Source: a virus
IMG/VR virus record: IMGVR_UViG_3300010373_000002
Span: 1-64,000 of that record
Length of the DNA: 64,000 nt
Strand: one strand, 5' to 3'
Part shown: piece by piece, positions 1 to 64,000 of the stretch
Layout of the letters: the number at the start of each line of letters is the position of its first letter
Numbering within the stretch: position 1 is the first letter of the stretch
The notes under the pieces: generated by a model
What the model was told of the DNA's origin: nothing
Database searches by the model: none
The model's input: the letters and a program-made list of their open reading frames with translations, nothing else
Made by a program: the position numbers and the translations under genes

Positions 1-212
1 AATCGACTAAAGAGGGAAACGACGGTCGGCAGGCCGAGGAGTAAGTTCGCATTCGGCTGATTACCATAGGTTTACAGAAAATCCAATACAGTCCAAAAAA
101 AATAGGTTCTGACGACCGATCAAATTTGTGCATCAGTGCTAAATGGACGTAAACAGTTGACAATGAGTAGTTTAAGTAGAATGAGAGTTGCCGGTATTTG
201 ACGCAATGCTGC

Positions 213-930
213 ATAAGTGCTGCGCAGGGCCTTTTTTCGTGCTTTTCCCTGGGTTTATCGAAGTTTCGATATGTTCCAAAACGGAAAGACGTGAGTTGAA
301 CCAACCATGACGATACCTCAAGCATCGCTGATCACCCTTGAGGAAGCTGCAAAATATTGCCGTGTCAAAGAGGAACGGCTCTTAGGTTTCACTAAGAGCG
401 GACATGCCCCATATTACATGATCGACGAAGAAGGCCCTTTCTTCAAAAAAACCGAGATACGATCATGGGTAGAAGAGAACCTTATCAGTCGAAACAAAGG
501 CCGGTTTCTTCCGAAAGCGGTAGAGGTTTTCGTTCCCAGGACCAGAAACGCGATCCCTCCCGATTCGATTTCTTCTATAGCGAACCTTCGTCAATTGAAT
601 GTTTCGGACTTCCGGTCTGGAATCTACTTCTTATGCAAAGGGAAAGATGTCGTTTATGTAGGTAAATCGACATGCGTCTCTCAAAGGGTTGCCGGCCATC
701 ACATGAAAAAAGAAAAAGACTTTGATATTAACGCTGTTTCTTTCTTTCCGGTTCCTCCTTGTCTTCTCGACGAAACCGAACGGGAGTTTATTCGTCTGCT
801 TAAACCTCGTTGCAACACGACACATAATCGAGAAAATCTCGATAAGCGACTTGCGATAGCAAGGAAAGCGGACATAGAGAAGTTGAAAGCGGCAGGGAGA
901 AGAAACTTAGGTTTAGAATAAGTGCTGCGC
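213..930 (+). repeat. 13-bp direct repeat ATAAGTGCTGCGC at 213-225 and 918-930
   Basis: Exact match flanking the HTH/GIY-YIG gene. Confidence 0.85.
307..921 (+). CDS. Excisionase-like HTH fused to GIY-YIG nuclease domain
   Basis: N-term LITLEEAAKYCRV...FKKTEIRSWVE (HTH_17/Xis-like); C-term SGIYFL...VVYVGKS...QRV..H...E...I..LKP.CN (GIY-YIG motifs). Confidence 0.75.
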   Translation: MTIPQASLITLEEAAKYCRVKEERLLGFTKSGHAPYYMIDEEGPFFKKTEIRSWVEENLISRNKGRFLPKAVEVFVPRTRNAIPPDSISSIANLRQLNVSDFRSGIYFLCKGKDVVYVGKSTCVSQRVAGHHMKKEKDFDINAVSFFPVPPCLLDETEREFIRLLKPRCNTTHNRENLDKRLAIARKADIEKLKAAGRRNLGLE

Positions 931-1032
931 TCGTCCGGGATTAAACGGATTGTTTATCATTGTCGCCGATTTCGTAGGTGTTTTTCTAGGGAAAACTAAT
1001 TCCTTCTGTCTGAACCAACGAAAGGTAGAAGC

Positions 1033-1452
1033 ATGAATATCAAACCCGCCTCCGAACTCTACCCGGATTTCCGGGAAGGCTACAGTACCGGAGACTATTA
1101 CCCTATCCTTGAATCGTTCGGCGAGATTCTGGTTCAGAGCGACGACGACGATTACCAAGGCGACTCTCGCGTCTTGTATCGCGACGCCGACCGCTATGGA
1201 ATCTTAATCTTCGGCTGGGGATCGTGCTCCGGTTGCGATGCACTCCAAGCGGCGGATACACTAAAAGAAGTCGATGAACTTATCGCCGGCCTTGCGGACG
1301 GAATCCGGTGGGGCAGTCTCGGGGAAACTATCGACTATATGAAGACTCACGACTGGGGAGGCGATTTCAGTTGCCACTCCGACGAAACCAAAGTGTTCGT
1401 TAGGGATGCGATCGCCGTTCTTGAAGACGAGAAAACGAAACAAGGAGAGTGA
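1033..1452 (+). CDS. Conserved phage hypothetical protein (DYQGD...WGSCSGCD motif)
   Basis: AAAGG RBS; acidic; motif typical of a phage small-protein family. Confidence 0.8.
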   Translation: MNIKPASELYPDFREGYSTGDYYPILESFGEILVQSDDDDYQGDSRVLYRDADRYGILIFGWGSCSGCDALQAADTLKEVDELIAGLADGIRWGSLGETIDYMKTHDWGGDFSCHSDETKVFVRDAIAVLEDEKTKQGE

Positions 1453-1455
1453 TCC

Positions 1456-1857
1456 ATGTGTCTTTCCGTCGCCGTTCAGAGGCCGAACGACGTGCTCGCT
1501 ACCGGGGAACATCTCGGCTTCGAGTGGGCTGTGGTCCATAACGGCATAGGGAACCGTTGCGGTTATGTCCGCGTTCCCAAGGATCACCCGTGGTACGGCA
1601 TGACGGACTTCGATCTGGGGCACTTGGACATTCATGGCGGAATCACCTTCGCCGAAAAAGACACACCTTGCGGCAAGGGTGACGACGAGGGTTATTGGGT
1701 CGGTTTCGATTGTTGCCACTCCGGCGACCGCCCTGACCATGCACTTTGTCCCCCTTCGTCGTCGTTGGTGCGTCTCGCCTACGGCATGGTCCGATCCCAA
1801 GAGTATGTCGAGTCCGAGTGTCGCCGACTGTGCGAGCAAGCAAGCGACGCGGAATAG
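1456..1857 (+). CDS. Conserved phage protein (CGYV..P..HP..G / HGGITF / GFDC.H.GD)
   Basis: Recognisable phage family motifs; GGAG RBS. Confidence 0.85.
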   Translation: MCLSVAVQRPNDVLATGEHLGFEWAVVHNGIGNRCGYVRVPKDHPWYGMTDFDLGHLDIHGGITFAEKDTPCGKGDDEGYWVGFDCCHSGDRPDHALCPPSSSLVRLAYGMVRSQEYVESECRRLCEQASDAE

Positions 1858-2008
1858 TGCGGTCCATAGTGCGGAATCACCGGCCATTCGATCCGCCTGC
1901 CTTCCGCCGGAAAATTGAGCAAATCGAAAACTAATTCCTTCTGAGATTGGACCGAAACGAGATGAGCGAACAGACGGCCAACCACCGCGAGGCGGGAGAT
2001 GAGGGGAA

Positions 2009-2404
2009 ATGGAACTGATTCTTAGATGCGACGTTTGCGACGGTTTCGGCGAGTTGAAGCATCTTCGCGGAGGCGGACACGCATATTCTGAGCGATGCAT
2101 GAACTGCTACGGCAAGGGCCACATCCCCAACCCCGCCGTGCTCGCCCGTCTCGCCGCCCTGACGGCCGAAGTCGAGCGGTTGCGAGCGGCGCTGGTAGAC
2201 GAGAGGGTGCGGTGCGCCAAACTGGTCGTGATCAAAGATAGAGAACCGTACTATCTCCGCGAAAGTTTCTCCGACGTTGAGGACGCGATCCTCGACGGCA
2301 CGATTCCCGGAGAAATGCCGCCCGGCTACTGGGATGGCGAAATGAGAGCCGAGCATTCCTTGGCCTCGATCCTTGGACTTGAAAAGGACAATAATGATGA
2401 GTGA
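2009..2404 (+). CDS. Hypothetical protein with DnaJ-type Zn finger and coiled coil
   Basis: CDVCDGFG...CMNCYGKG; GAGG RBS. Confidence 0.7.
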   Translation: MELILRCDVCDGFGELKHLRGGGHAYSERCMNCYGKGHIPNPAVLARLAALTAEVERLRAALVDERVRCAKLVVIKDREPYYLRESFSDVEDAILDGTIPGEMPPGYWDGEMRAEHSLASILGLEKDNNDE

Positions 2405-2732
2405 GAAACTTAAAATGTTGGCCGGGCCGGGAATTATGAAGTTTTTCCGTTGCCCGCTGGGATGTAACTACGGCGTTGTTGTTCAGCCGCACGGTCGCGA
2501 AGGGCTGGACATGCTCTACATTTATTGCTCCCGTTGCTTCCATCAAGCGCATCCCATCGCCGAGATCGAGGCTAAACTGCAAGAACCGCCGCCGAACATG
2601 CTGCAACGATCAGAGAGGATGTCTGTGGACGAGAGAGAGCGAATCAAGGCCCGAAACGACGCGATTAAGCCGGGAGCTTGGCGAGAGGCGTTATCAGAGG
2701 AATCCAAGGAGAATGGTTATGTCAAAACTTGA
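2397..2732 (+). CDS. Hypothetical Zn-ribbon protein
   Basis: CPLGC...CSRC; AAGGA RBS; overlaps upstream stop. Confidence 0.65.
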   Translation: MSEKLKMLAGPGIMKFFRCPLGCNYGVVVQPHGREGLDMLYIYCSRCFHQAHPIAEIEAKLQEPPPNMLQRSERMSVDERERIKARNDAIKPGAWREALSEESKENGYVKT

Positions 2733-3165
2733 GCGGCCGAAGTGCCAGACGTGTCCGGTTTGGACCAACGAAGAATATGACCGCGAATTTCAGGAATGGG
2801 AAAACATCAAAGGCCAGAGCCATCTTCAGCCGGATAGTCCTGAGAAGCACAGTAAAGACTTTTGCGGTCATCATCCCGACTTCCCGGCCTACCTCGCGAG
2901 TCTTCACGCCGAACAAGCCCCGCCGAGTCCCGCGTCGGAAGTGAAACCGGAGCATCGACCGGGCGATTACCAACCAGACTTTTACCCGGATGGTTCGATG
3001 GTGGAACACGGAAATAGAGAAACCTGGATCGCTTTAGATAAAGACGGTTTCGATATCCTTGACAAACATGGAGTGATTGCTCGTTTCCCGACTCAAGAAG
3101 CCGCCCGCGCCGCCCTCTACGCCATCGGCCAAGGCCCCGCATCGTTGCCAAAAATCGACAAATAA
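2719..3165 (+). CDS. Hypothetical protein
   Basis: AGGAG RBS before ATG 2719; CQTC and CGHHP motifs. Confidence 0.7.
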   Translation: MSKLERPKCQTCPVWTNEEYDREFQEWENIKGQSHLQPDSPEKHSKDFCGHHPDFPAYLASLHAEQAPPSPASEVKPEHRPGDYQPDFYPDGSMVEHGNRETWIALDKDGFDILDKHGVIARFPTQEAARAALYAIGQGPASLPKIDK

Positions 3166-3166
3166 C

Positions 3167-3195
3167 TAGACTTCCTTTCCTCTCGGCAATATAAT
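3167..3195 (+). promoter_or_regulatory. sigma70-type promoter
   Basis: TAGACT-17 nt-TATAAT in an intergenic gap. Confidence 0.6.
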
Positions 3196-3242
3196 CAATT
3201 CACCCCCCTCTACATGCTCGCCCTCAACCCATAAGGGCCAAA

Positions 3243-3425
3243 ATGGACGCATTCGACGGTGCGGACTGGTGGACTACCGTCCGCATGGTTCTGTTATTCT
3301 GCCCCGGCCTAGCGATCCTGGCGGTCATGTTCTTAATCGCTCTTGGATGCGCTGCGGCTGTTGCCGTCCGGTTCTCCCTGAGGCTTCTCTCGGCCAAGAG
3401 GCCCAAGAAGCGATCTATCAAGTAA
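3243..3425 (+). CDS. Small membrane protein
   Basis: Long hydrophobic stretch plus basic tail. Confidence 0.6.
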   Translation: MDAFDGADWWTTVRMVLLFCPGLAILAVMFLIALGCAAAVAVRFSLRLLSAKRPKKRSIK

Positions 3426-3441
3426 TTTCCAAGTCCAGGTC

Positions 3442-3469
3442 TTGACAAGTGGCTTTTGTCTGGTAGAAT
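3442..3469 (+). promoter_or_regulatory. sigma70-type promoter (extended -10)
   Basis: TTGACA-16 nt-TAGAAT with TG at the extended position, upstream of AAGGAG RBS. Confidence 0.7.
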
Positions 3470-3500
3470 GTAGACAGTGGATAGCGACTAAGGAGCACCA

Positions 3501-3791
3501 ATGAAGCGAGATGACCCGTTTTTCGTCATTGAACCCTTGGAAGCCTTGGTGATGCGTGCCTTCCGAGATAACAAGACGCTCAACGCGGAGAAGCTGCTTG
3601 TTGTTCTCTGTGGTCATCGTTTAATCGGCAAGGCGGTCGGCAAGGCTCTACTGAAGACATCCAAGTGGATTCTCGCGAGAATGTGCCAAGAAGGAAAGAT
3701 CGACGAGGTTGACGGCAATCCGGGGAACTACTGCCTTGGATTTCAAGAGGTCGCGATCCTCTATAACGATCCTAGACTGAAAGGGGTTTGA
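3501..3791 (+). CDS. Hypothetical protein (possible winged helix)
   Basis: AAGGAG RBS; LARMCQEGKI...GNY C-terminus. Confidence 0.75.
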   Translation: MKRDDPFFVIEPLEALVMRAFRDNKTLNAEKLLVVLCGHRLIGKAVGKALLKTSKWILARMCQEGKIDEVDGNPGNYCLGFQEVAILYNDPRLKGV

Positions 3792-3792
3792 G

Positions 3793-4122
3793 ATGAAGTT
3801 CGAAGACTTCAAAATCGGCAAGACGCGGTTCAATTACAAAAACGGGCATACTGAATACATCTGCCACGCTATCGGCGACAGAATCATTGTCGGGTCTGAA
3901 AAGGGCGAAGACGTTCTTTGTGTATCGTTCAACGAAAAAGACTTTGATCATTGCAAGGAATGTGGATACTGGAAAGAAGCCGAGGGGAACACTCCGGTCC
4001 CTATCTCTTATTTCCGCAACCTGTTGGCGATCGAGAAATGCGCTAAAGAGTTCGCCGCCGAGATCAATCGGATCGAAACGAGAGAATTGAGAGAAATAAT
4101 CGAACAGTCGGCATCATGTTGA
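3793..4122 (+). CDS. Hypothetical protein, paralog A (MKFEDF.GKTRF)
   Basis: Shares MKFEDF..GKTRF...EY.CHAIGD...VSFNE.DF..C with next gene. Confidence 0.8.
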   Translation: MKFEDFKIGKTRFNYKNGHTEYICHAIGDRIIVGSEKGEDVLCVSFNEKDFDHCKECGYWKEAEGNTPVPISYFRNLLAIEKCAKEFAAEINRIETRELREIIEQSASC

Positions 4123-4132
4123 GGAGAAACAA

Positions 4133-4483
4133 GTGAAATTCGAAGACTTCGTACTCGGCAAGACTCGGTTCCGCTGGCTTGATGACCTCGAAGAATACCT
4201 CTGCCACGCGATCGGCGATAAAGTGGTCGTTGGCTTAGAGATGGACGGAGACCCCGAAGAGGTTATCGTGGTTTCGTTTAATGAAGACGACTTTGGTAAC
4301 TGTGAAGAAGTTTCCTCTTCCGATAAATCCGGTGACGGTTTAGCGAAAATGACATATGCCCGCCGCGACGAACTAGTTTGCGCCGAGATTCGAGATCGAG
4401 AACTTGCCGAAGCCGTCCTCGATCTGCTCGGAGACAGCCGCGTCCAGAACATCCGGTCAAGGGCCGAGGAAATCGTCGAGTGA
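4133..4483 (+). CDS. Hypothetical protein, paralog B
   Basis: GAGGAG RBS, GTG start; tandem paralog of 3793..4122. Confidence 0.8.
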   Translation: MKFEDFVLGKTRFRWLDDLEEYLCHAIGDKVVVGLEMDGDPEEVIVVSFNEDDFGNCEEVSSSDKSGDGLAKMTYARRDELVCAEIRDRELAEAVLDLLGDSRVQNIRSRAEEIVE

Positions 4484-4761
4484 TCCACGAAGATTTGATT
4501 TGGATCGACACGCCAGACGAGGACGGCAACTCGTTCATTGAAGCCGTGTCCTTCCATGTGAACAGCAAGACGAAAGAGTCGTTTCGTTGGCGGGTGACTC
4601 CGGTGATAATCGAGAACAAGGTCCGCTGGTCCGTGGACGAGTCGGACTTGATCACGGCCAACAACCAAGAGCCGCCCTTCCGTCGCGAGGAAGCCGCCAA
4701 GGATTTCTGTCAGAGACGTGAGAATGAACTGATTGAGAAACTTCAGAGAGGTGAGACATGA
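4480..4761 (+). CDS. W...CQ repeat-domain protein (1 copy)
   Basis: GTG overlapping upstream TGA; LIW...GNS...WRV...NK..W...AK.FCQ..E. Confidence 0.8.
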   Translation: MIHEDLIWIDTPDEDGNSFIEAVSFHVNSKTKESFRWRVTPVIIENKVRWSVDESDLITANNQEPPFRREEAAKDFCQRRENELIEKLQRGET

Positions 4762-5393
4762 AGACGATCGACGTGAAAGTGACTATGTTTGAGGCAGGCG
4801 ACTGGGTGCGGTTCAAGGCGAACACGCTCAGGAAAGGTTCCTACGAAGTCAAGACGATCGACCCTGCCGCTTCCGATCGAGAGCATCACCAATACTTGTG
4901 GCTCGACGGCGGAAAAAATGGCGGACCATTCTTGGCTAGATCGGATGAAGTGGAATTGTCTCGTCCTCCTGAGCCAAACAAAGAATCAATCAAAGATGTA
5001 GTCAAAGTCGGCGATCTTCTTTATGCCGGCGGCCAAACCTTTTTTGCCGTCCCCGCCGATGCCGCTCTCGGGAATCCCAAGAAGCTTTCCGAGGTTCGCC
5101 GGCTACTCAACGCCTTGATGACGGCGGAGTGGTACAAAATCGTCCCGTTACACGGCTTCAAAGCCACCAAAGAAGATGTCGCGAACTTCAAAGTCGGCCA
5201 ATTCGAACGTGGCTATTTCTTTGAAGGGAACTCTCCGCACAATGCCATACAAAACTGTCTCTTAAAGGGTACTTGCGACATCACAGAGTTCGTCTCTGTC
5301 TACAAGAGAGTCGATTCCGCAGATGACTCTTGGATAGATTTTGTCGGCGTCTTCCGGGTTGCCGTGTCGATTGTCGCCGATCGTTTATTTTAA
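4758..5393 (+). CDS. Hypothetical protein (SH3-like N-terminus)
   Basis: GAGG RBS; FEAGDWVRFK. Confidence 0.75.
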   Translation: MKTIDVKVTMFEAGDWVRFKANTLRKGSYEVKTIDPAASDREHHQYLWLDGGKNGGPFLARSDEVELSRPPEPNKESIKDVVKVGDLLYAGGQTFFAVPADAALGNPKKLSEVRRLLNALMTAEWYKIVPLHGFKATKEDVANFKVGQFERGYFFEGNSPHNAIQNCLLKGTCDITEFVSVYKRVDSADDSWIDFVGVFRVAVSIVADRLF

Positions 5394-5402
5394 GGACTCA
5401 CC

Positions 5403-5999
5403 ATGAAGCCCGTCAGCAAAATCGCTCGCGAACCCGTCGAGCAAACCCATATCGAGAAGGCGATCGGCCTACTCCGCCTTAATATCGTCAAGGCTATCGA
5501 GAAGCACGGCAACGACTCGTACTATAACCGCCACGAGATCATCGGCTCTCTCAAGGAAGAGTTCGATGAGGTCTGCCACGCCAAGAAGCCGAAGACGGAA
5601 GAGAAGACAATCCTCTTCGTCCGCGAGTTGCTGGACGTGGCTACGGTGGCTCTATGGGCCGTCGCCGGCATCGTCGATGACGCGGACTCGGCAAGTAAAG
5701 TCATCGGCGAACCGGAAGAAGAAAAAGGTTTTCGGCAGTTGGATTGGATCGACGAACTCGACGAGATTAACAACAATTCGTCTTACTGGGCGGCGTCATC
5801 CAAGAAGGGAACCGACGGCAGTCTCCTGTATTGGGACGTCTCGCCGCAAGGCATCGGCAATAAGTTGTTCTGGACGTTCGTAGATTCCAGTCCGGAACTC
5901 ACTAAAGGGTACGCTCGCGTTGACTGGGAAACCCCCGAGGCGTCCAAGCATTTTTGCCAATCATTAGAGAACGACATTCTCAGAAGTTCGAGTCATTAG
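5403..5999 (+). CDS. MazG-like helical domain fused to W...CQ domain
   Basis: HE..G.LKEEFDEV...ELLDVA.VA (MazG-type ExxE/ExxD); C-term LDW...W.V...NK..W...FCQ..E. Confidence 0.7.
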   Translation: MKPVSKIAREPVEQTHIEKAIGLLRLNIVKAIEKHGNDSYYNRHEIIGSLKEEFDEVCHAKKPKTEEKTILFVRELLDVATVALWAVAGIVDDADSASKVIGEPEEEKGFRQLDWIDELDEINNNSSYWAASSKKGTDGSLLYWDVSPQGIGNKLFWTFVDSSPELTKGYARVDWETPEASKHFCQSLENDILRSSSH

Positions 6000-6040
6000 A
6001 AAGAACTGGCGACACAAGAGTACGAATCGAAAGGTAGAAT

Positions 6041-6604
6041 ATGAGCGAGCATCGACTTGAGTGGAAAGAGTGCCTTGATGGCGACGACAACTCTTATTTC
6101 GAGGCTCCATCGTCGCTCAGTTTCGAAGGGCGTAGGCTTTTCTGGCGGGTCGATCAGCAATTGATCGGGAACAAGATCGTCTGGTTTCTTGACGATTCCG
6201 AAGAATACCTCGGCGACCTAGGCGAAGACAATCCTCACGATTCCGAGGAATCCGCGAAAGCGGCTTGCCAGGCCCACGAGGATCAATTCGCCGTCGATAA
6301 TCTGACGGAGGTTCCGACTCAAAGACGGATCGTCGGCGAACCCGGCCCGCTGGTATGGGAATCAAAGGCGACCGGCTTCGGGGTTACAGTCTACCGCGCC
6401 GATTCTCGCGTGGAAATCGTTGGTCTCGGTTGTTCTCATGGATACCTCCTTGTTCCTCTTATGAAAAACAAAAAGGTAGTTTGGTTGCTGGCCGGCGAAG
6501 ACGAGGAGTTCGGAGCAGTAGACGAAGCTGTATCGTTCTGTCAAGCCAAAGAAGACGCTTTAGTCGCAAGCGTGAAAGCGGAGGAGGCGAATACCAATGA
6601 GTGA
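6041..6604 (+). CDS. W...CQ repeat-domain protein (2 copies)
   Basis: Two internal units ending ACQAHE and FCQAKE. Confidence 0.85.
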   Translation: MSEHRLEWKECLDGDDNSYFEAPSSLSFEGRRLFWRVDQQLIGNKIVWFLDDSEEYLGDLGEDNPHDSEESAKAACQAHEDQFAVDNLTEVPTQRRIVGEPGPLVWESKATGFGVTVYRADSRVEIVGLGCSHGYLLVPLMKNKKVVWLLAGEDEEFGAVDEAVSFCQAKEDALVASVKAEEANTNE

Positions 6605-7130
6605 GCAACTTCAGTGGGAAGAAGATTTAGACTATAGGAAGAACTCCAAGCACGAAGCCGATTCGTGCGTTCTAGATCAAGGGAAGCCGCTTCGGTGGCG
6701 CGTTACGCAGAGCCACACCTACAACAAGATTTCTTGGTATATCGAGGATTCCGACGAAGAACTTGGACCGTCCCACTTTAACGAGGAATTCGATTCCGCC
6801 GATACCGCCAAATCTAAATGTCAACGCTTGGAAGATGGGATTATCCACCTAAGAACAGCGTGGAAAGAGAAGGTAGCCAAAGGGAGTCTCTACTGGAAGT
6901 CGTCGAAGGGTTTATACGGGAATACTCAGTATGAGGCCGAGTCTTCAATACCCGACAGAGATGGGTGTCGGATCGGTTGGCGTGTCCATCAGTGGCTCAG
7001 TAAAGACAAGGTTGCCTGGAGGGTGGGTTGCTTGAACCAAGAGTATCCCACCCATGAGGCCGCGATGGCTTTCTGTCAAGCCGACGAAGACAAAATCGTC
7101 GCCGCAGCGAAAGCGATGGAGGAGAAATGA
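6597..7130 (+). CDS. W...CQ repeat-domain protein (2 copies)
   Basis: Two internal units ending KCQRLE and FCQADE; GGAGG upstream. Confidence 0.85.
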   Translation: MSEQLQWEEDLDYRKNSKHEADSCVLDQGKPLRWRVTQSHTYNKISWYIEDSDEELGPSHFNEEFDSADTAKSKCQRLEDGIIHLRTAWKEKVAKGSLYWKSSKGLYGNTQYEAESSIPDRDGCRIGWRVHQWLSKDKVAWRVGCLNQEYPTHEAAMAFCQADEDKIVAAAKAMEEK

Positions 7131-7546
7131 AAATCATCGTTGAATCCGCCGACCTCAAAATCGAGCCTTATCGTGGCTCCGGTCCCGGCGGCCGGCATCG
7201 CAATACAACGATGTCCGGCGTTCGGATTACTCATCTCCCGACCGGAATCATGGTTAAGTGCTGTGACGACTCCTGCCAGCATCGCAACAAAGCCCAAGCG
7301 TTTGTCCAGCTTCGCTCGGCCCTCGCCAGACACTACAGGGGCCTTCAAGAGCGATCGGCGACGGAGCGGTACGAAGGCAAGCCTCAGGTCGCCTTCTCTT
7401 CTCAGATTCGAACCTACAGGCTAGTGGACGAAGAGAAGGTTGTCGATCATCGGACGGGAGTCGCCCTGGCGGCTCATGCCGTTCTCAGAGGCAAGATCGA
7501 CCCATTCTTGCGGGCGATGTTGGCGAAGAATCAAGGCTCATACTAA
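7127..7546 (+). CDS. Truncated class I peptide chain release factor-like protein, GGQ changed to GGR
   Basis: SGPGGRHRN...VRITHLPTGI.V.C....QH.NK..A...L...SQIRTY...V.DHRTG. Confidence 0.9.
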   Translation: MKIIVESADLKIEPYRGSGPGGRHRNTTMSGVRITHLPTGIMVKCCDDSCQHRNKAQAFVQLRSALARHYRGLQERSATERYEGKPQVAFSSQIRTYRLVDEEKVVDHRTGVALAAHAVLRGKIDPFLRAMLAKNQGSY

Positions 7547-8768
7547 TTTTATACCAGATTTGAGGGACAGAATAAAGAGCAATGGCACACTACACGTACA
7601 GATACAGGATCGAACCCACGAAGGAGCAGAAGGCGAAACTTGCCTCTCACTTCGGGTCTGTACGTTATGTGTACAACTACTTTTTGGCTCAAAGAAAGAA
7701 TCTCTATCTGGAGTCGAAGCAAGGAACTTCCTACTGCAAACAGGCTTCAGAACTGACAGTCTTGAAGAAAGAATTGACATGGCTCAAAGAGACGAACAGC
7801 CAGGCCCTTCAATATTCGCTCAAGTGCTTGGAAGCCGCCTACAACAACTTCTTTGCCAAGAGAGCGAAGTTCCCGAAGTTCCATGCTCGGAAAGGCAAGC
7901 AATCCTTCACCGCTCCTCAGAGTGTCGGAGTGAAGGAAGGCGTTCTCACGCTTCCGAAGTTCAAAGAAGGGATCAAACTCCGATACCATCGCCCACTTGA
8001 AGGCGAGATCGTCAAAGCGACCATCACGAAGAATGCAGCGGGTCAATACTTCGCCAACATCCTTGTGGAGAAGAACATTGAGCCGTTGCCTGTGCGGGAT
8101 GCAAAAGTTGGAATCGATCTCGGCTTGAAGACGTTGGCGACTTGCTCTGATGGGCAGGTATACGAGAACATTCGTCCTTACAAGACTTTGCAGCGTAGAC
8201 TTCGTTTGCTCCAGAAAGCCGTAAGTCGGAAGAAAGATAAGACCTCCCAGAACCGAGGGAAAGCCAAGCATCGCCTAGCAGTGCTCCACAACAAGATTGC
8301 CAACATCCGCAATGACTATCTGCATAAGGTTTCACGCTCTATCGTTAACGAGAACCAAGTTATCGTGATGGAAACCCTGAATGTCAAAGGCATGATGGCT
8401 AACCACTGTTTGGCAAAGAGTGTTGCCGATGTCAGTTTTAACGAGTTTGTTCGACAATTGAAGTATAAGGCGGCATGGGCAGGACGAAACTTCCTGCAAA
8501 TCGATAGATGGTTTCCATCGTCAAAGACATGCTCCGAATGCGGATTCATTGTTGACAAACTGCCGTTGGACATCAGGGAATGGACATGCCCGAGTTGCAA
8601 AGTCGAGCATGACCGTGATTACAACGCCTCAGTGAATATTCTTAGAGAAGGACTCAGAACCGTAGGAACTACGGGGATAGCCTATGGACTTGATGTAAGA
8701 CTTTCAGCGATGGAAGCGATCAAGGGTGAAGTAGGAAGCCTCTGCCCTTTAGGGCAGGGGTAGTTCAC
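7542..8768 (+). mobile_element. IS200/IS605-family tnpB-only (IS1341-like) element
   Basis: tnpB plus right-end hairpin CCTCTGCCC-TTTA-GGGCAGGGG and TAGTTCAC terminus at 8768; left boundary approximate; no tnpA. Confidence 0.8.
7582..8763 (+). CDS. tnpB: RNA-guided endonuclease TnpB, full length
   Basis: YRYRIEPT HTH; RuvC GIDLG / VMETL / HDRDYNA; Zn ribbon CSEC...CPSC. Confidence 0.95.
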   Translation: MAHYTYRYRIEPTKEQKAKLASHFGSVRYVYNYFLAQRKNLYLESKQGTSYCKQASELTVLKKELTWLKETNSQALQYSLKCLEAAYNNFFAKRAKFPKFHARKGKQSFTAPQSVGVKEGVLTLPKFKEGIKLRYHRPLEGEIVKATITKNAAGQYFANILVEKNIEPLPVRDAKVGIDLGLKTLATCSDGQVYENIRPYKTLQRRLRLLQKAVSRKKDKTSQNRGKAKHRLAVLHNKIANIRNDYLHKVSRSIVNENQVIVMETLNVKGMMANHCLAKSVADVSFNEFVRQLKYKAAWAGRNFLQIDRWFPSSKTCSECGFIVDKLPLDIREWTCPSCKVEHDRDYNASVNILREGLRTVGTTGIAYGLDVRLSAMEAIKGEVGSLCPLGQG

Positions 8769-8785
8769 ACTAATTCGTGTCAAAT
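8620..8785 (+). ncRNA. Putative omegaRNA (reRNA) scaffold plus guide of tnpB
   Basis: Known TnpB arrangement overlapping the 3' end of the ORF and right end; 5' boundary uncertain. Confidence 0.5.
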
Positions 8786-8808
8786 TAGTATAACGGACGA
8801 AAACCTAT

Positions 8809-9030
8809 ATGAAATATCAGGTTGCTCCGGTGATTCATGGCGTGGTTTCGGTCGAATTCGCCGTCGAGTGTAATTCCGTTTCTCCTTATGAAGCCGTTCG
8901 AAAGGTGCATGAGGGAGGACGGAATTGGGGTTCAAGGGAATGGGCGGTCCTACAAGATGGAGATTGGTGGGTTTACACGGCGGAAACAGTTATCACTGTT
9001 AGCGGAGTCAAACTAGGGAGACTCAAATGA
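8809..9030 (+). CDS. Hypothetical protein
   Basis: ORF coupled by ATGA overlap to next gene. Confidence 0.6.
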   Translation: MKYQVAPVIHGVVSVEFAVECNSVSPYEAVRKVHEGGRNWGSREWAVLQDGDWWVYTAETVITVSGVKLGRLK

Positions 9031-9302
9031 ACAAGTTCGATTACAAAGGTTGGGACTTGTGCGAGGCGATCGACTCCTTAATGGCTTACGATCACGGTTG
9101 CACCGACAGCGGCGTTAAAGATGAAGCCATGAGATACGCCGTCTTGAATTATTTGCGCGGCCTTGAAAAGACGGAACGCCACGAGCAAGAGAAGAAGATC
9201 GGCCTTTACTTTTTTAACGAAGAGAGATTCAAACAAGGCTATGGGTTGTCTGACTTCGTAGGGTTGATCGACTGGTTTCGAGATCAAGGGTACGATTTGT
9301 AG
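9027..9302 (+). CDS. Hypothetical protein
   Basis: GGAG RBS; last base of TAG coincides with the second IS end. Confidence 0.75.
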   Translation: MNKFDYKGWDLCEAIDSLMAYDHGCTDSGVKDEAMRYAVLNYLRGLEKTERHEQEKKIGLYFFNEERFKQGYGLSDFVGLIDWFRDQGYDL

Positions 9303-10243
9303 TCAACGACCATCGCCTAAAGGCGACGGATTGCATCCTGTAATAACCGACCGTCGTCGATCGGCGTTCCGGTTGCCATAGGCGAGTTGACGATCGCCCT
9401 TGCCCGGATATTCCGGGCCGCATTGAGGTCGGCATGTTCGGCGAAACCACACGACACACACCGGAATTCCGATTGGCTCTTGCGGTTCGCTTTGGCGACG
9501 TGTCCACAAGCCGAGCATGTTCGAGATGTATTGCGCGGATCAACCGTCGTCACGAATACCCCGGCGAGTTTCGCCTTGTATTCCACAAAGGACCGAAGTT
9601 GAAAGAAAGACCAGCTTCCCATTCTCGCCCGTTGACTCTTCTTGAACGGTCCCCTGTCTCGGATACCCTTGAGGTCTTCAAGAGCGATCCCACGGCAGGT
9701 GTCTTGAGCGTCTTTAACGAGCGACTTGGAAATTTGGTGATTGATGTCTTTCCGGTAGCGCGACTCCTTTTGTCGCATGTGAACGATCGCCTTGTGACGC
9801 GCCCGGCGCTTACGTCGGCTTGCCCCGTGAGTCTTCTTCCCTATCGCCCGGCGACGGCTCATCGCCGTGATGCGTTTCGCTTCGATAGCCGAGTTCGAAA
9901 ACGACTTGCCATCCGAAGTCACGACGATATTGCAGACGCCGAGATCGACACCGATGAAGTCTGTGGACGGGACCGGCGTTCCGTCTGGAACGTCCACCGT
10001 AACTATCAAGAACCACTTACCGTCTTTGCGGAGAACGAGGTCGGATTGCCCCTTTCGAAGCGAGAACCGGTCGGCTTGGTATTTACCCATAACGAACGGT
10101 ACGACAACCCGGCCGTTGAGCGTCGAGATGCTTACTCGGTCAATCCCTTTGAAGCCGATGTTTTTCCCCATCGAATAAGGAACGGCGGCGTGCTTGCGGA
10201 AATTGGGCCGGATCGACTTGTTTCGCTTGTACGCTTCGCACAC
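9302..10243 (-). pseudogene. tnpB: 5'-truncated tnpB / IS200-IS605 remnant (ORF 9317..10243)
   Basis: RuvC GVDLG / ALEDL / HADLNAA and CSAC...CVSC present; begins mid-protein (CEAYKR) with no RBS; right end CCGTCGCC-TTTA-GGCGATGG...TTGAC at 9329-9302. Confidence 0.85.
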
Positions 10244-10249
10244 GATAGG

Positions 10250-10606
10250 ATGCGATCTATCGGATATTGTCCTTCTCCGATTTTCCCTACTGATGAGGAA
10301 CTAAAATACGAGGCTTCTTCCTATCTTGAGTACAAACTTCGGTACATGGTCGCCTCTGTTCGTCGCGTTGGCAACAAGTATCAATGGAAAGCGTTCGGAG
10401 ACGGCTTCGATGAATCCGGTGTTTGCGATGATCAAGTCTCGGCGCAGCGGCAGGCCGAGGACGCTCTGCTGAGGATCGAAGAGAAAGAACAGGAAGCGTA
10501 TCGCGCAAGATACAAGGAAGAGAATCGTTGTTATGTGGAAATCAAGAGTCCTCCCCGTCCAATTTGCTACCTTACGACTCAGGGACTTCCTGTTTATTAT
10601 TTCTGA
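10250..10606 (+). CDS. Hypothetical protein (start uncertain, possibly truncated)
   Basis: 3' part of the 9434..10606 frame lying outside tnpB. Confidence 0.55.
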   Translation: MRSIGYCPSPIFPTDEELKYEASSYLEYKLRYMVASVRRVGNKYQWKAFGDGFDESGVCDDQVSAQRQAEDALLRIEEKEQEAYRARYKEENRCYVEIKSPPRPICYLTTQGLPVYYF

Positions 10607-10623
10607 TCGACACAAAGGAAGCG

Positions 10624-11775
10624 ATGAGATACCTCTCTTTGTTCAGCGGCATCGAAGCCGCGTCCCTGGCGTGGGAACCGCTCGGTTGGGAAGCGGTCGC
10701 GTTTGCCGAGGTAGACCCGTTCGCTTCCGCCGTGCTCGCCCACCGTTATCCGAGCGTGCCGAACCTTGGCGACGTGTGCGGTGTCGGCCCGGAACAGTTG
10801 GATGCCTTGGGCAAAATAGACGTGGTTATATTCGGCTCGCCTTGTACTGATTTTAGTCTGGCCGGCAAAAAAGAAGGGATCAAAGATAAGGATGGAAATC
10901 GGACTAGAAGCGGTCTATTTGAAGAAGCTGTCAGAATTGTGCGCCTCGCCGCCGAACGAAACGGACTGCGTTGGTTCATTATGGAAAACGTACCGGGGAT
11001 GCTCTCCACAAACGGAGGGAGTGACTTTTGCGAGGTTATTCGCGAGATTTGTGGATGTACCTTTCCCGTGCCGAGCAATGGATGGCGCGGAAGCGGCGTC
11101 GTCGCTGGAGAAGACGGCGGATGGTCGCTCGCGTGGCGAACTCTTGACGCTAAATACTTCGGAGTCCCCCAACAGAGACGTCGAGTCTTCCTTGTCGGAC
11201 ATCTTGGACACTGGACCAATCCCGCAGCGGTACTTTTTGTCGGCCAAAGCCTGTCGCGGAATTCTTCGAAGGGTGGAAAAACGGGGAAGGATTATACGCG
11301 AGGACTTAAAGGCGGCACTAGAGGCGGCGGCGGGCAATCCTCAAGCGATGGACAAGAGCCTTTGATTGCTCACTCCGTAAGAACTCAAGATCGGCGCGTC
11401 GGCAACACGACGTTCGCGATCGGCGAGGACGCGGTTTGTTTGCGAGGCGAAGGCCACGGCGGCGGACATGCGGCGATCGCCTATCAATGCCAAGGAACCA
11501 ACGTGGGGCCGATGGGAACGATCCGCTCCGGCAACGGCAACTCGACGGGTGGTGTTCCGTTTTTAACTCACGAAGACACAAAGGCGGTTCGGCGACTCCT
11601 TCCGGCCGAGACGGAAAGACTCCAAGGGATGCCGACTGGCCACACGGACATCCCCTACGACAAAGCCGGCAATTCTCCCGACACGCAACGTTATCGCGCC
11701 ATAGGCAACTCGTTCGCCGTTCCCGTCGTGCGATGGCTCGGCAAAAGGCTTCAAGAAGTGATGGAGGTAGAATGA
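10624..11775 (+). CDS. dcm: DNA (cytosine-5)-methyltransferase
   Basis: LSLFSGI (I), GSPCTDFS (IV), ENV (VI), QQRRRVF (VIII), RRL.P.E.ERLQG (IX), GNS (X); AAGGA RBS before ATG 10624. Confidence 0.95.
   Translation: MRYLSLFSGIEAASLAWEPLGWEAVAFAEVDPFASAVLAHRYPSVPNLGDVCGVGPEQLDALGKIDVVIFGSPCTDFSLAGKKEGIKDKDGNRTRSGLFEEAVRIVRLAAERNGLRWFIMENVPGMLSTNGGSDFCEVIREICGCTFPVPSNGWRGSGVVAGEDGGWSLAWRTLDAKYFGVPQQRRRVFLVGHLGHWTNPAAVLFVGQSLSRNSSKGGKTGKDYTRGLKGGTRGGGGQSSSDGQEPLIAHSVRTQDRRVGNTTFAIGEDAVCLRGEGHGGGHAAIAYQCQGTNVGPMGTIRSGNGNSTGGVPFLTHEDTKAVRRLLPAETERLQGMPTGHTDIPYDKAGNSPDTQRYRAIGNSFAVPVVRWLGKRLQEVMEVE
10892..11365 (+). CDS. Nested +1-frame ORF resembling M.EcoHK31I beta-type polypeptide (start uncertain)
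   Basis: GELLTLNTSESP...SSLSDILDTG..PQRYFLSAKACRGILRR.EKRG motif. Confidence 0.6.
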   Translation: MEIGLEAVYLKKLSELCASPPNETDCVGSLWKTYRGCSPQTEGVTFARLFARFVDVPFPCRAMDGAEAASSLEKTADGRSRGELLTLNTSESPNRDVESSLSDILDTGPIPQRYFLSAKACRGILRRVEKRGRIIREDLKAALEAAAGNPQAMDKSL

Positions 11776-12031
11776 GAATATTAAAGAGAATCAAGGAAAT
11801 TCTATGTTGGGTGGCAGCTATCTCGTTGGTTGGTCTACTGATCTATATTGTTTCGACCGAGCCAGAGCCAGTCAGCGCTTACCAACAAGGAATCCTTGAC
11901 AGAGAAAAGGCTTACATTTACGCGACAGAATCCGCAAAACTGAAGGCTTATCGTGACGCCGGAGTCGATCTTTCGGCGTGCAAGTGCGGCTGTTCGGCGA
12001 AAACATCTAACAAGTGATGGAGGTAGAATGA
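11756..12031 (+). repeat. 20-bp direct repeat AAGTGATGGAGGTAGAATGA at 11756-11775 and 12012-12031
   Basis: Exact match; each copy contains RBS and ATG. Confidence 0.9.
11772..12017 (+). CDS. Membrane-anchored hypothetical protein
   Basis: ATGA overlap, GGAGG RBS; TM helix ILCWVAAISLVGLLIYIV. Confidence 0.75.
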   Translation: MRILKRIKEILCWVAAISLVGLLIYIVSTEPEPVSAYQQGILDREKAYIYATESAKLKAYRDAGVDLSACKCGCSAKTSNK

Positions 12032-12306
12032 ACGTCAATGTCCCATTCCCGGAACTAGAGGATGATTGCCCTATTTGTTATTCGTATGCAAAGGGCGACC
12101 ATATCACCAAAAGCGAGTGCGAATATTGCGGCAATGACCGAGTTATTCTCACCAGCGAAGGCGAGGCGATTATTGAATTGGTCAAGCGTCATCTCCCAAG
12201 GTTGTTGCGGGAACTCAAGGAAGAGGGGAAAATGAAACATCCGGTGGCTCTACCGGAACCGCTCCCGCCGAAATACGAGGCTGAAAACCATGCGAATCGA
12301 CGTTGA
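12028..12306 (+). CDS. Anti-TRAP (RtpA)-like Zn-binding protein
   Basis: LEDDCPIC...CEYCGNDRVILTSEGEAIIELVKRHL. Confidence 0.6.
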   Translation: MNVNVPFPELEDDCPICYSYAKGDHITKSECEYCGNDRVILTSEGEAIIELVKRHLPRLLRELKEEGKMKHPVALPEPLPPKYEAENHANRR

Positions 12307-12367
12307 GCGGATCATGGCTATCGTGGACGAAGGCGACACATTCAACTAAAAATAATAGGGGTCGAAC

Positions 12368-12595
12368 GTGGACGAACTGACGCTCCCGACGCTTGAGAAG
12401 GTTTGTGGTAAATGTGGAGGTTGCGGAGGAGAATTCGACAGGCGGGATTGGTTTCCTTGTTGTGAGTGCAAAGGTAAAGGCTATTTCCCAACGGAGGCCG
12501 GACGCCGTATTCTGGTGCTCATGCGTCACAATCTACCGGCGATGTCGCGCGACGATGGAAATGTGCTCGAAATATTAAGCAACTTAGGGAATTGA
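12368..12595 (+). CDS. Anti-TRAP (RtpA)-like Zn-binding protein
   Basis: LEKVCGKCGGCG...CCECKGKGYFPTEAGRRILVLMRHNL. Confidence 0.6.
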   Translation: MDELTLPTLEKVCGKCGGCGGEFDRRDWFPCCECKGKGYFPTEAGRRILVLMRHNLPAMSRDDGNVLEILSNLGN

Positions 12596-12598
12596 GCA

Positions 12599-12769
12599 AT
12601 GCGAATTGACGTGGAACGGATCATCGCCATCGTGGACGAACTCGACGATCACATTGACATTGTTTGCGGACTAATGGAAGTACAGGAACATCTTCTTCGG
12701 CAACAACGGCGCATAAAAAAAGACGCAACCTCGGCGAGTCCCGGTTGGGATGCCGAAGCCGCGTCTTGA
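12599..12769 (+). CDS. Small hypothetical protein MRIDVERIIAIVDE... (56 aa, below ORF-track cutoff)
   Basis: Translated by hand; AGGG upstream; N-terminus duplicated at 12290. Confidence 0.6.
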   Translation: MRIDVERIIAIVDELDDHIDIVCGLMEVQEHLLRQQRRIKKDATSASPGWDAEAAS

Positions 12770-12782
12770 TCCGTTCCAGTAA

Positions 12783-12977
12783 TCAGATCGAGTCGATTTG
12801 CTCTTGCATGGAATCCATTTTCGACCGCATCTCCTTCATCTCGGCCAGGACGATCTCAAGGCTCGCCATCGTTTGCTCTATCGCGACCCTCTGCCAGTCC
12901 GACCCCGGATGAAACCGAGAGTCGGTCAATGTCTTGCGGAGGTCGTGCAGCTTCTCGGTCATCTTTTCTAAGCTCAT
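12783..12977 (-). CDS. Small coiled-coil protein
   Basis: Last gene of the minus operon. Confidence 0.6.
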   Translation of the reverse strand: MSLEKMTEKLHDLRKTLTDSRFHPGSDWQRVAIEQTMASLEIVLAEMKEMRSKMDSMQEQIDSI

Positions 12978-13270
12978 GGGATTATTTCTTGTTGTTGGTT
13001 CTCAGGACACATATCTGATTCTTCCGTCACGAAGCACTCCGGTGGCAACCGACACCAGACGCACTCCCAAACAAATCCTACAAACAATTTCATGTCCTTC
13101 TCGTCGGGTTCGTGTCCCGTGGCGGCGTCGATCATCGCTTCTAGCGGCGACCGCTTGTCCACGCCGAGATTGCACTCGAACAAACGATTAAACTCGGCGA
13201 CCAACTCTTGGTTCCTGGCACAATAGAGCACTAAAGCTTTGAAGTCGTCGAGCATTCCATTAGGTTCCAC
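12974..13270 (-). CDS. Hypothetical protein (LEAMIDAATG...FV.ECVW..L)
   Basis: GGGAG RBS and GTG start at 13270. Confidence 0.7.
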   Translation of the reverse strand: MEPNGMLDDFKALVLYCARNQELVAEFNRLFECNLGVDKRSPLEAMIDAATGHEPDEKDMKLFVGFVWECVWCRLPPECFVTEESDMCPENQQQEIIP

Positions 13271-13271
13271 T

Positions 13272-13835
13272 TTATGCTCCCACCGCAAGAGGTTCTAACA
13301 AGCCTTCCCCGAATACCTTCTCCGCAGGCTGTAGCAACTCCCTGAAGTCCGCGACCTGTCGCTCCGTCTCATTATCGTAACATCCTTTGTAACTCGCCGC
13401 CGAGGCCAATGCCGCCGCCGAGTAGACGGGGATGTTGTGCCGAGTGTTCTGGAGGCAGTAGGACGCCGGCAGAGACCAAAAGTTGCGGGTGCGAGGGTCG
13501 GCGAAGTAGACCTTGGCGAAATCCTCCGTCTTCTTTTTCTTCTTCGCCCTGGCTACCTTGATCGCCTTCCGCTGCATCTCCACGTCTTCCTTCATCTGCT
13601 CGGCACGGTCTAGCGTGCGTGACGCGGCACGGCAAGCGCACTCGAACGCAACCTCGGGAGACAAGCGGTCGGGTCGAGTCAGAAACCAAACCCGGTCGAT
13701 AGCGGGGATCGGCAGGTCCAGAATCTCGTTGAGATCGAGGGACTTCCGATCGCCCCACAGTAACTCGATTCGCTCGCGAGTGTACTCTGCTCCGGGTTCC
13801 AAGAGTACGGCCTGGCTCACGGTGAGACCTTTCAA
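13272..13835 (-). CDS. Hypothetical protein
   Basis: Operonic ORF with overlapping junctions. Confidence 0.7.
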   Translation of the reverse strand: MKGLTVSQAVLLEPGAEYTRERIELLWGDRKSLDLNEILDLPIPAIDRVWFLTRPDRLSPEVAFECACRAASRTLDRAEQMKEDVEMQRKAIKVARAKKKKKTEDFAKVYFADPRTRNFWSLPASYCLQNTRHNIPVYSAAALASAASYKGCYDNETERQVADFRELLQPAEKVFGEGLLEPLAVGA

Positions 13836-14218
13836 GAGACTGCCTTTTTCATCGCTTCTCGCTCTCGTTCCTGCATCGAAGAAGACGCATCGGAGAGTTC
13901 AAGAGCCGATTGCCTTGTTCTTTTGTAGGCTTCTTCGACGGTAATTGACGGGACTTCGATGAGATCGTAGCGGTCGAACTCCCTACAATCTCGGACCCGA
14001 ACAAAAACCCTGTCTTTGAGGTAGCTAGATTGATCCGAGAAGGCGACGTCAACCGTCTGGTTGCGATACTGTTTAAGTTCACGCCTCAGCTTAGCTATCT
14101 CGGCGTAAATATCCCGCAAATGCCATCCGACAGGAGACGTTCTGCTTGGAACTTCCCTTTGGATATAGTCCGGCCAGAACTCGCCGTCGAACAGTTCCCC
14201 GTTGTCGTTGATGGTCAT
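13832..14218 (-). CDS. Hypothetical protein
   Basis: ATGA coupling. Confidence 0.7.
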   Translation of the reverse strand: MTINDNGELFDGEFWPDYIQREVPSRTSPVGWHLRDIYAEIAKLRRELKQYRNQTVDVAFSDQSSYLKDRVFVRVRDCREFDRYDLIEVPSITVEEAYKRTRQSALELSDASSSMQEREREAMKKAVS

Positions 14219-14583
14219 TCTGATTCGGCCTTTCTAAGCTCGTTGATTCTGTCGGTCGCTTTGCCGATTTGTTCCGCCAGGGACACAGATTGACTTTCGG
14301 CTCTCTCCATGTCGTATTTCAGCCGAGTTTTCGTCGCAAGAACCTTGATTGACTGGAGGGTTTTCTCCTCAAGGAGTTCTTCCGTGGCTTCAAGTTCCGT
14401 CTCAAAAGCTTCCTTTACGTCAAACCATTTAGATTCGTCTAAATCCTCGATGACTCGGAAATAGTTCTTTTCGTTGATTTGGCAATGTTCCAAGATTTCG
14501 ACCTTCTCGACTCTCGCCGGCGGGCCTCCGCGAACATACCTTGTAACCCAAACGAAGTCGCCGACTTTTGGTAGGTGGATCAT
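14215..14583 (-). CDS. SH3-like plus coiled-coil protein, paralog A
   Basis: P.VGDFVWV...F.T.LEA.E. Confidence 0.75.
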   Translation of the reverse strand: MIHLPKVGDFVWVTRYVRGGPPARVEKVEILEHCQINEKNYFRVIEDLDESKWFDVKEAFETELEATEELLEEKTLQSIKVLATKTRLKYDMERAESQSVSLAEQIGKATDRINELRKAESE

Positions 14584-14936
14584 CGTTTTTCCTCTGTCTT
14601 TCTAAGTGTGGCGATTCTCAAAGAAACTTCGTCGATCGCTTCTTTCGTCGAACGATGAGCCGATGTGACTCTCAAGAGGGAACTATTCAGATTGTGAATC
14701 TCGTAAAGGCGACGATCATTAAGAGCGGCTATTTCATTAACATAATCCTCAAGAGCCTCAAGTCGAGTTGGGAAAATATCCTTAGTCTCAAGCCAAAGTT
14801 CGCCGCACTCACCGATCACCGTGAAACGTGACGGCTGATCAACGAACTCTGATTGGCGGATGATTTCGGCTTTCACGGCATCATGTTTGTTCCCCATAAC
14901 CCAAACGAAGTCGCCGATTTCCGGGTCGTTGATCAT
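14580..14936 (-). CDS. SH3-like plus coiled-coil protein, paralog B
   Basis: GGAGG RBS, ATG 14936; PEIGDFVWV...FPTRLEALE. Confidence 0.75.
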   Translation of the reverse strand: MINDPEIGDFVWVMGNKHDAVKAEIIRQSEFVDQPSRFTVIGECGELWLETKDIFPTRLEALEDYVNEIAALNDRRLYEIHNLNSSLLRVTSAHRSTKEAIDEVSLRIATLRKTEEKR

Positions 14937-14955
14937 TCGTCGCCTCCCTGTGGTG

Positions 14956-15291
14956 TCAGATCGAGTCGAGCAAGGCTTTGGCTTCGTCGGAAAAACCGGC
15001 GACGAACTCATTCCAGAGCTTTTTGTTTGTTTCCTTCTCGTCGGTTTCCCTGAATCGCCTCAACATTTCGTACATCTTCGGCGCAGCGGTGATGAGGCGA
15101 GCGTTGGATTCCATGTCGCCGGATGTTTTCATGATCAAGCCTCTCTCGTACTCGTATTTCCACGAATACGTCGGCTCGCCGACAGTGCAAACAAGAGGTT
15201 CAAGATGGACGTATTGGGCATCGCTTGGAGTCGGCGCCCGAACGAAATTTCCGGGAAAACACTTCCACTCGCCCGGCGTGAAGTTGAGCAT
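14956..15291 (-). CDS. Conserved phage protein (TPG.W...NARLI.AAP.M)
   Basis: Common phage motif; AGGAGG RBS. Confidence 0.85.
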   Translation of the reverse strand: MLNFTPGEWKCFPGNFVRAPTPSDAQYVHLEPLVCTVGEPTYSWKYEYERGLIMKTSGDMESNARLITAAPKMYEMLRRFRETDEKETNKKLWNEFVAGFSDEAKALLDSI

Positions 15292-15303
15292 GGTTCTCCT
15301 CCT

Positions 15304-15495
15304 TTACCAGTTTGAGCGAAATTGCTCTTTGACCCACGAATCGGAGTGATGTTCCTTGGCGATATTTTCTAATACCGCAACTTGTTTCTTGAGGTCGCCG
15401 ATTTGACTCTTGAGCGATGCTTCAAGTCTGTCTATAGTATTGCCGATCATCGCTGCTATTTCTGCTCGGCCAAGAGCGTCATCATGCTTGTGCAT
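15304..15495 (-). CDS. Small hypothetical protein
   Basis: GGAG RBS. Confidence 0.6.
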   Translation of the reverse strand: MHKHDDALGRAEIAAMIGNTIDRLEASLKSQIGDLKKQVAVLENIAKEHHSDSWVKEQFRSNW

Positions 15496-15496
15496 A

Positions 15497-15880
15497 TTAT
15501 CTCCATGTTCTCGGTAGTTCTTCGATCCATTCGGCCCCGTCGTCGTCTTTGATCGTCCATCCTTCTAAAGTATCGAAGGGAATATCAACCACTTTCACGA
15601 TGTCGAGTTCATGTGGGAAACCTTCGGCCTCTTTTCCTAAAGATTCGATGACGCCGACAAACCTGGGGTCGGAGCGAAGGGCTTTGTCGTAGTAGTTTGT
15701 GATGTAAAAAATATCCTGAGAGGTCCACGGACCACCACCACGAAAATCGGCTTCGTTCGATTGATTTGGTTCGCCATACGGATCGAACCCTTTCTTTGTG
15801 TACCCGAGTTCGACGAGCATATCGACGGCCTTTCGGCTCAACTCGAATCCGCCTGGCGTAGTGTGGATGACGACTTTCAC
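15497..15880 (-). CDS. Conserved phage protein, paralog A (KVVI...GGF.LS...R.DP)
   Basis: GAGG RBS, GTG 15880; ends EWI.E..RTWR. Confidence 0.85.
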   Translation of the reverse strand: MKVVIHTTPGGFELSRKAVDMLVELGYTKKGFDPYGEPNQSNEADFRGGGPWTSQDIFYITNYYDKALRSDPRFVGVIESLGKEAEGFPHELDIVKVVDIPFDTLEGWTIKDDDGAEWIEELPRTWR

Positions 15881-16170
15881 GAGTCTTCGCTTCCTCTCCA
15901 TGTTCGGTGGTCTTCCGCGATCCATTCTTTGCCTTCGCTTTCTTCGATCCTCCATCCCCAGATGGAATCAAATGGGATGTCGATCACTTCAAAACTCTCG
16001 TAGTCGGAGGCTTGTTTGCCAAGTTGTTCGACCACCTGGACCAATCTCGGATCGCAACGGAAGGAATTGGAGTCGCAATCCTTGAGGTTGACCCCGAGAG
16101 CCAAGAGTTTATTCTTGGCGACTTCGGAAAGCGCGAAACCTCCAAAGCGAGCGTTAATGACGACTTTCAT
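15877..16170 (-). CDS. Conserved phage protein, paralog B
   Basis: GGAGG RBS, ATG 16170; same motifs as paralog A. Confidence 0.85.
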   Translation of the reverse strand: MKVVINARFGGFALSEVAKNKLLALGVNLKDCDSNSFRCDPRLVQVVEQLGKQASDYESFEVIDIPFDSIWGWRIEESEGKEWIAEDHRTWRGSEDS

Positions 16171-16679
16171 GCCGCCTCCTCCATTTCCGCCCAAAGTTTC
16201 TCGATAGCCTTCAGGTCATACCAGCGGCCGTACAAGCGATCTTGGTCCAAGCCCTTGACCTGACTGTCGATCGCCATGACCGGCCTCACCTTGAGCCGCG
16301 AGGAGCCTTTACGGACATCCTCGATCGTACACCAAAACTTACTTACCGACCTGCCGCAGTCGAGCGTGCCGGTCAATAGAACCTCGTCGCCGGCCGAGTA
16401 GAACGCCGCCAGCATCGACCCTCCAAAGCTGCCATGTTCCGCCAAAGAGATCGCCTCGATATCGTAGGTGCGGATAAACTGGGTTGCGCCATAGCCATCG
16501 CTGAATTCTAACTGCGTCGTCACGCCTTGCAGGTAGGGCCAAACCTTCATGAGATTCCGCTCTTTATTGATGCCGTGAATGATACAGCGGTGATTATGAA
16601 CCCGTAGGCCCCTTGGCGAGTACAGAGTCCCCGTGATCCTCACGTCGTCGAGCGGCCCATAGTCGGAGATGTCAATCAC
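16167..16679 (-). CDS. Hypothetical protein with internal duplication
   Basis: Two units D.V..TGTL...C.I...KV.P...YD..AI. Confidence 0.75.
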   Translation of the reverse strand: MIDISDYGPLDDVRITGTLYSPRGLRVHNHRCIIHGINKERNLMKVWPYLQGVTTQLEFSDGYGATQFIRTYDIEAISLAEHGSFGGSMLAAFYSAGDEVLLTGTLDCGRSVSKFWCTIEDVRKGSSRLKVRPVMAIDSQVKGLDQDRLYGRWYDLKAIEKLWAEMEEAA

Positions 16680-16876
16680 AGTTTAACCTCTTTCCAACCG
16701 CCTCTCGTTTCAGTCACTCGGACCTTGCCGAGATACTTTTTCTTGGGAGATTTCTTGGGGTCTCCGTACCAAGGGGAAGAAACGCAAAGCATCGCTTGAT
16801 CTTTAGAGTCAAAGCGAACCGTTGTCGGCTTCTCGCCCGGAGTCGTTATTCTCACTACATACATGATGCTTGCCAT
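16676..16876 (-). CDS. Small basic hypothetical protein
   Basis: GGAG RBS. Confidence 0.6.
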   Translation of the reverse strand: MASIMYVVRITTPGEKPTTVRFDSKDQAMLCVSSPWYGDPKKSPKKKYLGKVRVTETRGGWKEVKL

Positions 16877-17084
16877 TGTTCTCCGCTTTCCTTTTCTCGA
16901 TTACGCTGTCTAGTTCATAAATCGAATCCCACCTCCAGACCTCTCCCTTGACGTGGAGCCTGTTGCCGCAGCGACGACAATCCACGGATGACCCTTCGTG
17001 GTCGCCGCCGCCGCAGTCAAGGTGGTTCGTCAGAGCGGCTTTGCAGCACTTCGAGATGCCGCCGATCGCCAGGTTCTTAGGCAA
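16809..17084 (-). CDS. Zn-ribbon hypothetical protein
   Basis: SKCC...CRRCG; AAGGAG RBS. Confidence 0.6.
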   Translation of the reverse strand: MPKNLAIGGISKCCKAALTNHLDCGGGDHEGSSVDCRRCGNRLHVKGEVWRWDSIYELDSVIEKRKAENNGKHHVCSENNDSGREADNGSL

Positions 17085-17210
17085 CCTTGTCTCCTTCGGG
17101 GTCCATATCCCATTTCGCCATATCCTTGCGGTCCCGGATCGCCTCGATCGCCATCAGTGTCGCCAAGAAGATCATGCCGAGGCCCATGCCGATCAAAAAG
17201 TCAACGGAGA

Positions 17211-18275
17211 TCATTGCTGTCCTTTCCCTTGGTTGAATTCGCCGAACGAGATGGTCGGCCTTGCCGGGTAAGAGTTCTCAAGCCATTGACAGTAGGATCG
17301 TGCGGAACCGGCGGTCCCGAAGTGGCGGATGACGTCCTCGGGGCACACAGTAAGATAGGCATGTGATCCATCGATTCCCCATTTCTTTACATTCTCGACC
17401 AGCCTCGGCGTCACCCTCCAAGCCATATTGGTAATAGATATACGGTTAATATGATTAGACCATGCGATAAAGTGGTGATTCCCAAAAGTATCGGTGCAAT
17501 TAAACCATTCTAATTCCGGCTTCTTCGGCGTGGCCGGAGGGATGGTTGCCGCCGGCGGCTCGTCTAAGCCGTCAGAAAGTGCTTTCCTGTAATCTTTCGG
17601 AAGCGAGTATCCCCATAGATTGTTCTTCGGAACATCAACGTGGCATCCCAGTTGAAACAGTAACGATTCCGCCTCCTCTCTGGTTCTGAAACCAAGGGCA
17701 TCAAGTGAGCATCGACCCCTTTTGTCGTGGGTTGTGATGCAGAGTTCGAATGGAGAGCCTGGCAAGTGCGGCGAATAATAAATGAACGCTTCCTTAATGT
17801 TGGCTCCCAAGTGAGGCGTCGTTGATTTCCCCGCTTGCTCGGCGAGCCGCTTTTCGAGTTCAGCGATCTTGGCGTCGCGCTCGACTACCTTCTCTTGCAG
17901 TTGGTCGCGCTCGGCCTCGCGCGTAAGGACCTTGAGGGTCAGTTCCCGTTCGCGCTCGAATAGATTGGCGTCAAGTTCGGCCTGGAGGTCGGCGATCACG
18001 TCATTCATCTCTGCTTCCGCGTTCATCTTCGCCACCAGTTCGTCTTCTCTTCGTTGGCATACCTGTTTGACTTGATCGGAATCGGAGTAAGTTTCGGTTC
18101 CCTTTGGGACCAGATCACGGTGCGACTTCTCGTTCGTGTAGAGCGGATATCCAGGCTTGTCGGCCATATCTACTCGGTACAACTTGCCGTCCAGCGACGA
18201 ATACGCCGCCGAGAACCAGTTACCGTTCGCCTCTATCCGGGATTCCCAAACGAGGACATTGTGCGGGACATTCAT
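17211..18275 (-). CDS. W...CQ domain - coiled coil - W...CQ domain protein
   Basis: LVW...GN...VCQRREDEL; central heptads; LEW...GN...WRVTP..EN..KW...YCQWLE. Confidence 0.85.
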   Translation of the reverse strand: MNVPHNVLVWESRIEANGNWFSAAYSSLDGKLYRVDMADKPGYPLYTNEKSHRDLVPKGTETYSDSDQVKQVCQRREDELVAKMNAEAEMNDVIADLQAELDANLFERERELTLKVLTREAERDQLQEKVVERDAKIAELEKRLAEQAGKSTTPHLGANIKEAFIYYSPHLPGSPFELCITTHDKRGRCSLDALGFRTREEAESLLFQLGCHVDVPKNNLWGYSLPKDYRKALSDGLDEPPAATIPPATPKKPELEWFNCTDTFGNHHFIAWSNHINRISITNMAWRVTPRLVENVKKWGIDGSHAYLTVCPEDVIRHFGTAGSARSYCQWLENSYPARPTISFGEFNQGKGQQ

Positions 18276-18532
18276 TGGTTGTCTCCTTTGTATGCGATTT
18301 CCGCAAGAATCTCCGCAATCTTTTTGACTGCCGCCATCCTCTCGCTTGTCGCGGCATTTTCGTCGTTGGCAAGTCTTGTCGCGGCGGCAATATTGACGAT
18401 CCTTTCTGCGGCGACGGAGGATTCCGCTCCCGCCTCCATGAGTTCAAAGTACGTTCCCACAGAGAAGGCGAATATCCTCGCCGAAAACATGCCGGCGACC
18501 TGATCGTCGAAACCGAGTTCTTCGAACTTCAT
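18272..18532 (-). CDS. Hypothetical protein
   Basis: AAAGGA RBS, ATG 18532 overlapping upstream stop. Confidence 0.65.
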   Translation of the reverse strand: MKFEELGFDDQVAGMFSARIFAFSVGTYFELMEAGAESSVAAERIVNIAAATRLANDENAATSERMAAVKKIAEILAEIAYKGDNQ

Positions 18533-19269
18533 TGCTCGTTTCCTTTCGTAGGTGAAGAACCTTTGAGAGCACTTCGCGATAAAAGCCTCGCATTGATAGC
18601 GTCCCGCCAAGCGTCGGTAAGGATTGCGTAGGCAAGGCGTCTCTGTTCCCAAGTAAACCAATCGTCCGGTTGATTTAAGGCGAACCCCCAATCTACTGCT
18701 ACCGCGTGATTAGTGGAGAGCGGGGAGTAGTCGTAGCGACCCGAGTGAATTCCCAGCATACATTTAATGCAGTCCGACATTTCTAGGCTTTCAAGGTTCG
18801 TCCTCTCCGCCCAGTCACGCGGATAAGTTGCGTCCATGTGCTTAAAGCCTTCGACCACTCGGCGGTCGGCTTCTTCTCGTGTTAGCATTCCCATACTCCT
18901 TCTACTTGTTTGACCTCTCGGAACCGCTCTCGATACTTCGCCCCCCCATTTCTGCGCTTCCGGCTCTAAATGCTCGGGGTCGGCCATAGCGAAATGATCC
19001 CAAATATGAAACAGTTTATATTTTACCATCTCAAAAAGTGCGGGAATACTGCAAGACCAGTCGTCGAAATCAAGCGAGTCGTCTCTCGCCACTAAAGCCC
19101 CGTTCTCCAACGGCGGGTCAACGCTGAGACGCCAAGGCGGATCGACGGGAACCAGCCTCCTGCCTTTGTACTCGATCCAGTTTAATTCCATCGCCCAGCA
19201 CTCCGCGTCATGGCGAGTGGTTGGGATTTGGTCGGAAAACAGTTTGATAGAAGTTTCTTTCGGAGTCAT
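18529..19269 (-). CDS. Hypothetical protein (possibly two fused modules)
   Basis: First gene after the promoter; internal AAGGAG-ATG near 18893. Confidence 0.7.
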   Translation of the reverse strand: MTPKETSIKLFSDQIPTTRHDAECWAMELNWIEYKGRRLVPVDPPWRLSVDPPLENGALVARDDSLDFDDWSCSIPALFEMVKYKLFHIWDHFAMADPEHLEPEAQKWGGEVSRAVPRGQTSRRSMGMLTREEADRRVVEGFKHMDATYPRDWAERTNLESLEMSDCIKCMLGIHSGRYDYSPLSTNHAVAVDWGFALNQPDDWFTWEQRRLAYAILTDAWRDAINARLLSRSALKGSSPTKGNEQ

Positions 19270-19312
19270 TTATTCCCTTCTTAAACTCGCCTTGCGTTCC
19301 CTTAGACTGTAT

Positions 19313-19341
19313 AGTATACTCAATACAGAATACAGTGTCAA
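19313..19341 (-). promoter_or_regulatory. Near-consensus sigma70 promoter
   Basis: TTGACA-17 nt-TATACT on the minus strand. Confidence 0.85.
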
Positions 19342-19388
19342 GAGCCTACTGACGGAAAATTCCAGAATTTCACCGCAAGGAACCATCC

Positions 19389-19868
19389 ATGCTAAACCGC
19401 ACCAGGCACACGGATAGAACCGCCGCAATCCTCGAAGCACTCGGGGAAGGCAACAGCGTGGCGTATCTCGCCAAGGCTTACAAAGTATCGAGGCCCTACC
19501 TCTACAAGCTCCGCAAGAAACACTTCGGTTTGACTCGGAAACTGGCCGACGCGGACAAACTGGTCGAAGAGTACGTCGCCGACATGAACACGCTCGCTCC
19601 CACGTTCGCCGGGATCGCGCACGATCGATTCCTAGAGGATATCCAACGGATCACACTCACTGCAACCGACAAGGCGGAGGCGTTGGCCCAGGCCAGGATC
19701 GCCAAAGCGGCCTACTACTTCCGCGAACTGGTCGAAGCGATGCCCAAGGAAGAGGTTGACAAGTTAATGGACACCATCGGGGCCTTCTGGTTGCCGGATA
19801 TTTTTCTCAGGGAAAGGCCCAAGATTTCGCCCAACCTTCCCAAAATAATCAAAGGAGCGGGCGAGTGA
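19389..19868 (+). CDS. HTH DNA-binding regulator
   Basis: G.SVAYLAKAYKVSRPYLYKL; divergent from the strong promoter. Confidence 0.75.
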   Translation: MLNRTRHTDRTAAILEALGEGNSVAYLAKAYKVSRPYLYKLRKKHFGLTRKLADADKLVEEYVADMNTLAPTFAGIAHDRFLEDIQRITLTATDKAEALAQARIAKAAYYFRELVEAMPKEEVDKLMDTIGAFWLPDIFLRERPKISPNLPKIIKGAGE

Positions 19869-19944
19869 CAAGCGGCAGATGTGATTGTTTCTGTTTTCCT
19901 TAAACCGATGACGCCAAAACGATTACGTCAGTAAATCACTAGGT

Positions 19945-19979
19945 AGAAGTTACACTTAAATCACTACATTACAGAAGAA
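19945..19979 (+). promoter_or_regulatory. 35-bp conserved motif, copy 1 (candidate late promoter or activator site)
   Basis: 33/35 identical to 39225-39259. Confidence 0.6.
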
Positions 19980-20004
19980 CAAGGTTCTTCTTAAAGAGGG
20001 AAGC

Positions 20005-20535
20005 ATGGGGACCGTCGTGAAGAAGAAGCGACCGCGAGACAATAAGACTTTGATTCCGAAAGGTTTCTCGTTCGAGGGCGTGCGGGCGCTGCTGAACTCG
20101 GAAATGTCGAATGTCGAAATCAGCAAGACTCTACGGATTACGCCTCAGCATTTCTATAGACTCTTGAAGGAATACGAAATTGAACGCGGCGTCGCGCCTA
20201 AAAAAGACAGCAAACCAAACAAAATGAACAAATTTACCGTCAAAGAATTGGCTTCGTTTATTGTCGATTATGCTTGCGAGGGCGATTTCGACGAGGATTG
20301 GGACGCTTCCGTTTTAATGCTCAAAGAGACATGGGAATACGTGAAAACCCAGTGTCAAAAGCGGAAGCGAAAGAAGAACGAAAAAGACATCGACTTCTTC
20401 GAACTTCTCAAATCCGAGATCATTTCGCTCATTATTCAGTCCGCACCGTCCATGCGACCTTTGATCCGCAAAAGAATCAACGAACTATTCGTCGTCCCGC
20501 CGCCGGACGACTACGAAGGAGAAGATGATGAGTAA
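20005..20535 (+). CDS. HTH-containing protein
   Basis: MSNVEISKTLRITPQHFYRLLKEYEI. Confidence 0.7.
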   Translation: MGTVVKKKRPRDNKTLIPKGFSFEGVRALLNSEMSNVEISKTLRITPQHFYRLLKEYEIERGVAPKKDSKPNKMNKFTVKELASFIVDYACEGDFDEDWDASVLMLKETWEYVKTQCQKRKRKKNEKDIDFFELLKSEIISLIIQSAPSMRPLIRKRINELFVVPPPDDYEGEDDE

Positions 20536-20800
20536 TTTCGCCAAGCTGATCCAGCTTGTGTTCGGCGTCTTGGAAGGCTCCCTCAAGGGTTCCACGACCG
20601 TCCTTGAAAAACTGATGGTCGTTTACAACGCTTTCGCGACCGGAGGCATGGCGGCCGCAGTCAACGCCTTCTTGGTCGGCGTCCTCGGCTTGAACACGGG
20701 AACCGCCGGCGTCTTGCTCCCCGTCGTCCTGGCCGCAGTTACCGCACTCATTGATTATATGAACCGATTGAATCAGGGTTCCGAAGCTAAAACCTCTTGA
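20525..20800 (+). CDS. Small membrane protein (holin-like candidate)
   Basis: Two hydrophobic segments, polar tail. Confidence 0.6.
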   Translation: MMSNFAKLIQLVFGVLEGSLKGSTTVLEKLMVVYNAFATGGMAAAVNAFLVGVLGLNTGTAGVLLPVVLAAVTALIDYMNRLNQGSEAKTS

Positions 20801-20821
20801 AACTCGAACTAAGAGGCGATT

Positions 20822-21100
20822 ATGCAAGATACCGCATTCGATCCGTTCTACGGTTACTCTTACATTTGGTTCCTTAAAAGCGTGGGATGGCTCTGGGGAG
20901 GCGTAAACGTCCTCACAATGGGCTTCAATATACTCACGGTCATGGGGCCGATCCTGTTGGCGATCTCGGCCATCGTCGGCCATGTTCTCCAACATAAAGA
21001 CAAGCGGGCGCAGCGGGAATTCGAGCAGAAAAAGCACGATTTCCACGAGCGCAGAATTAAAGAGCGGGACGAGAGACAAAAAGATTCCAAGGACACATGA
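20822..21100 (+). CDS. Small membrane protein with highly charged C-tail (holin-like candidate)
   Basis: GAGG RBS; TM segments then KDKRAQREFEQKK. Confidence 0.6.
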   Translation: MQDTAFDPFYGYSYIWFLKSVGWLWGGVNVLTMGFNILTVMGPILLAISAIVGHVLQHKDKRAQREFEQKKHDFHERRIKERDERQKDSKDT

Positions 21101-21118
21101 TGCGTATACGGAGGCGAT

Positions 21119-21604
21119 ATGTCGCTCTTAAAGATCGACGACGGAGATTCCTCGAAAGCCGCGCCTTGGATGCTCGATAAGATCACCGAACTCGCTCTGC
21201 TTTTGAAGGACCGCATCGGCATCGTCCCGGCTCTCCTCTTTGATTCCGGCGCGAGGTCTCACGGGGCCTTCATCAAGATCAGGGACGCGGACGATTTAAT
21301 CAAGTTGATCAAAGGCCGGCCGGAAGAGGCGTACAAAGACGAGGAAACCTACGGCGACGAACCTAACGGCGACGAAACGGTGATGGAGACGGGCGAGTAC
21401 CTGGAGCGGCACAGTCTCTCCTCGGGGCGGCTCGACGCCTTGACGGAATCGCTCGCCAAAATCCATCGGCTTCCTCGGCGGAGCAAACTCAAGCACATCT
21501 TGATTGCCCAAGCCGAACTCGCGCTGACGAAAGAATACGATCTCATATTGGAACGTGATTATGGCGATCCGGTCGGTCAGGAACTCAACGGAGACGCAGT
21601 TTAA
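21119..21604 (+). CDS. Hypothetical protein
   Basis: GGAGG RBS. Confidence 0.7.
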   Translation: MSLLKIDDGDSSKAAPWMLDKITELALLLKDRIGIVPALLFDSGARSHGAFIKIRDADDLIKLIKGRPEEAYKDEETYGDEPNGDETVMETGEYLERHSLSSGRLDALTESLAKIHRLPRRSKLKHILIAQAELALTKEYDLILERDYGDPVGQELNGDAV

Positions 21605-21966
21605 TGTTCGCGATTGCCCATAGCTCCCTCGCGTCCGCGTTCGTCTTGTGTTCGGTGTTGGTGTTGGTGATCGTCTACTTGTACCGCAAGAATTGGCCTT
21701 CGACTATCTTCGATGCGAAGTCTTACCGCCGGCACTTGGGACACGAGGGGTATCTGGTCTCTTGGAACAAAGTCAAAAGGTTCGACCACTCGGTCGATAT
21801 GAAGCGGACTCTTTGGGTGGCTCGCGTCAGTCATGTGAATTGCGATCATATCGACACCGTTGAGCGATCCAACCGCAAGCTGATCGCGGCGATCGAGGAA
21901 GCCGTCAACGTTTTGGACGCAAAGATTTTAGCCCAACAACCAAAGAAGGAGACATGGATTGATTAA
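21604..21966 (+). CDS. Membrane-anchored hypothetical protein
   Basis: N-terminal TM helix; TAATG coupling. Confidence 0.7.
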   Translation: MFAIAHSSLASAFVLCSVLVLVIVYLYRKNWPSTIFDAKSYRRHLGHEGYLVSWNKVKRFDHSVDMKRTLWVARVSHVNCDHIDTVERSNRKLIAAIEEAVNVLDAKILAQQPKKETWID

Positions 21967-22309
21967 TTGCGAGCAGAAGAAGCGGCCCGCCTTTGGCTCT
22001 CGGTACACTTCCCGTCCCCGCTTGGACGTGTTCCGCACGAACAAGGCCACGATCGTCTTCAAGGCTCTCACGACGGGCAAGTGGCACAAGGGCCACCCCG
22101 TCTGCGCCCTCTACGTAGGCGGCACGCTGGGCGGCTTCACGCGATGCTGCCGTTGCGAAGGGGCGCACAACTCTCGCGAGCAAGCCATCGACTGCCCCGA
22201 GGCTCGGAAGCGTGCCAGGGAGATCGTCGGCAAAGACGTTGACCGGATGCTCGACGATTACCGTAAGACGGACGACAAGATTCTGCGAGAGGAGATGGCG
22301 GCAAAGTGA
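21959..22309 (+). CDS. Hypothetical Cys/His protein
   Basis: HPVC...CCRC...H...C. Confidence 0.6.
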   Translation: MINCEQKKRPAFGSRYTSRPRLDVFRTNKATIVFKALTTGKWHKGHPVCALYVGGTLGGFTRCCRCEGAHNSREQAIDCPEARKRAREIVGKDVDRMLDDYRKTDDKILREEMAAK

Positions 22310-22536
22310 CTAAATCATTTGGAAGAGACGGCGATTTTTTTTGGCGCAGCAGGGATACGGTTCGGCATGTCTCCGAGTTCGCCGGAGCAACGATCAAGCC
22401 GCAAGGTTCGTGCCCGAACCTTTGGGAATTGACCATTCATTTCAAAACAACCGAAGACCTCTGTTTTTGTTTTGGCGATATCGAAAGCGCTCGCCATGCA
22501 ATCGGATTTATGTTGATACTTTTACATATAGCTTAA
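22306..22536 (+). CDS. Hypothetical protein
   Basis: GTGA coupling. Confidence 0.55.
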   Translation: MTKSFGRDGDFFWRSRDTVRHVSEFAGATIKPQGSCPNLWELTIHFKTTEDLCFCFGDIESARHAIGFMLILLHIA

Positions 22537-22890
22537 CTTCTCATTCGCGGCTCGACATGCTAACGACCGGAATACCGCTGCGGAATCCAGCCGCCCTACT
22601 ACATGTTAAATCGGCTTTCGGATTCCCCACGACCGAATCGGACAGAGCCGCGTTTCGAGTAGCTTTGCCTGTCGAGCCGCGAATGAGAAGGTTTTTTGGT
22701 ACTTACGCATGGAATCTCCTTGTAAGTCGAACGATCAGATAAAATTGTACTCATATCTACTGAAGAACCACCGTGATCCTGCCTGCCGGTTACTCAAGTC
22801 GATCCGTCTCCTCTCTCAAGACCCCCAGTTTGTTGCCCAGGCGTTCGCCTTGAATCGGCTCTCAAGAGGCCGAGCGGCCCACCCACGTCC

Positions 22891-23508
22891 CTAGCCGCCT
22901 CGCTGTAGGCGTTTCATGAGGAAAGAGAGTTGGTTCTTGTACTCCTTGAAGTAGTCCGCTTCGTTTCGCTGGGGATGTTCGCCGTAGAGGAACACTTGGG
23001 CGGATTCCTTTGAAGCGTTCATAGCGGCGACGTGATCCAAGAGCCATCCCGGATTGCCGAGGGTGGCGCAGATCGCCGACAGGGTATGCGTCTTGGCCTT
23101 ATAGAAATCGCCACGGCTACCGTCGTTGGCATACTTCTTGGAAGCCAACTTCCGCGCTGCGTCCCTCTCTTCGGCGATCGTATCCAGGTTGATGCACTCT
23201 TTCTTATTCCAGTCGTTGTTGACGTAGTGATACGCGCACGCCCAAGAGATGCGAATTCCTTCGGAAAGCGATCCTCCCCGTCGAAAGAATCGGCGAATCG
23301 CTCGTTCGGTGCAATCGACCTGGAATGCCCTGAGCGACCTACGAGAGAGGCAACCGCCGTCGAGAGCGATCTCCACCTTCGTCTTGGAAGTGCCGCAGTA
23401 GCTTTGGAGCCGAGCGCACAGACTCCGCCGTTTCCCCTCCAAGGGATCGGCCTCGTGTTGCCAATGAATTTGACCGACGCCGAAGAAACCGAGTAAAGAA
23501 TCAAGCAT
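22891..23508 (-). CDS. Hypothetical protein
   Basis: GAGG RBS; 205 aa ORF. Confidence 0.6.
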   Translation of the reverse strand: MLDSLLGFFGVGQIHWQHEADPLEGKRRSLCARLQSYCGTSKTKVEIALDGGCLSRRSLRAFQVDCTERAIRRFFRRGGSLSEGIRISWACAYHYVNNDWNKKECINLDTIAEERDAARKLASKKYANDGSRGDFYKAKTHTLSAICATLGNPGWLLDHVAAMNASKESAQVFLYGEHPQRNEADYFKEYKNQLSFLMKRLQRGG

Positions 23509-23537
23509 TTGTGTTCCCTCAATGTTGGCGAGATGAA

Positions 23538-23741
23538 ATGAAACGATTTCGCAACCCGAGATACGCTCCCGAGTTTTTAGAGCGACGACTTTCGCCGTCC
23601 TTGGCGATCACGACTTCGGCGATTTACTCGAAGATCGAGGAGCCGCCTCCTCCGCCTAATCCCGACTCGCCGTCTCCTCCGCCGCCGATCGGCCCAAGCG
23701 GCCCGGCGTATTCGGCTCTTTTGCCCCTACCGACTTGTTGA
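23538..23741 (+). CDS. Small Pro-rich peptide with planctomycete-type N-terminal (E.LE.R.L.S) motif
   Basis: MKRFRNPRYAPEFLERRLSPS followed by poly-Pro. Confidence 0.6.
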   Translation: MKRFRNPRYAPEFLERRLSPSLAITTSAIYSKIEEPPPPPNPDSPSPPPPIGPSGPAYSALLPLPTC

Positions 23742-23911
23742 GTGTAGACGACGGGGCACTCCGACCGCTGGATATTGAAGCTACGGCGCACGTCGTCGAA
23801 CACCATATTGCATGTCCCGTGCTCCAGGTTTTTCACGGCGATACGGATCGAGTCTCCCGACGAGTGGATCAATTCAACCCATTGGCCGCCGCGATGTTTA
23901 AGCACAAGCAT
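23624..23911 (-). CDS. csrA: CsrA/RsmA-like translational regulator
   Basis: MLVLKHRGGQWVEL...GDSIRI.V.......F.....F.I.R.E pattern; AAGGA RBS. Confidence 0.6.
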   Translation of the reverse strand: MLVLKHRGGQWVELIHSSGDSIRIAVKNLEHGTCNMVFDDVRRSFNIQRSECPVVYTQQVGRGKRAEYAGPLGPIGGGGDGESGLGGGGGSSIFE

Positions 23912-23947
23912 TTGCGAGTCCTTCTGTAGTTGGTGATTGTCGCTTCT

Positions 23948-24334
23948 TTAGATTTCAGCCTGCCAGCCCATTCGAACCGGCGACTTCGGCATCAGTTTCT
24001 TAATCTCGCTCGACACGAACGAATAAACGGTCGAATCGATGTGATGTTTCATGCAGACCTCTAGGGCTTCGATGGGGTTTTTGGCGGCAACGGCGATTTC
24101 AGCCGCCAACCTCAGCATCGGCCGGGCGAAGTTAGGGATCAACTTCCCTTCTCGTAACCAGTGCCGCACGGCCTCGGCGATGACGCCGGGAATACCACGA
24201 CGTTGACAGACCTCGCGGAAGGCGACCGCTTTCCAGCGACGGCCTTTGCGCGTCCAGATATCGACGGCCTTACCGAATTGCTCGGCGACTTTGATCGCGA
24301 GAGAGAGGGCGGAATTAACGAGTGAAGTCTTCAT
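23948..24334 (-). CDS. Hypothetical protein
   Basis: AGGA RBS. Confidence 0.65.
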   Translation of the reverse strand: MKTSLVNSALSLAIKVAEQFGKAVDIWTRKGRRWKAVAFREVCQRRGIPGVIAEAVRHWLREGKLIPNFARPMLRLAAEIAVAAKNPIEALEVCMKHHIDSTVYSFVSSEIKKLMPKSPVRMGWQAEI

Positions 24335-24343
24335 GCGATTTTC

Positions 24344-24580
24344 CTACTGGTTCGGCGAACATTGAAGGTTTGACGACCGCATCCGCGACTCTTTGACTAA
24401 CTCGCCGATTCCATCCGAGTAGGCTTGGCGAGCCTTGCTCAGTCGCTCTCGGGCGGAGTTATAGACGATCGTTCGAAGGTATTCCCTCGGCTTGACGATC
24501 CACAGCGAGAATGCCTGCCCCTCGCGTTCGAATGCGCGGTCCAGGGTCGCTTTGAGCGCCCAGACTTCGGCGTTAGTCAT
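24344..24580 (-). CDS. Hypothetical protein
   Basis: GAGGAG RBS, ATG 24580. Confidence 0.65.
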   Translation of the reverse strand: MTNAEVWALKATLDRAFEREGQAFSLWIVKPREYLRTIVYNSARERLSKARQAYSDGIGELVKESRMRSSNLQCSPNQ

Positions 24581-24591
24581 GGTTGCTCCTC

Positions 24592-25239
24592 TCAAGAAAC
24601 GACGGTGAAGGGTTCCACATCGCCGGTAACGTGCATTCCCGGAGCGATCGTGGCGTTACGGCCGATGGTTACTCCCGAGTCGATGACGGCATATTGGCCG
24701 ATCTCTACTTGGTCTCCAATGGAACAGTTTTCGCCGATCTTCACGTAAGGACCGATCTCGGGCATATAGCCGATCGTCGTTCCTTGCCCAACTCTAACCT
24801 TCTCTTCGATACCGTGAAGAATGCCGACCTCCACCCCGTCGCCGAATCGGCAACCGTCTCCGATTTCTTCATGGCCCGACTCATCTATAAATGTTCGGTC
24901 TCCTACGATCACGTTGTTTCCAAGACTTGAGTGGATTCGACAGTCTTCGCCGATGCGACAATTTTCTCCTATGCTGCAATCATCTTCGATAAAGGTTCCC
25001 TTTCCGATCTTCGCGTTCCGACAGATTGTTGCTTCTTCGCCGATATCCGCCCATTGACATACCTCGGCAAATCCTTCGATTACGGCCCCGTCTCGGATGT
25101 TCGCCGTATCGCTTACTTTCGCTTTCCAGTGGGCGTATCCTTCGCCAGTTTTAGCCCAGTCGCTTTCGATGCTTCCCGAGTAGCGTTCCATAAGCCAATC
25201 CGGGATAACCGGCGACTTCACCATCTCTGTTCCGTGCAT
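24592..25239 (-). CDS. Hexapeptide-repeat left-handed beta-helix protein
   Basis: Many IG.....I repeats; ends V..DV.P..VV. Confidence 0.9.
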   Translation of the reverse strand: MHGTEMVKSPVIPDWLMERYSGSIESDWAKTGEGYAHWKAKVSDTANIRDGAVIEGFAEVCQWADIGEEATICRNAKIGKGTFIEDDCSIGENCRIGEDCRIHSSLGNNVIVGDRTFIDESGHEEIGDGCRFGDGVEVGILHGIEEKVRVGQGTTIGYMPEIGPYVKIGENCSIGDQVEIGQYAVIDSGVTIGRNATIAPGMHVTGDVEPFTVVS

Positions 25240-25270
25240 GGGTTCTCCTTTGGTTTTCGGTGTCTATTCT

Positions 25271-25298
25271 AGTATAGGGTTGACTTTTCTGTAGTCAA
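25271..25298 (-). promoter_or_regulatory. sigma70-like promoter overlapped by inverted repeat TTGACT-N7-AGTCAA
   Basis: TTGACT-16 nt-TATACT on minus; palindrome 25280-25298. Confidence 0.6.
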
Positions 25299-25382
25299 TA
25301 GGTTGGACTGAATTTTTGCTAGTATTTCGCCGATTCTTTGGCGCGTGGACCGATCCGGTTACGAGGCGGGCAGCTTAAAGGA

Positions 25383-25778
25383 TTAAGAACCGAGCGAAGG
25401 GGTGAGCAAGCCGGCGGTCGCCAGGGTTTCTCGGACCAGCGACGACAGGGATTTACCTTGAGCCTCCGCAGCGGACTTGATTGCCGCGAACTCTTCGGTC
25501 AGCAATCGGAACGTGACCTGTTCGTAGCGTCCCTTATAGTTCGGCGGATGTCTATCGCCGTGAATCTTTTTGATCTTGGCGGCCGACATCTCTCTCTTCA
25601 GACATCCGCACGACGATTTGCCGCCCGATTTGAGCGGCCCCGAAGTGGCTCGGGTGAGTCGCCCGCAATCGCAACGGCAAACCCATACCGCGTTGCCCCT
25701 CAAGAAATCGTCGGTAGCCTCTTCAACGATCAGCCGGCCGAAGCGCTGACCGATCAGGTTATCTTTCGGTCTACCCAT
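25383..25778 (-). CDS. HNH/AP2-associated Cys module fused to ribbon-helix-helix
   Basis: LIGQRFGRL...W.C.CDCG...L.SG...SCGC; VTFRL..EE..AI..AA...G.SLS.LVR. Confidence 0.75.
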   Translation of the reverse strand: MGRPKDNLIGQRFGRLIVEEATDDFLRGNAVWVCRCDCGRLTRATSGPLKSGGKSSCGCLKREMSAAKIKKIHGDRHPPNYKGRYEQVTFRLLTEEFAAIKSAAEAQGKSLSSLVRETLATAGLLTPSLGS

Positions 25779-25791
25779 AATAATCTCCTTA

Positions 25792-26007
25792 TTAAATGAT
25801 CGGCATTTCGCGGCGAAGTCGAGCGTTCTCGGCGATCAAGTCGTCGAGCCTCGATTGCACGGACTGAGTTTCGATATAGATATCGCCGAATACATCATCG
25901 GTTGGGTTTAAGGAGTAGGCTTGGACCAACCGCCAGAGCCTTTGGGCGGAGAGTCGCGCTAAATCGACCTCGAAAGAGTTGACTTGATTCGAGCTATTTG
26001 GGAACAT
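25792..26007 (-). CDS. Hypothetical protein
   Basis: AAGGAG RBS. Confidence 0.65.
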   Translation of the reverse strand: MFPNSSNQVNSFEVDLARLSAQRLWRLVQAYSLNPTDDVFGDIYIETQSVQSRLDDLIAENARLRREMPII

Positions 26008-26076
26008 GGAGTCTCCTTGCTTCAGGGTAGGGAAGGGTGGCCGAGGAAAGTTGACGCCGACCTCGGCCGCCCGTTT

Positions 26077-26832
26077 TCAATCAACACTCTTAGTTTTAAC
26101 GAACAAGCCGGCGACTACCAACGCTCGCCGGAGCATAGCGTTTAGAGTTGTCTTTGCGTCGATGGCGCGATGCTTCAAAATATCGTGTTCCTCTTCCGTG
26201 ACTCTAATCAAGATTTGCGAGTCGGCGGAAGTAGGATCGACGGTCTCTCCCGATCCAAGGTCGGCCAGGGCTTCAAGTACCTTGCCGGTCGGGATAAACT
26301 TGCGACCGACGACCACTCCGCCCCGTTTTTTATCAGGGGAGATGGTTTGGTTTTTGGCTTTCTCTTTCGTTTTGGGTTCGCGTCTGTCCTCCAGTAAAAG
26401 AATCTGCTCTTGTTCCGTTCTCAATTGATTACGGCCGAAGATTTGCCTCAGTTGTCCCGGCGTCAGTTTAGCAGGGTCGGCGAGTCGCTTATCGAACACG
26501 CCGTCAGGCCGCTTCACGACCAGCGTAACGCTTCCGCCGCTTGCAAGCGATCTTTGGTCGGGCAGAGGCAGAGAAGCCACCATGCGAAGCGTCAGAGGGC
26601 TTCCGCCGAACCGCACAACGACCTCGGGCGCGAGTTGGTCGTAGGCGATCAAGCGAAGGTAGTTGAGCAGACCGATCTTCAAATCTTCCAAGTCCTCGCC
26701 ACGCTCCTCTAGAGTGCGGACGATCTTGGCAAGCCGAAGCAATTCCGCCGCCGTCTTGGCGAGCGAGCGGGATAGCTCCGCGCGCAGTTCGTCCGTGGTC
26801 ATGGACTCTAAGGTCAGAGCAATCTCAGGCAT
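26077..26832 (-). CDS. Hypothetical protein with C-terminal RHH-like domain
   Basis: ATG 26832 overlapping upstream gene; ILIRVTEEEHDILK..A....TLN..LR.AL. Confidence 0.75.
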   Translation of the reverse strand: MPEIALTLESMTTDELRAELSRSLAKTAAELLRLAKIVRTLEERGEDLEDLKIGLLNYLRLIAYDQLAPEVVVRFGGSPLTLRMVASLPLPDQRSLASGGSVTLVVKRPDGVFDKRLADPAKLTPGQLRQIFGRNQLRTEQEQILLLEDRREPKTKEKAKNQTISPDKKRGGVVVGRKFIPTGKVLEALADLGSGETVDPTSADSQILIRVTEEEHDILKHRAIDAKTTLNAMLRRALVVAGLFVKTKSVD

Positions 26833-27985
26833 CGTTCCCTCCCAAAAGGTTCGCGGCGGCGTCCATCTCTTTGTCGAGCGGCCCAATCTTGGTTAGCTTC
26901 CCGTGCTTCATGCGAGCGGCGGGAGAGTCGTCGGCCAGGGCGACCGCGAACGGCGGCAACCATTTCAACTCCGGGTGACGGGCGGGCGAGTCATGGGGAC
27001 CGACCCAGTAAGTATGCCAGTGGGCACGGCGAACATGCGGACGAGGACCGGAGCGGGTTGCTCCCTCGGTTCGTTGCGTCTCGTGGACTTCGCGAATAGC
27101 TTGCCCGAGTCGTTCGCCGACATACCAGACTTTCGGTCGGTCGGGCGGGAAGAAACGCCAACCGTCTTTCGTTTTCTTGGGGGCGGAACCTTTTGGTTTC
27201 GAGTAGTTAGTCTCTCCTTCGCCGCGAAACTCGGCGGTTTTGGAACAGATATAAAGTAGGCATGAGAGCAACGGTTCAAGTCGTTTCGAGCCTTCTTCCC
27301 GCAAGACCGAGATCGCTTTTTGGTGTTGGGCGTTTTCGATCCCCATGATTTTTAATCGAGATAAACCCTCTTGTAAGGCGCGGTCGTGGGCTTTCTCTAA
27401 AGTTTCGCCGCGAACGAGATGGAGGATTTCGCTCCTCAAAGAGTAATATGGGATGCCGTCGGAAAAGTCGATCATGATCCTGAGTTCCATTCTTCCACTT
27501 TCGTCCGATTCAAGGAAAGCGAAGAATCCGTTTATAGAGCCTCCGGCATGGGTTTCTCCGGGCAGGGCGATATACACGGACCACTGAGGGAGTTCCAAAA
27601 GAATATCAACAGGTATTTCTTTAGATGATGGAGTTTCTAGTACGGCTTGGCGGAGATTTTCGTCGATCCAATAGATGCCTTGAGATGTCCTCCATGCCCC
27701 GAGACATCCAATCCGGGCGACATCAATAATCGGCATTCTTTGGTCGATATCCTCGTCGCCTGTATAGTGGCCCAACGCCCGAAGTTCGCGGCCGCCTGAG
27801 ACAATCGCGTAAGCGCCCGAGAGCGGACAGAAACACCAGTCCGGCCAGTCGCCGAGTTCCTTGCGGCGTGCCCTGAATTCGTCCAGTTGCCGCCAAGCGC
27901 GAGGGTATTTGCGGTTGGCGACGGCGAGATGAGACGCGAGCCTTGATCGGATCGCGTCGAGTTGGTTGCGGTCGGATAGTCTCAC
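26825..27985 (-). CDS. acrVA2: AcrVA2-family protein
   Basis: GAWR.SQGIY, L.LP.W.VY, GFFA, LLYIC, VGERLG, RPHVRRAHWHTYW.G, W.P in AcrVA2 order; GGAGG and GTG start at 27985. Confidence 0.85.
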   Translation of the reverse strand: MRLSDRNQLDAIRSRLASHLAVANRKYPRAWRQLDEFRARRKELGDWPDWCFCPLSGAYAIVSGGRELRALGHYTGDEDIDQRMPIIDVARIGCLGAWRTSQGIYWIDENLRQAVLETPSSKEIPVDILLELPQWSVYIALPGETHAGGSINGFFAFLESDESGRMELRIMIDFSDGIPYYSLRSEILHLVRGETLEKAHDRALQEGLSRLKIMGIENAQHQKAISVLREEGSKRLEPLLSCLLYICSKTAEFRGEGETNYSKPKGSAPKKTKDGWRFFPPDRPKVWYVGERLGQAIREVHETQRTEGATRSGPRPHVRRAHWHTYWVGPHDSPARHPELKWLPPFAVALADDSPAARMKHGKLTKIGPLDKEMDAAANLLGGNDA

Positions 27986-28221
27986 TTGACCTCCTCCATA
28001 TCCGCGACGGCATTGTCGATCGCCTCTTGGATTGCCGGATCGTCGATATCTTCGCCGCATTCGACGGCGTAGCGATTCACGGCGTAGCGCATGGCCTTTG
28101 AAGGCCGGTGTTGGAAGTCCGCGACCTGCCGTCCGTTTGTTCCGAGGACTTCGCACGACGCTTGCGCGAAGTCGGCCTCGATTTCAATGACATCGCCGTA
28201 GATTGTTCGGTACTTCTCCAT
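27982..28221 (-). CDS. Small acidic protein
   Basis: GGAG RBS; coupled to the acrVA2-like gene. Confidence 0.7.
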   Translation of the reverse strand: MEKYRTIYGDVIEIEADFAQASCEVLGTNGRQVADFQHRPSKAMRYAVNRYAVECGEDIDDPAIQEAIDNAVADMEEVK

Positions 28222-28222
28222 A

Positions 28223-28654
28223 TCACTCTCCGTCTAGCGTTGGGGATAAAGCATCTTCGATTCGTTCGGTGAAGCCGAGTTCCGAGAACACTTCCGTCAC
28301 CAGAACCGCGTAGTTTTCGGTCAGCTTCTTTCGAAGCGCCGCGTTCTTGTCGGCATACTGAGTGCCGGAAGGGTAGCCGACGACTGGTCCGAGAACATCG
28401 TAATCGAGAAGGGCGAAGCGGACCCCTTTCTCGTCGCCGGCAACGAAAACGTCGTCGCGATCGTTCTCGCCCTGCCACTGAGTACGATAGCCGATATCGA
28501 CGACGTACTTGCCGGTCGAAGACTTATACACATCGACGATATGCCATCGGTTGTTTTCTTGGCCTCTCGTGAACTTCGACGAGGCTTTCGCGATCATCTC
28601 TCCCTCGAATTCTAACGGGAGGTTTCCGGTTCGATTCAACTTGCGAGTCATCAT
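28223..28654 (-). CDS. Hypothetical protein (L.F.GE.IA...RW....Y....GKYV)
   Basis: AAAGGA RBS, ATG 28654. Confidence 0.75.
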   Translation of the reverse strand: MMTRKLNRTGNLPLEFEGEMIAKASSKFTRGQENNRWHIVDVYKSSTGKYVVDIGYRTQWQGENDRDDVFVAGDEKGVRFALLDYDVLGPVVGYPSGTQYADKNAALRKKLTENYAVLVTEVFSELGFTERIEDALSPTLDGE

Positions 28655-28667
28655 TGTTTCCTTTCTT

Positions 28668-29717
28668 TCAGGCGAACATTCGCCGAGTGTTCCGATTCCT
28701 TCGAATCGCATGAAGACACGCCGCCGCGAACTGTCTGGCTAAAGTCAACTCCGAAGCCGCCAACCGCTCCAGGTCATACCTGCCGATCGCCGCCAAGAGT
28801 TCGCCGATCGTGGCATGGTCCCGATCGGGAAGGAATCGCTCGGCGAACGAGAGCGTACCGGCCCGACAATTCCCGGCGCGGAGGCTGTCCTCTACCGTGA
28901 TCTCGACATCGGCGATCTCAGAGAAATCGTGTCGGGCGAGTCGAGCGACAAACCCGGCGACGGCTTGTCGTTTCTTCTCGGCCCTCTGTTCGGCCCTGGC
29001 TTGATTTTTGGCTCGCCGCTCCTCGTAGGGGATGGCTTGCAATTTCATCTTCCGCTTGATCGCGATAACAGCGGACTTGGCGGTTCCACCTTCGGCGTGG
29101 TAAGCGGTCGCGCTTACCCGATGGTAGGCGATGACGCCGGATTCGGCGACGAGGCTTAGGCCGCGACCTTGGCGCACCCAAGAGGCCGCGTAGACCTCGA
29201 TATCGTCAACCGAGTTCAAGGGTTCGGCGTGAGTGGTCAACATGCCGTCGAGTTCGGCGATTCCACTATTGCGAATCTTGGACCGCCAAGCCGGCTGGAC
29301 ATGGATGAGATGAGAGACCGAATTGCCGATCCACTTTCCATTCGAAGATCGTTCCGAATAGATGTCGCTTGAAGTTTTCGGTTCTCGCGAAATCTTGGCG
29401 TTCATGATCGTGTCGCCGCCGGCCCACCTTCCTGATGGATGACGGAATACACGATCGGCGATCTCTTCAAGGCCCGCTTCGACGGCTAGTTTGAGGCGTT
29501 CGCCGAGTCGGTCCATCACCGTGCAACGAGAGGCGATCTTCTCTTGGTACGCCGCGATACCGGCCTCTTGCCGCTTCGTGTGCTTGGCGACGGCATCGCG
29601 GACGGCCTTGGCGATTGTCGGGGTGAGCCGATTGACGCCGAGAGATTGGCGAACGGCCTTGGAAGCAGTATCGTAATCGGAGAACTGGCGGGACTTGAGA
29701 TTCTTGACGTTGAGCAT
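28668..29717 (-). CDS. Hypothetical protein (DS..AGNC..GT..F motif)
   Basis: AAGGA RBS; 349 aa. Confidence 0.8.
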   Translation of the reverse strand: MLNVKNLKSRQFSDYDTASKAVRQSLGVNRLTPTIAKAVRDAVAKHTKRQEAGIAAYQEKIASRCTVMDRLGERLKLAVEAGLEEIADRVFRHPSGRWAGGDTIMNAKISREPKTSSDIYSERSSNGKWIGNSVSHLIHVQPAWRSKIRNSGIAELDGMLTTHAEPLNSVDDIEVYAASWVRQGRGLSLVAESGVIAYHRVSATAYHAEGGTAKSAVIAIKRKMKLQAIPYEERRAKNQARAEQRAEKKRQAVAGFVARLARHDFSEIADVEITVEDSLRAGNCRAGTLSFAERFLPDRDHATIGELLAAIGRYDLERLAASELTLARQFAAACLHAIRRNRNTRRMFA

Positions 29718-29820
29718 GGGAAGTTCCTTCGGGTCGATCGGTTCGCCCGCAACCTTGCCGCCCGAAAATCCGGCGGCCCGATATTGCGAAATTAGCGTGA
29801 GAGTTAGGGGAAGTCAATGG

Positions 29821-30258
29821 TTAGCCGACTTCGCACTCCGCGTAGTTGCCGGAACAGCAACCGTCGCGGGTCCTTTCCAGTAAATTCTCGTAGGCTTGAT
29901 CCTCGTCGCCGTCCGCGTCTTCCAGCGCTTCGGCCCATTCCTCGTCGGTTGTTTCAATCGCGGGGCAACCGTCCAGGTTGATACCGTGAACGTGGAAGTA
30001 AGAAAACGCTTCCGTTTGCGCGTCAACGGCTCGGATTTCGTCGCCCATTTCTTCGGCCTCGTCGTCGTCTTGTGGCGAGCGTTCCCACGTCGAACCAAGA
30101 AACATCATCTCGTAGCTTGGAGTCATTTCGCAACAATAGACGTGGCGGTTACCGTTGAACAGGAGTACATCCCAGAGCCGGCCGGCTCTGGCAACGATAT
30201 CGTCGGTCCAGTCGTGGGTGCGATCGTTCCTAAAGATTCGGAAATCAGGCTTGTTCAT
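29821..30258 (-). CDS. Acidic hypothetical protein, paralog A
   Basis: AAGGA RBS; PDFR...T..WTD.I...AG.L..V..F. Confidence 0.8.
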   Translation of the reverse strand: MNKPDFRIFRNDRTHDWTDDIVARAGRLWDVLLFNGNRHVYCCEMTPSYEMMFLGSTWERSPQDDDEAEEMGDEIRAVDAQTEAFSYFHVHGINLDGCPAIETTDEEWAEALEDADGDEDQAYENLLERTRDGCCSGNYAECEVG

Positions 30259-30691
30259 CGGAGGTTCCTTGTGTTGGGTAGTTTTCGAAGTCTTCGGGCG
30301 AGCAATGGCCAAGGAAAGATTCGATAAACTCTCGGCGAGCCTTATCGACTTCGAAGCCGTTGCGGCTCAAGGCGATATCCCAGTGATCCCAGTCGATTTC
30401 TAATGGACCGCATTTCTTCAAATCAACTAACCTTGTCGCGATATGCGACCGCTCTCTTTCGGCGGTTTCATCGTATGCCGTGATTTCCTCGATGCCGTCG
30501 CCGACCATTGATTGAGTCCAAACCGTACCCAAGAAATAAATCTCGAAACACGGGACTCCCTCTATCGTGACGACTTGGTTGGCGTCGAAAAAATGAACTC
30601 CGTAAAGCGGTCCCGCCTTATCTTGGATTGAGTCGGTCCAGGTTTCAGTGGAATCGGCTATGTAGACTCGGAAATCAGGTCTTAGGCTCAT
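30245..30691 (-). CDS. Acidic hypothetical protein, paralog B
   Basis: GAGGAG RBS; same N-terminal motif and FLG..W. Confidence 0.8.
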   Translation of the reverse strand: MSLRPDFRVYIADSTETWTDSIQDKAGPLYGVHFFDANQVVTIEGVPCFEIYFLGTVWTQSMVGDGIEEITAYDETAERERSHIATRLVDLKKCGPLEIDWDHWDIALSRNGFEVDKARREFIESFLGHCSPEDFENYPTQGTSDEQA

Positions 30692-30693
30692 GT

Positions 30694-31041
30694 TTACTCC
30701 TCATCGGAGCCATAACGAAAGTCGTCGGCCCCGTCAACGATTAAGTCGTCATCTTCAGCCGCTTGGACGATATCGAAAACCATGCTCGATTCAAGCACGA
30801 CCGAACAGCCGCCTTGGACCTGCCAGTTTTCGAAGTTCACGTTTTCCGCGATCCATTCGCGACCCTCTTGGGTTATTCCCGTGATCGAACAGATACCTCC
30901 GGGGCTTCCGCTGACGTCAATATCGACGTGTTCGACGGGCGGAGTAGGCTCGATTTTCTTTTCCTTGAACCTAGCAACGAATCGTTTCCGCTCCCATTTT
31001 TTTACGTCGTCGGGAGTAGGATTAAGGTTTTTCATCTTCAT
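30694..31041 (-). CDS. Hypothetical protein
   Basis: GAGG RBS; T.EGREWI.ENV..E.WQ motif. Confidence 0.7.
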   Translation of the reverse strand: MKMKNLNPTPDDVKKWERKRFVARFKEKKIEPTPPVEHVDIDVSGSPGGICSITGITQEGREWIAENVNFENWQVQGGCSVVLESSMVFDIVQAAEDDDLIVDGADDFRYGSDEE

Positions 31042-31086
31042 TCTTTTTCCCTCTTGTGTTGGATTCACTGGTTAGATTCTAGTCTT

Positions 31087-31368
31087 CTATTCGGCGAAGT
31101 CAACCGAATATTGCGAAAATTCTTCGGCTTGCCCTTGGGCGGAGATATGGTCTAGGGCCGCGTGTATTCTCAGGAGCGTTGACGTGTCTGGCAGGAATCG
31201 CCCGCATTCGTAATCGGAGATACGACCCTGCGCCGTGCCGATTCGGTCGCCTAGCTGGGTTTGCGTGATGCCGCATTTGCGCCGTTGCCTTTTGAGCGTC
31301 GCGGCGAATGAGCGGACGGAACGGGCCGAGAGCAAGAGGTCGCTCGCGAGTTGTTGGGAGTAGGTCAA
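31087..31368 (-). CDS. XRE-family HTH protein
   Basis: RRKCGITQTQLGDRIGTAQGRISDYECG...P...TL.RI..AL. Confidence 0.9.
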   Translation of the reverse strand: MTYSQQLASDLLLSARSVRSFAATLKRQRRKCGITQTQLGDRIGTAQGRISDYECGRFLPDTSTLLRIHAALDHISAQGQAEEFSQYSVDFAE

Positions 31369-31661
31369 GATTCGGCCCTCAATCGGACGAGGGATTCGTT
31401 GATCGCATCAACCTCATCCTCGGTTAAATCTCGCTCCACGTTGACGCCGTGTTCTTGGGAGTCGGTCCCGTAGCAGAGCGATACATGGAACCGTCTTACA
31501 TAGTTATCTCCATGAAAAACTTCGGCGAGATATTTATATCCAACCGATTCGATATGACCGACTTGGTTTTCGTGCAAGATATCGGCGATAGCCTCAACGT
31601 CGTCTCGCGTTTCCGGTTCGTCGCCGTCGTTGAAAAACAGAATGAATCCTCGCGTGATCAT
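31365..31661 (-). CDS. Acidic hypothetical protein, paralog A
   Basis: RGFIL...ERDLT..E...INE.L. Confidence 0.8.
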   Translation of the reverse strand: MITRGFILFFNDGDEPETRDDVEAIADILHENQVGHIESVGYKYLAEVFHGDNYVRRFHVSLCYGTDSQEHGVNVERDLTEDEVDAINESLVRLRAES

Positions 31662-31960
31662 ATTTCCTCCTTCAGTCTGAAAAGATATTCGTTGATATTC
31701 TCCCCCTCGGCGGCGGTCAACTCTCTCTCTAGCCTTGATCCTTTGACGCCGTGTTGACCGTGGAACAGAGAGATATAGTTGTTACCGGCGAAAGACTCCC
31801 CGTCGATCCCCGTCCCGACGAAGCCGCCGCGTACCGAGCAATCGAGGCAGGAGACTCCACAGATAAACAACTTGTCGGCGACGTCCGAAAGATCGTCTAG
31901 CACGCTGTAGTCGTCTTGATCGCCGACGCGGAGAATAAAACCCCTTTGAGAGTCAACCAT
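31658..31960 (-). CDS. Acidic hypothetical protein, paralog B
   Basis: RGFIL...ERELT..E...INE.L; GGAGG RBS. Confidence 0.8.
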   Translation of the reverse strand: MVDSQRGFILRVGDQDDYSVLDDLSDVADKLFICGVSCLDCSVRGGFVGTGIDGESFAGNNYISLFHGQHGVKGSRLERELTAAEGENINEYLFRLKEEI

Positions 31961-32255
31961 TGTATTTCCTCCTGTTGGATTGAGACGGGAACAATACTCC
32001 CATTCTCAGTTTTGGATGCTTGTAGTGTTCGAACTCCTCGATGCGGCCGGCGTAGGCTTTCAAGAGTTCCGTTTTCGCGGCATTTGTCGCGGCGGCGGCC
32101 CCTTCCGCTGAAGCCTTGGCGTACACTTCCCGAACATGCGGGTAGCATACACGCTCCCATGTCGCGGTATAGTGGCTGGATTCACCGTCGCCGGAGATTA
32201 TCCGCGACAAGTGACAATGCACGCGGATCGTACCATCAATCACGTAATCTTCCAT
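31953..32255 (-). CDS. Hypothetical protein
   Basis: GAGG RBS. Confidence 0.7.
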   Translation of the reverse strand: MEDYVIDGTIRVHCHLSRIISGDGESSHYTATWERVCYPHVREVYAKASAEGAAAATNAAKTELLKAYAGRIEEFEHYKHPKLRMGVLFPSQSNRRKYNG

Positions 32256-32272
32256 AGTCGCCTCTTTCGTGG

Positions 32273-32926
32273 TTAGTCGTCTTTCGTGTCAAATACGATA
32301 TCAAGTATATCTTGCGCCAATACGTCGGCGCGATCATCGGTATCCTCGTCCTGCTCGTCGGCTAGTTCGAATAGCCGCCGCAAGAGCACGAGAAGCGACT
32401 CGGGAGATACCGAACATTCGAGGGTGGAGGTATGCGGGATACCGTTGCATAGCCTTACGCTCGGCGTGTAGCTATCCCCGCGATTGGGACAGTTACACGA
32501 TTCTAAATGCGAGTCGATCCCTTGGTTGGCCGCGTGGATAACCCATTGCCGCTCTTGACCGACAAGGGACATCGGGAACGGTTTGCCCTTGCGAGCCGCG
32601 ACGATATCGGCGTAGGGGATTCGCTTGCAATTGATATCGGTTAGGTAGTTCGACGGCGGAGCGGACTCTTTGCGCTCGATCAGTCCCGAGACATGGGCGC
32701 GGAGTTTGCCGAGCGATTCCGCGTCAAGGTCGCGGTCATCTCCCGCGTACCGTTCCGAATCGACGTAGGACCGGCGAGCGTCAATCTCGCCGATGAGTCG
32801 AGTTAAGTTTTCCGGGGTCCGCTCCCATGATTCGGACCCGAAGTTGTATAAGCATACGCCATCGGGAACGCTTCCCCATAGCGCGGCGTATTCTTCCGGC
32901 GTAGAACCTTCGATAAGTCGAGACAT
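32273..32926 (-). CDS. Hypothetical protein
   Basis: GAGGA RBS, ATG 32926; NQGIDSHLE...SL.VLLRRL.E. Confidence 0.75.
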   Translation of the reverse strand: MSRLIEGSTPEEYAALWGSVPDGVCLYNFGSESWERTPENLTRLIGEIDARRSYVDSERYAGDDRDLDAESLGKLRAHVSGLIERKESAPPSNYLTDINCKRIPYADIVAARKGKPFPMSLVGQERQWVIHAANQGIDSHLESCNCPNRGDSYTPSVRLCNGIPHTSTLECSVSPESLLVLLRRLFELADEQDEDTDDRADVLAQDILDIVFDTKDD

Positions 32927-32984
32927 TGCTAGTTCCTCTTGTGAATTCAAAGCGGAGTTACCGGCCCGACGATCGGGCGCGGAG

Positions 32985-33179
32985 TTATCGGCGGAATTCC
33001 TCGTAACCGTCGAACCAGTCACCCTTAGCCTTCGTTCGTCGCTTAGCGGCGGAACTAGTCGCGGTTCTACTCGACGTTTCGGGGTTGCGGCAATGGGCTT
33101 GCGCTTCTTCCAGGGTAAGGCCGGTTTTGATGGTTCGATGCGAGTAGTCGTTGCGGTAGTGGCGAACGATCTTATACAT
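32985..33179 (-). CDS. Small conserved phage protein (TGLTLEEAQAHC..PETSS...WFDGY)
   Basis: GAGGA RBS, ATG 33179. Confidence 0.75.
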   Translation of the reverse strand: MYKIVRHYRNDYSHRTIKTGLTLEEAQAHCRNPETSSRTATSSAAKRRTKAKGDWFDGYEEFRR

Positions 33180-33231
33180 GGAATCCTCATTGTTAAGTGT
33201 TGCGGGAGTGGTCAAGAAAACTGCTTGCGGG

Positions 33232-33711
33232 TTAATCGTAAGAACTATCGCTTGCGCCGAATGGGCCGATAGCCGACAATGCGGCGTCGAGTGTTTTTTT
33301 GGCTAAGTCGTATACTCGACGCTTAGCCTTCACGTCCTCGAAATTGTAGTCCTCGCGGTATTGCTCCGCCGATGACAAGTTTATGAGCACGCCGTTTGAT
33401 AACGATCCGATATAGACCGTCGTTTCATGGTATAAGCACTTAGAAGTTCCGTCGATTGATTCGCCGGCCTTGACCGTGAAAGAGAGAGAGTATTCCGATC
33501 GGTTTTTGTAGACCATGAGATCGAAGTCGTTTTTAGTTCCGAAGTCGGGGAAGTTTTTCGCGACCTCCTTCATTAACTCCCCGTCCGCTCGGATGATCTT
33601 GCATCCAACGAACGGGGTTAATGCTTCGGTTAGAGCGGTGTAGAGTCGGTTCGCTTCACGGTTCGCCCGATTGACGGCGCGGACTTTGGCCTTGAGTTTC
33701 TCTTCTGACAC
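33232..33711 (-). CDS. Hypothetical protein
   Basis: GAGG RBS, GTG start. Confidence 0.75.
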   Translation of the reverse strand: MSEEKLKAKVRAVNRANREANRLYTALTEALTPFVGCKIIRADGELMKEVAKNFPDFGTKNDFDLMVYKNRSEYSLSFTVKAGESIDGTSKCLYHETTVYIGSLSNGVLINLSSAEQYREDYNFEDVKAKRRVYDLAKKTLDAALSAIGPFGASDSSYD

Positions 33712-33783
33712 GGTTCCCTCGTTCGGTTAAAGATCGGTGCGCGGGGTTAAGACGACTTGAGACTGTCCTTGATGCTCCACGCA

Positions 33784-34107
33784 TCACTCCTCGTTAAGAT
33801 CGTATTCGAAAATGAGACGGCGGGTTAGTTCGGTCGGGTTGTTGCGGTGCTGTTCTCGGATCGACTCCGCGCCATCGACGGTAAGGTCGAATCCCATCAA
33901 GGCCGGCGAGTAGACTCCTGAACCGATAGGGAAAGAATTAAGACAACGCTTCTGGGCGGCGCAGTAGACCGGAAATTCCACCGGATCATATCCGGCAAAA
34001 ATCGGATCGTCGCAACGGCGGTTCAATTGTTTCGACGCTTCACGCTCGGCACACGCTTTACAGTAGACTTCGCCGGCATACTCGAAAGGATCACGCATCA
34101 CTGACAT
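33784..34107 (-). CDS. Hypothetical Cys-containing protein
   Basis: AAGGAG RBS, ATG 34107. Confidence 0.7.
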   Translation of the reverse strand: MSVMRDPFEYAGEVYCKACAEREASKQLNRRCDDPIFAGYDPVEFPVYCAAQKRCLNSFPIGSGVYSPALMGFDLTVDGAESIREQHRNNPTELTRRLIFEYDLNEE

Positions 34108-34187
34108 TTCATTCTCCTTTGTCGGGTTGAAAAAGATGGACGGGATTAGCGCCACCATCCTAAGAGTGGCGCGGGAGTGTCGGAACG

Positions 34188-35303
34188 TCAAGCGATCTTG
34201 CCGGCCGTTCGCAATTCGGCAATCAGCCGGAGCGTTTCCTCTTTCGGCACACGGTGACAACCGGCGACGATCGTACCGTCGGACGTGATTGCATCAATCG
34301 AGTAGTGGCCTAGATTGATGACTCGCCCGTTCGGCTTGAATGATCGACCCGAAGCAAGCGCGGACTCTATGAAGGGCAAGGCTTGAACGGCGGCGGCAAG
34401 GGGAAAGTTAGCTCCGTGCGAAGTTTCGAGGGTCTCTCCCCGAAGCCTGAGCAATGTGGGAGTGTTAGGCGGGAGTGAAGCGTAGGAAACGTCTTGACGC
34501 CATTGGTCGATGCGTTCGGCGATTTCTGCTAGCCGTTTTTCCTCTTTGCGCTTCTGAAACGCGGCGTTATACTCCGCTCGCAATTCACATGGGAGATACC
34601 ACGAACCGATTTTAATCTCTTCCCTCTTGCCCTCTTGCCACTCGGCGAATTGCTCTAACGCGGTCGCACGGTCCGCGATGTCTTCGAGTCTTTCACGTTC
34701 GGCTTGTTCGGCCTTTCTTTTCTCGCGGCGATCACGAAGGATCGTATCGTATTGATCGAAAGCCGACTCATGCGCGGCGTCATCTTTCGCTGTAGCGTAC
34801 CGGGTCGAGAAACCGAACGCTTCCGAGAAGCGAACAGCTTGCGCACGAACCGAGGCATATGCGCGGAATGCGTTGCGCCGTGTTGCGAGTCTGCTCCCTT
34901 TTGCGGCCGATACCCTATAGAACGAGTCGATGGCTTCGCGGACCTCTTTTTTGAAGTATACGAGGACATCGGCCGGCCTCATGCTAGCCGGGTCGGGAAC
35001 AAGGATAACCGGCATGGACGGCGGGATTGAGTGGCGAACATGCGAGCAATGGCCGGCCGTCGTGATGCTTGCCGATCGCGTTGAGAAGAATACCGCTTTG
35101 CGTTTCGACTTTCCGATATCGACGATGCACGCAATCGGGAAATGGCCGCCATAGCTATAAATCGTTCTGTTCTGAAAGAAGAAATTGCCTTGAGGGTTAC
35201 GAGCGCTCGCTTGCGTCTGGTGCGCCCATAAATGGGCAATCTCTCTAGTCGGGAAAACTTCGCGTGTTCTCTTGCGTTTCGCGGGAGTGGCGAAAGTGGA
35301 CAT
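34188..35303 (-). CDS. Conserved phage hypothetical protein (AHLWA.Q...IYSYG.HF.IA...ETS.GA...AGCH)
   Basis: AGGAG RBS; 371 aa. Confidence 0.85.
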   Translation of the reverse strand: MSTFATPAKRKRTREVFPTREIAHLWAHQTQASARNPQGNFFFQNRTIYSYGGHFPIACIVDIGKSKRKAVFFSTRSASITTAGHCSHVRHSIPPSMPVILVPDPASMRPADVLVYFKKEVREAIDSFYRVSAAKGSRLATRRNAFRAYASVRAQAVRFSEAFGFSTRYATAKDDAAHESAFDQYDTILRDRREKRKAEQAERERLEDIADRATALEQFAEWQEGKREEIKIGSWYLPCELRAEYNAAFQKRKEEKRLAEIAERIDQWRQDVSYASLPPNTPTLLRLRGETLETSHGANFPLAAAVQALPFIESALASGRSFKPNGRVINLGHYSIDAITSDGTIVAGCHRVPKEETLRLIAELRTAGKIA

Positions 35304-35371
35304 GGAAACTCCTAAGCCGGTTTAACCGGCGACGGTAAAGGAAAGTAAGGACTTGTGAATTGAAACGGGAA

Positions 35372-35860
35372 TTAGTCGTTATCTTTGGATGGGACCACGT
35401 TTCCTTTAATCCAATCCCACCCAGTCGCGCCCATCGCGTTTTGTTGCTTATCCATGTAAAAGCCGAACATGAAATCGGCTTTTTTCATCTCCAATCGAGC
35501 CGACGCGAGAAGCGCGGATAGATTGTTGCCGGATTGCTCTTGGAAAGTCACGCTCGCGCCCGAGTCGATCAAGACTTGGCATCGGCCCTCGTCCGGCATG
35601 GCATCCCATTCCTCTTGGTCGACACCGCAGGACTCGCGACAAGTCTCGACTTGATCGGCTGAACCGACAACAGAGACAATGCCCATCTCAACGAGGTGTT
35701 TTCCCGTTTCGACCGCTTCTCTCGCGCCGACTAATTGATCCCGGCGTCGAACCCGGACATAGAAGCGAAACGGCCAGTCGTAGGACTCGCTATTTTCGCC
35801 GATGATTCGCGACAGCATGATTTTTTCGTCGCTAGTGTCGCATACAGTGTAAAGGCGCAT
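35372..35860 (-). CDS. Hypothetical protein
   Basis: AAGGAG RBS. Confidence 0.75.
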   Translation of the reverse strand: MRLYTVCDTSDEKIMLSRIIGENSESYDWPFRFYVRVRRRDQLVGAREAVETGKHLVEMGIVSVVGSADQVETCRESCGVDQEEWDAMPDEGRCQVLIDSGASVTFQEQSGNNLSALLASARLEMKKADFMFGFYMDKQQNAMGATGWDWIKGNVVPSKDND

Positions 35861-36087
35861 AGCATCTCCTTTGTCGGCGTAGAACGATCGCGACCGTTTA
35901 CGCCGGCCTTTAGGTGGAGTGTCGAACTAGGTTATAGTGATGCGTTTCGCGGTCGCGTCTTGCTCTTTAGAGAAAAACGCGGGGACGAGACAAGAGAGCG
36001 ACACGGTAGCCTGAAGCCTACAAAATGAGACTCAAGGCTAGGGAGTGGCGCGAGCGCGATTAAAGAACGATGATAGAGTCAACGTCT

Positions 36088-36393
36088 TCAATCCGACTCC
36101 GGCCTAGGATCTTCAATCCCGTATCTTGCGAGCAATTCACGCTCCGCGTTCATCCATGCGCAGTGTCGATTACTTGGATCGTTTGCGAGATCGCGAAGCG
36201 TTAGCGCGAATTCTTGCGCGGACTTGTGAACCTCGTTCCCCGCGTTGGTGTAGAAAAAAAGAGAATCGTCGGCGAAGACGAGGTATCCCCAGCCGTCACT
36301 TCTTCCGTTCGGGGAGTGAAATTGCGCGACCGAACGAACATCGTTAGGCTTGATTGATTCTAGCCTTTTGGCGTATTTCTGCGCGAGCGTCAT
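36088..36393 (-). CDS. Hypothetical protein
   Basis: GGAG RBS. Confidence 0.7.
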   Translation of the reverse strand: MTLAQKYAKRLESIKPNDVRSVAQFHSPNGRSDGWGYLVFADDSLFFYTNAGNEVHKSAQEFALTLRDLANDPSNRHCAWMNAERELLARYGIEDPRPESD

Positions 36394-36593
36394 TGTCGGA
36401 TTCTCCCCTAGTCTAATTGTTGAACATTCTCGTTTATTATTCCGACTCTCGGAATAAGCGAAACGAGGTAGATTATCCCATCGGAGTTATGTTGCTATGT
36501 TGCCGTAAACATCGGCCTCGAAACGGTTTGCGGGATTGATCCTAGAGAGTGTCGGCGCTGATAGGGTTTGATGCGTCGATTTCGTCGGACTCA

Positions 36594-36809
36594 TCACGTT
36601 CCCAGTCGTCGGCTTGCACTCGATTCTTCGGCGTCACGGTCGATCATTGCGCGGGCTTGGTTCGCCCTAGCTTCGTGCCAATCGGCAAGCCGGTTGTTGC
36701 GGTCGCGAGAGTCGCGCTCGGATGCAAGCAGGGCGGCGTAACGCGCGGTCGCACTGTACGCGGACTCGGATGATGCGAGGTAGGATAGTTCGACGACAGA
36801 CATATTCAC
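36594..36809 (-). CDS. Hypothetical protein
   Basis: GAGG RBS. Confidence 0.55.
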   Translation of the reverse strand: MNMSVVELSYLASSESAYSATARYAALLASERDSRDRNNRLADWHEARANQARAMIDRDAEESSASRRLGT

Positions 36810-36818
36810 CCTCTCTCG

Positions 36819-37304
36819 TTAGGCGACTTTGAGCGCGTCGATCGCGGTCACTTGGCTCGACATCTCACGCATGATTGTTTCGTACCACCGAACGATGGCA
36901 GAATAACCGCTTGGCCGATGCTTTAATCCGATGAAGGATTCACCGACAGGTAGCATGGATGCACGATATGCATCGACGACCGCCATCGCCGCCGACAAAC
37001 CGAACGATTCGAGCGCGGACCGCTGAAGCTCGCGGACAGCTTGCGGCGATTGAAAATCCTGGCAGTACTTCGCCACAATGTCGCGATCCGCCAAGTCGGC
37101 CTCGCGATGGTACGTGCGCAGCTTGTCGCGAAGCCATGTCCATGCTTGAAAGCTCAAATTTGTTGATCCGTACACTGACGATCCAACCAGTTTGACGAAT
37201 CCGCACGCATTCAGTCTCAACTGAATGTCGGCTTGATCGCACACTTGCAAGATGCGGTCGAACGATTCGAGCGCACTTGCAACACTCTTGTTCACCGGTT
37301 TCAT
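36819..37304 (-). CDS. Hypothetical protein
   Basis: AGGAG RBS. Confidence 0.7.
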   Translation of the reverse strand: MKPVNKSVASALESFDRILQVCDQADIQLRLNACGFVKLVGSSVYGSTNLSFQAWTWLRDKLRTYHREADLADRDIVAKYCQDFQSPQAVRELQRSALESFGLSAAMAVVDAYRASMLPVGESFIGLKHRPSGYSAIVRWYETIMREMSSQVTAIDALKVA

Positions 37305-37620
37305 GGTATATCTCCTGTGATCTATAAGCCGGCCGATGGAACCCTCTCACAACAAGAGGGCTTCAATGGCCGGCCTAGCGTGATGAGGCCAGGCCGGATT
37401 GTTGATTCGTTTGGGCGATGTTGGCCGCGCGTGCTATAGCCGGCCAGTGCATCGCATCCTTGGACCGATTCGGCCCGCGACGCGGGCTAGACGGTTAGGA
37501 CTGGCGTCTCACTTCGCTCGCCCGATCACGTATCTTGTGTACGGTGGAGACGCCCCGACAATCGAATTATCAAAGAACATGGATGGCTTGTATTCAGCCA
37601 TCGGATTATTGCTTCCCCAT

Positions 37621-37689
37621 GCGGGGAAATTCGCCCGGTCGGATTCGAACCGACTAGCCGTTTCGGCTCACTCCGTCAGCGCGGGGAAA
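37621..37689 (-). ncRNA. tRNA-like mini-element (perfect T-arm) between 9-bp direct repeats
   Basis: Minus strand AGCCG-AAA-CGGCT then GTCGG-TTCGAAT-CCGAC; GCGGGGAAA at 37621-37629 and 37681-37689. Confidence 0.45.
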
Positions 37690-37695
37690 GATGGA

Positions 37696-38007
37696 TCACA
37701 ACCAATAAGCTTCGCGGCCGATCTTGATGATCTCCCCCTCCATCTTCAGCTTTTCGAGCCGCGAGGAGTCCGCGACAGCCTCTTCTCGCGTCGAAAAGCG
37801 CCGCCCGTCTTGCCGACGTTTCCACTCGCCGGAGTGATTTCGGGCGATGTAGGCGAACCAGTCGACGATCGAAACCCCATCGTCGTCGCCACTGATTTCT
37901 TCCCAAGTCGGCTCCTCGATGGCCGGCCCGTGGCACAATGCGATGCATTCTTCCGATTCGGCCACGATTCGTTCCACTTCCGCCATGTCGATCTTGATCG
38001 CGTCCAT
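37696..38007 (-). CDS. Acidic hypothetical protein, first gene of the early arm
   Basis: GGGGAG RBS, ATG 38007. Confidence 0.7.
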   Translation of the reverse strand: MDAIKIDMAEVERIVAESEECIALCHGPAIEEPTWEEISGDDDGVSIVDWFAYIARNHSGEWKRRQDGRRFSTREEAVADSSRLEKLKMEGEIIKIGREAYWL

Positions 38008-38061
38008 CTCACTCCCCTTTTCGGTTAGTCGCTTCCATCGTCCACTCCCCTTCGACACTGT

Positions 38062-38090
38062 AGTTTACGCCGCGAACGATCTACTGTCAA
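38062..38090 (-). promoter_or_regulatory. sigma70 promoter driving the leftward early arm
   Basis: TTGACA-17 nt-TAAACT. Confidence 0.8.
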
Positions 38091-38166
38091 GGGAAAATTA
38101 GGAAAACTGGAAAATAGTTCCAAACGGGTCGATTTCCGGTGTACAGTCAAGTGTACAGCGCCCGCC

Positions 38167-38195
38167 TTGACTCTTTGCTATCCAACCTATACACT
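38167..38195 (+). promoter_or_regulatory. Divergent sigma70-like promoter facing the noncoding region
   Basis: TTGACT-17 nt-TACACT. Confidence 0.55.
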
Positions 38196-38760
38196 CTATC
38201 TATCCAATAGTAAACGTCGATATCGGCCCGTCTCATTGCGCCGTTTCCGCGTAGAATACGTCATTTCGGCCTAGTTCGCGGCCTGTTTTCTCGCTAGACT
38301 AAGTGTCCAACAAAGTACACTATGCCGTACAGTATTGACTTTCCCAGTCAGGCCGGCCTCATGCCGCCGATCGCTCCTTGGTCGGATGATCCACCCCCCG
38401 CGTCTAACGCTCCACAACGGCCTTGGTGCGATCGGCGGCCTTAGCGTGGTCGATTCCATCGCTTGCGGTCCTACGCTCACGTCGTCGCGACCTACGCCGG
38501 CCCTGGGGAATCCGACCTCTTGCGGTCGCGACCTTCGCCGGCCTCCGCCGGTCATCCCGACGCCGATCGCTCCCCTTAATAATGCTCGCGCGCGTGCGGT
38601 TCCTTATAGCTGTCGGGGAAGTGATCCGGTGGGTCACAAATTTTAACATACTGATACGTCGATGGTGTAACATCGAACGTATGGTGATGAGAATATATAA
38701 GGGGGTCCCAAATCCGTTGTTGGATAGGATGGATGGGTGGGCGTGGGGGGCGTGCCCCTC

Positions 38761-39010
38761 CCTCTCCCGTGAGTCCCCTCTAAAACATCCTATATCATGA
38801 TCTCTGCGTACTTTGTCCTTTATCAGTTGGCATTCTATATAACAACAAGTTCCTCTCCCGTGAGCAACGCCTAAAACTCTCGTACCTGATTCTATTTATA
38901 TACCTTACCCTTTATTAGTTAGCATTCTATAAAAGAGCAGGTTCCTCTCCCGTGAGTCCCCTCTAAAACATCCTATCCGATGTACTCTTTATATGTACCT
39001 TTACCATTGA
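38761..39010 (+). repeat. Three degenerate 91-92 bp tandem repeats
   Basis: CCTCTCCCGTGAG...CTAAAAC cores at 38761, 38852 and 38944. Confidence 0.85.
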
Positions 39011-39096
39011 CATTATTCGATAAATAATATCAGTTATCAAGAGTTTATAAATCTTATCGTCCAACACGATAAACTCTGTATAAATTTGGAGTCCCT

Positions 39097-39331
39097 GATT
39101 CCTTGAAAAAGATAGTTGCCATAAAAGAGACACCCCCCCCTAAAAATTTTTCACTCAGATGTTAGTGGTTCATATTTTCTTAATGATGTTCACAGTAACG
39201 ACTTACGAAAAAAAAGAGCGAGTGAGAAGTTACACTCAAATCACTACATTATAGAAGAAGAGAAATATTCCGGGATTCCTTGAAAAAGGTTTTCGCCCAC
39301 AAAAGAGACCCCCCCCTCTAAAAATTTTCAC
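39097..39331 (+). repeat. Two 58-bp imperfect direct repeats (39097-39154, 39274-39331)
   Basis: GATTCCTTGAAAAAG...AAAAGAGAC-polyC-TAAAAATTTT-CAC. Confidence 0.85.
39225..39259 (+). promoter_or_regulatory. 35-bp conserved motif, copy 2 (upstream of terS)
   Basis: 33/35 identical to 19945-19979. Confidence 0.6.
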
Positions 39332-39357
39332 CTAAATACTCGCATCAGTGCAAATAC

Positions 39358-39855
39358 ATGAGTGATCTTCCGCAGCTAGGACACGACGGCAAGTTCAACT
39401 TGCCCACGAAGGACTTGAAGCCTTCGCTGACGGAAGCGCTCAACCTGGCGCTCAAGGGTCAATACTACCGCGACGGCGAAGGGAAGCTGGTCGATGTCGG
39501 CGAGAAGGGAGTCATCCTCAAGCGGATCGCCGAGCGGGTTCTCGGCATGGCGCTCGAAGGCAACGAGAAGATGATCGCCTTGGCTTGGGACAGGTGGGAC
39601 GGCAAAGTTCCCCAAAACGTCGCCTTGGACCAATCGACCGTCTTCCACGAGCACATTCATAAATTCCTAGTGTCCGAGGAAGACATCGCCGAAACGGCCT
39701 TGATCCTGGCGAAGATCGGCATCGGCCGCGTCGCGACCCAATCGCTCATGGACCCCACCATCGTCATCGACGCGGAGTGCGAGGATGTCACCGGAGACGG
39801 TCAAAAGCAAATTGGAACCGCTGTCAAGAATGACGATCTCCCGGCATCTCCTTGA
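39358..39855 (+). CDS. terS: Putative terminase small subunit
   Basis: ALEGN..I....DR.DGK..Q motif; first gene of the late operon, upstream of terL. Confidence 0.6.
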   Translation: MSDLPQLGHDGKFNLPTKDLKPSLTEALNLALKGQYYRDGEGKLVDVGEKGVILKRIAERVLGMALEGNEKMIALAWDRWDGKVPQNVALDQSTVFHEHIHKFLVSEEDIAETALILAKIGIGRVATQSLMDPTIVIDAECEDVTGDGQKQIGTAVKNDDLPASP

Positions 39856-39959
39856 TCCGAACCCTTGGGGCATGAAACTTATCAGGATGTCTTGTCCTGA
39901 ATTCACGATCAACTTCTTGAACGCCGCAACCTTTGTAGATACGCGAGAATTAAAAAGCG

Positions 39960-40205
39960 ATGGAAGTAACTTCTACGCTGACGCCGGAAGAGATAGAGAA
40001 ATCGAAACTGAATCAGCTTTCACTGGGCAATTCGATTCTCGGCATGACGGCTAAAATCGGCGACTCTTTATTCGTGGACTTGCCGCCCGACTTCAAAGGC
40101 AAGGTCGAACTGAAATACGACCCCGAGTCGAACCACTGGAAAAGCGATTGGTTCTCGCCGGAAACTTTGGAGCGGAACGATGATCCCGATGATTCCCAAT
40201 CCTGA
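39960..40205 (+). CDS. Hypothetical protein
   Basis: Operonic ORF. Confidence 0.55.
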   Translation: MEVTSTLTPEEIEKSKLNQLSLGNSILGMTAKIGDSLFVDLPPDFKGKVELKYDPESNHWKSDWFSPETLERNDDPDDSQS

Positions 40206-40392
40206 GCCTTACAGGATCGGCGAGACTCCTCCTGTTTATCCGTATGAGGTTTCGACGATTTACGATCCTCAGTTCGTTTGGCGAATCGCCACTTGGGACG
40301 TGCCTGTTAAAAAGTATGGACTTCCGATTCCGATGAATCCGAACATCACCTACAAATATACCTTCACTGAACAATACAGTCACACTTACTAA
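40180..40392 (+). CDS. Hypothetical Pro/Tyr-rich protein
   Basis: GGAG RBS. Confidence 0.5.
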   Translation: MIPMIPNPEPYRIGETPPVYPYEVSTIYDPQFVWRIATWDVPVKKYGLPIPMNPNITYKYTFTEQYSHTY

Positions 40393-40416
40393 TTTCTCTC
40401 TTTCTTTGAGGTACGC

Positions 40417-40788
40417 ATGGCTCGTAAAAGCGCAATGATCGTGGACAATGATGCCGATGTGGAAACGCCTGAATTCGACATTCCCGAAGTCGAGACCGAC
40501 GACGTTGACGGCGATTGGGTTGAAACAAACGAAGACTTGAACCGCCGCGAACCGGATCGGAACGTGACCCAGGTCCGCATGTTTAGGTACTTGAAGCCGT
40601 CCAAGGAAATGTACCGGACGCTCTTGGAACTCAAGAAATGCGGTTCCTTGTCGCGAATCCGCTTCGTGGGCAACCAGTACATCGCCACCGACGACAAGAC
40701 GCAACAGGAATGCGTGCTGCCGTTCCATGTGGTCGCCGAACGCTACTTCCAGAACACCGGCAAGAAACTGAAACGGCCGGTGAGCTAA
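40417..40788 (+). CDS. Hypothetical protein
   Basis: GAGG RBS; immediately upstream of terL. Confidence 0.7.
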   Translation: MARKSAMIVDNDADVETPEFDIPEVETDDVDGDWVETNEDLNRREPDRNVTQVRMFRYLKPSKEMYRTLLELKKCGSLSRIRFVGNQYIATDDKTQQECVLPFHVVAERYFQNTGKKLKRPVS

Positions 40789-40789
40789 C

Positions 40790-42196
40790 GTGGAAGCCGG
40801 CACGGATTTCTTATCTCAGATGCCGGCATGGATCGCCGCCAAGCTCCCGGAAGCGATCGCGGCGACCTCGCGGATTCCGTATTGCCCCGTCAAGCCGACT
40901 CCCACGCAGCGAGCGTTTATCGCCCTAGACCGAATCGGCGTCAGGGAAGCTCTCTACGGCGGAGCGGCGGGCGGCGGCAAGTCGTTCTGTCTCTGCATGA
41001 TGGCCTTGAAGTATGTCGATATCCCCGAATACCGCGCTCTTTTAATGAGAAGGACATTGGCCGACGCCGACAAAGCGGGCGGGTTGATGGAAGTGCTCTG
41101 GGAGTGGTTGCGGGGAACGAAAGCGAAGTATGACGGCGAAGGCAATCGCTGGCGGTTTCCATCGGGAGCGGAGATTCACTTCGGCTACATCGACGGGCCG
41201 AACGATCACTTTAACTACGCCGGGTCCGCATACCACTTTATCGGTTGGGACGAACTCACTCAATTTAGACAAAATCAATATGAATACGTCTCGTTCGCTC
41301 GCCAGCGGAGAAGGAAAGAGTCGGTCATCCCGCTGATCGTGCGAGCGACCTCGAATCCAGGCGGCACGGGTCATCAATGGGTCTTCGATCGGTTTGTAAA
41401 CCCCGACAATACTTCGAAGCGCGTCTTCCTTCCGGCGAAGCTGGACGACAACCCTCACTTGGATCGCGAGTCATACCGCGAATCACTCGCGGAACTCTCA
41501 GAGGTAGAGCGGCAACAACTACTCCACGGCAACTGGTATGTCAAGCAGCAAGGCTTGGTCTATCCCAACTTCGAAGAGTTCGTAGCGCCGATACCGTCAA
41601 GAGTCAAGGGCAGGAGAGTAGGCGGGATCGACTGGGGCTGGCACAACCCGTTCGGAGCGTTGGTGGGCACGCTGGATCATGACGACGTTCTTTGGATCAA
41701 CTATGAACGTCACGGAAGCCACATCACTCTCTCCGATCACGCCAAGGAATTGCCCAAGCCTTGCGAGTATTGGTGCGATCCGGCCGACCCTTCCGCCGCT
41801 TCCGAGTTGAGACTGTCGGGCCATGTGGTCATCCCTTGCACGCACAAGGGCAAAAACGCGATGGAGTCGGGGATCGGCACGGTCACCGCTCGAATGCGAA
41901 CCGGACGCCTCAAGTTCTCGCCGAAGTTGAAGGAACTCCGCAAGGAAGCCGGGTCTTACCGCCGCGATCCGCATACCGGAGTCCCTATCGACAAAGACAA
42001 CCACTTGGTTGCGGCTCTCAGATATCTAGTCGTCGGCTTAGACAGAGGCCATGTTGTCAACCAGAGAGAGACGGCGACGGCTCAAGTGATCAAAGAACGA
42101 GAGGAAGCCGAGGTCCGCGAGAAGTTGCTCAACGAACAGTTGATCGAGTGGCGGCGAATCGACAACCCGGCATGGTGGGAGACGACCGAAGCATGA
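40790..42196 (+). CDS. terL: Terminase large subunit
   Basis: YGGAAGGGKS Walker A, IGWDE Walker B, ATSNPGG, GIDWG nuclease, D...H...ALRY. Confidence 0.95.
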   Translation: MEAGTDFLSQMPAWIAAKLPEAIAATSRIPYCPVKPTPTQRAFIALDRIGVREALYGGAAGGGKSFCLCMMALKYVDIPEYRALLMRRTLADADKAGGLMEVLWEWLRGTKAKYDGEGNRWRFPSGAEIHFGYIDGPNDHFNYAGSAYHFIGWDELTQFRQNQYEYVSFARQRRRKESVIPLIVRATSNPGGTGHQWVFDRFVNPDNTSKRVFLPAKLDDNPHLDRESYRESLAELSEVERQQLLHGNWYVKQQGLVYPNFEEFVAPIPSRVKGRRVGGIDWGWHNPFGALVGTLDHDDVLWINYERHGSHITLSDHAKELPKPCEYWCDPADPSAASELRLSGHVVIPCTHKGKNAMESGIGTVTARMRTGRLKFSPKLKELRKEAGSYRRDPHTGVPIDKDNHLVAALRYLVVGLDRGHVVNQRETATAQVIKEREEAEVREKLLNEQLIEWRRIDNPAWWETTEA

Positions 42197-42360
42197 AACC
42201 GACAGGGAAAGGGCCGATCGGTCAATCGGGAGTCGAGCCTTCTAACAGGGCCTCCGACTACTCGCCGTATAACGAAAGCGGCGTCGCCCTGCTGATTTTG
42301 CTCGCGTGCTTCGGAATCATCATCGCACTGACGTTCGCCAAAACCATTGGACTACTTTGA
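42193..42360 (+). CDS. Small C-terminally anchored membrane protein
   Basis: ATGA overlap with terL; TM helix. Confidence 0.55.
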   Translation: MKPTGKGPIGQSGVEPSNRASDYSPYNESGVALLILLACFGIIIALTFAKTIGLL

Positions 42361-42379
42361 CTTAACATAGGAACCAACA

Positions 42380-43285
42380 TTGCAAGTACACCTTCAAAGA
42401 GTCGTCTCTGAGCTAGGTCAACCGCATCGCCAGTTCCTTATGTCCGACACCCATTTGGGCAGTCCTTATGTTGACAAGAAAAAGATCGTCGAGGATTGCG
42501 AAGCGGCCGCAAAAGCCGACGCGGCGATCATCATCAACGGCGACGTTTTCGACGCGATCAATCCTAAAGACAAGCGGTTTATGCCGAGTTGCTACGACAA
42601 GGAATTGCTCGGCAAGGATGACGTCGGCGAATCGATGGTCGAGATGGGGTTCAAGATTTTCGCGCCATTCGCCAACCGCATCAAAGTGATCGGGGTCGGC
42701 AATCACGAAGAGTCTTGGTTGCGCCGTTCCGCCGAGGATTTGGTCGGTCGCTTGATCGCCAAGTTGAACGCGGAACTCGACAAACAAGGTTGCTCTAATC
42801 GTGTTCGTCACGGCGGCATCTCCGGCTTCTACAGGACCATTTTCCAGTTCCCTCGGCCCGGCGGTCGATCGTCTTCGACTTCTCATACGCTGATGTACGC
42901 CCACGGAGCGGGCGGAGACAGCCCCGTGACCAAGGGCATGACCGCCTTCTACCGCAAGTCGAACGAATACTTCTTCGACGCGATCACGATGGGACACCGC
43001 CATCACCGCAACTTCGACCATAACACGATCATGGTTTGTTCTCCGGCCGGTCATATCACGCACCACGACCGCTATTACATTCAAACCGCCAGCTATATGT
43101 ACAATATTGTCGAAACGAACCAGTCGAATCCCATGAACTATAGCTACGCGGAATCGGCTCTCCACGCGACCAAGCCGCTCGGCGGCATGTTCTTGACCGT
43201 GATTCCCAAGCGAGAGACGCGGGTGATGGAGAAGGGGAACACTTCCCTCTATAAAGTCCAACAAGAGGTCGCCACGGCGGTCTGA
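42380..43285 (+). CDS. Calcineurin-like metallophosphoesterase
   Basis: SDTH, NGD..D, GNHE, HG, GH.H motifs. Confidence 0.9.
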   Translation: MQVHLQRVVSELGQPHRQFLMSDTHLGSPYVDKKKIVEDCEAAAKADAAIIINGDVFDAINPKDKRFMPSCYDKELLGKDDVGESMVEMGFKIFAPFANRIKVIGVGNHEESWLRRSAEDLVGRLIAKLNAELDKQGCSNRVRHGGISGFYRTIFQFPRPGGRSSSTSHTLMYAHGAGGDSPVTKGMTAFYRKSNEYFFDAITMGHRHHRNFDHNTIMVCSPAGHITHHDRYYIQTASYMYNIVETNQSNPMNYSYAESALHATKPLGGMFLTVIPKRETRVMEKGNTSLYKVQQEVATAV

Positions 43286-43370
43286 ATGGTCTTCCTTTGA
43301 ATCGAGAACTTTTGGTACAATTCATCTAGTAGATTCCAACCACTGAACGCGATCTTGGAGCCTTTTTCGT

Positions 43371-44981
43371 ATGCGATCGAAATGGTATCTGTATTACATC
43401 TCCGGTCCCATGACCGGCCTTCCCGAGTACAACTACCCCGCATTCAACCACGCCGCAAAAGTCGCCAGAGAGATGCTTGCCGACGCCGAGTTGGCGAACT
43501 CCTACGAGTTGGTATTCAACCCTGCCGAATCGTTCGGCGGCGACACGACGAAGGCCCGCGAAACCTATTTCGTCGAAGACATGCTCGCCCTGGCTCGGTC
43601 GGAACGCATCATCTTGCTGCCCGGTTGGGAGAAGTCGGCCGGAGCGAGATTGGAAGTGGCGGCGGCGAAGGAGATGGGACTCGGCTTCCACAAGTTCATT
43701 CTCAAGGAAGACGGCGAGTGGGACATCGGCGAGATGCGAGAAGCGCCGGATATCGAAGTGATCTGCAAGGAAGACACCCTGGCGATTCCAAGGACGGCAT
43801 ATTCCGCTTACTGTCCCCGAAACTACACGACTTGGTTGATCGGCGGCGATTGGGATAAAGCTCTAACCAAACCTCTGCCTCCGACCGACACGCTTCCTCA
43901 TGAGAAGGCCGAATACTTCGTCGATTATCGCGAGAAAGAAGATGATCCGCCGAAACCGGCTACTCCCGGAACTCACGACATCGGCCACGGCATCATCGCG
44001 AAACAAGTCGGCGGGATCGGCGGGACGATCGAGTTCAACGGCGTCCGCCTTCCGTTCACGAACTGGGAAGCGACGAAAGAGAGGATCGACGACGGCGACT
44101 CCGAACCGCCGCCGACCTCGAACTCCTTCTCCGACAAAATTAAAACGACTGTCGAGTTCACGGAATCCAGCAAAGATTGGATTAAAGAATTTCTGCTCGA
44201 AGAAGCCAAAAAGCAAGCGTCGTGGGGTGAACCGTTCCCGACCTCTCCGCCTGACGATGACACTGTTTATGATGAGGTTGGCGCTACTTTATGCGACAAG
44301 ATAGCGAAAGACTTCACCAAATACAGTGACGAGATCATTCTCGGAAAACTGGAAGGCGCAATCCGAGAGAATCCTTCTTTCCATCCCTCGGAAAAGAATC
44401 TTTCTTCTCTTTTCGGTTGCGGCGAACCATTACCGACGAAGCCGCCTAGAGATATTTCGAGCAAGAGAGAAGATGGGGTTTCTCTCGCGAGGGATCAAAT
44501 GAGAGACGTATGGAGAACTGTTGGTATCAGTGATTTATACGGCTATCCTTGCGTTGTTCAGTCGGACTTCGAACACTTCCCTATTCCAAAAGAATTCACT
44601 CCTCCGCCGAATCCTCCCGAGTCTCCTCCTTCGGACGGCATCAAACGCTTTGAGACGGGCGCAGTCAGATCGACCGACGCGGAAGGATTTCGCTACGACC
44701 TCATCTCGCCGATCGCTCTCAGGGAACTCGCCAGAACCTACGCGGAAGGTTCGCTCAAGTACGGCGACTTCAACTGGGAAAAGGGTATGCCGGTTCACGA
44801 TCTCTTGAACCACGCCATCCCGCACACCTATGAAGCCTTGGCGGGCGAAGACGTGCTCTTGAATCTCACTCACGCCGCTTGGGGATTGATGGCCGCGATC
44901 CACTCTTACATCCTCTGGCCGCATCTCAACGCCGGTCATCTTCGCGGTCCCGGTTGCACGCCGCCGACTCCGACTGAATAA
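43371..44981 (+). CDS. DUF4406 (deoxyribosyltransferase-like) fused to DUF5664 dATP/dGTP diphosphohydrolase-like domain
   Basis: YISGPMTG...NYPAF...NPAE...LPGWEKS.GA.LE; FETGAVR...RYDLI....L...A....G..KYG..NWEKG...H. Confidence 0.85.
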   Translation: MRSKWYLYYISGPMTGLPEYNYPAFNHAAKVAREMLADAELANSYELVFNPAESFGGDTTKARETYFVEDMLALARSERIILLPGWEKSAGARLEVAAAKEMGLGFHKFILKEDGEWDIGEMREAPDIEVICKEDTLAIPRTAYSAYCPRNYTTWLIGGDWDKALTKPLPPTDTLPHEKAEYFVDYREKEDDPPKPATPGTHDIGHGIIAKQVGGIGGTIEFNGVRLPFTNWEATKERIDDGDSEPPPTSNSFSDKIKTTVEFTESSKDWIKEFLLEEAKKQASWGEPFPTSPPDDDTVYDEVGATLCDKIAKDFTKYSDEIILGKLEGAIRENPSFHPSEKNLSSLFGCGEPLPTKPPRDISSKREDGVSLARDQMRDVWRTVGISDLYGYPCVVQSDFEHFPIPKEFTPPPNPPESPPSDGIKRFETGAVRSTDAEGFRYDLISPIALRELARTYAEGSLKYGDFNWEKGMPVHDLLNHAIPHTYEALAGEDVLLNLTHAAWGLMAAIHSYILWPHLNAGHLRGPGCTPPTPTE

Positions 44982-44990
44982 GGTCACACC

Positions 44991-47072
44991 ATGTATATTC
45001 GCCGTGGCGGAAGCCTACCGAAACCTCGTTGGGCGACCGGAACCACGGCTCGGAAGGGGCCGGGCGGTTATGGCGGCTCCTTCGGTTTCGGTTTCGGCGG
45101 TTCCACTTCCGCAGACGCTTTCGGCAAGAAGCCGGCTCCGACTCCGGCTCGCTTGGTCGATTGTTATAAACAGATCATCTATTCCTGCATCACCCTCAAT
45201 CAAGGCGCGGTCTCCTCGAACCCCCTCCGTCTCTACGCCTATCTCGACAAGAGCGACAAGAAGAAGGCGTGGGACGGCAGACCGATCGAACGCAAGCATC
45301 GGCTCCGCACCAACGAAGCCTTGAAGTCGATGGGGTCGCGATATATCAGCGACGAGGTTGAAGAGGTCACTTCCCACGTCGCCTTGGACGTCATCTCGCG
45401 GCCGAACAAATACTTCGACGGCAACAGCCTACTCCAATATATCGTCGTGTCGATGGATGTCGTCGGCGCGTTCTACGCGGAACCGTTGGGATCGCGACTC
45501 GGCAATCCGGTCAAGGAACTCTGGCCTTTGCCGCCGCATTACGTGTTTCCGGTTCCCGAGGTCGCCGATTTCGCCGAAATAGATTACTACCTCTTTGGTT
45601 CGCTCCGCTTCGAATTCGAAGAGTTGATCCGCATCCAATGGAACGACCTTCGCAATCCCTACCTCAACAACTACTCGCCGACGCGAGCCGCCTTTCAGTA
45701 TGCCGGACTAGAAGACGAGTGGGTTTCGACCCAACGCCAAACCTTCGAGAACGGCCCCGGTCCCTCCGCAGTCTTCTCGCCTAAAGACCCCGAGTTCACC
45801 TTCTCGCCCGAGACTCGGGTTCGCCTGGAAACCGCCCTTAACATCAAACACACCGCCGGAGGGCGGGGCAGAGCCTTAGTGACCGACGGTGCGTTGGATA
45901 TGCACCCGATCACCTACCCGCCCAACGAGGTCGCCGAAACCGGAGTCGCCGAGTACGACCTGGAGAGAATCTGTAACTGTTTCGGCGTGCATCCCGCTCA
46001 GATGTCGCGCGACACGAATATGGCGAACATGCAGGCGGCGAACGAGCATCACGCCAAAAGAGCCGTGCTTCCTCGCTGTATCGCCATCGCCAACGGTCTC
46101 ACTCGCGAGGTCGCTCAGAGATACGACAAGCGTTTATTCTTCGCCTTCGATCCCGTCGTCACGCCCGACCTCAAACTTCAAGCCGAGATTCACGACAAGT
46201 ACATATCCAACGGCGTCTACACGATCAACCGCGTGCGAGCGGACTTGGGCGAGCAACCGAGCGATTACGGCGAACTGCCTTGGTTCAGCAACAAACTGAT
46301 CCAGCCGGACGCGATGGCCGAGCAGATGGATCACGAGCAAGAGATGGATCGCGCCCAACTGCGGGAGTCGCGAGCGGCCAGATTGGCTCAACAAGCGGCG
46401 GCGACGGCGGCGGCGACGGCGGCGGCGAACAAACCGAAGAAGCCCGCAGGAAAGTCGTTCCCCGATCACTTGGTCGAAACGGTCGGCAGGTTGGACGAAC
46501 GGTTGCGAGTCATCGCCAATAAACTTCTCGCTTCCGAAGGGACCGACAATGGCTTCGGTCTTAGCGATGCTCTTACTCTCGCCGCTTATCTACGCAACCT
46601 TGACCGTCGCGTTGACGATTCCTCGCTCGATACGGTCCCTGTTCAAATCCCCGAGGCAATCACCTTGAATTGCGGCGCAATCAACGAGCCTCCCGAAGAA
46701 CCTTTGCCGGCTCCGGTCGTCGCTCCCGACGAGACCCCTTCCGAGAGCGTCGCGATCGAGCAAGCCGACGAGGAATTCGACTGGACGCACGACGGCTTCT
46801 TGGCTCGCCGCGTCGCCGAGGAAGCGGACATTTCCAAAGCGGTCGAAGTCGAAACCGAGGCTTTCGATATAGAGAACCCCGTTCACGTCTTCGGCTATTC
46901 GACCGACCCGGAGACGCCTGCGGCCGAAGAATCCAATGAATCCGAAACAATCCAATCGTTAATCCAGACCGCCGCCGAAGAAACGCCTCCCTCCGAGCCT
47001 GAGAAGGCGGTTGCTCCCAAGAAACGCAAACGTCGCAAGAAAGCCAAAGAGGAGGCCGAAATTGCCCCTTGA
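44991..47072 (+). CDS. Portal protein (HK97-type) with long acidic C-terminal extension
   Basis: RPN, ELWPL.P, SP, F.NG..P, IC..FGV.P, G..TIN.VR; position after terL. Confidence 0.92.
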   Translation: MYIRRGGSLPKPRWATGTTARKGPGGYGGSFGFGFGGSTSADAFGKKPAPTPARLVDCYKQIIYSCITLNQGAVSSNPLRLYAYLDKSDKKKAWDGRPIERKHRLRTNEALKSMGSRYISDEVEEVTSHVALDVISRPNKYFDGNSLLQYIVVSMDVVGAFYAEPLGSRLGNPVKELWPLPPHYVFPVPEVADFAEIDYYLFGSLRFEFEELIRIQWNDLRNPYLNNYSPTRAAFQYAGLEDEWVSTQRQTFENGPGPSAVFSPKDPEFTFSPETRVRLETALNIKHTAGGRGRALVTDGALDMHPITYPPNEVAETGVAEYDLERICNCFGVHPAQMSRDTNMANMQAANEHHAKRAVLPRCIAIANGLTREVAQRYDKRLFFAFDPVVTPDLKLQAEIHDKYISNGVYTINRVRADLGEQPSDYGELPWFSNKLIQPDAMAEQMDHEQEMDRAQLRESRAARLAQQAAATAAATAAANKPKKPAGKSFPDHLVETVGRLDERLRVIANKLLASEGTDNGFGLSDALTLAAYLRNLDRRVDDSSLDTVPVQIPEAITLNCGAINEPPEEPLPAPVVAPDETPSESVAIEQADEEFDWTHDGFLARRVAEEADISKAVEVETEAFDIENPVHVFGYSTDPETPAAEESNESETIQSLIQTAAEETPPSEPEKAVAPKKRKRRKKAKEEAEIAP

Positions 47073-48579
47073 TATCACTTGCTCGAAATCGTCCGTCGCC
47101 AAGGTCGATGTCTCCGTCGAAGCCGTCCAAGAGAACGAGAAGCGTTGGGCCGTATTCACGATCACGACCGACGACGTTGACCGTACCGGCGACGTGATTA
47201 TCGCCACCGGCGGCGACTACGCCGATTATTTGAAGAACCCTGTCGTTCTAGCCGTTCACGATATGTACTCGTGGCCGGTCGGGACCGCCGAAACGATCGA
47301 GGTTCAGCCGGATAAGCGGTCGGTGAAGTCTAAAGTCGTATTCCCGGACGGCGACCCCGAGATCGACCGGCTCTACAACCTGATCAAACAAAATGTCGTC
47401 AGAGGTTGCTCGGTCCAAATTCGCGTCCACTCGCAAGGGCCTCCCACCAAGGAAGAGTTGAAGGCTCGTCCCGATTGGGCGGGGGCTTCCAACATTATCC
47501 GCCAGTGGTCGCTGATCGAATGGTCGATCTGTCCGATCGGCATGAACCAGAACGCCTTGCTCGAAGCCGTCAAAAAAGGTCTGACGATCGAAGGCAAAGT
47601 GGCCGAATGGATCGAACCGCCGACGTGCGAGGTTCCCTTCAAGGAAACGAAGATTTCCGAGAAGCATTGGGACGAGGACGGGGCGGTCGCTCGACTCAAG
47701 CGTTGGGCGTCCAAAGACGGTTCCGGCGATCTCGATCAGATGGATTGGGATAAGTACCGCGAAGGTTTCGCGTGGTGCGATTACGAGAATCGAGAATCGT
47801 TCAAATCCTACAGGTTTCCACACCATGATGTCGTTCACGGTGAACTTGTAGTCGTAAGAGAATACCTTGATAACATTTTAACATACGGAATATTCGATTC
47901 ATTCAAGGTTTCGGAATACGAAAAAGTCGGAAATCATCTCGCGAAACACTATGGACAATGGGGTGAAAAAGCTCCCTGGGATCATGAACAACCAAAGGAA
48001 GACGATATGAGCCTGTTTGATGCCAAGGGGCCTGTTCCCCACGAAAAACAAAATCACATGGACGGCAAGTTCGACCATAGGGAGGCTTTGAATCGGGTCC
48101 GAAAAATGTGTTCGATCGACGGCACGGCGAAACAAGAGGACATGAACTTCTCTCTATACGCCAAGGCTTTCGCTCACGTTAATCCCGAAAGAGTGGACAA
48201 ATTCGACGGCTACTCTTTGCTTCACCACGACGTTGATAAAAAAGGCGTTATGTGTATGCACAAGATGGGGTTGCAGGATGCCGACATGAAGCTCGTCAAG
48301 GGAGATCACAATATCCCCGAGGAGCACATGGAAGGCGTCAAGGACCACATCCGCAAGCATTATCAAGAAATGGAATCGAAGCCCGTCTTCGACGATCACG
48401 GCCACAAAGCCTTGGATCAACCGGCCGAATTGGACGCGAATAAAGCCAAATTGGATGAAATCGCCGCCCGCCTCAAAGCGACGTCGAGAATCAAGAAAGC
48501 GGCCGAGAAGCCGATCGAAGTCCCGATCGAAGACACCGTGAAAACCGTGCTCGATCGCCTTCGTGGTTACACTTCCTAA
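47062..48579 (+). CDS. HK97-family prohead protease with two extra C-terminal repeat domains
   Basis: GGAGG and TTG 47062; DR.GD, NPVVL..H, SV, L.E.S...I.MN; two WD..A..R...F...Y...HHDV units. Confidence 0.88.
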   Translation: MPLDITCSKSSVAKVDVSVEAVQENEKRWAVFTITTDDVDRTGDVIIATGGDYADYLKNPVVLAVHDMYSWPVGTAETIEVQPDKRSVKSKVVFPDGDPEIDRLYNLIKQNVVRGCSVQIRVHSQGPPTKEELKARPDWAGASNIIRQWSLIEWSICPIGMNQNALLEAVKKGLTIEGKVAEWIEPPTCEVPFKETKISEKHWDEDGAVARLKRWASKDGSGDLDQMDWDKYREGFAWCDYENRESFKSYRFPHHDVVHGELVVVREYLDNILTYGIFDSFKVSEYEKVGNHLAKHYGQWGEKAPWDHEQPKEDDMSLFDAKGPVPHEKQNHMDGKFDHREALNRVRKMCSIDGTAKQEDMNFSLYAKAFAHVNPERVDKFDGYSLLHHDVDKKGVMCMHKMGLQDADMKLVKGDHNIPEEHMEGVKDHIRKHYQEMESKPVFDDHGHKALDQPAELDANKAKLDEIAARLKATSRIKKAAEKPIEVPIEDTVKTVLDRLRGYTS

Positions 48580-48670
48580 TATCACTTCCTTTTAAGTTCT
48601 CATTCGATTTTTCCCACCCAAATAGTCGCACGGCGCTATTCGTGCGCCTACGCGCAAAGGATTCATTTTC

Positions 48671-50083
48671 ATGCGTCAAATCGAAATGCTCAAGTCCTAC
48701 AACGGACTCGAAAAGGGCAGCAAATACGAGGTCAACGACGACGAAGCGGATTTGCTGGTCAAAGCCGAAATCGCCAAGTTGGTCGTGGAAGAGAAGGCCG
48801 CTCCGGTCGCCGGCATGACTCAAGAGGACTTGATCAAAACGATCACGGGCGTCTTGACTCAACTCGACGCGGTTTCCGAGCGTAAAAGCAAGGTCGCCAA
48901 CCCGGCCGAGGCCAAAGAGCCGCGTTCCTTGGGCGAGTGGTTCAAAGAGTTGGCGTTCGCGAACTCTCAGTCGATGGATATTCCCGCCGACCGCAAAAAG
49001 AGCGCCGTCAATATTTTGGTGAAGAAGTACGAGACGGAGTTCAACCGCTCGTTCGACAGCGACTTCAGCGAAGGTCTCAACCGAGACGCCGCCAAAGTGG
49101 CGAAGTCGATGGGTTACGCCGGCGACACCGTTCAGAAGGCGTCGGCCTTGGGCGAAACGTCGAGCGGCTTGGGCGGAGCCTTGGTTCCGTTCGAATTCAT
49201 GCCGCAACTCATGACCTTGATCGAGAATCAAGCCGACCTGATGCCCAAGTGTCGCCAAGTGCCCATGAACGGGACTTCGCTCACCTTCCCCGCCCTCGAT
49301 TACTCGCTCGGCGGCAGCGGCGCGAACCCCTTTCTGGCCGGCATGAAGGCGTCGTGGGGAACCGATGGGGCCACGTTCAACCAACAGAACCCCAACTTCC
49401 GCCAGATCGAACTCAAGCCGAACATCTTGAGCGGTTACACGGTCGCCTCGAAGAATTTGGTCGAAGATTCGCCGGAGACGGTGGGCGCGATCTTGAGCGA
49501 GTTGATCTCTCAGACCGCCGCGTTCTACATCGACTACGCGATCCTCTTCGGCTCGGGCGCGAACCAGCCGCTCGGCGTCTTCAACGCTCCGGCGACGATC
49601 AGCGTCAACCGGGCGGGGACGGCCAACGGCAACTACAACACCGACTTGACCGCGATGAACGCCAAGATGCTCCGCTCCAAGGGCAAGTCTTCGCCGTTCT
49701 GGATCACGTCTCCCTCGGTCGAACAACTCATCTTGGAGATGACCGACTCGACCGGCCGCTTGATCTTCCTGCCCAACTTCCCGAACCCGACCGGCGGCCA
49801 GGTTCAGTCGAACTACGGCGATCGGCTCTACAAGTACCCGTACATCGTCTCGCAACTCGCCGCTTCGGCCGCGACCGCAGGCGACTTGTTCCTCTTGGAC
49901 TTGGACAAATACTTCCTCGGTATGCGCAAGCAGCTTGAGGTTCAAGTGTCCGATCAGGTCAACTTCCTGAGCTACCAACTCGTGTGGCGGTTCATCCTCC
50001 GTTGCGACGGCAAGCCGTGGCTCAACACCAGCTTAACCTTGCAGAACGGCGACGTCGTTTCCCCGTTCGTCTACCGCAATTGA
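48671..50083 (+). CDS. Major capsid protein (HK97 fold)
   Basis: GGALVP, S..L..DS, D.AI..G.G..QP.G, R...R.DG.P. Confidence 0.95.
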   Translation: MRQIEMLKSYNGLEKGSKYEVNDDEADLLVKAEIAKLVVEEKAAPVAGMTQEDLIKTITGVLTQLDAVSERKSKVANPAEAKEPRSLGEWFKELAFANSQSMDIPADRKKSAVNILVKKYETEFNRSFDSDFSEGLNRDAAKVAKSMGYAGDTVQKASALGETSSGLGGALVPFEFMPQLMTLIENQADLMPKCRQVPMNGTSLTFPALDYSLGGSGANPFLAGMKASWGTDGATFNQQNPNFRQIELKPNILSGYTVASKNLVEDSPETVGAILSELISQTAAFYIDYAILFGSGANQPLGVFNAPATISVNRAGTANGNYNTDLTAMNAKMLRSKGKSSPFWITSPSVEQLILEMTDSTGRLIFLPNFPNPTGGQVQSNYGDRLYKYPYIVSQLAASAATAGDLFLLDLDKYFLGMRKQLEVQVSDQVNFLSYQLVWRFILRCDGKPWLNTSLTLQNGDVVSPFVYRN

Positions 50084-50157
50084 TCCGCACTTCAAACCCC
50101 GTTCCATTCGGCTCGGGGTCTCTATTCATATATTCATTTTTGGGAGATGATTAAGCA

Positions 50158-50628
50158 ATGCCCGCCACTCTGCAACTGCGGATCACCGATCGGATGGCTT
50201 GCGTCGGCAATGTCCTGGCGCAAAGCGTCACCACGATCCAATCGACCGACGCGATCAACTTGGGCCTCTGGAACCGGGTTCTGTTCGTCGTCAGCGTCGG
50301 AGCCATCGGGGCCAGCGCCACGGTGACGTTCACGGTCACTTCGTCCACGACTTCCGGCGGCAGCTATACGGCGCTGACCGGCGTCAATATCGGCAACGAT
50401 ACGACCGGCACGCACGTCTGGCTGGTCGAAGTCGATACCCAAGCCGTCTACAACGCGCTTAACCTCGCCAACGGCACGGATATCTTCATTAAAGGCAACG
50501 TCACCAGCACGACCGCCGCGACTCCTTGCGCCGTCGTCGCCCTGGCCGAAGGCGGACATTACTTGCCGCCGGTCTCCAGCACCTACGGCTCGCACGTCCA
50601 AACGCCCGTCGTGGTCTTGGGCGGTTAA
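50158..50628 (+). CDS. Capsid accessory/decoration protein
   Basis: Beta-rich Thr/Val protein directly after the major capsid gene. Confidence 0.6.
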   Translation: MPATLQLRITDRMACVGNVLAQSVTTIQSTDAINLGLWNRVLFVVSVGAIGASATVTFTVTSSTTSGGSYTALTGVNIGNDTTGTHVWLVEVDTQAVYNALNLANGTDIFIKGNVTSTTAATPCAVVALAEGGHYLPPVSSTYGSHVQTPVVVLGG

Positions 50629-50637
50629 TATTGCTTC

Positions 50638-50680
50638 AGCCGCCGCCCGGCCCATTTCGCAAGCCGGGCGGCGGTTTTCT
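50638..50680 (+). terminator. Rho-independent terminator
   Basis: GCCGCCGCCCGGC / GCCGGGCGGCGGT stem followed by TTTTCT. Confidence 0.8.
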
Positions 50681-50702
50681 CAACGACGCAAAGGAGTCCG
50701 TC

Positions 50703-50843
50703 ATGTCTTGGCTCTCAAGCGTCGTCGGTAACGGAACCGGAGTGTCGGTCTCCTTGGCCGCGCTTTCGTTAGTCCTTATTACATCATTATTTAATACTGC
50801 TTGTTTGTCTATCGTCTTATTAAAGGCGATCGGCAAAAAATGA
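50703..50843 (+). CDS. Small membrane protein (46 aa)
   Basis: AAGGAG RBS; hydrophobic helix, KK end. Confidence 0.65.
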   Translation: MSWLSSVVGNGTGVSVSLAALSLVLITSLFNTACLSIVLLKAIGKK

Positions 50844-50860
50844 AATAAGAAAGAGAAACC

Positions 50861-51169
50861 ATGTCCGCTTTGCTCACGCACACGCTCACTCCCGAAGGTC
50901 CGGTCGGCGACAGCGCCCAAGTCGAACTCGATTACACGGTGGACGGAACCGGGGCCGCTCCCATCGTCAATCCCGTCTCCAGCCCGTTCGAGATCGACCT
51001 CGCTCCCGGCCAAGTCTTCACGGGAACCGCGTCGTTCATCTCGCCGACCGGCGTCAAGAGCGACCCGACCCCGGTCCTCTCTTTTACCGCCGTTGACGAC
51101 ATCAAGCCGGCCGCGCCTTCCGATCTGAAAGTGACCGGCAAGGTAAAAAAATTGCAGGCGGCGGTCTGA
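50861..51169 (+). CDS. Small beta-sandwich (Fn3/Ig-like) protein
   Basis: G.KSDP...PAAPSDL.V pattern. Confidence 0.6.
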   Translation: MSALLTHTLTPEGPVGDSAQVELDYTVDGTGAAPIVNPVSSPFEIDLAPGQVFTGTASFISPTGVKSDPTPVLSFTAVDDIKPAAPSDLKVTGKVKKLQAAV

Positions 51170-51189
51170 AACTTTGGGTTGCTCTTGCC

Positions 51190-51393
51190 GTGTCCATCGC
51201 CACGTCTCTTTACGAGGTTTCCCATCCCGGCGAAACCGTAACCACGCCGGACGCACCGCCGACCGCCGCCGCAGTCAAAGCGCTTGAGGACGAATTCGAG
51301 GGCTTGCTTCGCCTCAACGCCCAACTCTCCAAGGCGGCGGAGGCGGCGAAGCAAGAGAAACAACCCGTTAAAGCGACCACCGGACCTTCATAA
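51190..51393 (+). CDS. Hypothetical protein
   Basis: Operonic ORF, weak RBS. Confidence 0.45.
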   Translation: MSIATSLYEVSHPGETVTTPDAPPTAAAVKALEDEFEGLLRLNAQLSKAAEAAKQEKQPVKATTGPS

Positions 51394-51415
51394 AACGACT
51401 TATAAAGGGAATAAG

Positions 51416-51748
51416 ATGTCACTACTCACCGACGCGCCCTCGGTTAATTTTTGCAACAACCAAATCCGGCCGTTTTGCGACGTCTACGGCAAGGCAATCC
51501 AAGCGGCGATGCTCTTGGACGCCCAGTGGAACGCCAAAGGTCTTTCGGTTTCCATCCCCAACGACGCCGCCGTGATCATCGCGGACGGTTCTCAGGCCGG
51601 AGCCTTGCCCCAACCGGACGGGCGCACCTCGATCACCGGGGCCGACGTTCACAACGTCATGCTCGACGCCGAGGCTTTGATCGCGAACGTGCAAGCGAAT
51701 CAAGGCTTGATCCAATCGCAAATCGTCAAGCCCGCCGTGAATATCTGA
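51416..51748 (+). CDS. Virion-associated hypothetical protein
   Basis: AAGGGA RBS; F.N..IRP..D...DG....DGR..ITGADV. Confidence 0.75.
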   Translation: MSLLTDAPSVNFCNNQIRPFCDVYGKAIQAAMLLDAQWNAKGLSVSIPNDAAVIIADGSQAGALPQPDGRTSITGADVHNVMLDAEALIANVQANQGLIQSQIVKPAVNI

Positions 51749-51752
51749 AGTC

Positions 51753-51917
51753 TCAAGTCTCGACCAAATAAGCCGTCAAGAAAAACAGCGAGACGATCGC
51801 CGCCGCCGAGCCGACAAGCAGCGGAGTCGCCCGCTCGAATACCGCGCCCGCCGCTCCCAATAAAAGCAATCCGGCGAAGCAGAAAACCGGAATCAAATCG
51901 AATGCTTTTGATCTCAT
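51753..51917 (-). CDS. Antisense 2-TM small protein (54 aa, not in ORF track)
   Basis: MRSKAFDLIPVFCFAGLLLLGAAGAVFERATPLLVGSAAAIVSLFFLTAYLVET; AAAGGA RBS; fills the intergenic gap. Confidence 0.7.
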   Translation of the reverse strand: MRSKAFDLIPVFCFAGLLLLGAAGAVFERATPLLVGSAAAIVSLFFLTAYLVET

Positions 51918-51996
51918 AAAATTATCCTTTTGTGAATCCGCCGAACACGACGACTCTTCTCCATTCTACGCGCGGAAACGGAAATAGGGACACCCC

Positions 51997-53688
51997 ATGG
52001 CCTTTAATGTCAAAGCCGCCGTCGAAGTCAACTCGTCGGGGGCCGATACCAACGGCGGCGGTTTCGACATCGGGGCCACTTTCGCGACCGACTTGGCCGC
52101 GACCGTCGCCAATACGTCCGCTCCGGTCGTGACCGCCGCCTCTTACACCGGCGGGTTCGTCGCCGGAGACGTGGGAGCCTTTCTTTATATCGCCTCGGGA
52201 ACCAATTGGATTCCGGGATTTTATCAGATCGCCTCCGTCGCGGGCGGAGCGGCAACCCTTTCGGCCGCTTGCGCCACCGTGGCATCGCCGACCGCCGGAA
52301 CTTGGGGTCTCGATTACTCGCGATCCACGTCGCCGCGCATCTCCTACGTCGATATGGCGATCGACCCGACCACTAACACCCAATTCACTTCCTCCACTAA
52401 CGCCGTCCTGCCGAATATCGTCGGCAACTATATCAAGGTCGCCTCGGGAACCGGATTCACGGTCCAAGTCGTCGAAGTCGTCTCCGTTTCCGGCGGAAAA
52501 GCGACATGCGACAAATCGCTGGGAACCCTCTCATCGACCGGAGGACACGGCGCTCTCGGCGGGGCCTTGGCGACGATCAACGCCGGGTTTGCTCTCATCA
52601 TCGGCTCGAACCACCTTTGGATCAAGAGCGGCAACTATACGACGGCGACCACGATCTCCACGTCCGTCTCCGGCAACGATACGCTCACGACCGGGCCGAC
52701 GATGATCTCCGGCTACAAAACGGTGCGCGGCGATATCGGTTATGGGCCGCTCGGCCTGAACGCTTCGAGCAGGCCCGTCGTGACGGCCACCGCCAGTTCG
52801 TTAAACGTGATCCAGACCAGCGGTCAATTCACGATCATCGAAAATCTTGTCGTCGATTCGGTCGGCGTCACGTTCTCGGCGAACACTTGCATTACCGCCA
52901 CAGGCGCTTACACGAAAGTAAGAAACTGCCTGTTGAAAAACGGATCGAACGCAGGCGTTGCGCTCGGAGGCCAATTCCAGGCGCTTGAATACAGCGAAAT
53001 CCTCGGCATGGTCGGCTCGAATCCCGCGATCAACGTCACCCAAGTCAGCACCATTGTTTACGGCTGTTCGGTCCACGACAACGCGGGCGACGGCTTCCAC
53101 TCGACGAACACCGGCGACATCATTCTCAACTCCCTGTTCGCCAACAACGCGGGCGTGGGCATCAACCTGGGGACGTTCGGCGTCGGCCACTTCATCATCG
53201 GCAACACGATCGTCGGCAGCGGCTCGCACGGCATCGGCAACCCCTCGCTCGTGTTCGGCCAGTTGGTGATCCGCGACAACATCATCGCCGACAACGGCGG
53301 CTGGGGCATCTTGGCCGTATCCTCGGGAAGCGTTCCCGACGATCCCATGTGGGACGGCAACCTCTACTACAACAACACGTCGGGCGCGATCGGCAACCTT
53401 GTCTCCGGCGCTCTCAACGCGGTCCCTTACACTCATGTCTACGACGTCAATCCGGCCTCGGCCGATCCGGTCACGTCGCACACCTCGGGCACGGCCAATT
53501 TCCCCACCGATAACTTCGGCCCGGTCACGACAGCGGGACCCAAGGCGGCGACATGGCTCTCCGCGTTCCCCGGCAACACGGCCACGGCCAACTATCGCGA
53601 CATGGGAGCCGTCCAGCATCAAGACGCGGGAAGCGGCGGTTCGCCGGGCAGACCGTTCTTCGTGCGGGGCAGCGTCATGCCGACCTAA
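51997..53688 (+). CDS. Right-handed beta-helix virion protein
   Basis: Repeated N...DN.G.G / N.I..NGG.GI turns; D.GAVQ end. Confidence 0.8.
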   Translation: MAFNVKAAVEVNSSGADTNGGGFDIGATFATDLAATVANTSAPVVTAASYTGGFVAGDVGAFLYIASGTNWIPGFYQIASVAGGAATLSAACATVASPTAGTWGLDYSRSTSPRISYVDMAIDPTTNTQFTSSTNAVLPNIVGNYIKVASGTGFTVQVVEVVSVSGGKATCDKSLGTLSSTGGHGALGGALATINAGFALIIGSNHLWIKSGNYTTATTISTSVSGNDTLTTGPTMISGYKTVRGDIGYGPLGLNASSRPVVTATASSLNVIQTSGQFTIIENLVVDSVGVTFSANTCITATGAYTKVRNCLLKNGSNAGVALGGQFQALEYSEILGMVGSNPAINVTQVSTIVYGCSVHDNAGDGFHSTNTGDIILNSLFANNAGVGINLGTFGVGHFIIGNTIVGSGSHGIGNPSLVFGQLVIRDNIIADNGGWGILAVSSGSVPDDPMWDGNLYYNNTSGAIGNLVSGALNAVPYTHVYDVNPASADPVTSHTSGTANFPTDNFGPVTTAGPKAATWLSAFPGNTATANYRDMGAVQHQDAGSGGSPGRPFFVRGSVMPT

Positions 53689-53698
53689 AGGAGTTGCC

Positions 53699-53791
53699 GT
53701 GCTCGCCGATTCCATGTGGGTTCTCGGTTCCTGTTACGTCCTCGTTTTGACGCTCGTTCTATTCACGTTCGCGGCGAGAGAGGGAGACTAA
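53699..53791 (+). CDS. Single-TM peptide (30 aa)
   Basis: AAGGAG RBS, GTG start; WVLGSCYVLVLTLVLFTF. Confidence 0.6.
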   Translation: MLADSMWVLGSCYVLVLTLVLFTFAAREGD

Positions 53792-53792
53792 T

Positions 53793-54683
53793 ATGTTTGT
53801 TCCCGGATGGAATCCCGACTTTCGCGATCAAGCCTTGGAGACGATGAAGACGGAAGGCGTCAAACTCTACCGCTCCGGTTTTCGAGCGACGCCCATCCCC
53901 AAGGCGATGTCTTTGTCATCGAAGATGATAAGATATGCAAACCAATTATCCGCAGGAACGTGCTGGGTCCACGGTCCTATTCAGGCGGTTGAAACGACCG
54001 GCAATCGTTTCGGCTTGGACGTCTTCCCGATCTGTCGGCGATTAGTCGGCTGGATCGGCAAACAGTTGGAAGGCGACGACGGCAATCCATCGGACGGCGG
54101 CAGCGGTTATGACGCCTTTATGGCGATGACTCGTAGGTTCGGCGGCGTCGCTCACGAATCGCTCTGTCCGTACACCGACAACGAAACGATCCTCGGCAAA
54201 AAGCCGCCCAAGAAAGCGTTCGAGGACGCCAAGGATCATTGGCTGGACACGATCGTTCGCGTCGAGAACTTGGACGACGCGAAACAGTGGATCGCACGCG
54301 GTCACGCGGTCGCGATCGGCTCGTGGTGGCCGACCGACTGGCAGGAACCGGACGCGATCAAGCGGTATGTCGGCGACGGCGAGTACGGCCACGAAAGATG
54401 CTTGGTAGGCTATGCCGAGGCGGGCGTGTTCGACCGGCACGAATACTTCGAAGAGATCAACTCTTGGGGCCTCGTTTACGATCCGTTGCCTACCGATCTC
54501 GCCGCCAAGGTTCCCGGCTACAAGTCGTGGACGCCCGATAAATCGGCCGGATTTTGGGTCCAAAGGGAATGCGAGGAAGAGATCACCGAAGGCAAGGGAA
54601 ACGCCGAATTCTCGACGATGACGAATCTGGACAATTTCAAACCTTTGGGCGAGGAAGTCTTCGAAATCATGGGAGCGTACTAA
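53793..54683 (+). CDS. Papain-like (C1) cysteine peptidase 1
   Basis: NQ..AGTCW; GHERCLVGY; INSWG. Confidence 0.85.
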   Translation: MFVPGWNPDFRDQALETMKTEGVKLYRSGFRATPIPKAMSLSSKMIRYANQLSAGTCWVHGPIQAVETTGNRFGLDVFPICRRLVGWIGKQLEGDDGNPSDGGSGYDAFMAMTRRFGGVAHESLCPYTDNETILGKKPPKKAFEDAKDHWLDTIVRVENLDDAKQWIARGHAVAIGSWWPTDWQEPDAIKRYVGDGEYGHERCLVGYAEAGVFDRHEYFEEINSWGLVYDPLPTDLAAKVPGYKSWTPDKSAGFWVQRECEEEITEGKGNAEFSTMTNLDNFKPLGEEVFEIMGAY

Positions 54684-55280
54684 GTGAAACTTCTCATTCT
54701 CTTGGCCGCGATCCTCGGACTAGGGGCCGGCCCTAAGACTCCGGTCTCGGGCACGATCCACGTCACTCAAATCTACTCCGACATGGCGACGACGCGGAAC
54801 TCGGTGGACCTGCAAATCGACAAGCCGACCCGCCGCTCGCTCGCCGCCGGCCAATGTATCTTTCGCGGTCTGACTATTTCCGACCCCTTGGTGACGAGTC
54901 TCGGCTATCAACCGACGATCCAGAACACTTTGATTCCCTTGGTCGTGTTTCAGGATAACTCGGGAGCTATCCTCGGGGCGATCCACGATCCCACTCCGGC
55001 TCAAGTCGTCGCTTATGTCGCCGGATTGCGGGCGATCACTCCGACGCCGACTCCCAACCCGACACCCACGCCGCCGCCGACTCCCGTTCCTCCTCCCGTG
55101 CCGCCGCCGATTCCGCCTCCGGTCCCGACGCCGACGCCGACGCCTCCGCCTAGTCCCTCGCCTTCTCCGTCGCCTTGCGTGATTTACGTGTACGTGACCG
55201 TGAACGTCAACATGGCCGCCGCTCAAGCTCCGACCTATTATCCTACTCCGACTCTTTATTATGTTCCGTGGTATAGATAA
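54684..55280 (+). CDS. Signal-peptide protein with Pro/Thr-rich linker
   Basis: MKLLILLAAILGLGAG; long PTPTP/PPVPPP tract. Confidence 0.75.
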   Translation: MKLLILLAAILGLGAGPKTPVSGTIHVTQIYSDMATTRNSVDLQIDKPTRRSLAAGQCIFRGLTISDPLVTSLGYQPTIQNTLIPLVVFQDNSGAILGAIHDPTPAQVVAYVAGLRAITPTPTPNPTPTPPPTPVPPPVPPPIPPPVPTPTPTPPPSPSPSPSPCVIYVYVTVNVNMAAAQAPTYYPTPTLYYVPWYR

Positions 55281-55293
55281 CATAGGAAGTATT

Positions 55294-56112
55294 ATGTTTT
55301 ACATATCATCGGATACATCTCAAGTAAAACCGACCCCGAGCATCTACGCCGGCGGCAATTGGCGGTCGCTCTCTCGGAAAGTCTCGAAACATCAGAAACC
55401 GTGCCGCCATTTCGTCGCCGACCCGGCAACCGTTCTTCCCGCGTCGATCGACTTGGACGTGCTTAACGCGCCCATCTTGGATCAAAGCCAATACGGCTCG
55501 TGCGGCGGTTGGTCCACTGCAGGGGCCTTGATGCTCGCCAGGAACCTTGCAGGCCAAGACGCCGAGGAATTGTCGGGTAGTTATATCTACTCGTATACCA
55601 ACGGCGGCGTCGATCAAGGCTCGGCGATTTCGGACGACGTGGACGCGGCGACGACATACGGAACCTGTAGCGATTCGCTTTGCACCGCCGACATGATCTA
55701 CCGCTATCAGATTCCCGCCGGAGCCGACACGCAAGCGAAACGGTTCCGCATCGGCGACTCTTTGGCGCTCACCGACTCCACGCTGTTCCAAGCGGCCCTG
55801 GCGGCGGGGCGACCGATCGTCTGCGGTATCGAGGCCGGGCCTGACTTCTCGAACCTGGATGCAGAAGGCGTGCCGCCGGTCTCTCAAGGTCAAGGAAACC
55901 ACGCGGTCTGCCTGGTCGGCTACTTGACGCTTCCCTCGGGCCGATTCGCCTTCAAGATGCGGAACAGTTGGGGAGCGGATTGGGGCGTGAACGGCTACTG
56001 CTACTGCTTGCCGCAACACTTCTCCTCGGCCGATCAATCCGACTCAAGAGCGATCGTCTCGGCCTTGGACGATCCCCAAGATTCCTCGATACCTCCAGTC
56101 GTGTCCGCCTGA
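55294..56112 (+). CDS. Papain-like (C1) cysteine peptidase 2
   Basis: DQSQYGSC; NHAVCLVGY; RNSWG.DWG.NGY; AGGA RBS. Confidence 0.92.
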   Translation: MFYISSDTSQVKPTPSIYAGGNWRSLSRKVSKHQKPCRHFVADPATVLPASIDLDVLNAPILDQSQYGSCGGWSTAGALMLARNLAGQDAEELSGSYIYSYTNGGVDQGSAISDDVDAATTYGTCSDSLCTADMIYRYQIPAGADTQAKRFRIGDSLALTDSTLFQAALAAGRPIVCGIEAGPDFSNLDAEGVPPVSQGQGNHAVCLVGYLTLPSGRFAFKMRNSWGADWGVNGYCYCLPQHFSSADQSDSRAIVSALDDPQDSSIPPVVSA

Positions 56113-56166
56113 TATTCGCCAATTCGCATCTCTCTGAACTCGCGCAAAGCGAGAGCGAGCGCAACC

Positions 56167-58899
56167 ATGAGCAACGCGATCGGCAATATGTCCGCCGGAG
56201 GCGGCGGCGGTTCGTCCACCGCTTTAAGTTCGGGGCAGAACGTCTACGACGTATCGAAATACGGCGCGCTTCCCGACCCCGGCCACAGCAATTCGCTCAA
56301 AGGGGCAATCGACACGATCAGCGGTCTCGTCGGGTCCGGCGACCCGGTGACGATTTATATACCATCGGGCACTTATACGATTTTCGACTCGATTTGGCTG
56401 CCGTCCAATCTCTGTTCCGTCGTCGGCCAAGACATGCAAACGACGGTGATCAACGGGTTCGGCTTGCCCGCGTTCATCGTCGGTTTCCCCAAAGAGTACG
56501 GCAACCAACCGATCACGGCGGGTCACTGGCCGGCGATGCCCACCGCGCCGGGAGTCACGAACGGCATGGATTCGGCGTGGGCCAACGGCATTATCGGCAA
56601 TCGCAAGGGATTCGCGATGTACGACCCGGCGACGGGTTTAACGAATCCCGATTTGCGGTACTTTTATTTTCAGAACACGCCGATCACCCAAGGTCTCACG
56701 AACGACTATTGGACCGTTACGAATAAGTTCACTTTAGAACTTGCCGCCCTTCATCGCACCGCTTCGCCGACCGCGAGCGTGCCCGCGATCGGGCCGGGAC
56801 TGCCGCCGCTCGGCTACGGCGTCTGCTTGGCGAATTTCACCAGTCCGAGCATGACTCGGCCTTGGTCCGTCTTGGCTCAAGGAATTCAAGGGAACGTCGT
56901 CTCCAGCGCCGCCAACTCGGTCACGATCACGAAAACCTCGTCGGTCTTGGGGATCAACGGCGGCAATATTCCGGTCGGCTCCTTGATCCAAGTGACGACG
57001 GGAACCGGCGCGGGCCAGATCAACCAAATTACCTCGATCACTCCCTCCGGCGGCAATTTGATTTTTGCCGTCCAAAACTCATGGAACGTCAACCCCGGAG
57101 CAGGCGCGACCGTGGTGGTTCTTTGCGGCTTCTCTATCTCGGTCAATATCGCCACGACGCCGCTTTGCGATGGACAAATCCCCGGATACGACCCCTCGCA
57201 AGACGGCACTCAAAGCGGAATCGGCTTGATGTTCCCGACCGGCATGGGTGCTCAACTCTCGGCATTGACGTCGGCGAATTCGATCTGGCGGTTCAAGTTC
57301 CAACTCGATCTCACCGCGTCTTCCTTGGCGAATCTCGCTCAAGGCTGGGTCTCCATCAATGGGTCGGCGTCGGGAAGTTTCGCGCAAATGACGGCGGTCA
57401 GCGGTCCCGCGCTGCCTTTGCCCAATCCGCATTTCGTCGAAGCGTCGTTCGGCTTCGTCAGCGTCGGCGCGCCGATCTTGCAACCGCAACTCCAAATCTT
57501 CCCCGGCTATTCGATGGTCCCGTTCGTCTCTTGGAACGGCGGCGTCACCCCCACGTTTACCGCAGACCAAAAGGCCGCTCTGCCGGGTTGGGACGTCACC
57601 TTGCTCGGTATGTCGCTGGTCGCGGGAAACTCCGGCGGCAACGTCTACACGACCGCCGCGACTCTGGCGCTCAACACGAGCGGACCTCGGCCGACCGGAA
57701 CGATCGGCGACAACTTCTCTTACGGCCCCTCCGGCGTGGCGAACATGCTGGCTTGGCTCCCTTTCTCCGACCCCGGCCTTACCGACTCGTTCGGCGGGCG
57801 AATGGCGGCGATCACCCCGCTCGGCGGCTCGGGAACTCGGGGCATCGTCTTGCCGATGATCTATTTGGGCGACAACTCGACGCCGATCGGCAATCAGTGC
57901 AGCGTGTCCAATCTTACCGTCAGCGGCAGTTCCAACCCCTCGGTCGGCATGGCGTTCTGGGCCGGTCCTTGCTACGACATGCACTTCGATAACATCTATG
58001 TGAATTCGTTCCAGAACGGCATCTGCCAAGTCCCGTTCAACAACGGCTACATCTTGGACGTCAGCTTCCTCGGGACCAAGAGTTGCGCCGACGCGGGAAT
58101 GTTTCTCTTCAATACATACGGTCGGATCAAGAATTACCACACGACCTCGCAACGTACCGGACTCCGCTGCGTCTCGGCGACCTTGGAGGTCGGCACATGG
58201 ATCAACGGCAACGTGGTGGCGGGCCTCCATACGGCGAGAGGCCATACCGGCGAGTATAGTTCCTCTTGCTTATTCATGGAATCGTTCATCAACGACAACG
58301 AGGCGCAGTTCGGCACGCCGGCCGCGTCGATCGCCATCATCGACTACGACAACGGGCCGACCAATTCGGTCACGGCCTTGCGACTGCCGAACCTCAATCT
58401 TTCGAGTCCGAGCGGCATCGCCCCTTATATCAAGCTCCGCAATATCGTCCCCGCCGGTTGCAGTACGCTCCGCTTGACCGGCCCGGCCTGTTCGCCTAAA
58501 GGCGCTCCACTGGTCCAGATGGTCGGCGGCAACACGGGATGGGACGGCGTTATCGAAGACGTCAACTTCAACACCGTCTCGCCCGACTTCGACTACACGC
58601 CCATTCTCGATTGCACCTTCGGACCCCGCACCAGCCGCATCCGGCTCGAAATTTACTTGGACGGCCTACCGATCGCCGGACCTTGGGCGGCGGGAGCGAC
58701 CGTAATCAAGATTCGCGCGAGCGCCTTGCTCCCCGGTATGCCGACCTCTTTCGTCTGCGTCCAAGGGGGTCAATACGGCACGAACTCGCCGCCGGTCTGG
58801 GACGCTCGCGACCCTTACTCGCCCGATGGAACCAACAACGCCATTTGGATGACGACCACAAGAACCAATTATGGTTCATGCACCATTACAGGTTTATAA
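56167..58899 (+). CDS. Tailspike/depolymerase-like protein (pectate-lyase-3-like N-terminus, beta-helix)
   Basis: YDVSKYGA.PD...AID...IYIP.GTY; C-terminal CVQGG..G...P.W. Confidence 0.75.
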   Translation: MSNAIGNMSAGGGGGSSTALSSGQNVYDVSKYGALPDPGHSNSLKGAIDTISGLVGSGDPVTIYIPSGTYTIFDSIWLPSNLCSVVGQDMQTTVINGFGLPAFIVGFPKEYGNQPITAGHWPAMPTAPGVTNGMDSAWANGIIGNRKGFAMYDPATGLTNPDLRYFYFQNTPITQGLTNDYWTVTNKFTLELAALHRTASPTASVPAIGPGLPPLGYGVCLANFTSPSMTRPWSVLAQGIQGNVVSSAANSVTITKTSSVLGINGGNIPVGSLIQVTTGTGAGQINQITSITPSGGNLIFAVQNSWNVNPGAGATVVVLCGFSISVNIATTPLCDGQIPGYDPSQDGTQSGIGLMFPTGMGAQLSALTSANSIWRFKFQLDLTASSLANLAQGWVSINGSASGSFAQMTAVSGPALPLPNPHFVEASFGFVSVGAPILQPQLQIFPGYSMVPFVSWNGGVTPTFTADQKAALPGWDVTLLGMSLVAGNSGGNVYTTAATLALNTSGPRPTGTIGDNFSYGPSGVANMLAWLPFSDPGLTDSFGGRMAAITPLGGSGTRGIVLPMIYLGDNSTPIGNQCSVSNLTVSGSSNPSVGMAFWAGPCYDMHFDNIYVNSFQNGICQVPFNNGYILDVSFLGTKSCADAGMFLFNTYGRIKNYHTTSQRTGLRCVSATLEVGTWINGNVVAGLHTARGHTGEYSSSCLFMESFINDNEAQFGTPAASIAIIDYDNGPTNSVTALRLPNLNLSSPSGIAPYIKLRNIVPAGCSTLRLTGPACSPKGAPLVQMVGGNTGWDGVIEDVNFNTVSPDFDYTPILDCTFGPRTSRIRLEIYLDGLPIAGPWAAGATVIKIRASALLPGMPTSFVCVQGGQYGTNSPPVWDARDPYSPDGTNNAIWMTTTRTNYGSCTITGL

Positions 58900-58908
58900 G
58901 GACACATC

Positions 58909-59328
58909 ATGGTTTCCACGGGCTTTCTCACCGATTTGATCGCCAACGATTTGCAGGCGTCGATCTTCCACGGCGCATCTTTTCCGGCGTTCCCGACGAA
59001 CCTCTATCTCGCCCTCTCGCGGGTGAACCCGAACCGGCAAAACGCGATTCCCGCTCCGTTTACCGAACTAACCGGCAGCAATTATTCGCGAACCTTGATC
59101 GCTTGCACTTCGGGAAATTGGACCTTAAACGCGACCGGCCAAGCGTACAACACGCTCCAAATCACGCTTCCCGTGCCGACCGCTCCTTGGCTGACCGTTT
59201 TCGGCTGGGGCCTCTACGACGCTCCGACCGGCGGCACTCTTTGGTGGTGCGGAAATCTGCCCGGATTAGTGTTCACGACGACTTCGGCCCCGATCATCGC
59301 CGCAGGCGCTCTCATCCTCCAAATCTAA
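58909..59328 (+). CDS. Small phage tail-fibre-associated protein
   Basis: LYLAL...EL.G..Y.R...W...N...I..P..T..W.TV...GLYDA.TGG.L. Confidence 0.8.
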   Translation: MVSTGFLTDLIANDLQASIFHGASFPAFPTNLYLALSRVNPNRQNAIPAPFTELTGSNYSRTLIACTSGNWTLNATGQAYNTLQITLPVPTAPWLTVFGWGLYDAPTGGTLWWCGNLPGLVFTTTSAPIIAAGALILQI

Positions 59329-59341
59329 GAAAGAGGAAACG

Positions 59342-61216
59342 ATGCCGCTCAGCGTCATATTTTGCGATGCCGGAGTCGCCGGTTCCTACTCGGTTCGGAT
59401 CAGGCAACTCTACGGCAGCCGTTTCTTTTTCGACTTCGGCGCACTCGCCTTTTCCGCCAGTCCCGGAACCCCGTCGCACGCCTTGACGGCGACCTCGGGA
59501 GCGATCGCGGGCGCGCTCGAATACTTCCTGGCCTTGACGCCGGTCAGCACTTGGATCGACGGCCAATACGCCGCCTATATAGATAACGGTTCCAACACGG
59601 TCGATATCGCCGGTTTCATTATGATCAACGGCGACTCGATTCCGTTAAGCCTCGCCCTGATTACCTCGTCGATCTTCGGAGCGACCGCCTCGTCGTTCAA
59701 TACCGGCGGCACGATGGGAGCCAAGATCAACGCGGCAGGATCGGCCGGAGACCCATTGGCGAACCCGACCACGACCTACTCGGCCGGCGGCACGGTCGGC
59801 AACCTGATCGTCACCAACCTCAACGAGTCGATCACGGCGGCGGCTTCCGCAGTCACTCTGGCGGCGGGACAAGTTCCGGCTCACTTCACCGCTTTGGCGA
59901 TCGACTTGGCATCGGGCGGCGTGACCGTCAAGACGAACAACGACAAGTCTAATTATGTCTTGGCGGCGGGACAAGTTCCCGGCAATTTCACGAGCCTTCA
60001 AATCGACGCTTCCACGGGCGGCGTCACGGTCAAAACCAATAACGACAAGACCGGCTACGCCTTGTCGGCGGGCGAGCATAACCAGATCGCCGTCGATGTC
60101 TTGGACGCTCCCGCTTTGACCCACGACATCAACCTTACGATCGGCGCGAAGATCAATCTCTCCGGTTCCGCCGTCGATCCGCTCGCCAACGCGCCTTCGG
60201 TGTACGCCGCTCCCGGCACGGTCGGTCATCAATTAGTGACCAACCTGGATGAGATGATCAGCGCCGCCGCCGCCTCGGCCACTCTGGCGGCCGGTCAAGT
60301 GCCGGCCAACTTCACCGCCTTGGCAATCGACTCGGGAACCGGCGGCGTGACGGTTCATGCGAACTCGGACAAAACCGGCTACGCCTTGACCACTTCGGAG
60401 CATACCGCCATCGCCGGGGACGTCTTGAACGCTCCGGCGGCGAGCTACGACACGAACTTGACGATCGGGGCCAAGATCAACCTTTCCGGTTCCGCCGTCG
60501 ATCCGCTCGCCAACGCCCTTTCGGTGTACGCGAATCCGGGAACGGTCGGCAACCTGATCGTGACCAACATCGACGAGAAGATCACTCATGCCGGAGACAG
60601 CGTGACTTTGGCTCCCGGTCAAGTTCCCGCCTTCTTCACCAGTCTCGCCATCAATCAACAGACCGGCGGCGTGAACGTCTTCGAGAACCTTGATAAATCC
60701 GGTTACGCCTTGACCTCGGCCGAACATCTCGCCGTTTCCTCGGACATCTTGAACGCGGTCGCTTCCACTTACGACGTCCCTTTTTCGATCGGAGCCAAGA
60801 TCAACGCTCTAGCGGTACTTGCCCCCGGCCAACTGCCGACCAACTTCTCGGCGATGGCGATCGACGCTTCCACGGGCGGCGTGACTGTTCACACGAACCA
60901 AGACAAGACCAACTACACCATTCTCGGCTCGTCGGGAACCGGCGGCATCTCGATCAATCACAACACGCCGACCACGGACAACCTTAGAGCGGTCAACACG
61001 GCCGGAGTCGGTATTCCCAACGTCCAAATCTTCGCCTTCCTGGCGAGCGATTACCAAGCCGGCAACATCGGCTCGGCGTTCCTGCAAGCGACGGCGGTCA
61101 CGGGACCGGACGGACGCTGGCTGAACACGATGATGCTCGCGCCGCAGACGTACACGTTCCTCTTCGGCGACCCCGGCGAATTCCAAACCGGCGCGAAAAC
61201 CTTAACGATCACATAA
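59342..61216 (+). CDS. Repeat-containing fibre-like virion protein (108-aa units)
   Basis: GAKIN units starting at 59711, 60137, 60461, 60785; V..N.DK.GY.L sub-repeats. Confidence 0.8.
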   Translation: MPLSVIFCDAGVAGSYSVRIRQLYGSRFFFDFGALAFSASPGTPSHALTATSGAIAGALEYFLALTPVSTWIDGQYAAYIDNGSNTVDIAGFIMINGDSIPLSLALITSSIFGATASSFNTGGTMGAKINAAGSAGDPLANPTTTYSAGGTVGNLIVTNLNESITAAASAVTLAAGQVPAHFTALAIDLASGGVTVKTNNDKSNYVLAAGQVPGNFTSLQIDASTGGVTVKTNNDKTGYALSAGEHNQIAVDVLDAPALTHDINLTIGAKINLSGSAVDPLANAPSVYAAPGTVGHQLVTNLDEMISAAAASATLAAGQVPANFTALAIDSGTGGVTVHANSDKTGYALTTSEHTAIAGDVLNAPAASYDTNLTIGAKINLSGSAVDPLANALSVYANPGTVGNLIVTNIDEKITHAGDSVTLAPGQVPAFFTSLAINQQTGGVNVFENLDKSGYALTSAEHLAVSSDILNAVASTYDVPFSIGAKINALAVLAPGQLPTNFSAMAIDASTGGVTVHTNQDKTNYTILGSSGTGGISINHNTPTTDNLRAVNTAGVGIPNVQIFAFLASDYQAGNIGSAFLQATAVTGPDGRWLNTMMLAPQTYTFLFGDPGEFQTGAKTLTIT

Positions 61217-61226
61217 GGAGTTTTAC

Positions 61227-62207
61227 ATGCCGGTCGTCTTAAATCCGATCACGGAAAACGACAATTCGCTGATCACCTTGAGCCAGTTGACGACGGCGAT
61301 TCCCAACCTGTCGGCGGCCCAACTGGCGGATGCCCCTGCGGCCATCGTCGCCGCGTCGATCGCCATCAATCAGTGGACTAAAAATATCTTCGTTTTGACC
61401 GATTACGACGAGATTTATAGTCCGTCCGTGACCGACGGACGACTGATCCTCAAACACTTTCCCGTCAACACGGTCTACCGGGTCTCCTCGGGGAAGACGC
61501 AAGCCGCCGCCGTCTTCAACTTCGCGACCACGCTCAACCAGCGAGCCTACATGGCGTTCTCCTACACCGGCGACGTCGCCTCGGGTCTCACGTATACCGG
61601 CCTCAACCTCACGCGAGTCTCCTCGGCGGTTTCGACGACGGTCAACCTCTTATTTTCAACTTACTTGACCATTCAATCTTTGGTCGATGCGATCAATGCC
61701 CTTGGAAGCGGCTGGGACGCCACGGTAACAACCGGCATGGGTCAGTGGCCCACCACCGAGCTAACCGGCGGCGAAGCGTCTCAGGGATGTATGGGAGGCA
61801 CTGGGGCGTGTCTGGCCGTGTTCGCTCAAGACATCGCCTACACGTCGCTTGATCAGCCGACCGGCGTCATCAACATCGTCTATCCCCAGTTCACCAACTT
61901 CCTTTATCAGAACTCGGGATCGCTGATCGAGTATTTCGACGGCGAGTTGCCAGGCCAAGGCGTCATCCCTTCGTTGTCTCCCAGGCAGGTTCGAGTCGCC
62001 TACAACTCGGGATACGCGACGATTCCCGCCGACGTTCAAAGGGCGTGCATTTTAGCGGTGAACAACATCCTCAACTTCAGTCAACAAGATATCACGCTTC
62101 TGAAAGAGGATGTGCGAAATCATAAGATCGAGTTCAACACAAAAGGCATGATCCTCACGAAAACCGTTAAGCAAATCCTCTCGCCTTACAAAGACTGGAG
62201 GGTTTGA
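61227..62207 (+). CDS. Head-tail connector (gp6/gp15-like) with large insertion
   Basis: LITL...AAS..I...T...L...PV; V.Y.SGY..IPADV..A...L.PY..W. Confidence 0.8.
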   Translation: MPVVLNPITENDNSLITLSQLTTAIPNLSAAQLADAPAAIVAASIAINQWTKNIFVLTDYDEIYSPSVTDGRLILKHFPVNTVYRVSSGKTQAAAVFNFATTLNQRAYMAFSYTGDVASGLTYTGLNLTRVSSAVSTTVNLLFSTYLTIQSLVDAINALGSGWDATVTTGMGQWPTTELTGGEASQGCMGGTGACLAVFAQDIAYTSLDQPTGVINIVYPQFTNFLYQNSGSLIEYFDGELPGQGVIPSLSPRQVRVAYNSGYATIPADVQRACILAVNNILNFSQQDITLLKEDVRNHKIEFNTKGMILTKTVKQILSPYKDWRV

Positions 62208-62554
62208 TGCGAGCCGTTTCCAACCGGATGACGCCGAACACGACGACGGTCTCTCCCTTCATCAACATCAACCAAGACGTCTCCGGCGGCAAAAACTACG
62301 AGTTCGGCGACGCGGGACCGCCGCTCAAGTGCTCGGTCCAACCGAAGTACGCGGTACGCATGGACGAGTTAGGCCGTGAAAACTTAGTCGTTTATTACGA
62401 CATCATCTACCCGCTCGATCCGGGGATCAGGCCCCGCGACCAAATCAACTGGGTCGATAAGGGCAAGACTTTGTGGTGCGACGGCTCGATCGACGACTGC
62501 GGCATCGACAACGTGTGGCTGGTCACGGCGACGGAGCGGCCGATCTTGTCATAA
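62204..62554 (+). CDS. Head closure / head-tail adaptor protein
   Basis: D..GG...CSVQP...DP.I...DQI; position. Confidence 0.7.
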   Translation: MMRAVSNRMTPNTTTVSPFININQDVSGGKNYEFGDAGPPLKCSVQPKYAVRMDELGRENLVVYYDIIYPLDPGIRPRDQINWVDKGKTLWCDGSIDDCGIDNVWLVTATERPILS

Positions 62555-62564
62555 GGAAACATAA

Positions 62565-63008
62565 GTGGCAACGAAATGGCAATGGTCCGGCGACTCGCTT
62601 GAGAAAAAGATCAAGGCGCGGATCGCCGCCAACATGGCGATCGCCGGGAAACTGGTCAAAGAGAACGCTCGGAGATTGGTTTCGACAAAAGGCTACCGCA
62701 TCGTCCGAGCCGTGATCAACGTCGGCGGCGTCAGAAAAACCCGATCCCATCGCCATCTCGGCGTCACGACCTCGCGTCCCGGCCAATCGCCGTTCAAGCA
62801 GACCGGCGACCTCCAAAATGCGATCGAATACAAGGTCGATAAGGACCAATTGATTCTCAAAGTCGGCACGAACGTCGATGCCGACGTTTATGGATACGCC
62901 CGAGCCTTGGAAGACGGGACCGCGAAGATGTTGCCGCGTCCTTGGCTCAAGAAAGCCTTCCTCGAAAAAGAAACCGAAGTCGTCAAGATCATCACCAACC
63001 TCTCCTGA
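62565..63008 (+). CDS. HK97 gp10-like tail completion protein
   Basis: S.PG..P..QTG.L..I...VGTN...YA..LE.GT..M.PRP.L. Confidence 0.85.
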   Translation: MATKWQWSGDSLEKKIKARIAANMAIAGKLVKENARRLVSTKGYRIVRAVINVGGVRKTRSHRHLGVTTSRPGQSPFKQTGDLQNAIEYKVDKDQLILKVGTNVDADVYGYARALEDGTAKMLPRPWLKKAFLEKETEVVKIITNLS

Positions 63009-63051
63009 TTTCAAATCTCTATTAGTTCATTTTTCACAAGGAACGACCTTC

Positions 63052-63516
63052 ATGGCCGCCATCGACCTTTTCGTCAATTTGCCGTCCACCCCCCTGAGTG
63101 CCGGCGTTGCCAAAACCTCTTTGCAGATTACCGCGCCGACCAATCAGCGCTTGAAAGTCAAAGAATACGGCTTGTTCTTCGACGGGACCGTTTCGAACGC
63201 CTCTCCGGTCGAAATCAAGATCGCTCGCCAATCGAGTCCGGGCGTTTCTTTGGTGTCGGCGACCCCGGCCCCCAACGAGCAAGAGTTGACCGAATCGGTG
63301 CAATCGACCGCATTGACCGGCTCGCTCACCACTCAAACGGAACCGACCACCGGCTCCATTCTTGAGACGTTTACCTGTCCCGCGTTCCAAGGCCAGTACC
63401 AATACGTCGCCACGCCGGGCCAAGAGATCATCGTCAAGGGCGGTCAGTCGCTCGGCTTCATCTGTAACTCGCCTTCCGCCATCAACGTGCGCGGCTTCGT
63501 GAAATACGAAGAGTGA
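63052..63516 (+). CDS. Virion structural hypothetical protein
   Basis: AAGGA RBS, ATG 63052; beta-rich, ends YEE. Confidence 0.7.
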   Translation: MAAIDLFVNLPSTPLSAGVAKTSLQITAPTNQRLKVKEYGLFFDGTVSNASPVEIKIARQSSPGVSLVSATPAPNEQELTESVQSTALTGSLTTQTEPTTGSILETFTCPAFQGQYQYVATPGQEIIVKGGQSLGFICNSPSAINVRGFVKYEE

Positions 63517-63567
63517 TCCACATAGACGACCCCGTTTTTCATAATCTTATCATAAAGGGGTCGATCT

Positions 63568-64000
63568 ATGCCCAATATCATTAAACGCCGTTCCGTTTTG
63601 ACGAACAATCCTAGCGACCCGAGCACGGCTCCGGTTCCCAGCGATCTATTGATCGTCAACAAGAGGCAGATTCCTCGCCGCAGGCCGACCGAGTTATTGG
63701 AAAGCCCCGGCGAGGATTTAACCTTGCTCCGGCGGATCGGCATAGAGTTTCCGCACGCCAGGGGAGCGGTCGCCAAAAAGGGAAACGTCTTCTTGGATCA
63801 TCCCTTTGTGGTGATCAAGCAAGATTTATTTGTCGAATTCAACATGGCTCGGGCGGCGTCTCGTTACGTCGCCAAAAAAGGTTCGGTCTTCATGGCCGAT
63901 CCTTTGATTCAAGCGATTCCGCCGCCTCCCAACCCGCAGCTTGCCGTCTTCAACGCGGGATATAAAGCCGCTCGCTTGGCTCGATTTGATCAGGGTAAGG
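63568..64000 (+). CDS. Partial ORF running off the window
   Basis: ATG 63568, open to the end. Confidence 0.65.
   Translation, partial: MPNIIKRRSVLTNNPSDPSTAPVPSDLLIVNKRQIPRRRPTELLESPGEDLTLLRRIGIEFPHARGAVAKKGNVFLDHPFVVIKQDLFVEFNMARAASRYVAKKGSVFMADPLIQAIPPPPNPQLAVFNAGYKAARLARFDQGK

Follow-up and report, generated by a model that had tools for sequence, protein, structure and literature searches.

The first 64,000 nucleotides of the virus record IMGVR_UViG_3300010373_000002 (hereafter, the window) repeatedly encode a domain of about 85 amino acids, which raises the questions of whether these copies form one protein family and what such a family might do. The domain was found to be hosted by a temperate phage of 113 kb, in which nine diverged copies are distributed over six genes.

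Copies of the domain and the genes that carry them

The eight copies in five genes that had been listed in a preliminary description of the window were all found in place, in stand-alone, tandem, and fused forms (Table 1), and the modular character ascribed to the domain was thereby confirmed. Pairwise identity between the window copies was 16–41%. Each of the eight was recovered by a leave-one-out profile (E 1e-21 to 5e-7), and all of them were also matched by a profile that drew solely on 62 outside proteins (E 1.6e-25 to 1.5e-6); no other sequence of the window scored better than E 0.5. Because both kinds of profile score all eight copies, the similarity among them is not due to chance. Beyond the window there is a ninth copy, followed 0.3 kb downstream by an HTH-like ORF and the integrase. 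W7, C75, Q76, and E79 are invariant in all eight window copies, as the reported retention of W, CQ, and E implied, but the ninth copy has C-D where the others have C-Q, and CQ is not kept family-wide. Likewise, the copies had been called mostly acidic, which holds for six of the eight (pI 4.2–5.1), the other two being neutral or basic (pI 6.9 and 8.0).

Table 1. Domain copies, domain genes, and associated features (window positions unless marked as genome positions)
Feature	Position	Strand	Description
Sigma-70-like promoter	3442..3469	+	TTGACA, 16 nt, TG-TAGAAT; 11/12 matches; consensus match only
Stand-alone domain protein, 93 aa	4480..4761	+	Outside-only profile E 1.6e-19; pI 4.8
Domain copy	4480-4758	+	Stand-alone gene 4480
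Fusion protein, 198 aa	5403..5999	+	N-terminal helical domain (aa 1-105), then domain 5718-5996
Domain copy	5718-5996	+	C-terminal part of 5403 gene
Tandem doublet, 187 aa	6041..6604	+	Copies 6041-6310 and 6335-6601; profile matches
Domain copy	6041-6310	+	Copy 1, doublet gene 6041
Domain copy	6335-6601	+	Copy 2, doublet gene 6041
Tandem doublet, 177 aa	6597..7130	+	Copies 6597-6860 and 6873-7127; profile matches
Domain copy	6597-6860	+	Copy 1, doublet gene 6597
Domain copy	6873-7127	+	Copy 2, doublet gene 6597
Release-factor-like protein with G-G-R, 139 aa	7127..7546	+	Pfam RF-1 2.5e-25; NCBIfam prfB/prfA partial
Two-ended domain protein, 354 aa	17211..18275	-	Copies 18006-18275 and 17214-17510; profile matches
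Domain copy	18006-18275	-	One end of 17211 gene
Domain copy	17214-17510	-	C-terminal copy, other end of 17211 gene
Sigma-70-like promoter	19313..19341	-	TTGACA, 17 nt, TATACT; 11/12 matches; consensus match only
Ninth domain copy, beyond window	genome 111448-111747	+	Profile E 5e-9

The two operons with domain genes in the window follow the two best sigma-70-like promoters in its first 20 kb, and these consensus matches suggest that the domain genes may be expressed early. The upstream promoter heads a rightward operon (3501–7546) containing four domain genes, and the other heads a leftward operon in which the two-ended domain gene is second. The rightward genes are tightly packed: the GTG start of the 4480 gene overlaps the stop of the preceding gene (GTGA), the 6597 gene overlaps the preceding gene by 8 nt and the following gene by 4 nt, and the release-factor-like gene closes the run. 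The two doublets are 41% identical between their first copies and 33% between their second copies, and the 6597 gene looks like a duplicate of an entire 6041-type doublet gene. Within the window, no function is known for the neighbours of the domain genes.

The 17211 gene had been described as carrying the domain at both ends of a coiled coil. Both terminal copies are present, but the coiled coil is confined to about aa 85–150 (a heptad-rich helical stretch at about 17826–18023, with weak matches to coiled-coil families), and some 100 further residues precede the C-terminal copy. No close relative of this protein was found in IMG/VR.

The MazG-like domain proposed for the N-terminus of the 5403 product was not confirmed. 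No Pfam match was obtained at E ≤ 1 (MazG, MazG-like, PRA-PH, and dGTP_diPhyd_N profiles were sought), a homologue search returned only the query itself, and PF18909, searched across the entire phage, gave a single match at 44667–44906. The sequence contains K-E-E-F-D-E and R-E-L-L-D, in which E-E-x-x-E and E-x-x-D motifs can be picked out by eye. In the AF2 model of the whole product, pLDDT was about 96 for the C-terminal domain; the N-terminus, at about 68, was modelled as a helical bundle (three long helices and one short helix); fold searches with this N-terminal model gave generic helical matches, with no MazG among them.

The family outside the phage

The domain family is real but rare. 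A profile search retrieved 191 clusters at E ≤ 1e-3 among 1.84 billion representatives. Members are mostly stand-alone proteins of 85–100 aa; the 62 stand-alone members had a median pI of 4.28 and a median net charge of −13. Residues kept across the family are W7, D12, N16, A21, S23, R35, W47, D53, E55, L56, A71, and K72; C-Q is the majority state only (C in 46 and Q in 42 of 70 members; E in 26). The tree of the 70 members was largely unresolved.

As had been supposed, the family is not a recognised one: it is absent by name from all protein-family libraries consulted. The five window proteins gave no match to the domain in Pfam, PHROGs, NCBIfam, or PADLOC at E ≤ 1, and the 70 members share no library family. 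A word-indexed protein search returned four members, none of them named, and a cluster look-up returned one "hypothetical protein" and otherwise no informative name. The ESM Atlas gave sub-threshold leads only; no match was obtained when 50,697 GenBank phage records were searched with a typical member by tblastn, or in a metagenome scan with the member P0037, and a related-locus search with eight closer sequences gave one locus. A candidate locus in Gemmatimonadaceae (L011) was rejected, as it shared one chance 8-residue word, had an unrelated translation, and failed the family profile; therefore, the species-genome collection yielded no confirmed match.

Eight other IMG/VR records, four of which are proviruses, carry the domain in one copy each (a relaxed DNA pattern run over the virus records had given 33 matches, including eight true members). 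Five virus records related to the phage by terminase (30–50% identity) carry no copy. This phage has nine copies and each of the eight records has one, so the multiplication is peculiar to this phage and bears out the expansion proposed earlier; that it was a diversifying one is suggested only by the deep divergence of the copies. The idea of a system formed with the GGR release-factor-like gene was not upheld, as the flanking sequences retrieved for the other eight loci contain no relative of that gene.

Predicted fold

The domain was predicted with high confidence to form a five-stranded antiparallel sheet packed on one C-terminal helix, with a pLDDT of 88 using eight sequences (AF2, copy 1 of the 6597 gene) and about 96 using 67 sequences. 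The order of strands and helix was identical in models of two different copies. The best Foldseek match (E 0.63) did not reach the threshold of E ≤ 0.001, and a PDB sequence profile search with the domain returned only antibody noise (E > 1). The best solved structure was 6nuw_C (Z 6.4, rmsd 3.6 Å, 85 aligned; best match at Z 5.5 on a second look), and the weak neighbours at Z 4.5–6.4 were mostly RWD-like domains of Ctf19/Mcm21, Spc24/25, Mad1, and Csm1. All matches fall below Z 8, under which, by the structure tool's own note, a match may mean just a common arrangement.

Fusion partners

The member P0031 has an N-terminal Pfam Tad5 domain (PF25190; 30.8 bits against a cut-off of 27) directly before the domain, the one such case among the 57 fused members scanned. 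Tad5 binds and inhibits ThsB of type I Thoeris (PMC13728456, PMC13402655). The domain is joined in P0058 to a dATP/dGTP pyrophosphohydrolase domain (dGTP_diPhyd_N/phrog_801, 2.2e-26), to which the 5403 N-terminus shows no similarity, and in P0120 to a helix-hairpin-helix. Coiled coils stand alongside the domain in P0050, P0140, and the 17211 gene.

Possible functions of the domain

From these observations, we infer, as a tentative but favoured reading, that the domain is an early-expressed protein-binding module directed against a host protein, possibly as a decoy, and multiplied in this phage. Such a module would be made early in infection or upon prophage induction. In its stand-alone form, it would inhibit a host protein by binding to it, perhaps as a negatively charged decoy; defence proteins and DNA-handling enzymes would be examples of such targets. 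A fused form would keep its partner domain on the same target or pair the partner up. The nine copies in six genes would probably cover several targets. The tandem doublets and the coiled-coil architectures agree with domains acting in pairs, as do the weak structural neighbours, most of which are protein-protein interaction heads borne on coiled coils. Several points weigh against this reading: the link to anti-defence, a role suggested at the outset, has gained one indirect support from a single fusion (Tad5 in P0031); the structural matches all stay below the level that would mean more than a common arrangement; the promoters are consensus matches; two copies are not acidic; and acidity is usual in phage early proteins and is no proof of mimicry. 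A more specific proposal, in which the domain founds a new modular family of phage counter-defence proteins, serving as a reusable acidic binding head on its own, in tandem, or joined to inhibitors and enzymes, and each of the nine versions neutralises a different host defence or DNA-repair protein, is possible but somewhat unlikely.

The same architectures could also arise if the domain were only an oligomerisation or scaffold module that pairs with itself and gathers its partners, with no host target of its own. The many unrelated fusion partners, the tandem doublets, and the placement at coiled-coil ends favour such a module, as does the loss of family-wide residues from the second copy of both doublets (D12 and the S-D-x-E-L loop, together with N16 in the 6041 gene), which resembles pseudo-dimers with one degenerating half. 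However, most members are stand-alone proteins with nothing to gather, and the strong conservation of D12, N16, S23, D53, and E55, which are acidic or polar residues of surface type, suggests a binding site and not merely a dimer interface. We consider a pure scaffold unlikely.

Gene neighbourhoods bear on whether the domain instead regulates the recombination, replication, or lysogeny of the phage itself by binding RecT, an exonuclease, a helicase, or an integrase. Single-copy members directly follow recombination or helicase genes and lie upstream of an integrase on the same strand, which was located a few kb downstream of the domain gene in L019, L034, L042, and L047. However, the 5' neighbours vary by locus (a UvrD-like helicase and an AAA_23 ATPase; a PDDEXK nuclease and RecT; a PolB-type 3'-5' exonuclease), and no single phage partner is conserved across the loci. 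One internal partner would hardly explain nine diverged copies in one phage, and the Tad5 fusion points to the host. An internal regulator is quite improbable. The sponge that had also been raised, here taken as one that sequesters nucleotide immune signals like Tad1, Tad2, or Acb2, is very improbable, as the pockets of sponges, both known and predicted, are deep and positively charged (PMC13728456), at odds with the family's median net charge, and the structure searches matched no sponge, although the domain is a small phage protein that may be oligomeric and has two independent links to nucleotide enzymes (the P0058 fusion and the by-eye motifs of the 5403 gene).

If the domain is a host-directed binding head, its readily spotted signature (L-x-W-x-E-x2-D-x2-D-N-T ... 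W-R ... W ... S-D-x-E-L ... A-K-A-x-C-Q) would offer a new means of finding counter-defence or host-takeover genes in phages and prophages, and the nine diverged versions in this phage would serve as a natural panel for charting what the head can recognise. Ways in which phages assemble inhibitory parts are suggested by the fusions that carry a Thoeris inhibitor domain or a dNTP pyrophosphohydrolase. Should the domain be a pairing module only, it would still be a new, compact, and well-folding domain family that is worth a library name.

Comparison with known systems

Tad5 and the domain are both small phage proteins and are adjacent in P0031, but the domain itself has no Tad5 match, and Tad5 is a fusion partner and not a relative. 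In the WGR domain (PF05406), as in the present domain, about five strands form a sheet and lead into a helix that opens with a motif of the "F-x-S-x-E-E-A" type, and the conserved W-R on a central strand of the present domain recalls W-G-R. WGR structures were weak matches (PARP3 2eoc, Z 4.2, rmsd 4.3, 74 aligned; PARP1 2cr9, Z 3.9), with scores in the noise band and below those of many unrelated folds. The Pfam WGR profile matched none of the five window proteins (E ≤ 1) or the 70 members (E ≤ 0.1), and no WGR domains were found in the 41 Gemmatimonadota genomes in which they were sought.

The best structural neighbours were the RWD/UBC-like heads of Ctf19-Mcm21, Spc24-Spc25, Mad1, and Csm1 (Z up to 6.4, identity 12–13%). 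RWD-type kinetochore heads bind proteins and sit in pairs at coiled-coil ends, an arrangement comparable to that of the 17211 gene, P0050, and P0140. Unlike these heads, the domain model has no N-terminal helix and a single C-terminal helix. The RWD/UBC-like kinetochore proteins are eukaryotic, and the likeness is probably a resemblance without shared membership.

Small acidic early phage inhibitors and DNA mimics include T7 Ocr, T7 gp1.2, T7 gp5.9, lambda Gam, and T4 Arn. None of them matches the domain in sequence, and none does so convincingly in structure, T7 gp1.2 being a weak neighbour (Z 3.4 over 65 aligned residues). The domain's topology of five strands and a C-terminal helix is its own in comparison with these inhibitors, and, unlike them, it is modular, occurring in tandem and in fusions. 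Strong negativity is common to the domain and to DNA mimics of the Ocr, ArdA, Gam, and gp5.9 kind. The domain is also like the acidic inhibitors in its size of about 90 aa and in its early or accessory gene position; lambda gam adjoins recombination genes, and the domain genes of temperate phages are placed alike.

Copies of the domain and family status

Translation of five window genes (4480, 5403, 6041, 6597, and 17211, named by their start coordinates) yielded eight stretches of 85–99 aa that aligned along their whole length, with pairwise identities of 16–41%. Each copy was recovered by a leave-one-out profile (E = 1e-21 to 5e-7). A second profile, made only from 62 outside proteins, also recovered all eight (E = 1.6e-25 to 1.5e-6), a test that is not fully independent because these proteins were originally found with the eight-copy profile; the best other open frame in the window reached an E of 0.58 with this outside-only profile, giving no further window copy. 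The count of eight copies in five genes made from the sequence was thereby borne out, as was their mostly acidic character, with pI values of 4.2–5.1 in six copies and of 6.9 and 8.0 in the other two. A ninth, more diverged copy outside the window was missed by the eight-copy profile and detected with the family profile; an HTH-like ORF and a tyrosine integrase lie 0.3 kb downstream of it.

The domain had not been recognized as a named family, and this was upheld. No match at E ≤ 1 covering the domain was obtained for the five window proteins in Pfam, PHROGs, NCBIfam, or PADLOC, 70 family members scanned singly had no Pfam or PHROG family in common, and a profile search of PDB sequences returned only noise. 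The family is undescribed in these four collections, and its profile maps to no mundane Pfam family, which had been named beforehand as one of two outcomes that would refute the claim. When 1.84 billion representative proteins were searched with a profile, 191 clusters were obtained at E ≤ 1e-3; the long matches P0015, P0092, and P0105 were rejected as repeat-rich surface proteins. True members were mostly metagenomic, stand-alone proteins of 85–100 aa without informative names, and the stand-alone members had a median pI of 4.28 and a median net charge of −13.

The residues conserved across 70 sequences were L5, W7 (70/70), D12 (65/70), N16 (63/70), A21, S23, R35, W47, D53, E55, L56, A71 (67/70), and K72. 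The W, CQ, and E positions said to be kept (W7, C75, Q76, and E79) were invariant in all eight window copies, whereas across the family C75 was found in 46 of 70 sequences and position 76 was Q in 42 and E in 26. CQ is therefore a majority state, fixed in the eight window copies and inessential to the family.

Predicted fold

The first copy of the 6597 gene was modelled by AlphaFold2 with a pLDDT of 88 from an alignment of the eight copies only, and the model consisted of strands at residues 7–11, 17–27, 30–41, 44–50, and 60–65, followed by a helix at 68–87. The 5403 copy, modelled with 67 sequences (pLDDT about 96), had an identical order of elements. A shared fold, the absence of which had been named as the second refuting outcome, thus holds for the two copies modelled. 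Foldseek returned no match at E ≤ 0.001 against PDB and viral models, and a TM of about 0.6 for some uncharacterized phage proteins. In an exhaustive structural alignment, the top neighbor was the RWD-like domain of Ctf19/Mcm21 (Z 6.4, rmsd 3.6 Å, 85 aligned), followed at Z 4–5 by other RWD-like heads, SH2, and WGR domains; as Z 4–6.4 is a "common arrangement" in the aligner's own calibration, these predicted likenesses are taken as resemblance only.

Gene layout and the phage record

The GTGA sequence joins the 4480 gene to the gene before it, and neighboring genes overlap by four bases at 4758, eight at 6597, and four at 7127; thus, the four rightward domain genes are packed tightly into a single run, the last gene of which is the release-factor-like one. 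This run sits behind a sigma-70-like promoter match, and 17211 is the second gene behind a leftward match (table below). As this promoter evidence consists of consensus matches, early expression of the domain genes is what we infer. The gene pair preceding the first domain gene had no family match; it is another small family that has been duplicated within this operon.

Features of the phage record and of proviruses carrying the domain
Feature	Coordinates	Strand	Remarks
Sigma-70-like promoter match	3442–3469	+	11/12 with TG extension; strongest plus-strand match in first 20 kb
Mutually paralogous genes	3793–4122, 4133–4483	+	Just upstream of first domain gene; 46% identity over 78 aa, E = 6e-23
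TnpB-like ORF (IS200/IS605 OrfB-type)	7582–8763	+	By eye; directly after domain-gene operon
TnpB-like ORF (IS200/IS605 OrfB-type)	9317–10243	−	By eye
C5 cytosine methyltransferase-like ORF	10528–11775		By eye; beyond both TnpB-like ORFs
Sigma-70-like promoter match	19341–19313	leftward	Strength equal to 3442–3469 match
536-aa protein	43371–44981	+	Structural-gene region
Its C-terminal dATP/dGTP diphosphohydrolase N-terminal domain	44667–44906		PF18909, 57 bits
Ninth domain copy	111,448–111,747	+	Outside window; family profile E = 5e-9; C-D replaces C-Q
HTH-like ORF	111734–112039
Tyrosine integrase	112,036–113,322		Outside window, right end of record; Phage_integrase, 57 bits
UvrD-ending block	L038:9–4489, L051:2726–7608, L034:2034–3908		Proviruses; precedes single-copy domain gene

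The window takes up the opening 64 kb of an IMG/VR virus record of 113,401 bp, the ends of which carry an exact 123-bp repeat. The integrase lies at the extreme right end, beside the repeat; from the integrase and the repeated ends, the phage is probably temperate, with the start of the window following directly on its right end. The "direct terminal repeat" may be no more than a consequence of a temperate phage having been assembled as a circle or concatemer.

The release-factor-like gene is genuine (RF-1 domain, 2.5e-25). The preliminary description had called four of the domain genes co-operonic with it and spoken of a strong candidate for a novel system; its position in the packed run stood, and no conserved system joining the two was seen, with no relatives of it in the fetched flanks of the eight other loci. 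The MazG-like assignment of the 5403 N-terminus went unconfirmed: E-E-x-x-E and E-x-x-D motifs were seen by eye, a search gave no profile match, no homologues, and no similarity to the N-terminus of family member P0058, and the model was helical, of low confidence, and with generic structural neighbors.

Expansion of the family in this phage

A degenerate DNA pattern of the N-terminal motif retrieved 33 IMG/VR stretches, in eight of which the domain was confirmed by profile. Each of these eight virus records, four of them proviruses, carried exactly one copy. The domain gene directly followed a UvrD-like helicase in L038, L051, and L034 (with an AAA_23 ATPase upstream in the first two); it came after a PDDEXK nuclease and RecT in L047, and after a PolB-type 3'-5' exonuclease in L009/L019. 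An integrase lay 4–7 kb downstream on the same strand in L019, L034, L042, and L047, and the ninth copy of the present phage is placed in the same way relative to its integrase. Thus, the domain usually occurs once, in the recombination/lysogeny arm of a temperate phage genome, and the nine copies in six genes are an expansion of the present phage. In lambda-like phages, this arm also carries small host-directed accessory genes. The copies of the present phage clustered beyond chance on a poorly resolved tree (5 changes, against a mean of 7.7 after shuffling; a value this low arose in 2 of 500 shuffles). The two doublet genes seem to have arisen when a whole doublet was duplicated, with identities of 41% between first copies and 33% between second copies, and with D12 and the S-D-x-E-L loop lost in the second copy of both.

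The conserved block ending in the UvrD-like helicase (64–77% identity between records) also carries, in L038 and L051, a 347–507 aa protein without assigned function and the AAA_23 ATPase. It may represent a module for replication or recombination, or else a defence cassette borne by prophages.

Fusions and proposed function

Scanning of 57 longer members identified an N-terminal Pfam Tad5 domain in P0031 (E = 3.6e-7, 30.8 bits against a cut-off of 27), a dATP/dGTP pyrophosphohydrolase (dGTP_diPhyd_N/phrog_801, 2.2e-26) in P0058, and, by sequence, a helix-hairpin-helix in P0120. N-terminal parts of several members matched PHROGs without known function, P0050 and P0140 contained coiled coils as in the 17211 gene, and P0080 and P0123 were doublets. 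The PF18909 domain of the present phage is the one fused to the acidic domain in P0058, an unrelated metagenomic protein. Tad5 binds ThsB and blocks type I Thoeris, as reported (PMC13728456; PMC13402655), and the P0031 fusion, a single case, is the sole direct tie of the domain to counter-defence.

We tentatively propose that the domain is an early-made, acidic protein-binding head. Alone, it would block a host protein; fused, it would tether or pair its partner domain, with the paralogues each adapted to a different target. In favor of this reading are the negative charge of the domain, the positions of its genes, its fusions to Tad5 and to enzyme domains, the predominance of stand-alone members, and the paired architectures. 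That the domain is a plain pairing or scaffold module, a role to which doublets and coiled-coil members are relevant, seems unlikely. Somewhat less likely again is a role in regulating recombination or integration proteins that the phage itself encodes, the neighbors seen in other records. A nucleotide sponge is highly improbable because the family is acidic and sponges are described with positively charged pockets (PMC13728456). Against the protein-binding head itself stand the weak structural matches and the thin tie to counter-defence. The domain most resembles the small acidic early accessory proteins of phages, which are well known as a kind.

Follow-up and report, generated by a model that had tools for sequence, protein, structure and literature searches.

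A candidate lysis cassette with twin papain-family proteases in a phage probably infecting Isosphaeraceae planctomycetes

Four tightly packed genes lie at positions 53699-56112 of the window, which is the whole 64,000-nucleotide stretch analysed here (positions 1 to 64,000 of the IMG/VR virus record IMGVR_UViG_3300010373_000002). The record is a complete 113-kb phage genome with direct terminal repeats. The genes are as follows.

53699..53791, + strand: a 30-aa single-helix membrane peptide.
53793..54683, + strand: pep1, a divergent cysteine peptidase of 296 aa with a predicted C1A fold, lacking a signal peptide and having a short N-terminal pro-like segment.
54684..55280, + strand: an exported or membrane-anchored Pro/Thr-rich protein of 198 aa.
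55294..56112, + strand: pep2, a C1 peptidase of a large family of ~275-aa stand-alone enzymes; the ORF is also open from the ATG at 55261.

The membrane peptide begins with GTG, has AAGGAG 5 nt upstream and consists of one hydrophobic helix and an acidic end; its stop lies 1 nt before the pep1 ATG. The GTG of the Pro/Thr protein directly follows the pep1 TAA, with GGGAG upstream. This protein has an N-terminal hydrophobic signal or anchor, a ~100-aa domain of unknown fold, a ~45-aa Pro/Thr/Ser run and a Tyr-rich C-terminus. For pep2, the ATG at 55261 has no ribosome-binding site whereas that at 55294 has AGGAAG 6 nt upstream, and the public gene call is 272 aa, so the gene probably starts at 55294 and does not overlap the one before it. 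The pep2 frame is open from 55204 and a frameshifted fusion with the Pro/Thr protein was considered, but a +1 shift would be needed, nothing supports one, and pep2 has its own ribosome-binding site. Apart from this start codon, the sequence-only reading of the locus, namely four packed genes with two highly diverged C1 peptidases that keep Gln/Cys/His/Asn and lack an obvious signal peptide, is confirmed.

Pep2 was placed in the papain family (PF00112, MEROPS C1A), scoring 48 bits against the curated Peptidase_C1 cut-off of 20.7 (47.7 bits in a six-frame search) and matching phrog_16701 'peptidase'. Its residues Q75, C81, H214 and N235-S-W are invariant in 30 relatives, and 1238 cluster representatives were found at E<1e-10 (7114 at E<1e-3). 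Pep1 falls just below the cut-off with 19.9 bits, and none of its 17 relatives has a precomputed PF00112 hit. Its AlphaFold2 model (pLDDT 90.6) is nevertheless a clear two-lobed papain fold; pep2 was not modelled. The best structural match of pep1 is xylellain of Xylella fastidiosa (PDB 3OIS; MEROPS family C1A), with a Foldseek E of 1e-12 and a VIA Z of 26.9 (rmsd 2.2 A over 239 residues, covering model residues 1-281), while dozens of cathepsins and plant C1A enzymes give Z 21-24. Q51 and C57 are invariant, and H200 and N223 nearly invariant, across 17 family members. The two peptidases share only 26% identity over 156 aa by BLASTP (E 9e-4), yet they are homologous by profile-profile comparison (HHalign 97.5%, E 6.5e-12), in which the catalytic residues align with each other. 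Neither carries the secretory signal plus I29-type propeptide typical of C1A zymogens: there is no signal peptide and no I29 hit, and pep1 has only a ~25-35-residue N-terminal segment that superposes on the end of zymogen propeptides. Xylellain likewise has a short N-terminal segment instead of a full I29 propeptide and the same Gln/Cys/His/Asn residues, but its identity to pep1 is only about 20%, and pep1 is phage-encoded and coupled to membrane proteins.

A canonical endolysin elsewhere in the genome, together with no envelope activity, had been named in advance as an observation that would count against a protease-based lysis system, and no canonical endolysin domain was found. About 130 ORFs were scanned with Pfam, and six-frame searches were run for Phage_lysozyme, Amidase_2, SLT and NLPC_P60; no recognised peptidoglycan hydrolase domain (lysozyme, transglycosylase, amidase, CHAP/NlpC, M15 or M23) was detected in the cassette or anywhere in the 113-kb genome. 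Pfam at E<=1e-3 can miss a very divergent muramidase, and ORFs under 80 aa were not scanned. A hidden lysis cassette at 20005-22742, where small membrane ORFs occur, was also considered, but no lysis-type PHROG or Pfam hit was obtained there.

Relatives of pep1 occupy the classical lysis slot in Isosphaeraceae prophages, just upstream of terS/terL. Pep1-type genes were found in 4 (plus 2 weak) of 121 genomes of the Singulisphaera family, but only in the Singulisphaera genome itself among 301 genomes sampled across the phylum. In five of the related loci (L012, L013, L007, L008 and L027) the gene is coupled to an upstream bitopic membrane protein and followed by small 1-2-TM proteins with charged tails, then terS, terL and portal; in another, L026, it sits in a three-gene remnant with only membrane partners. 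Sister prophages keep the same holin-like gene but carry in the enzyme slot either a divergent C1-like peptidase (L047) or a matrixin-type Zn protease (L045; HELGHILGLGH; MMP-13/MMP-3 E 1.5e-4), never a recognised muramidase. The prophages of Singulisphaera sp. PoT lie around 0.94 and 1.72 Mb, and the holin-like gene there encodes 86 aa. A 67%-identical pep1 (P0007) is encoded on a 58-kb contig whose gene order was not examined, and pep1-type and pep2-type genes were not found together anywhere else. Portal-related elements in PBP-positive planctomycetes start at terS on the island edge, so they offer no lysis slot to compare.

The host is inferred rather than known, but portal relatives (35-38% identity) occur in 9 of 121 family genomes against 2 of 200 elsewhere in the phylum. 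This family almost entirely lacks PBP transpeptidases (3 of 121 genomes, against 197 of 201 across the phylum) and YkuD L,D-transpeptidases (3 of 121), in agreement with a 2025 review reporting loss of most mur genes, ftsI, ftsW and ldt in these orders (PMC12673574). The background statement in the sequence-only reading that planctomycete envelopes have thin peptidoglycan is too general, whereas its idea that the targets are envelope proteins gains support from the transpeptidase gap.

The roles proposed earlier for the two smaller proteins fared less well. The 30-aa peptide stands where relatives (L012, L013, L007, L026 and L027) carry a 130-200-aa bitopic membrane protein coupled to the peptidase, and it has one helix, the ending AREGD and coupling to pep1, as a holin might. 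However, 30 aa is far below the size of known holins, no homologue or PHROG hit was found, and the holin-like family of the related prophages has no homologue here, so that these features leave the assignment undecided and a holin role is not supported. Other small membrane ORFs lie far away (20525-21100, and genome 83477-83922), and no holin was identified.

A spanin role for the Pro/Thr protein is also not supported. There is no Cys in or after the signal sequence (MKLLILLAAILGLGAGPK) and hence no lipobox, no predicted coiled coil and no C-terminal TM helix; proline richness is the only resemblance. No relatives and no Pfam or PHROG hit were found, the single-sequence AF2 model (pLDDT 40) was too poor to judge the fold, no homologues were available to build an alignment, and the Atlas gave only weak leads. 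A thioredoxin-fold partner found no support at the sequence level, as no PF00085 match was obtained even at E 10, there is only one Cys and no CxxC, and there is no similarity to the CPAC thioredoxin next to a C1 peptidase in locus L042. Nor was it supported as a YTV wall-protein mimic, as there was no PF07639 hit, or as a split form of the N-terminal module of long pep2-family proteins, since an HMM of that module does not hit it; only the architecture (export signal plus Pro-rich linker) is alike. A possible secreted chagasin-type inhibitor (I42) at genome 85523-86011 had no sequence support either, with no PF09394 match at E 10 and no PDB sequence match, although its fold was not examined.

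Taken together, the block is, somewhat more likely than not, the lysis module of the phage, built on proteases instead of a muralytic enzyme; the interpretation in the sequence-only reading is partly supported. In this view the four translationally coupled genes would be expressed late in infection within the structural operon, and the two signal-less peptidases would accumulate in the cytoplasm, pep1 at least probably held in check by its short pro-like segment. They would reach the envelope when membrane proteins, either the 30-aa peptide and/or an unidentified holin elsewhere in the genome, permeabilise the inner membrane, and would then cut the load-bearing envelope polymer, which in an Isosphaeraceae-type host without known transpeptidases is more likely protein than cross-linked murein. 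The exported Pro/Thr protein would be a periplasmic or wall-side partner (tether, scaffold or outer-layer disruptor) of unknown action, its role being a guess, and two very different peptidases suggest two substrates or two envelope layers. The analysis itself demonstrates the gene anatomy, the intact catalytic residues, the C1A fold of pep1 (from its model), the absence of detectable endolysin domains, the lysis-slot position of relatives and the transpeptidase gap of the host family; everything about activity, substrate, export and timing is inferred, there being no activity data of any kind. Long pep2-family proteins carry an N-terminal signal peptide or TM helix and a Pro-rich linker ahead of the peptidase, indicating that this peptidase type works outside the cytoplasm.

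The position of the cassette in this phage fits virion proteins equally well. It is not next to the terminase but lies inside the structural operon between fibre genes (51997-53688 and 56167-58899), with two beta-helix fibre-like genes and a Gp80-type fibre gene around it. One or both peptidases may be entry enzymes carried on or near the fibres, digesting a protein-rich surface layer at infection as virion-associated peptidoglycan hydrolases do in other phages, and pep1 might serve exit and pep2 entry. A host without a cross-linked sacculus would also need a protease for entry, and the conserved N-terminal (G..R.L..LP) and C-terminal (DDPxD..PP) motifs of pep2 could be docking sites. This alternative, also raised in the sequence-only reading, is neither shown nor excluded; it is the less likely but remains a live rival, since pep1 relatives sit before terS with holin-like genes and not among tail genes, no fibre or baseplate domain is fused to either peptidase, and the membrane peptide and exported partner are typical of lysis cassettes, not of virion modules. 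That the proteases only mature or trim the neighbouring fibre or head proteins, which had been put forward beforehand as grounds for rejecting the lysis reading, rests on position alone and appears very unlikely. A separate prohead protease exists at 47011-48579, pep1 relatives occur away from fibre genes (including the L026 remnant), and the coupled membrane peptide and exported protein would be unexplained.

Whether the peptidases could be endolysins in the strict sense, cutting stem peptides or cross-links of a murein sacculus, was also considered. Cysteine peptidases of clan CA are common lysin domains (PMC10318531), and mur-ligase domains are present in the host genomes. The lysin of Alicyclobacillus phage MMB025 (PV686781, CDS0095), lying after the fibre genes, contains a Peptidase_C1-type domain (27.9 bits) related to pep2 (tblastn E 5e-5) beside a Rv2525c glycosidase-like domain and PG_binding_1; however, it is a 753-aa modular protein from a Gram-positive host, and its annotation is automatic and untested. 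This reading is doubtful, given that neither peptidase has a peptidoglycan-binding domain, about 97% of genomes in the likely host family lack PBP and YkuD transpeptidases, the same slot holds a matrixin-type protease in a sister prophage, and C1A enzymes are protein endopeptidases as far as is known; cleavage of peptidoglycan was not assayed. CHAP (C51), NlpC/P60 (C40) and the pseudomurein endoisopeptidases PeiW/PeiP (C71) are likewise clan CA enzymes used by phages to open a cell wall by cutting peptide bonds, but those families are minimal or permuted papain folds without the C1A Gln...NSWG signature, act on murein or pseudomurein peptides and usually carry wall-binding domains, none of which was seen here.

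Compared with the holin-endolysin-spanin cassettes of tailed phages, such as lambda S-R-Rz/Rz1 before the terminase genes, the present block shares small membrane proteins and a signal-less degradative enzyme in one late transcription unit, and in the related prophages the module sits directly before terS/terL. It differs in that the enzyme is a C1A-fold protease (or a matrixin-type protease in a sister prophage) rather than a glycosidase, amidase, transglycosylase or CHAP/M15/M23 peptidase, in having two enzymes, in the lack of a recognisable holin or spanin, and in its location among fibre genes. No published description was found in the literature searched; the twin arrangement, the host transpeptidase gap, the interchangeable protease families in the slot and inteins at the catalytic Cys motif appear to be new.

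Every well-studied tailed-phage lysis system relies on an enzyme that cuts murein or pseudomurein, and a module built on general-type proteases, in phages of a family that lacks PBPs and L,D-transpeptidases, would be a different answer to the same problem. More tentatively, phages of Isosphaeraceae, and perhaps of other planctomycetes that have lost the murein cross-linking machinery, may lyse their hosts with proteases alone, the lysis slot accepting papain-type or metzincin-type enzymes interchangeably and the two papain-type enzymes of this phage dividing the work between two envelope layers or between exit and entry. Their natural substrates would then identify the load-bearing envelope proteins of these bacteria, giving an experimental handle on what holds the planctomycete envelope together and whether Isosphaerales have a functional sacculus. 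Such enzymes could also become lysis and protoplasting tools for planctomycetes, which are hard to break and to manipulate genetically.

An accessory function unrelated to lysis or the virion, such as host takeover, anti-defence or cleavage of host surface proteins for superinfection exclusion, appears very unlikely given the late-operon position, the tight coupling, the conserved lysis-slot context of pep1 relatives and the lack of any other lysis enzyme. It draws some support from the wide occurrence of pep2-type peptidases and from the distant secreted C1 peptidases that planctomycete chromosomes encode in non-phage contexts. Most planctomycete chromosomal hits to the pep2 profile are host secreted multidomain peptidases, and the viral-contig hits for pep2 (loci L002-L005) are cathepsin-like genes of giant viruses.

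The virus record, of which the window takes the first 64 kb, is 113,401 bp long, carries direct terminal repeats and is rated complete. From 40.8 kb onwards the + strand of the window carries a late operon, in which the following features were recognized; a tail-completion protein follows beyond the window.

40790-42196 (+), large terminase
44991-47072 (+), portal
47011-48579 (+), prohead protease
48671-50083 (+), major capsid protein
51997-53688 (+), a 563-aa fibre-like protein
53699-53791 (+), cassette, 30-aa peptide
53793-54683 (+), cassette, pep1
54684-55280 (+), cassette, Pro/Thr protein
55294-56112 (+), cassette, pep2 as placed in this study
56167-58899 (+), a 910-aa protein with a weak pectate-lyase-type match
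58909-59328 (+), a Gp80-type fibre protein
61227-62207 (+), a head-tail adaptor

No sigma-70-type promoter-like site or convincing terminator was found in or beside the cassette. The observation made in the sequence-only reading held, in that all four ORFs are real and tightly packed. The 30-aa peptide has AAGGAG 5 nt before its GTG and ends 1 nt before the pep1 ATG, while pep1 ends with a TAA directly before the GTG of the Pro/Thr protein, which has GGGAG upstream. The start of pep2 was revised, since the ATG at 55261 has no ribosome-binding site, whereas the ATG at 55294 has AGGAAG 6 nt upstream and the public gene call is 272 aa.

Pep2 is a clear Peptidase_C1 member at 48 bits, whereas pep1 misses the Pfam cut-off (19.9 against 20.7 bits). 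The AlphaFold2 model of pep1, built on 17 relatives, has a pLDDT of 90.6 and is nevertheless a papain fold, with xylellain (3OIS) giving a Foldseek E of 1e-12 and a VIA Z of 26.9 (rmsd 2.2 A, 239 residues) and many cathepsins and plant enzymes following at Z 21-24. Mature enzymes align from model residue 25-35, while zymogens and xylellain align from residue 1; pep1 therefore has a short built-in pro-like segment, although that this segment inhibits the enzyme is only an inference. The catalytic residues are conserved in both families. The two proteins share 26% identity over 156 residues, and their family profiles match at 97.5% probability.

The presence of a canonical endolysin elsewhere had been named beforehand as a finding that, together with a lack of envelope activity, would tell against a protease-based lysis system, and the genome was examined for one. 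About 130 ORFs covering the whole genome were scanned with Pfam at E<=1e-3, and six-frame searches were run for Phage_lysozyme, Amidase_2, SLT and NLPC_P60. A very divergent fold could have been missed by these searches and ORFs under 80 aa were not scanned, but no peptidoglycan hydrolase domain appeared in either analysis.

The pep1 family is small, comprising 17 clusters, none of which has a precomputed PF00112 (Peptidase_C1) hit. Two copies lie in the chromosome of Singulisphaera sp. PoT, which belongs to the Isosphaeraceae. Amongst 301 genomes sampled over Planctomycetota only that genome has the gene, whereas within its GTDB family 4 of 121 genomes have strong matches and 2 have weak ones. 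The gene order is the same in three prophages (L012, L013 and L027) and two viral contigs (L007 and L008): a bitopic membrane protein of 130-200 aa, often with a Pro/Thr-rich N-terminus and translationally coupled to the peptidase, is followed by the peptidase, a protein with an N-terminal TM helix, several small one- or two-helix proteins with charged tails, and then terS, terL and portal. A further locus, L026, keeps only three genes (membrane protein, peptidase and two-helix protein) beside host efflux genes. This position before the terminase genes is the classical place of a lysis cassette. In the window phage, the 30-aa peptide stands where the relatives have the bitopic partner.

Prophages of the same family, found through the portal and terminase, were also examined, and the enzyme slot was found to take other proteases. 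The prophage L047 keeps the upstream partner, the downstream partner and the 86-94-aa holin-like gene, but its enzyme is a 294-aa divergent C1-like protein that matches the pep2 profile only weakly (E 9.5e-7). L045, a third prophage of Singulisphaera sp. PoT with the terminase closest to that of the window (38%), carries at L045:10794-11432 (+) a matrixin-type zinc protease with the motif HELGHILGLGH, matching the MMP-13 and MMP-3 catalytic domains at E 1.5e-4, where sister prophages have the papain-type peptidase; it is followed by the same holin-like gene family and by terS/terL. L046 has a Tat-signal protein with a possible Cys/His pair, which could not be confirmed. In L008, a 6.7-kb viral contig, a CAP/PR-1-type domain protein (L008:211-714) lies before the pep1-type cassette and a secreted trypsin-like serine protease (L008:3267-4043) lies after its holin-like genes. 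No slot showed a recognisable muramidase.

The pep2 family is large, with 7114 cluster representatives at E<1e-3 and 1238 at E<1e-10, most of which are stand-alone proteins of 260-290 aa sharing a conserved N-terminal G..R.L..LP motif and a C-terminal DDPxD..PP tail. Two kinds were distinguished amongst the long members. Some carry inteins inserted inside the catalytic motif, between G and SC of Q..GSC (P0042, P0076, P0130, P0071, P0160, P0051 and P0053); eight of 35 long pep2-family proteins hit Intein_splicing and some also hit LAGLIDADG. An intein at the catalytic-Cys motif was also found in the pep1 family, where in the member P0015 it lies directly before the catalytic Cys (QAGT|C...HN|CW). 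The other long members have a signal peptide or TM helix, a beta-rich domain, a Pro-rich linker and a ~100-aa domain ahead of the peptidase, which in those proteins is exported. This architecture resembles the window's gene pair of exported Pro/Thr protein plus pep2, although no sequence homology between the modules was found. A pep2-like C1 domain also forms the N-terminus of the annotated lysin of Alicyclobacillus phage MMB025, together with a Rv2525c glycosidase-like domain and PG_binding_1.

Portal relatives at 35-38% identity occur in 9 of 121 genomes of the Singulisphaera family, whereas only 2 of 200 other planctomycete genomes have them, at 30-31%. Together with the distribution of pep1, this points to an Isosphaeraceae host. 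The PBP transpeptidase domain (PF00905) was found in 3 of 121 genomes of that family against 197 of 201 in the phylum sample, and the YkuD L,D-transpeptidase domain (PF03734), which was not searched in the phylum sample, was found in 3 of 121 family genomes. The two pep1-bearing genomes searched (Singulisphaera sp. PoT and a second genome, G377) also lack SLT, NlpC/P60 and phage-lysozyme matches, and their Amidase_2 genes lie away from the prophages. Mur-ligase domains are present in all three pep1-bearing genomes searched. It has been reported that ldt is lost in Gemmatales and Isosphaerales, and that the nature of the wall is open (PMC12673574). A host without known cross-linking enzymes gives a simple reason why its phages would use proteases, which is a correlation and not a demonstration.

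Functionally, the cassette is closest to a holin-endolysin cassette. It differs in its enzymes, as both are papain-type peptidases by family, pep2 being a member and pep1 a divergent relative by predicted fold and catalytic residues. A review of papain-like enzymes mentions endolysins only in its NlpC/P60-CHAP-amidase section (PMC10318531), and searches of the literature library used here for C1A endolysins or for protease-based lysis in planctomycete phages found nothing. The interpretation offered in the sequence-only reading, a protease-based lysis or entry system, is supported only in part. The place of the cassette among fibre genes keeps alive the alternative that the peptidases are virion enzymes. 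The Pro/Thr protein has no relatives, no family hit and no usable model. No holin was identified, and the candidates are the 30-aa peptide together with the following ORFs.

20525-20800 and 20822-21100 (+), two small membrane ORFs
83477-83749 and 83746-83922 (+, genome coordinates), a second pair of small membrane ORFs
51753-51917 (-), a 54-aa two-helix ORF

The two pairs of small membrane ORFs (two helices, or a helix plus a highly charged tail) have ribosome-binding sites and no family hit, and are possible holin/antiholin candidates far from the cassette. The minus-strand ORF also has a ribosome-binding site and fills the 248-nt gap before the first fibre gene, although it may be chance. 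A signal-peptide protein at genome 85523-86011 (+), P0171, was considered as a chagasin-like inhibitor, but this gained no sequence support, as the protein has no I42 profile match even at E 10, no PDB sequence match and no relatives in viral contigs; its fold was not examined.

A trio consisting of a 264-aa C1-like peptidase, a 147-aa exported thioredoxin with CPAC and a 115-aa membrane protein was found in the planctomycete genome G208 (L042:8641-10189, -), without visible phage genes nearby. In the phage genome itself, three TnpB/Cas12f-like genes (OrfB_IS605 plus a Cas12f1-like TNB domain; two ORFs in window 1-22.7 kb and one in genome 89.7-113.4 kb) and an RF-1-domain protein were recognized. 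The rest of the genome also gives hits to class II ribonucleotide reductase, Intein_splicing (the intein was not assigned to an ORF), beta clamp, thymidylate synthase and DHFR. Between an exonuclease-like gene and the portal, at 43371-44981 (+), lies a fusion of a DUF4406 / nucleoside 2-deoxyribosyltransferase-like domain with a dATP/dGTP diphosphohydrolase N-terminal domain (PF18909), which hints at nucleotide-pool or DNA-modification chemistry.
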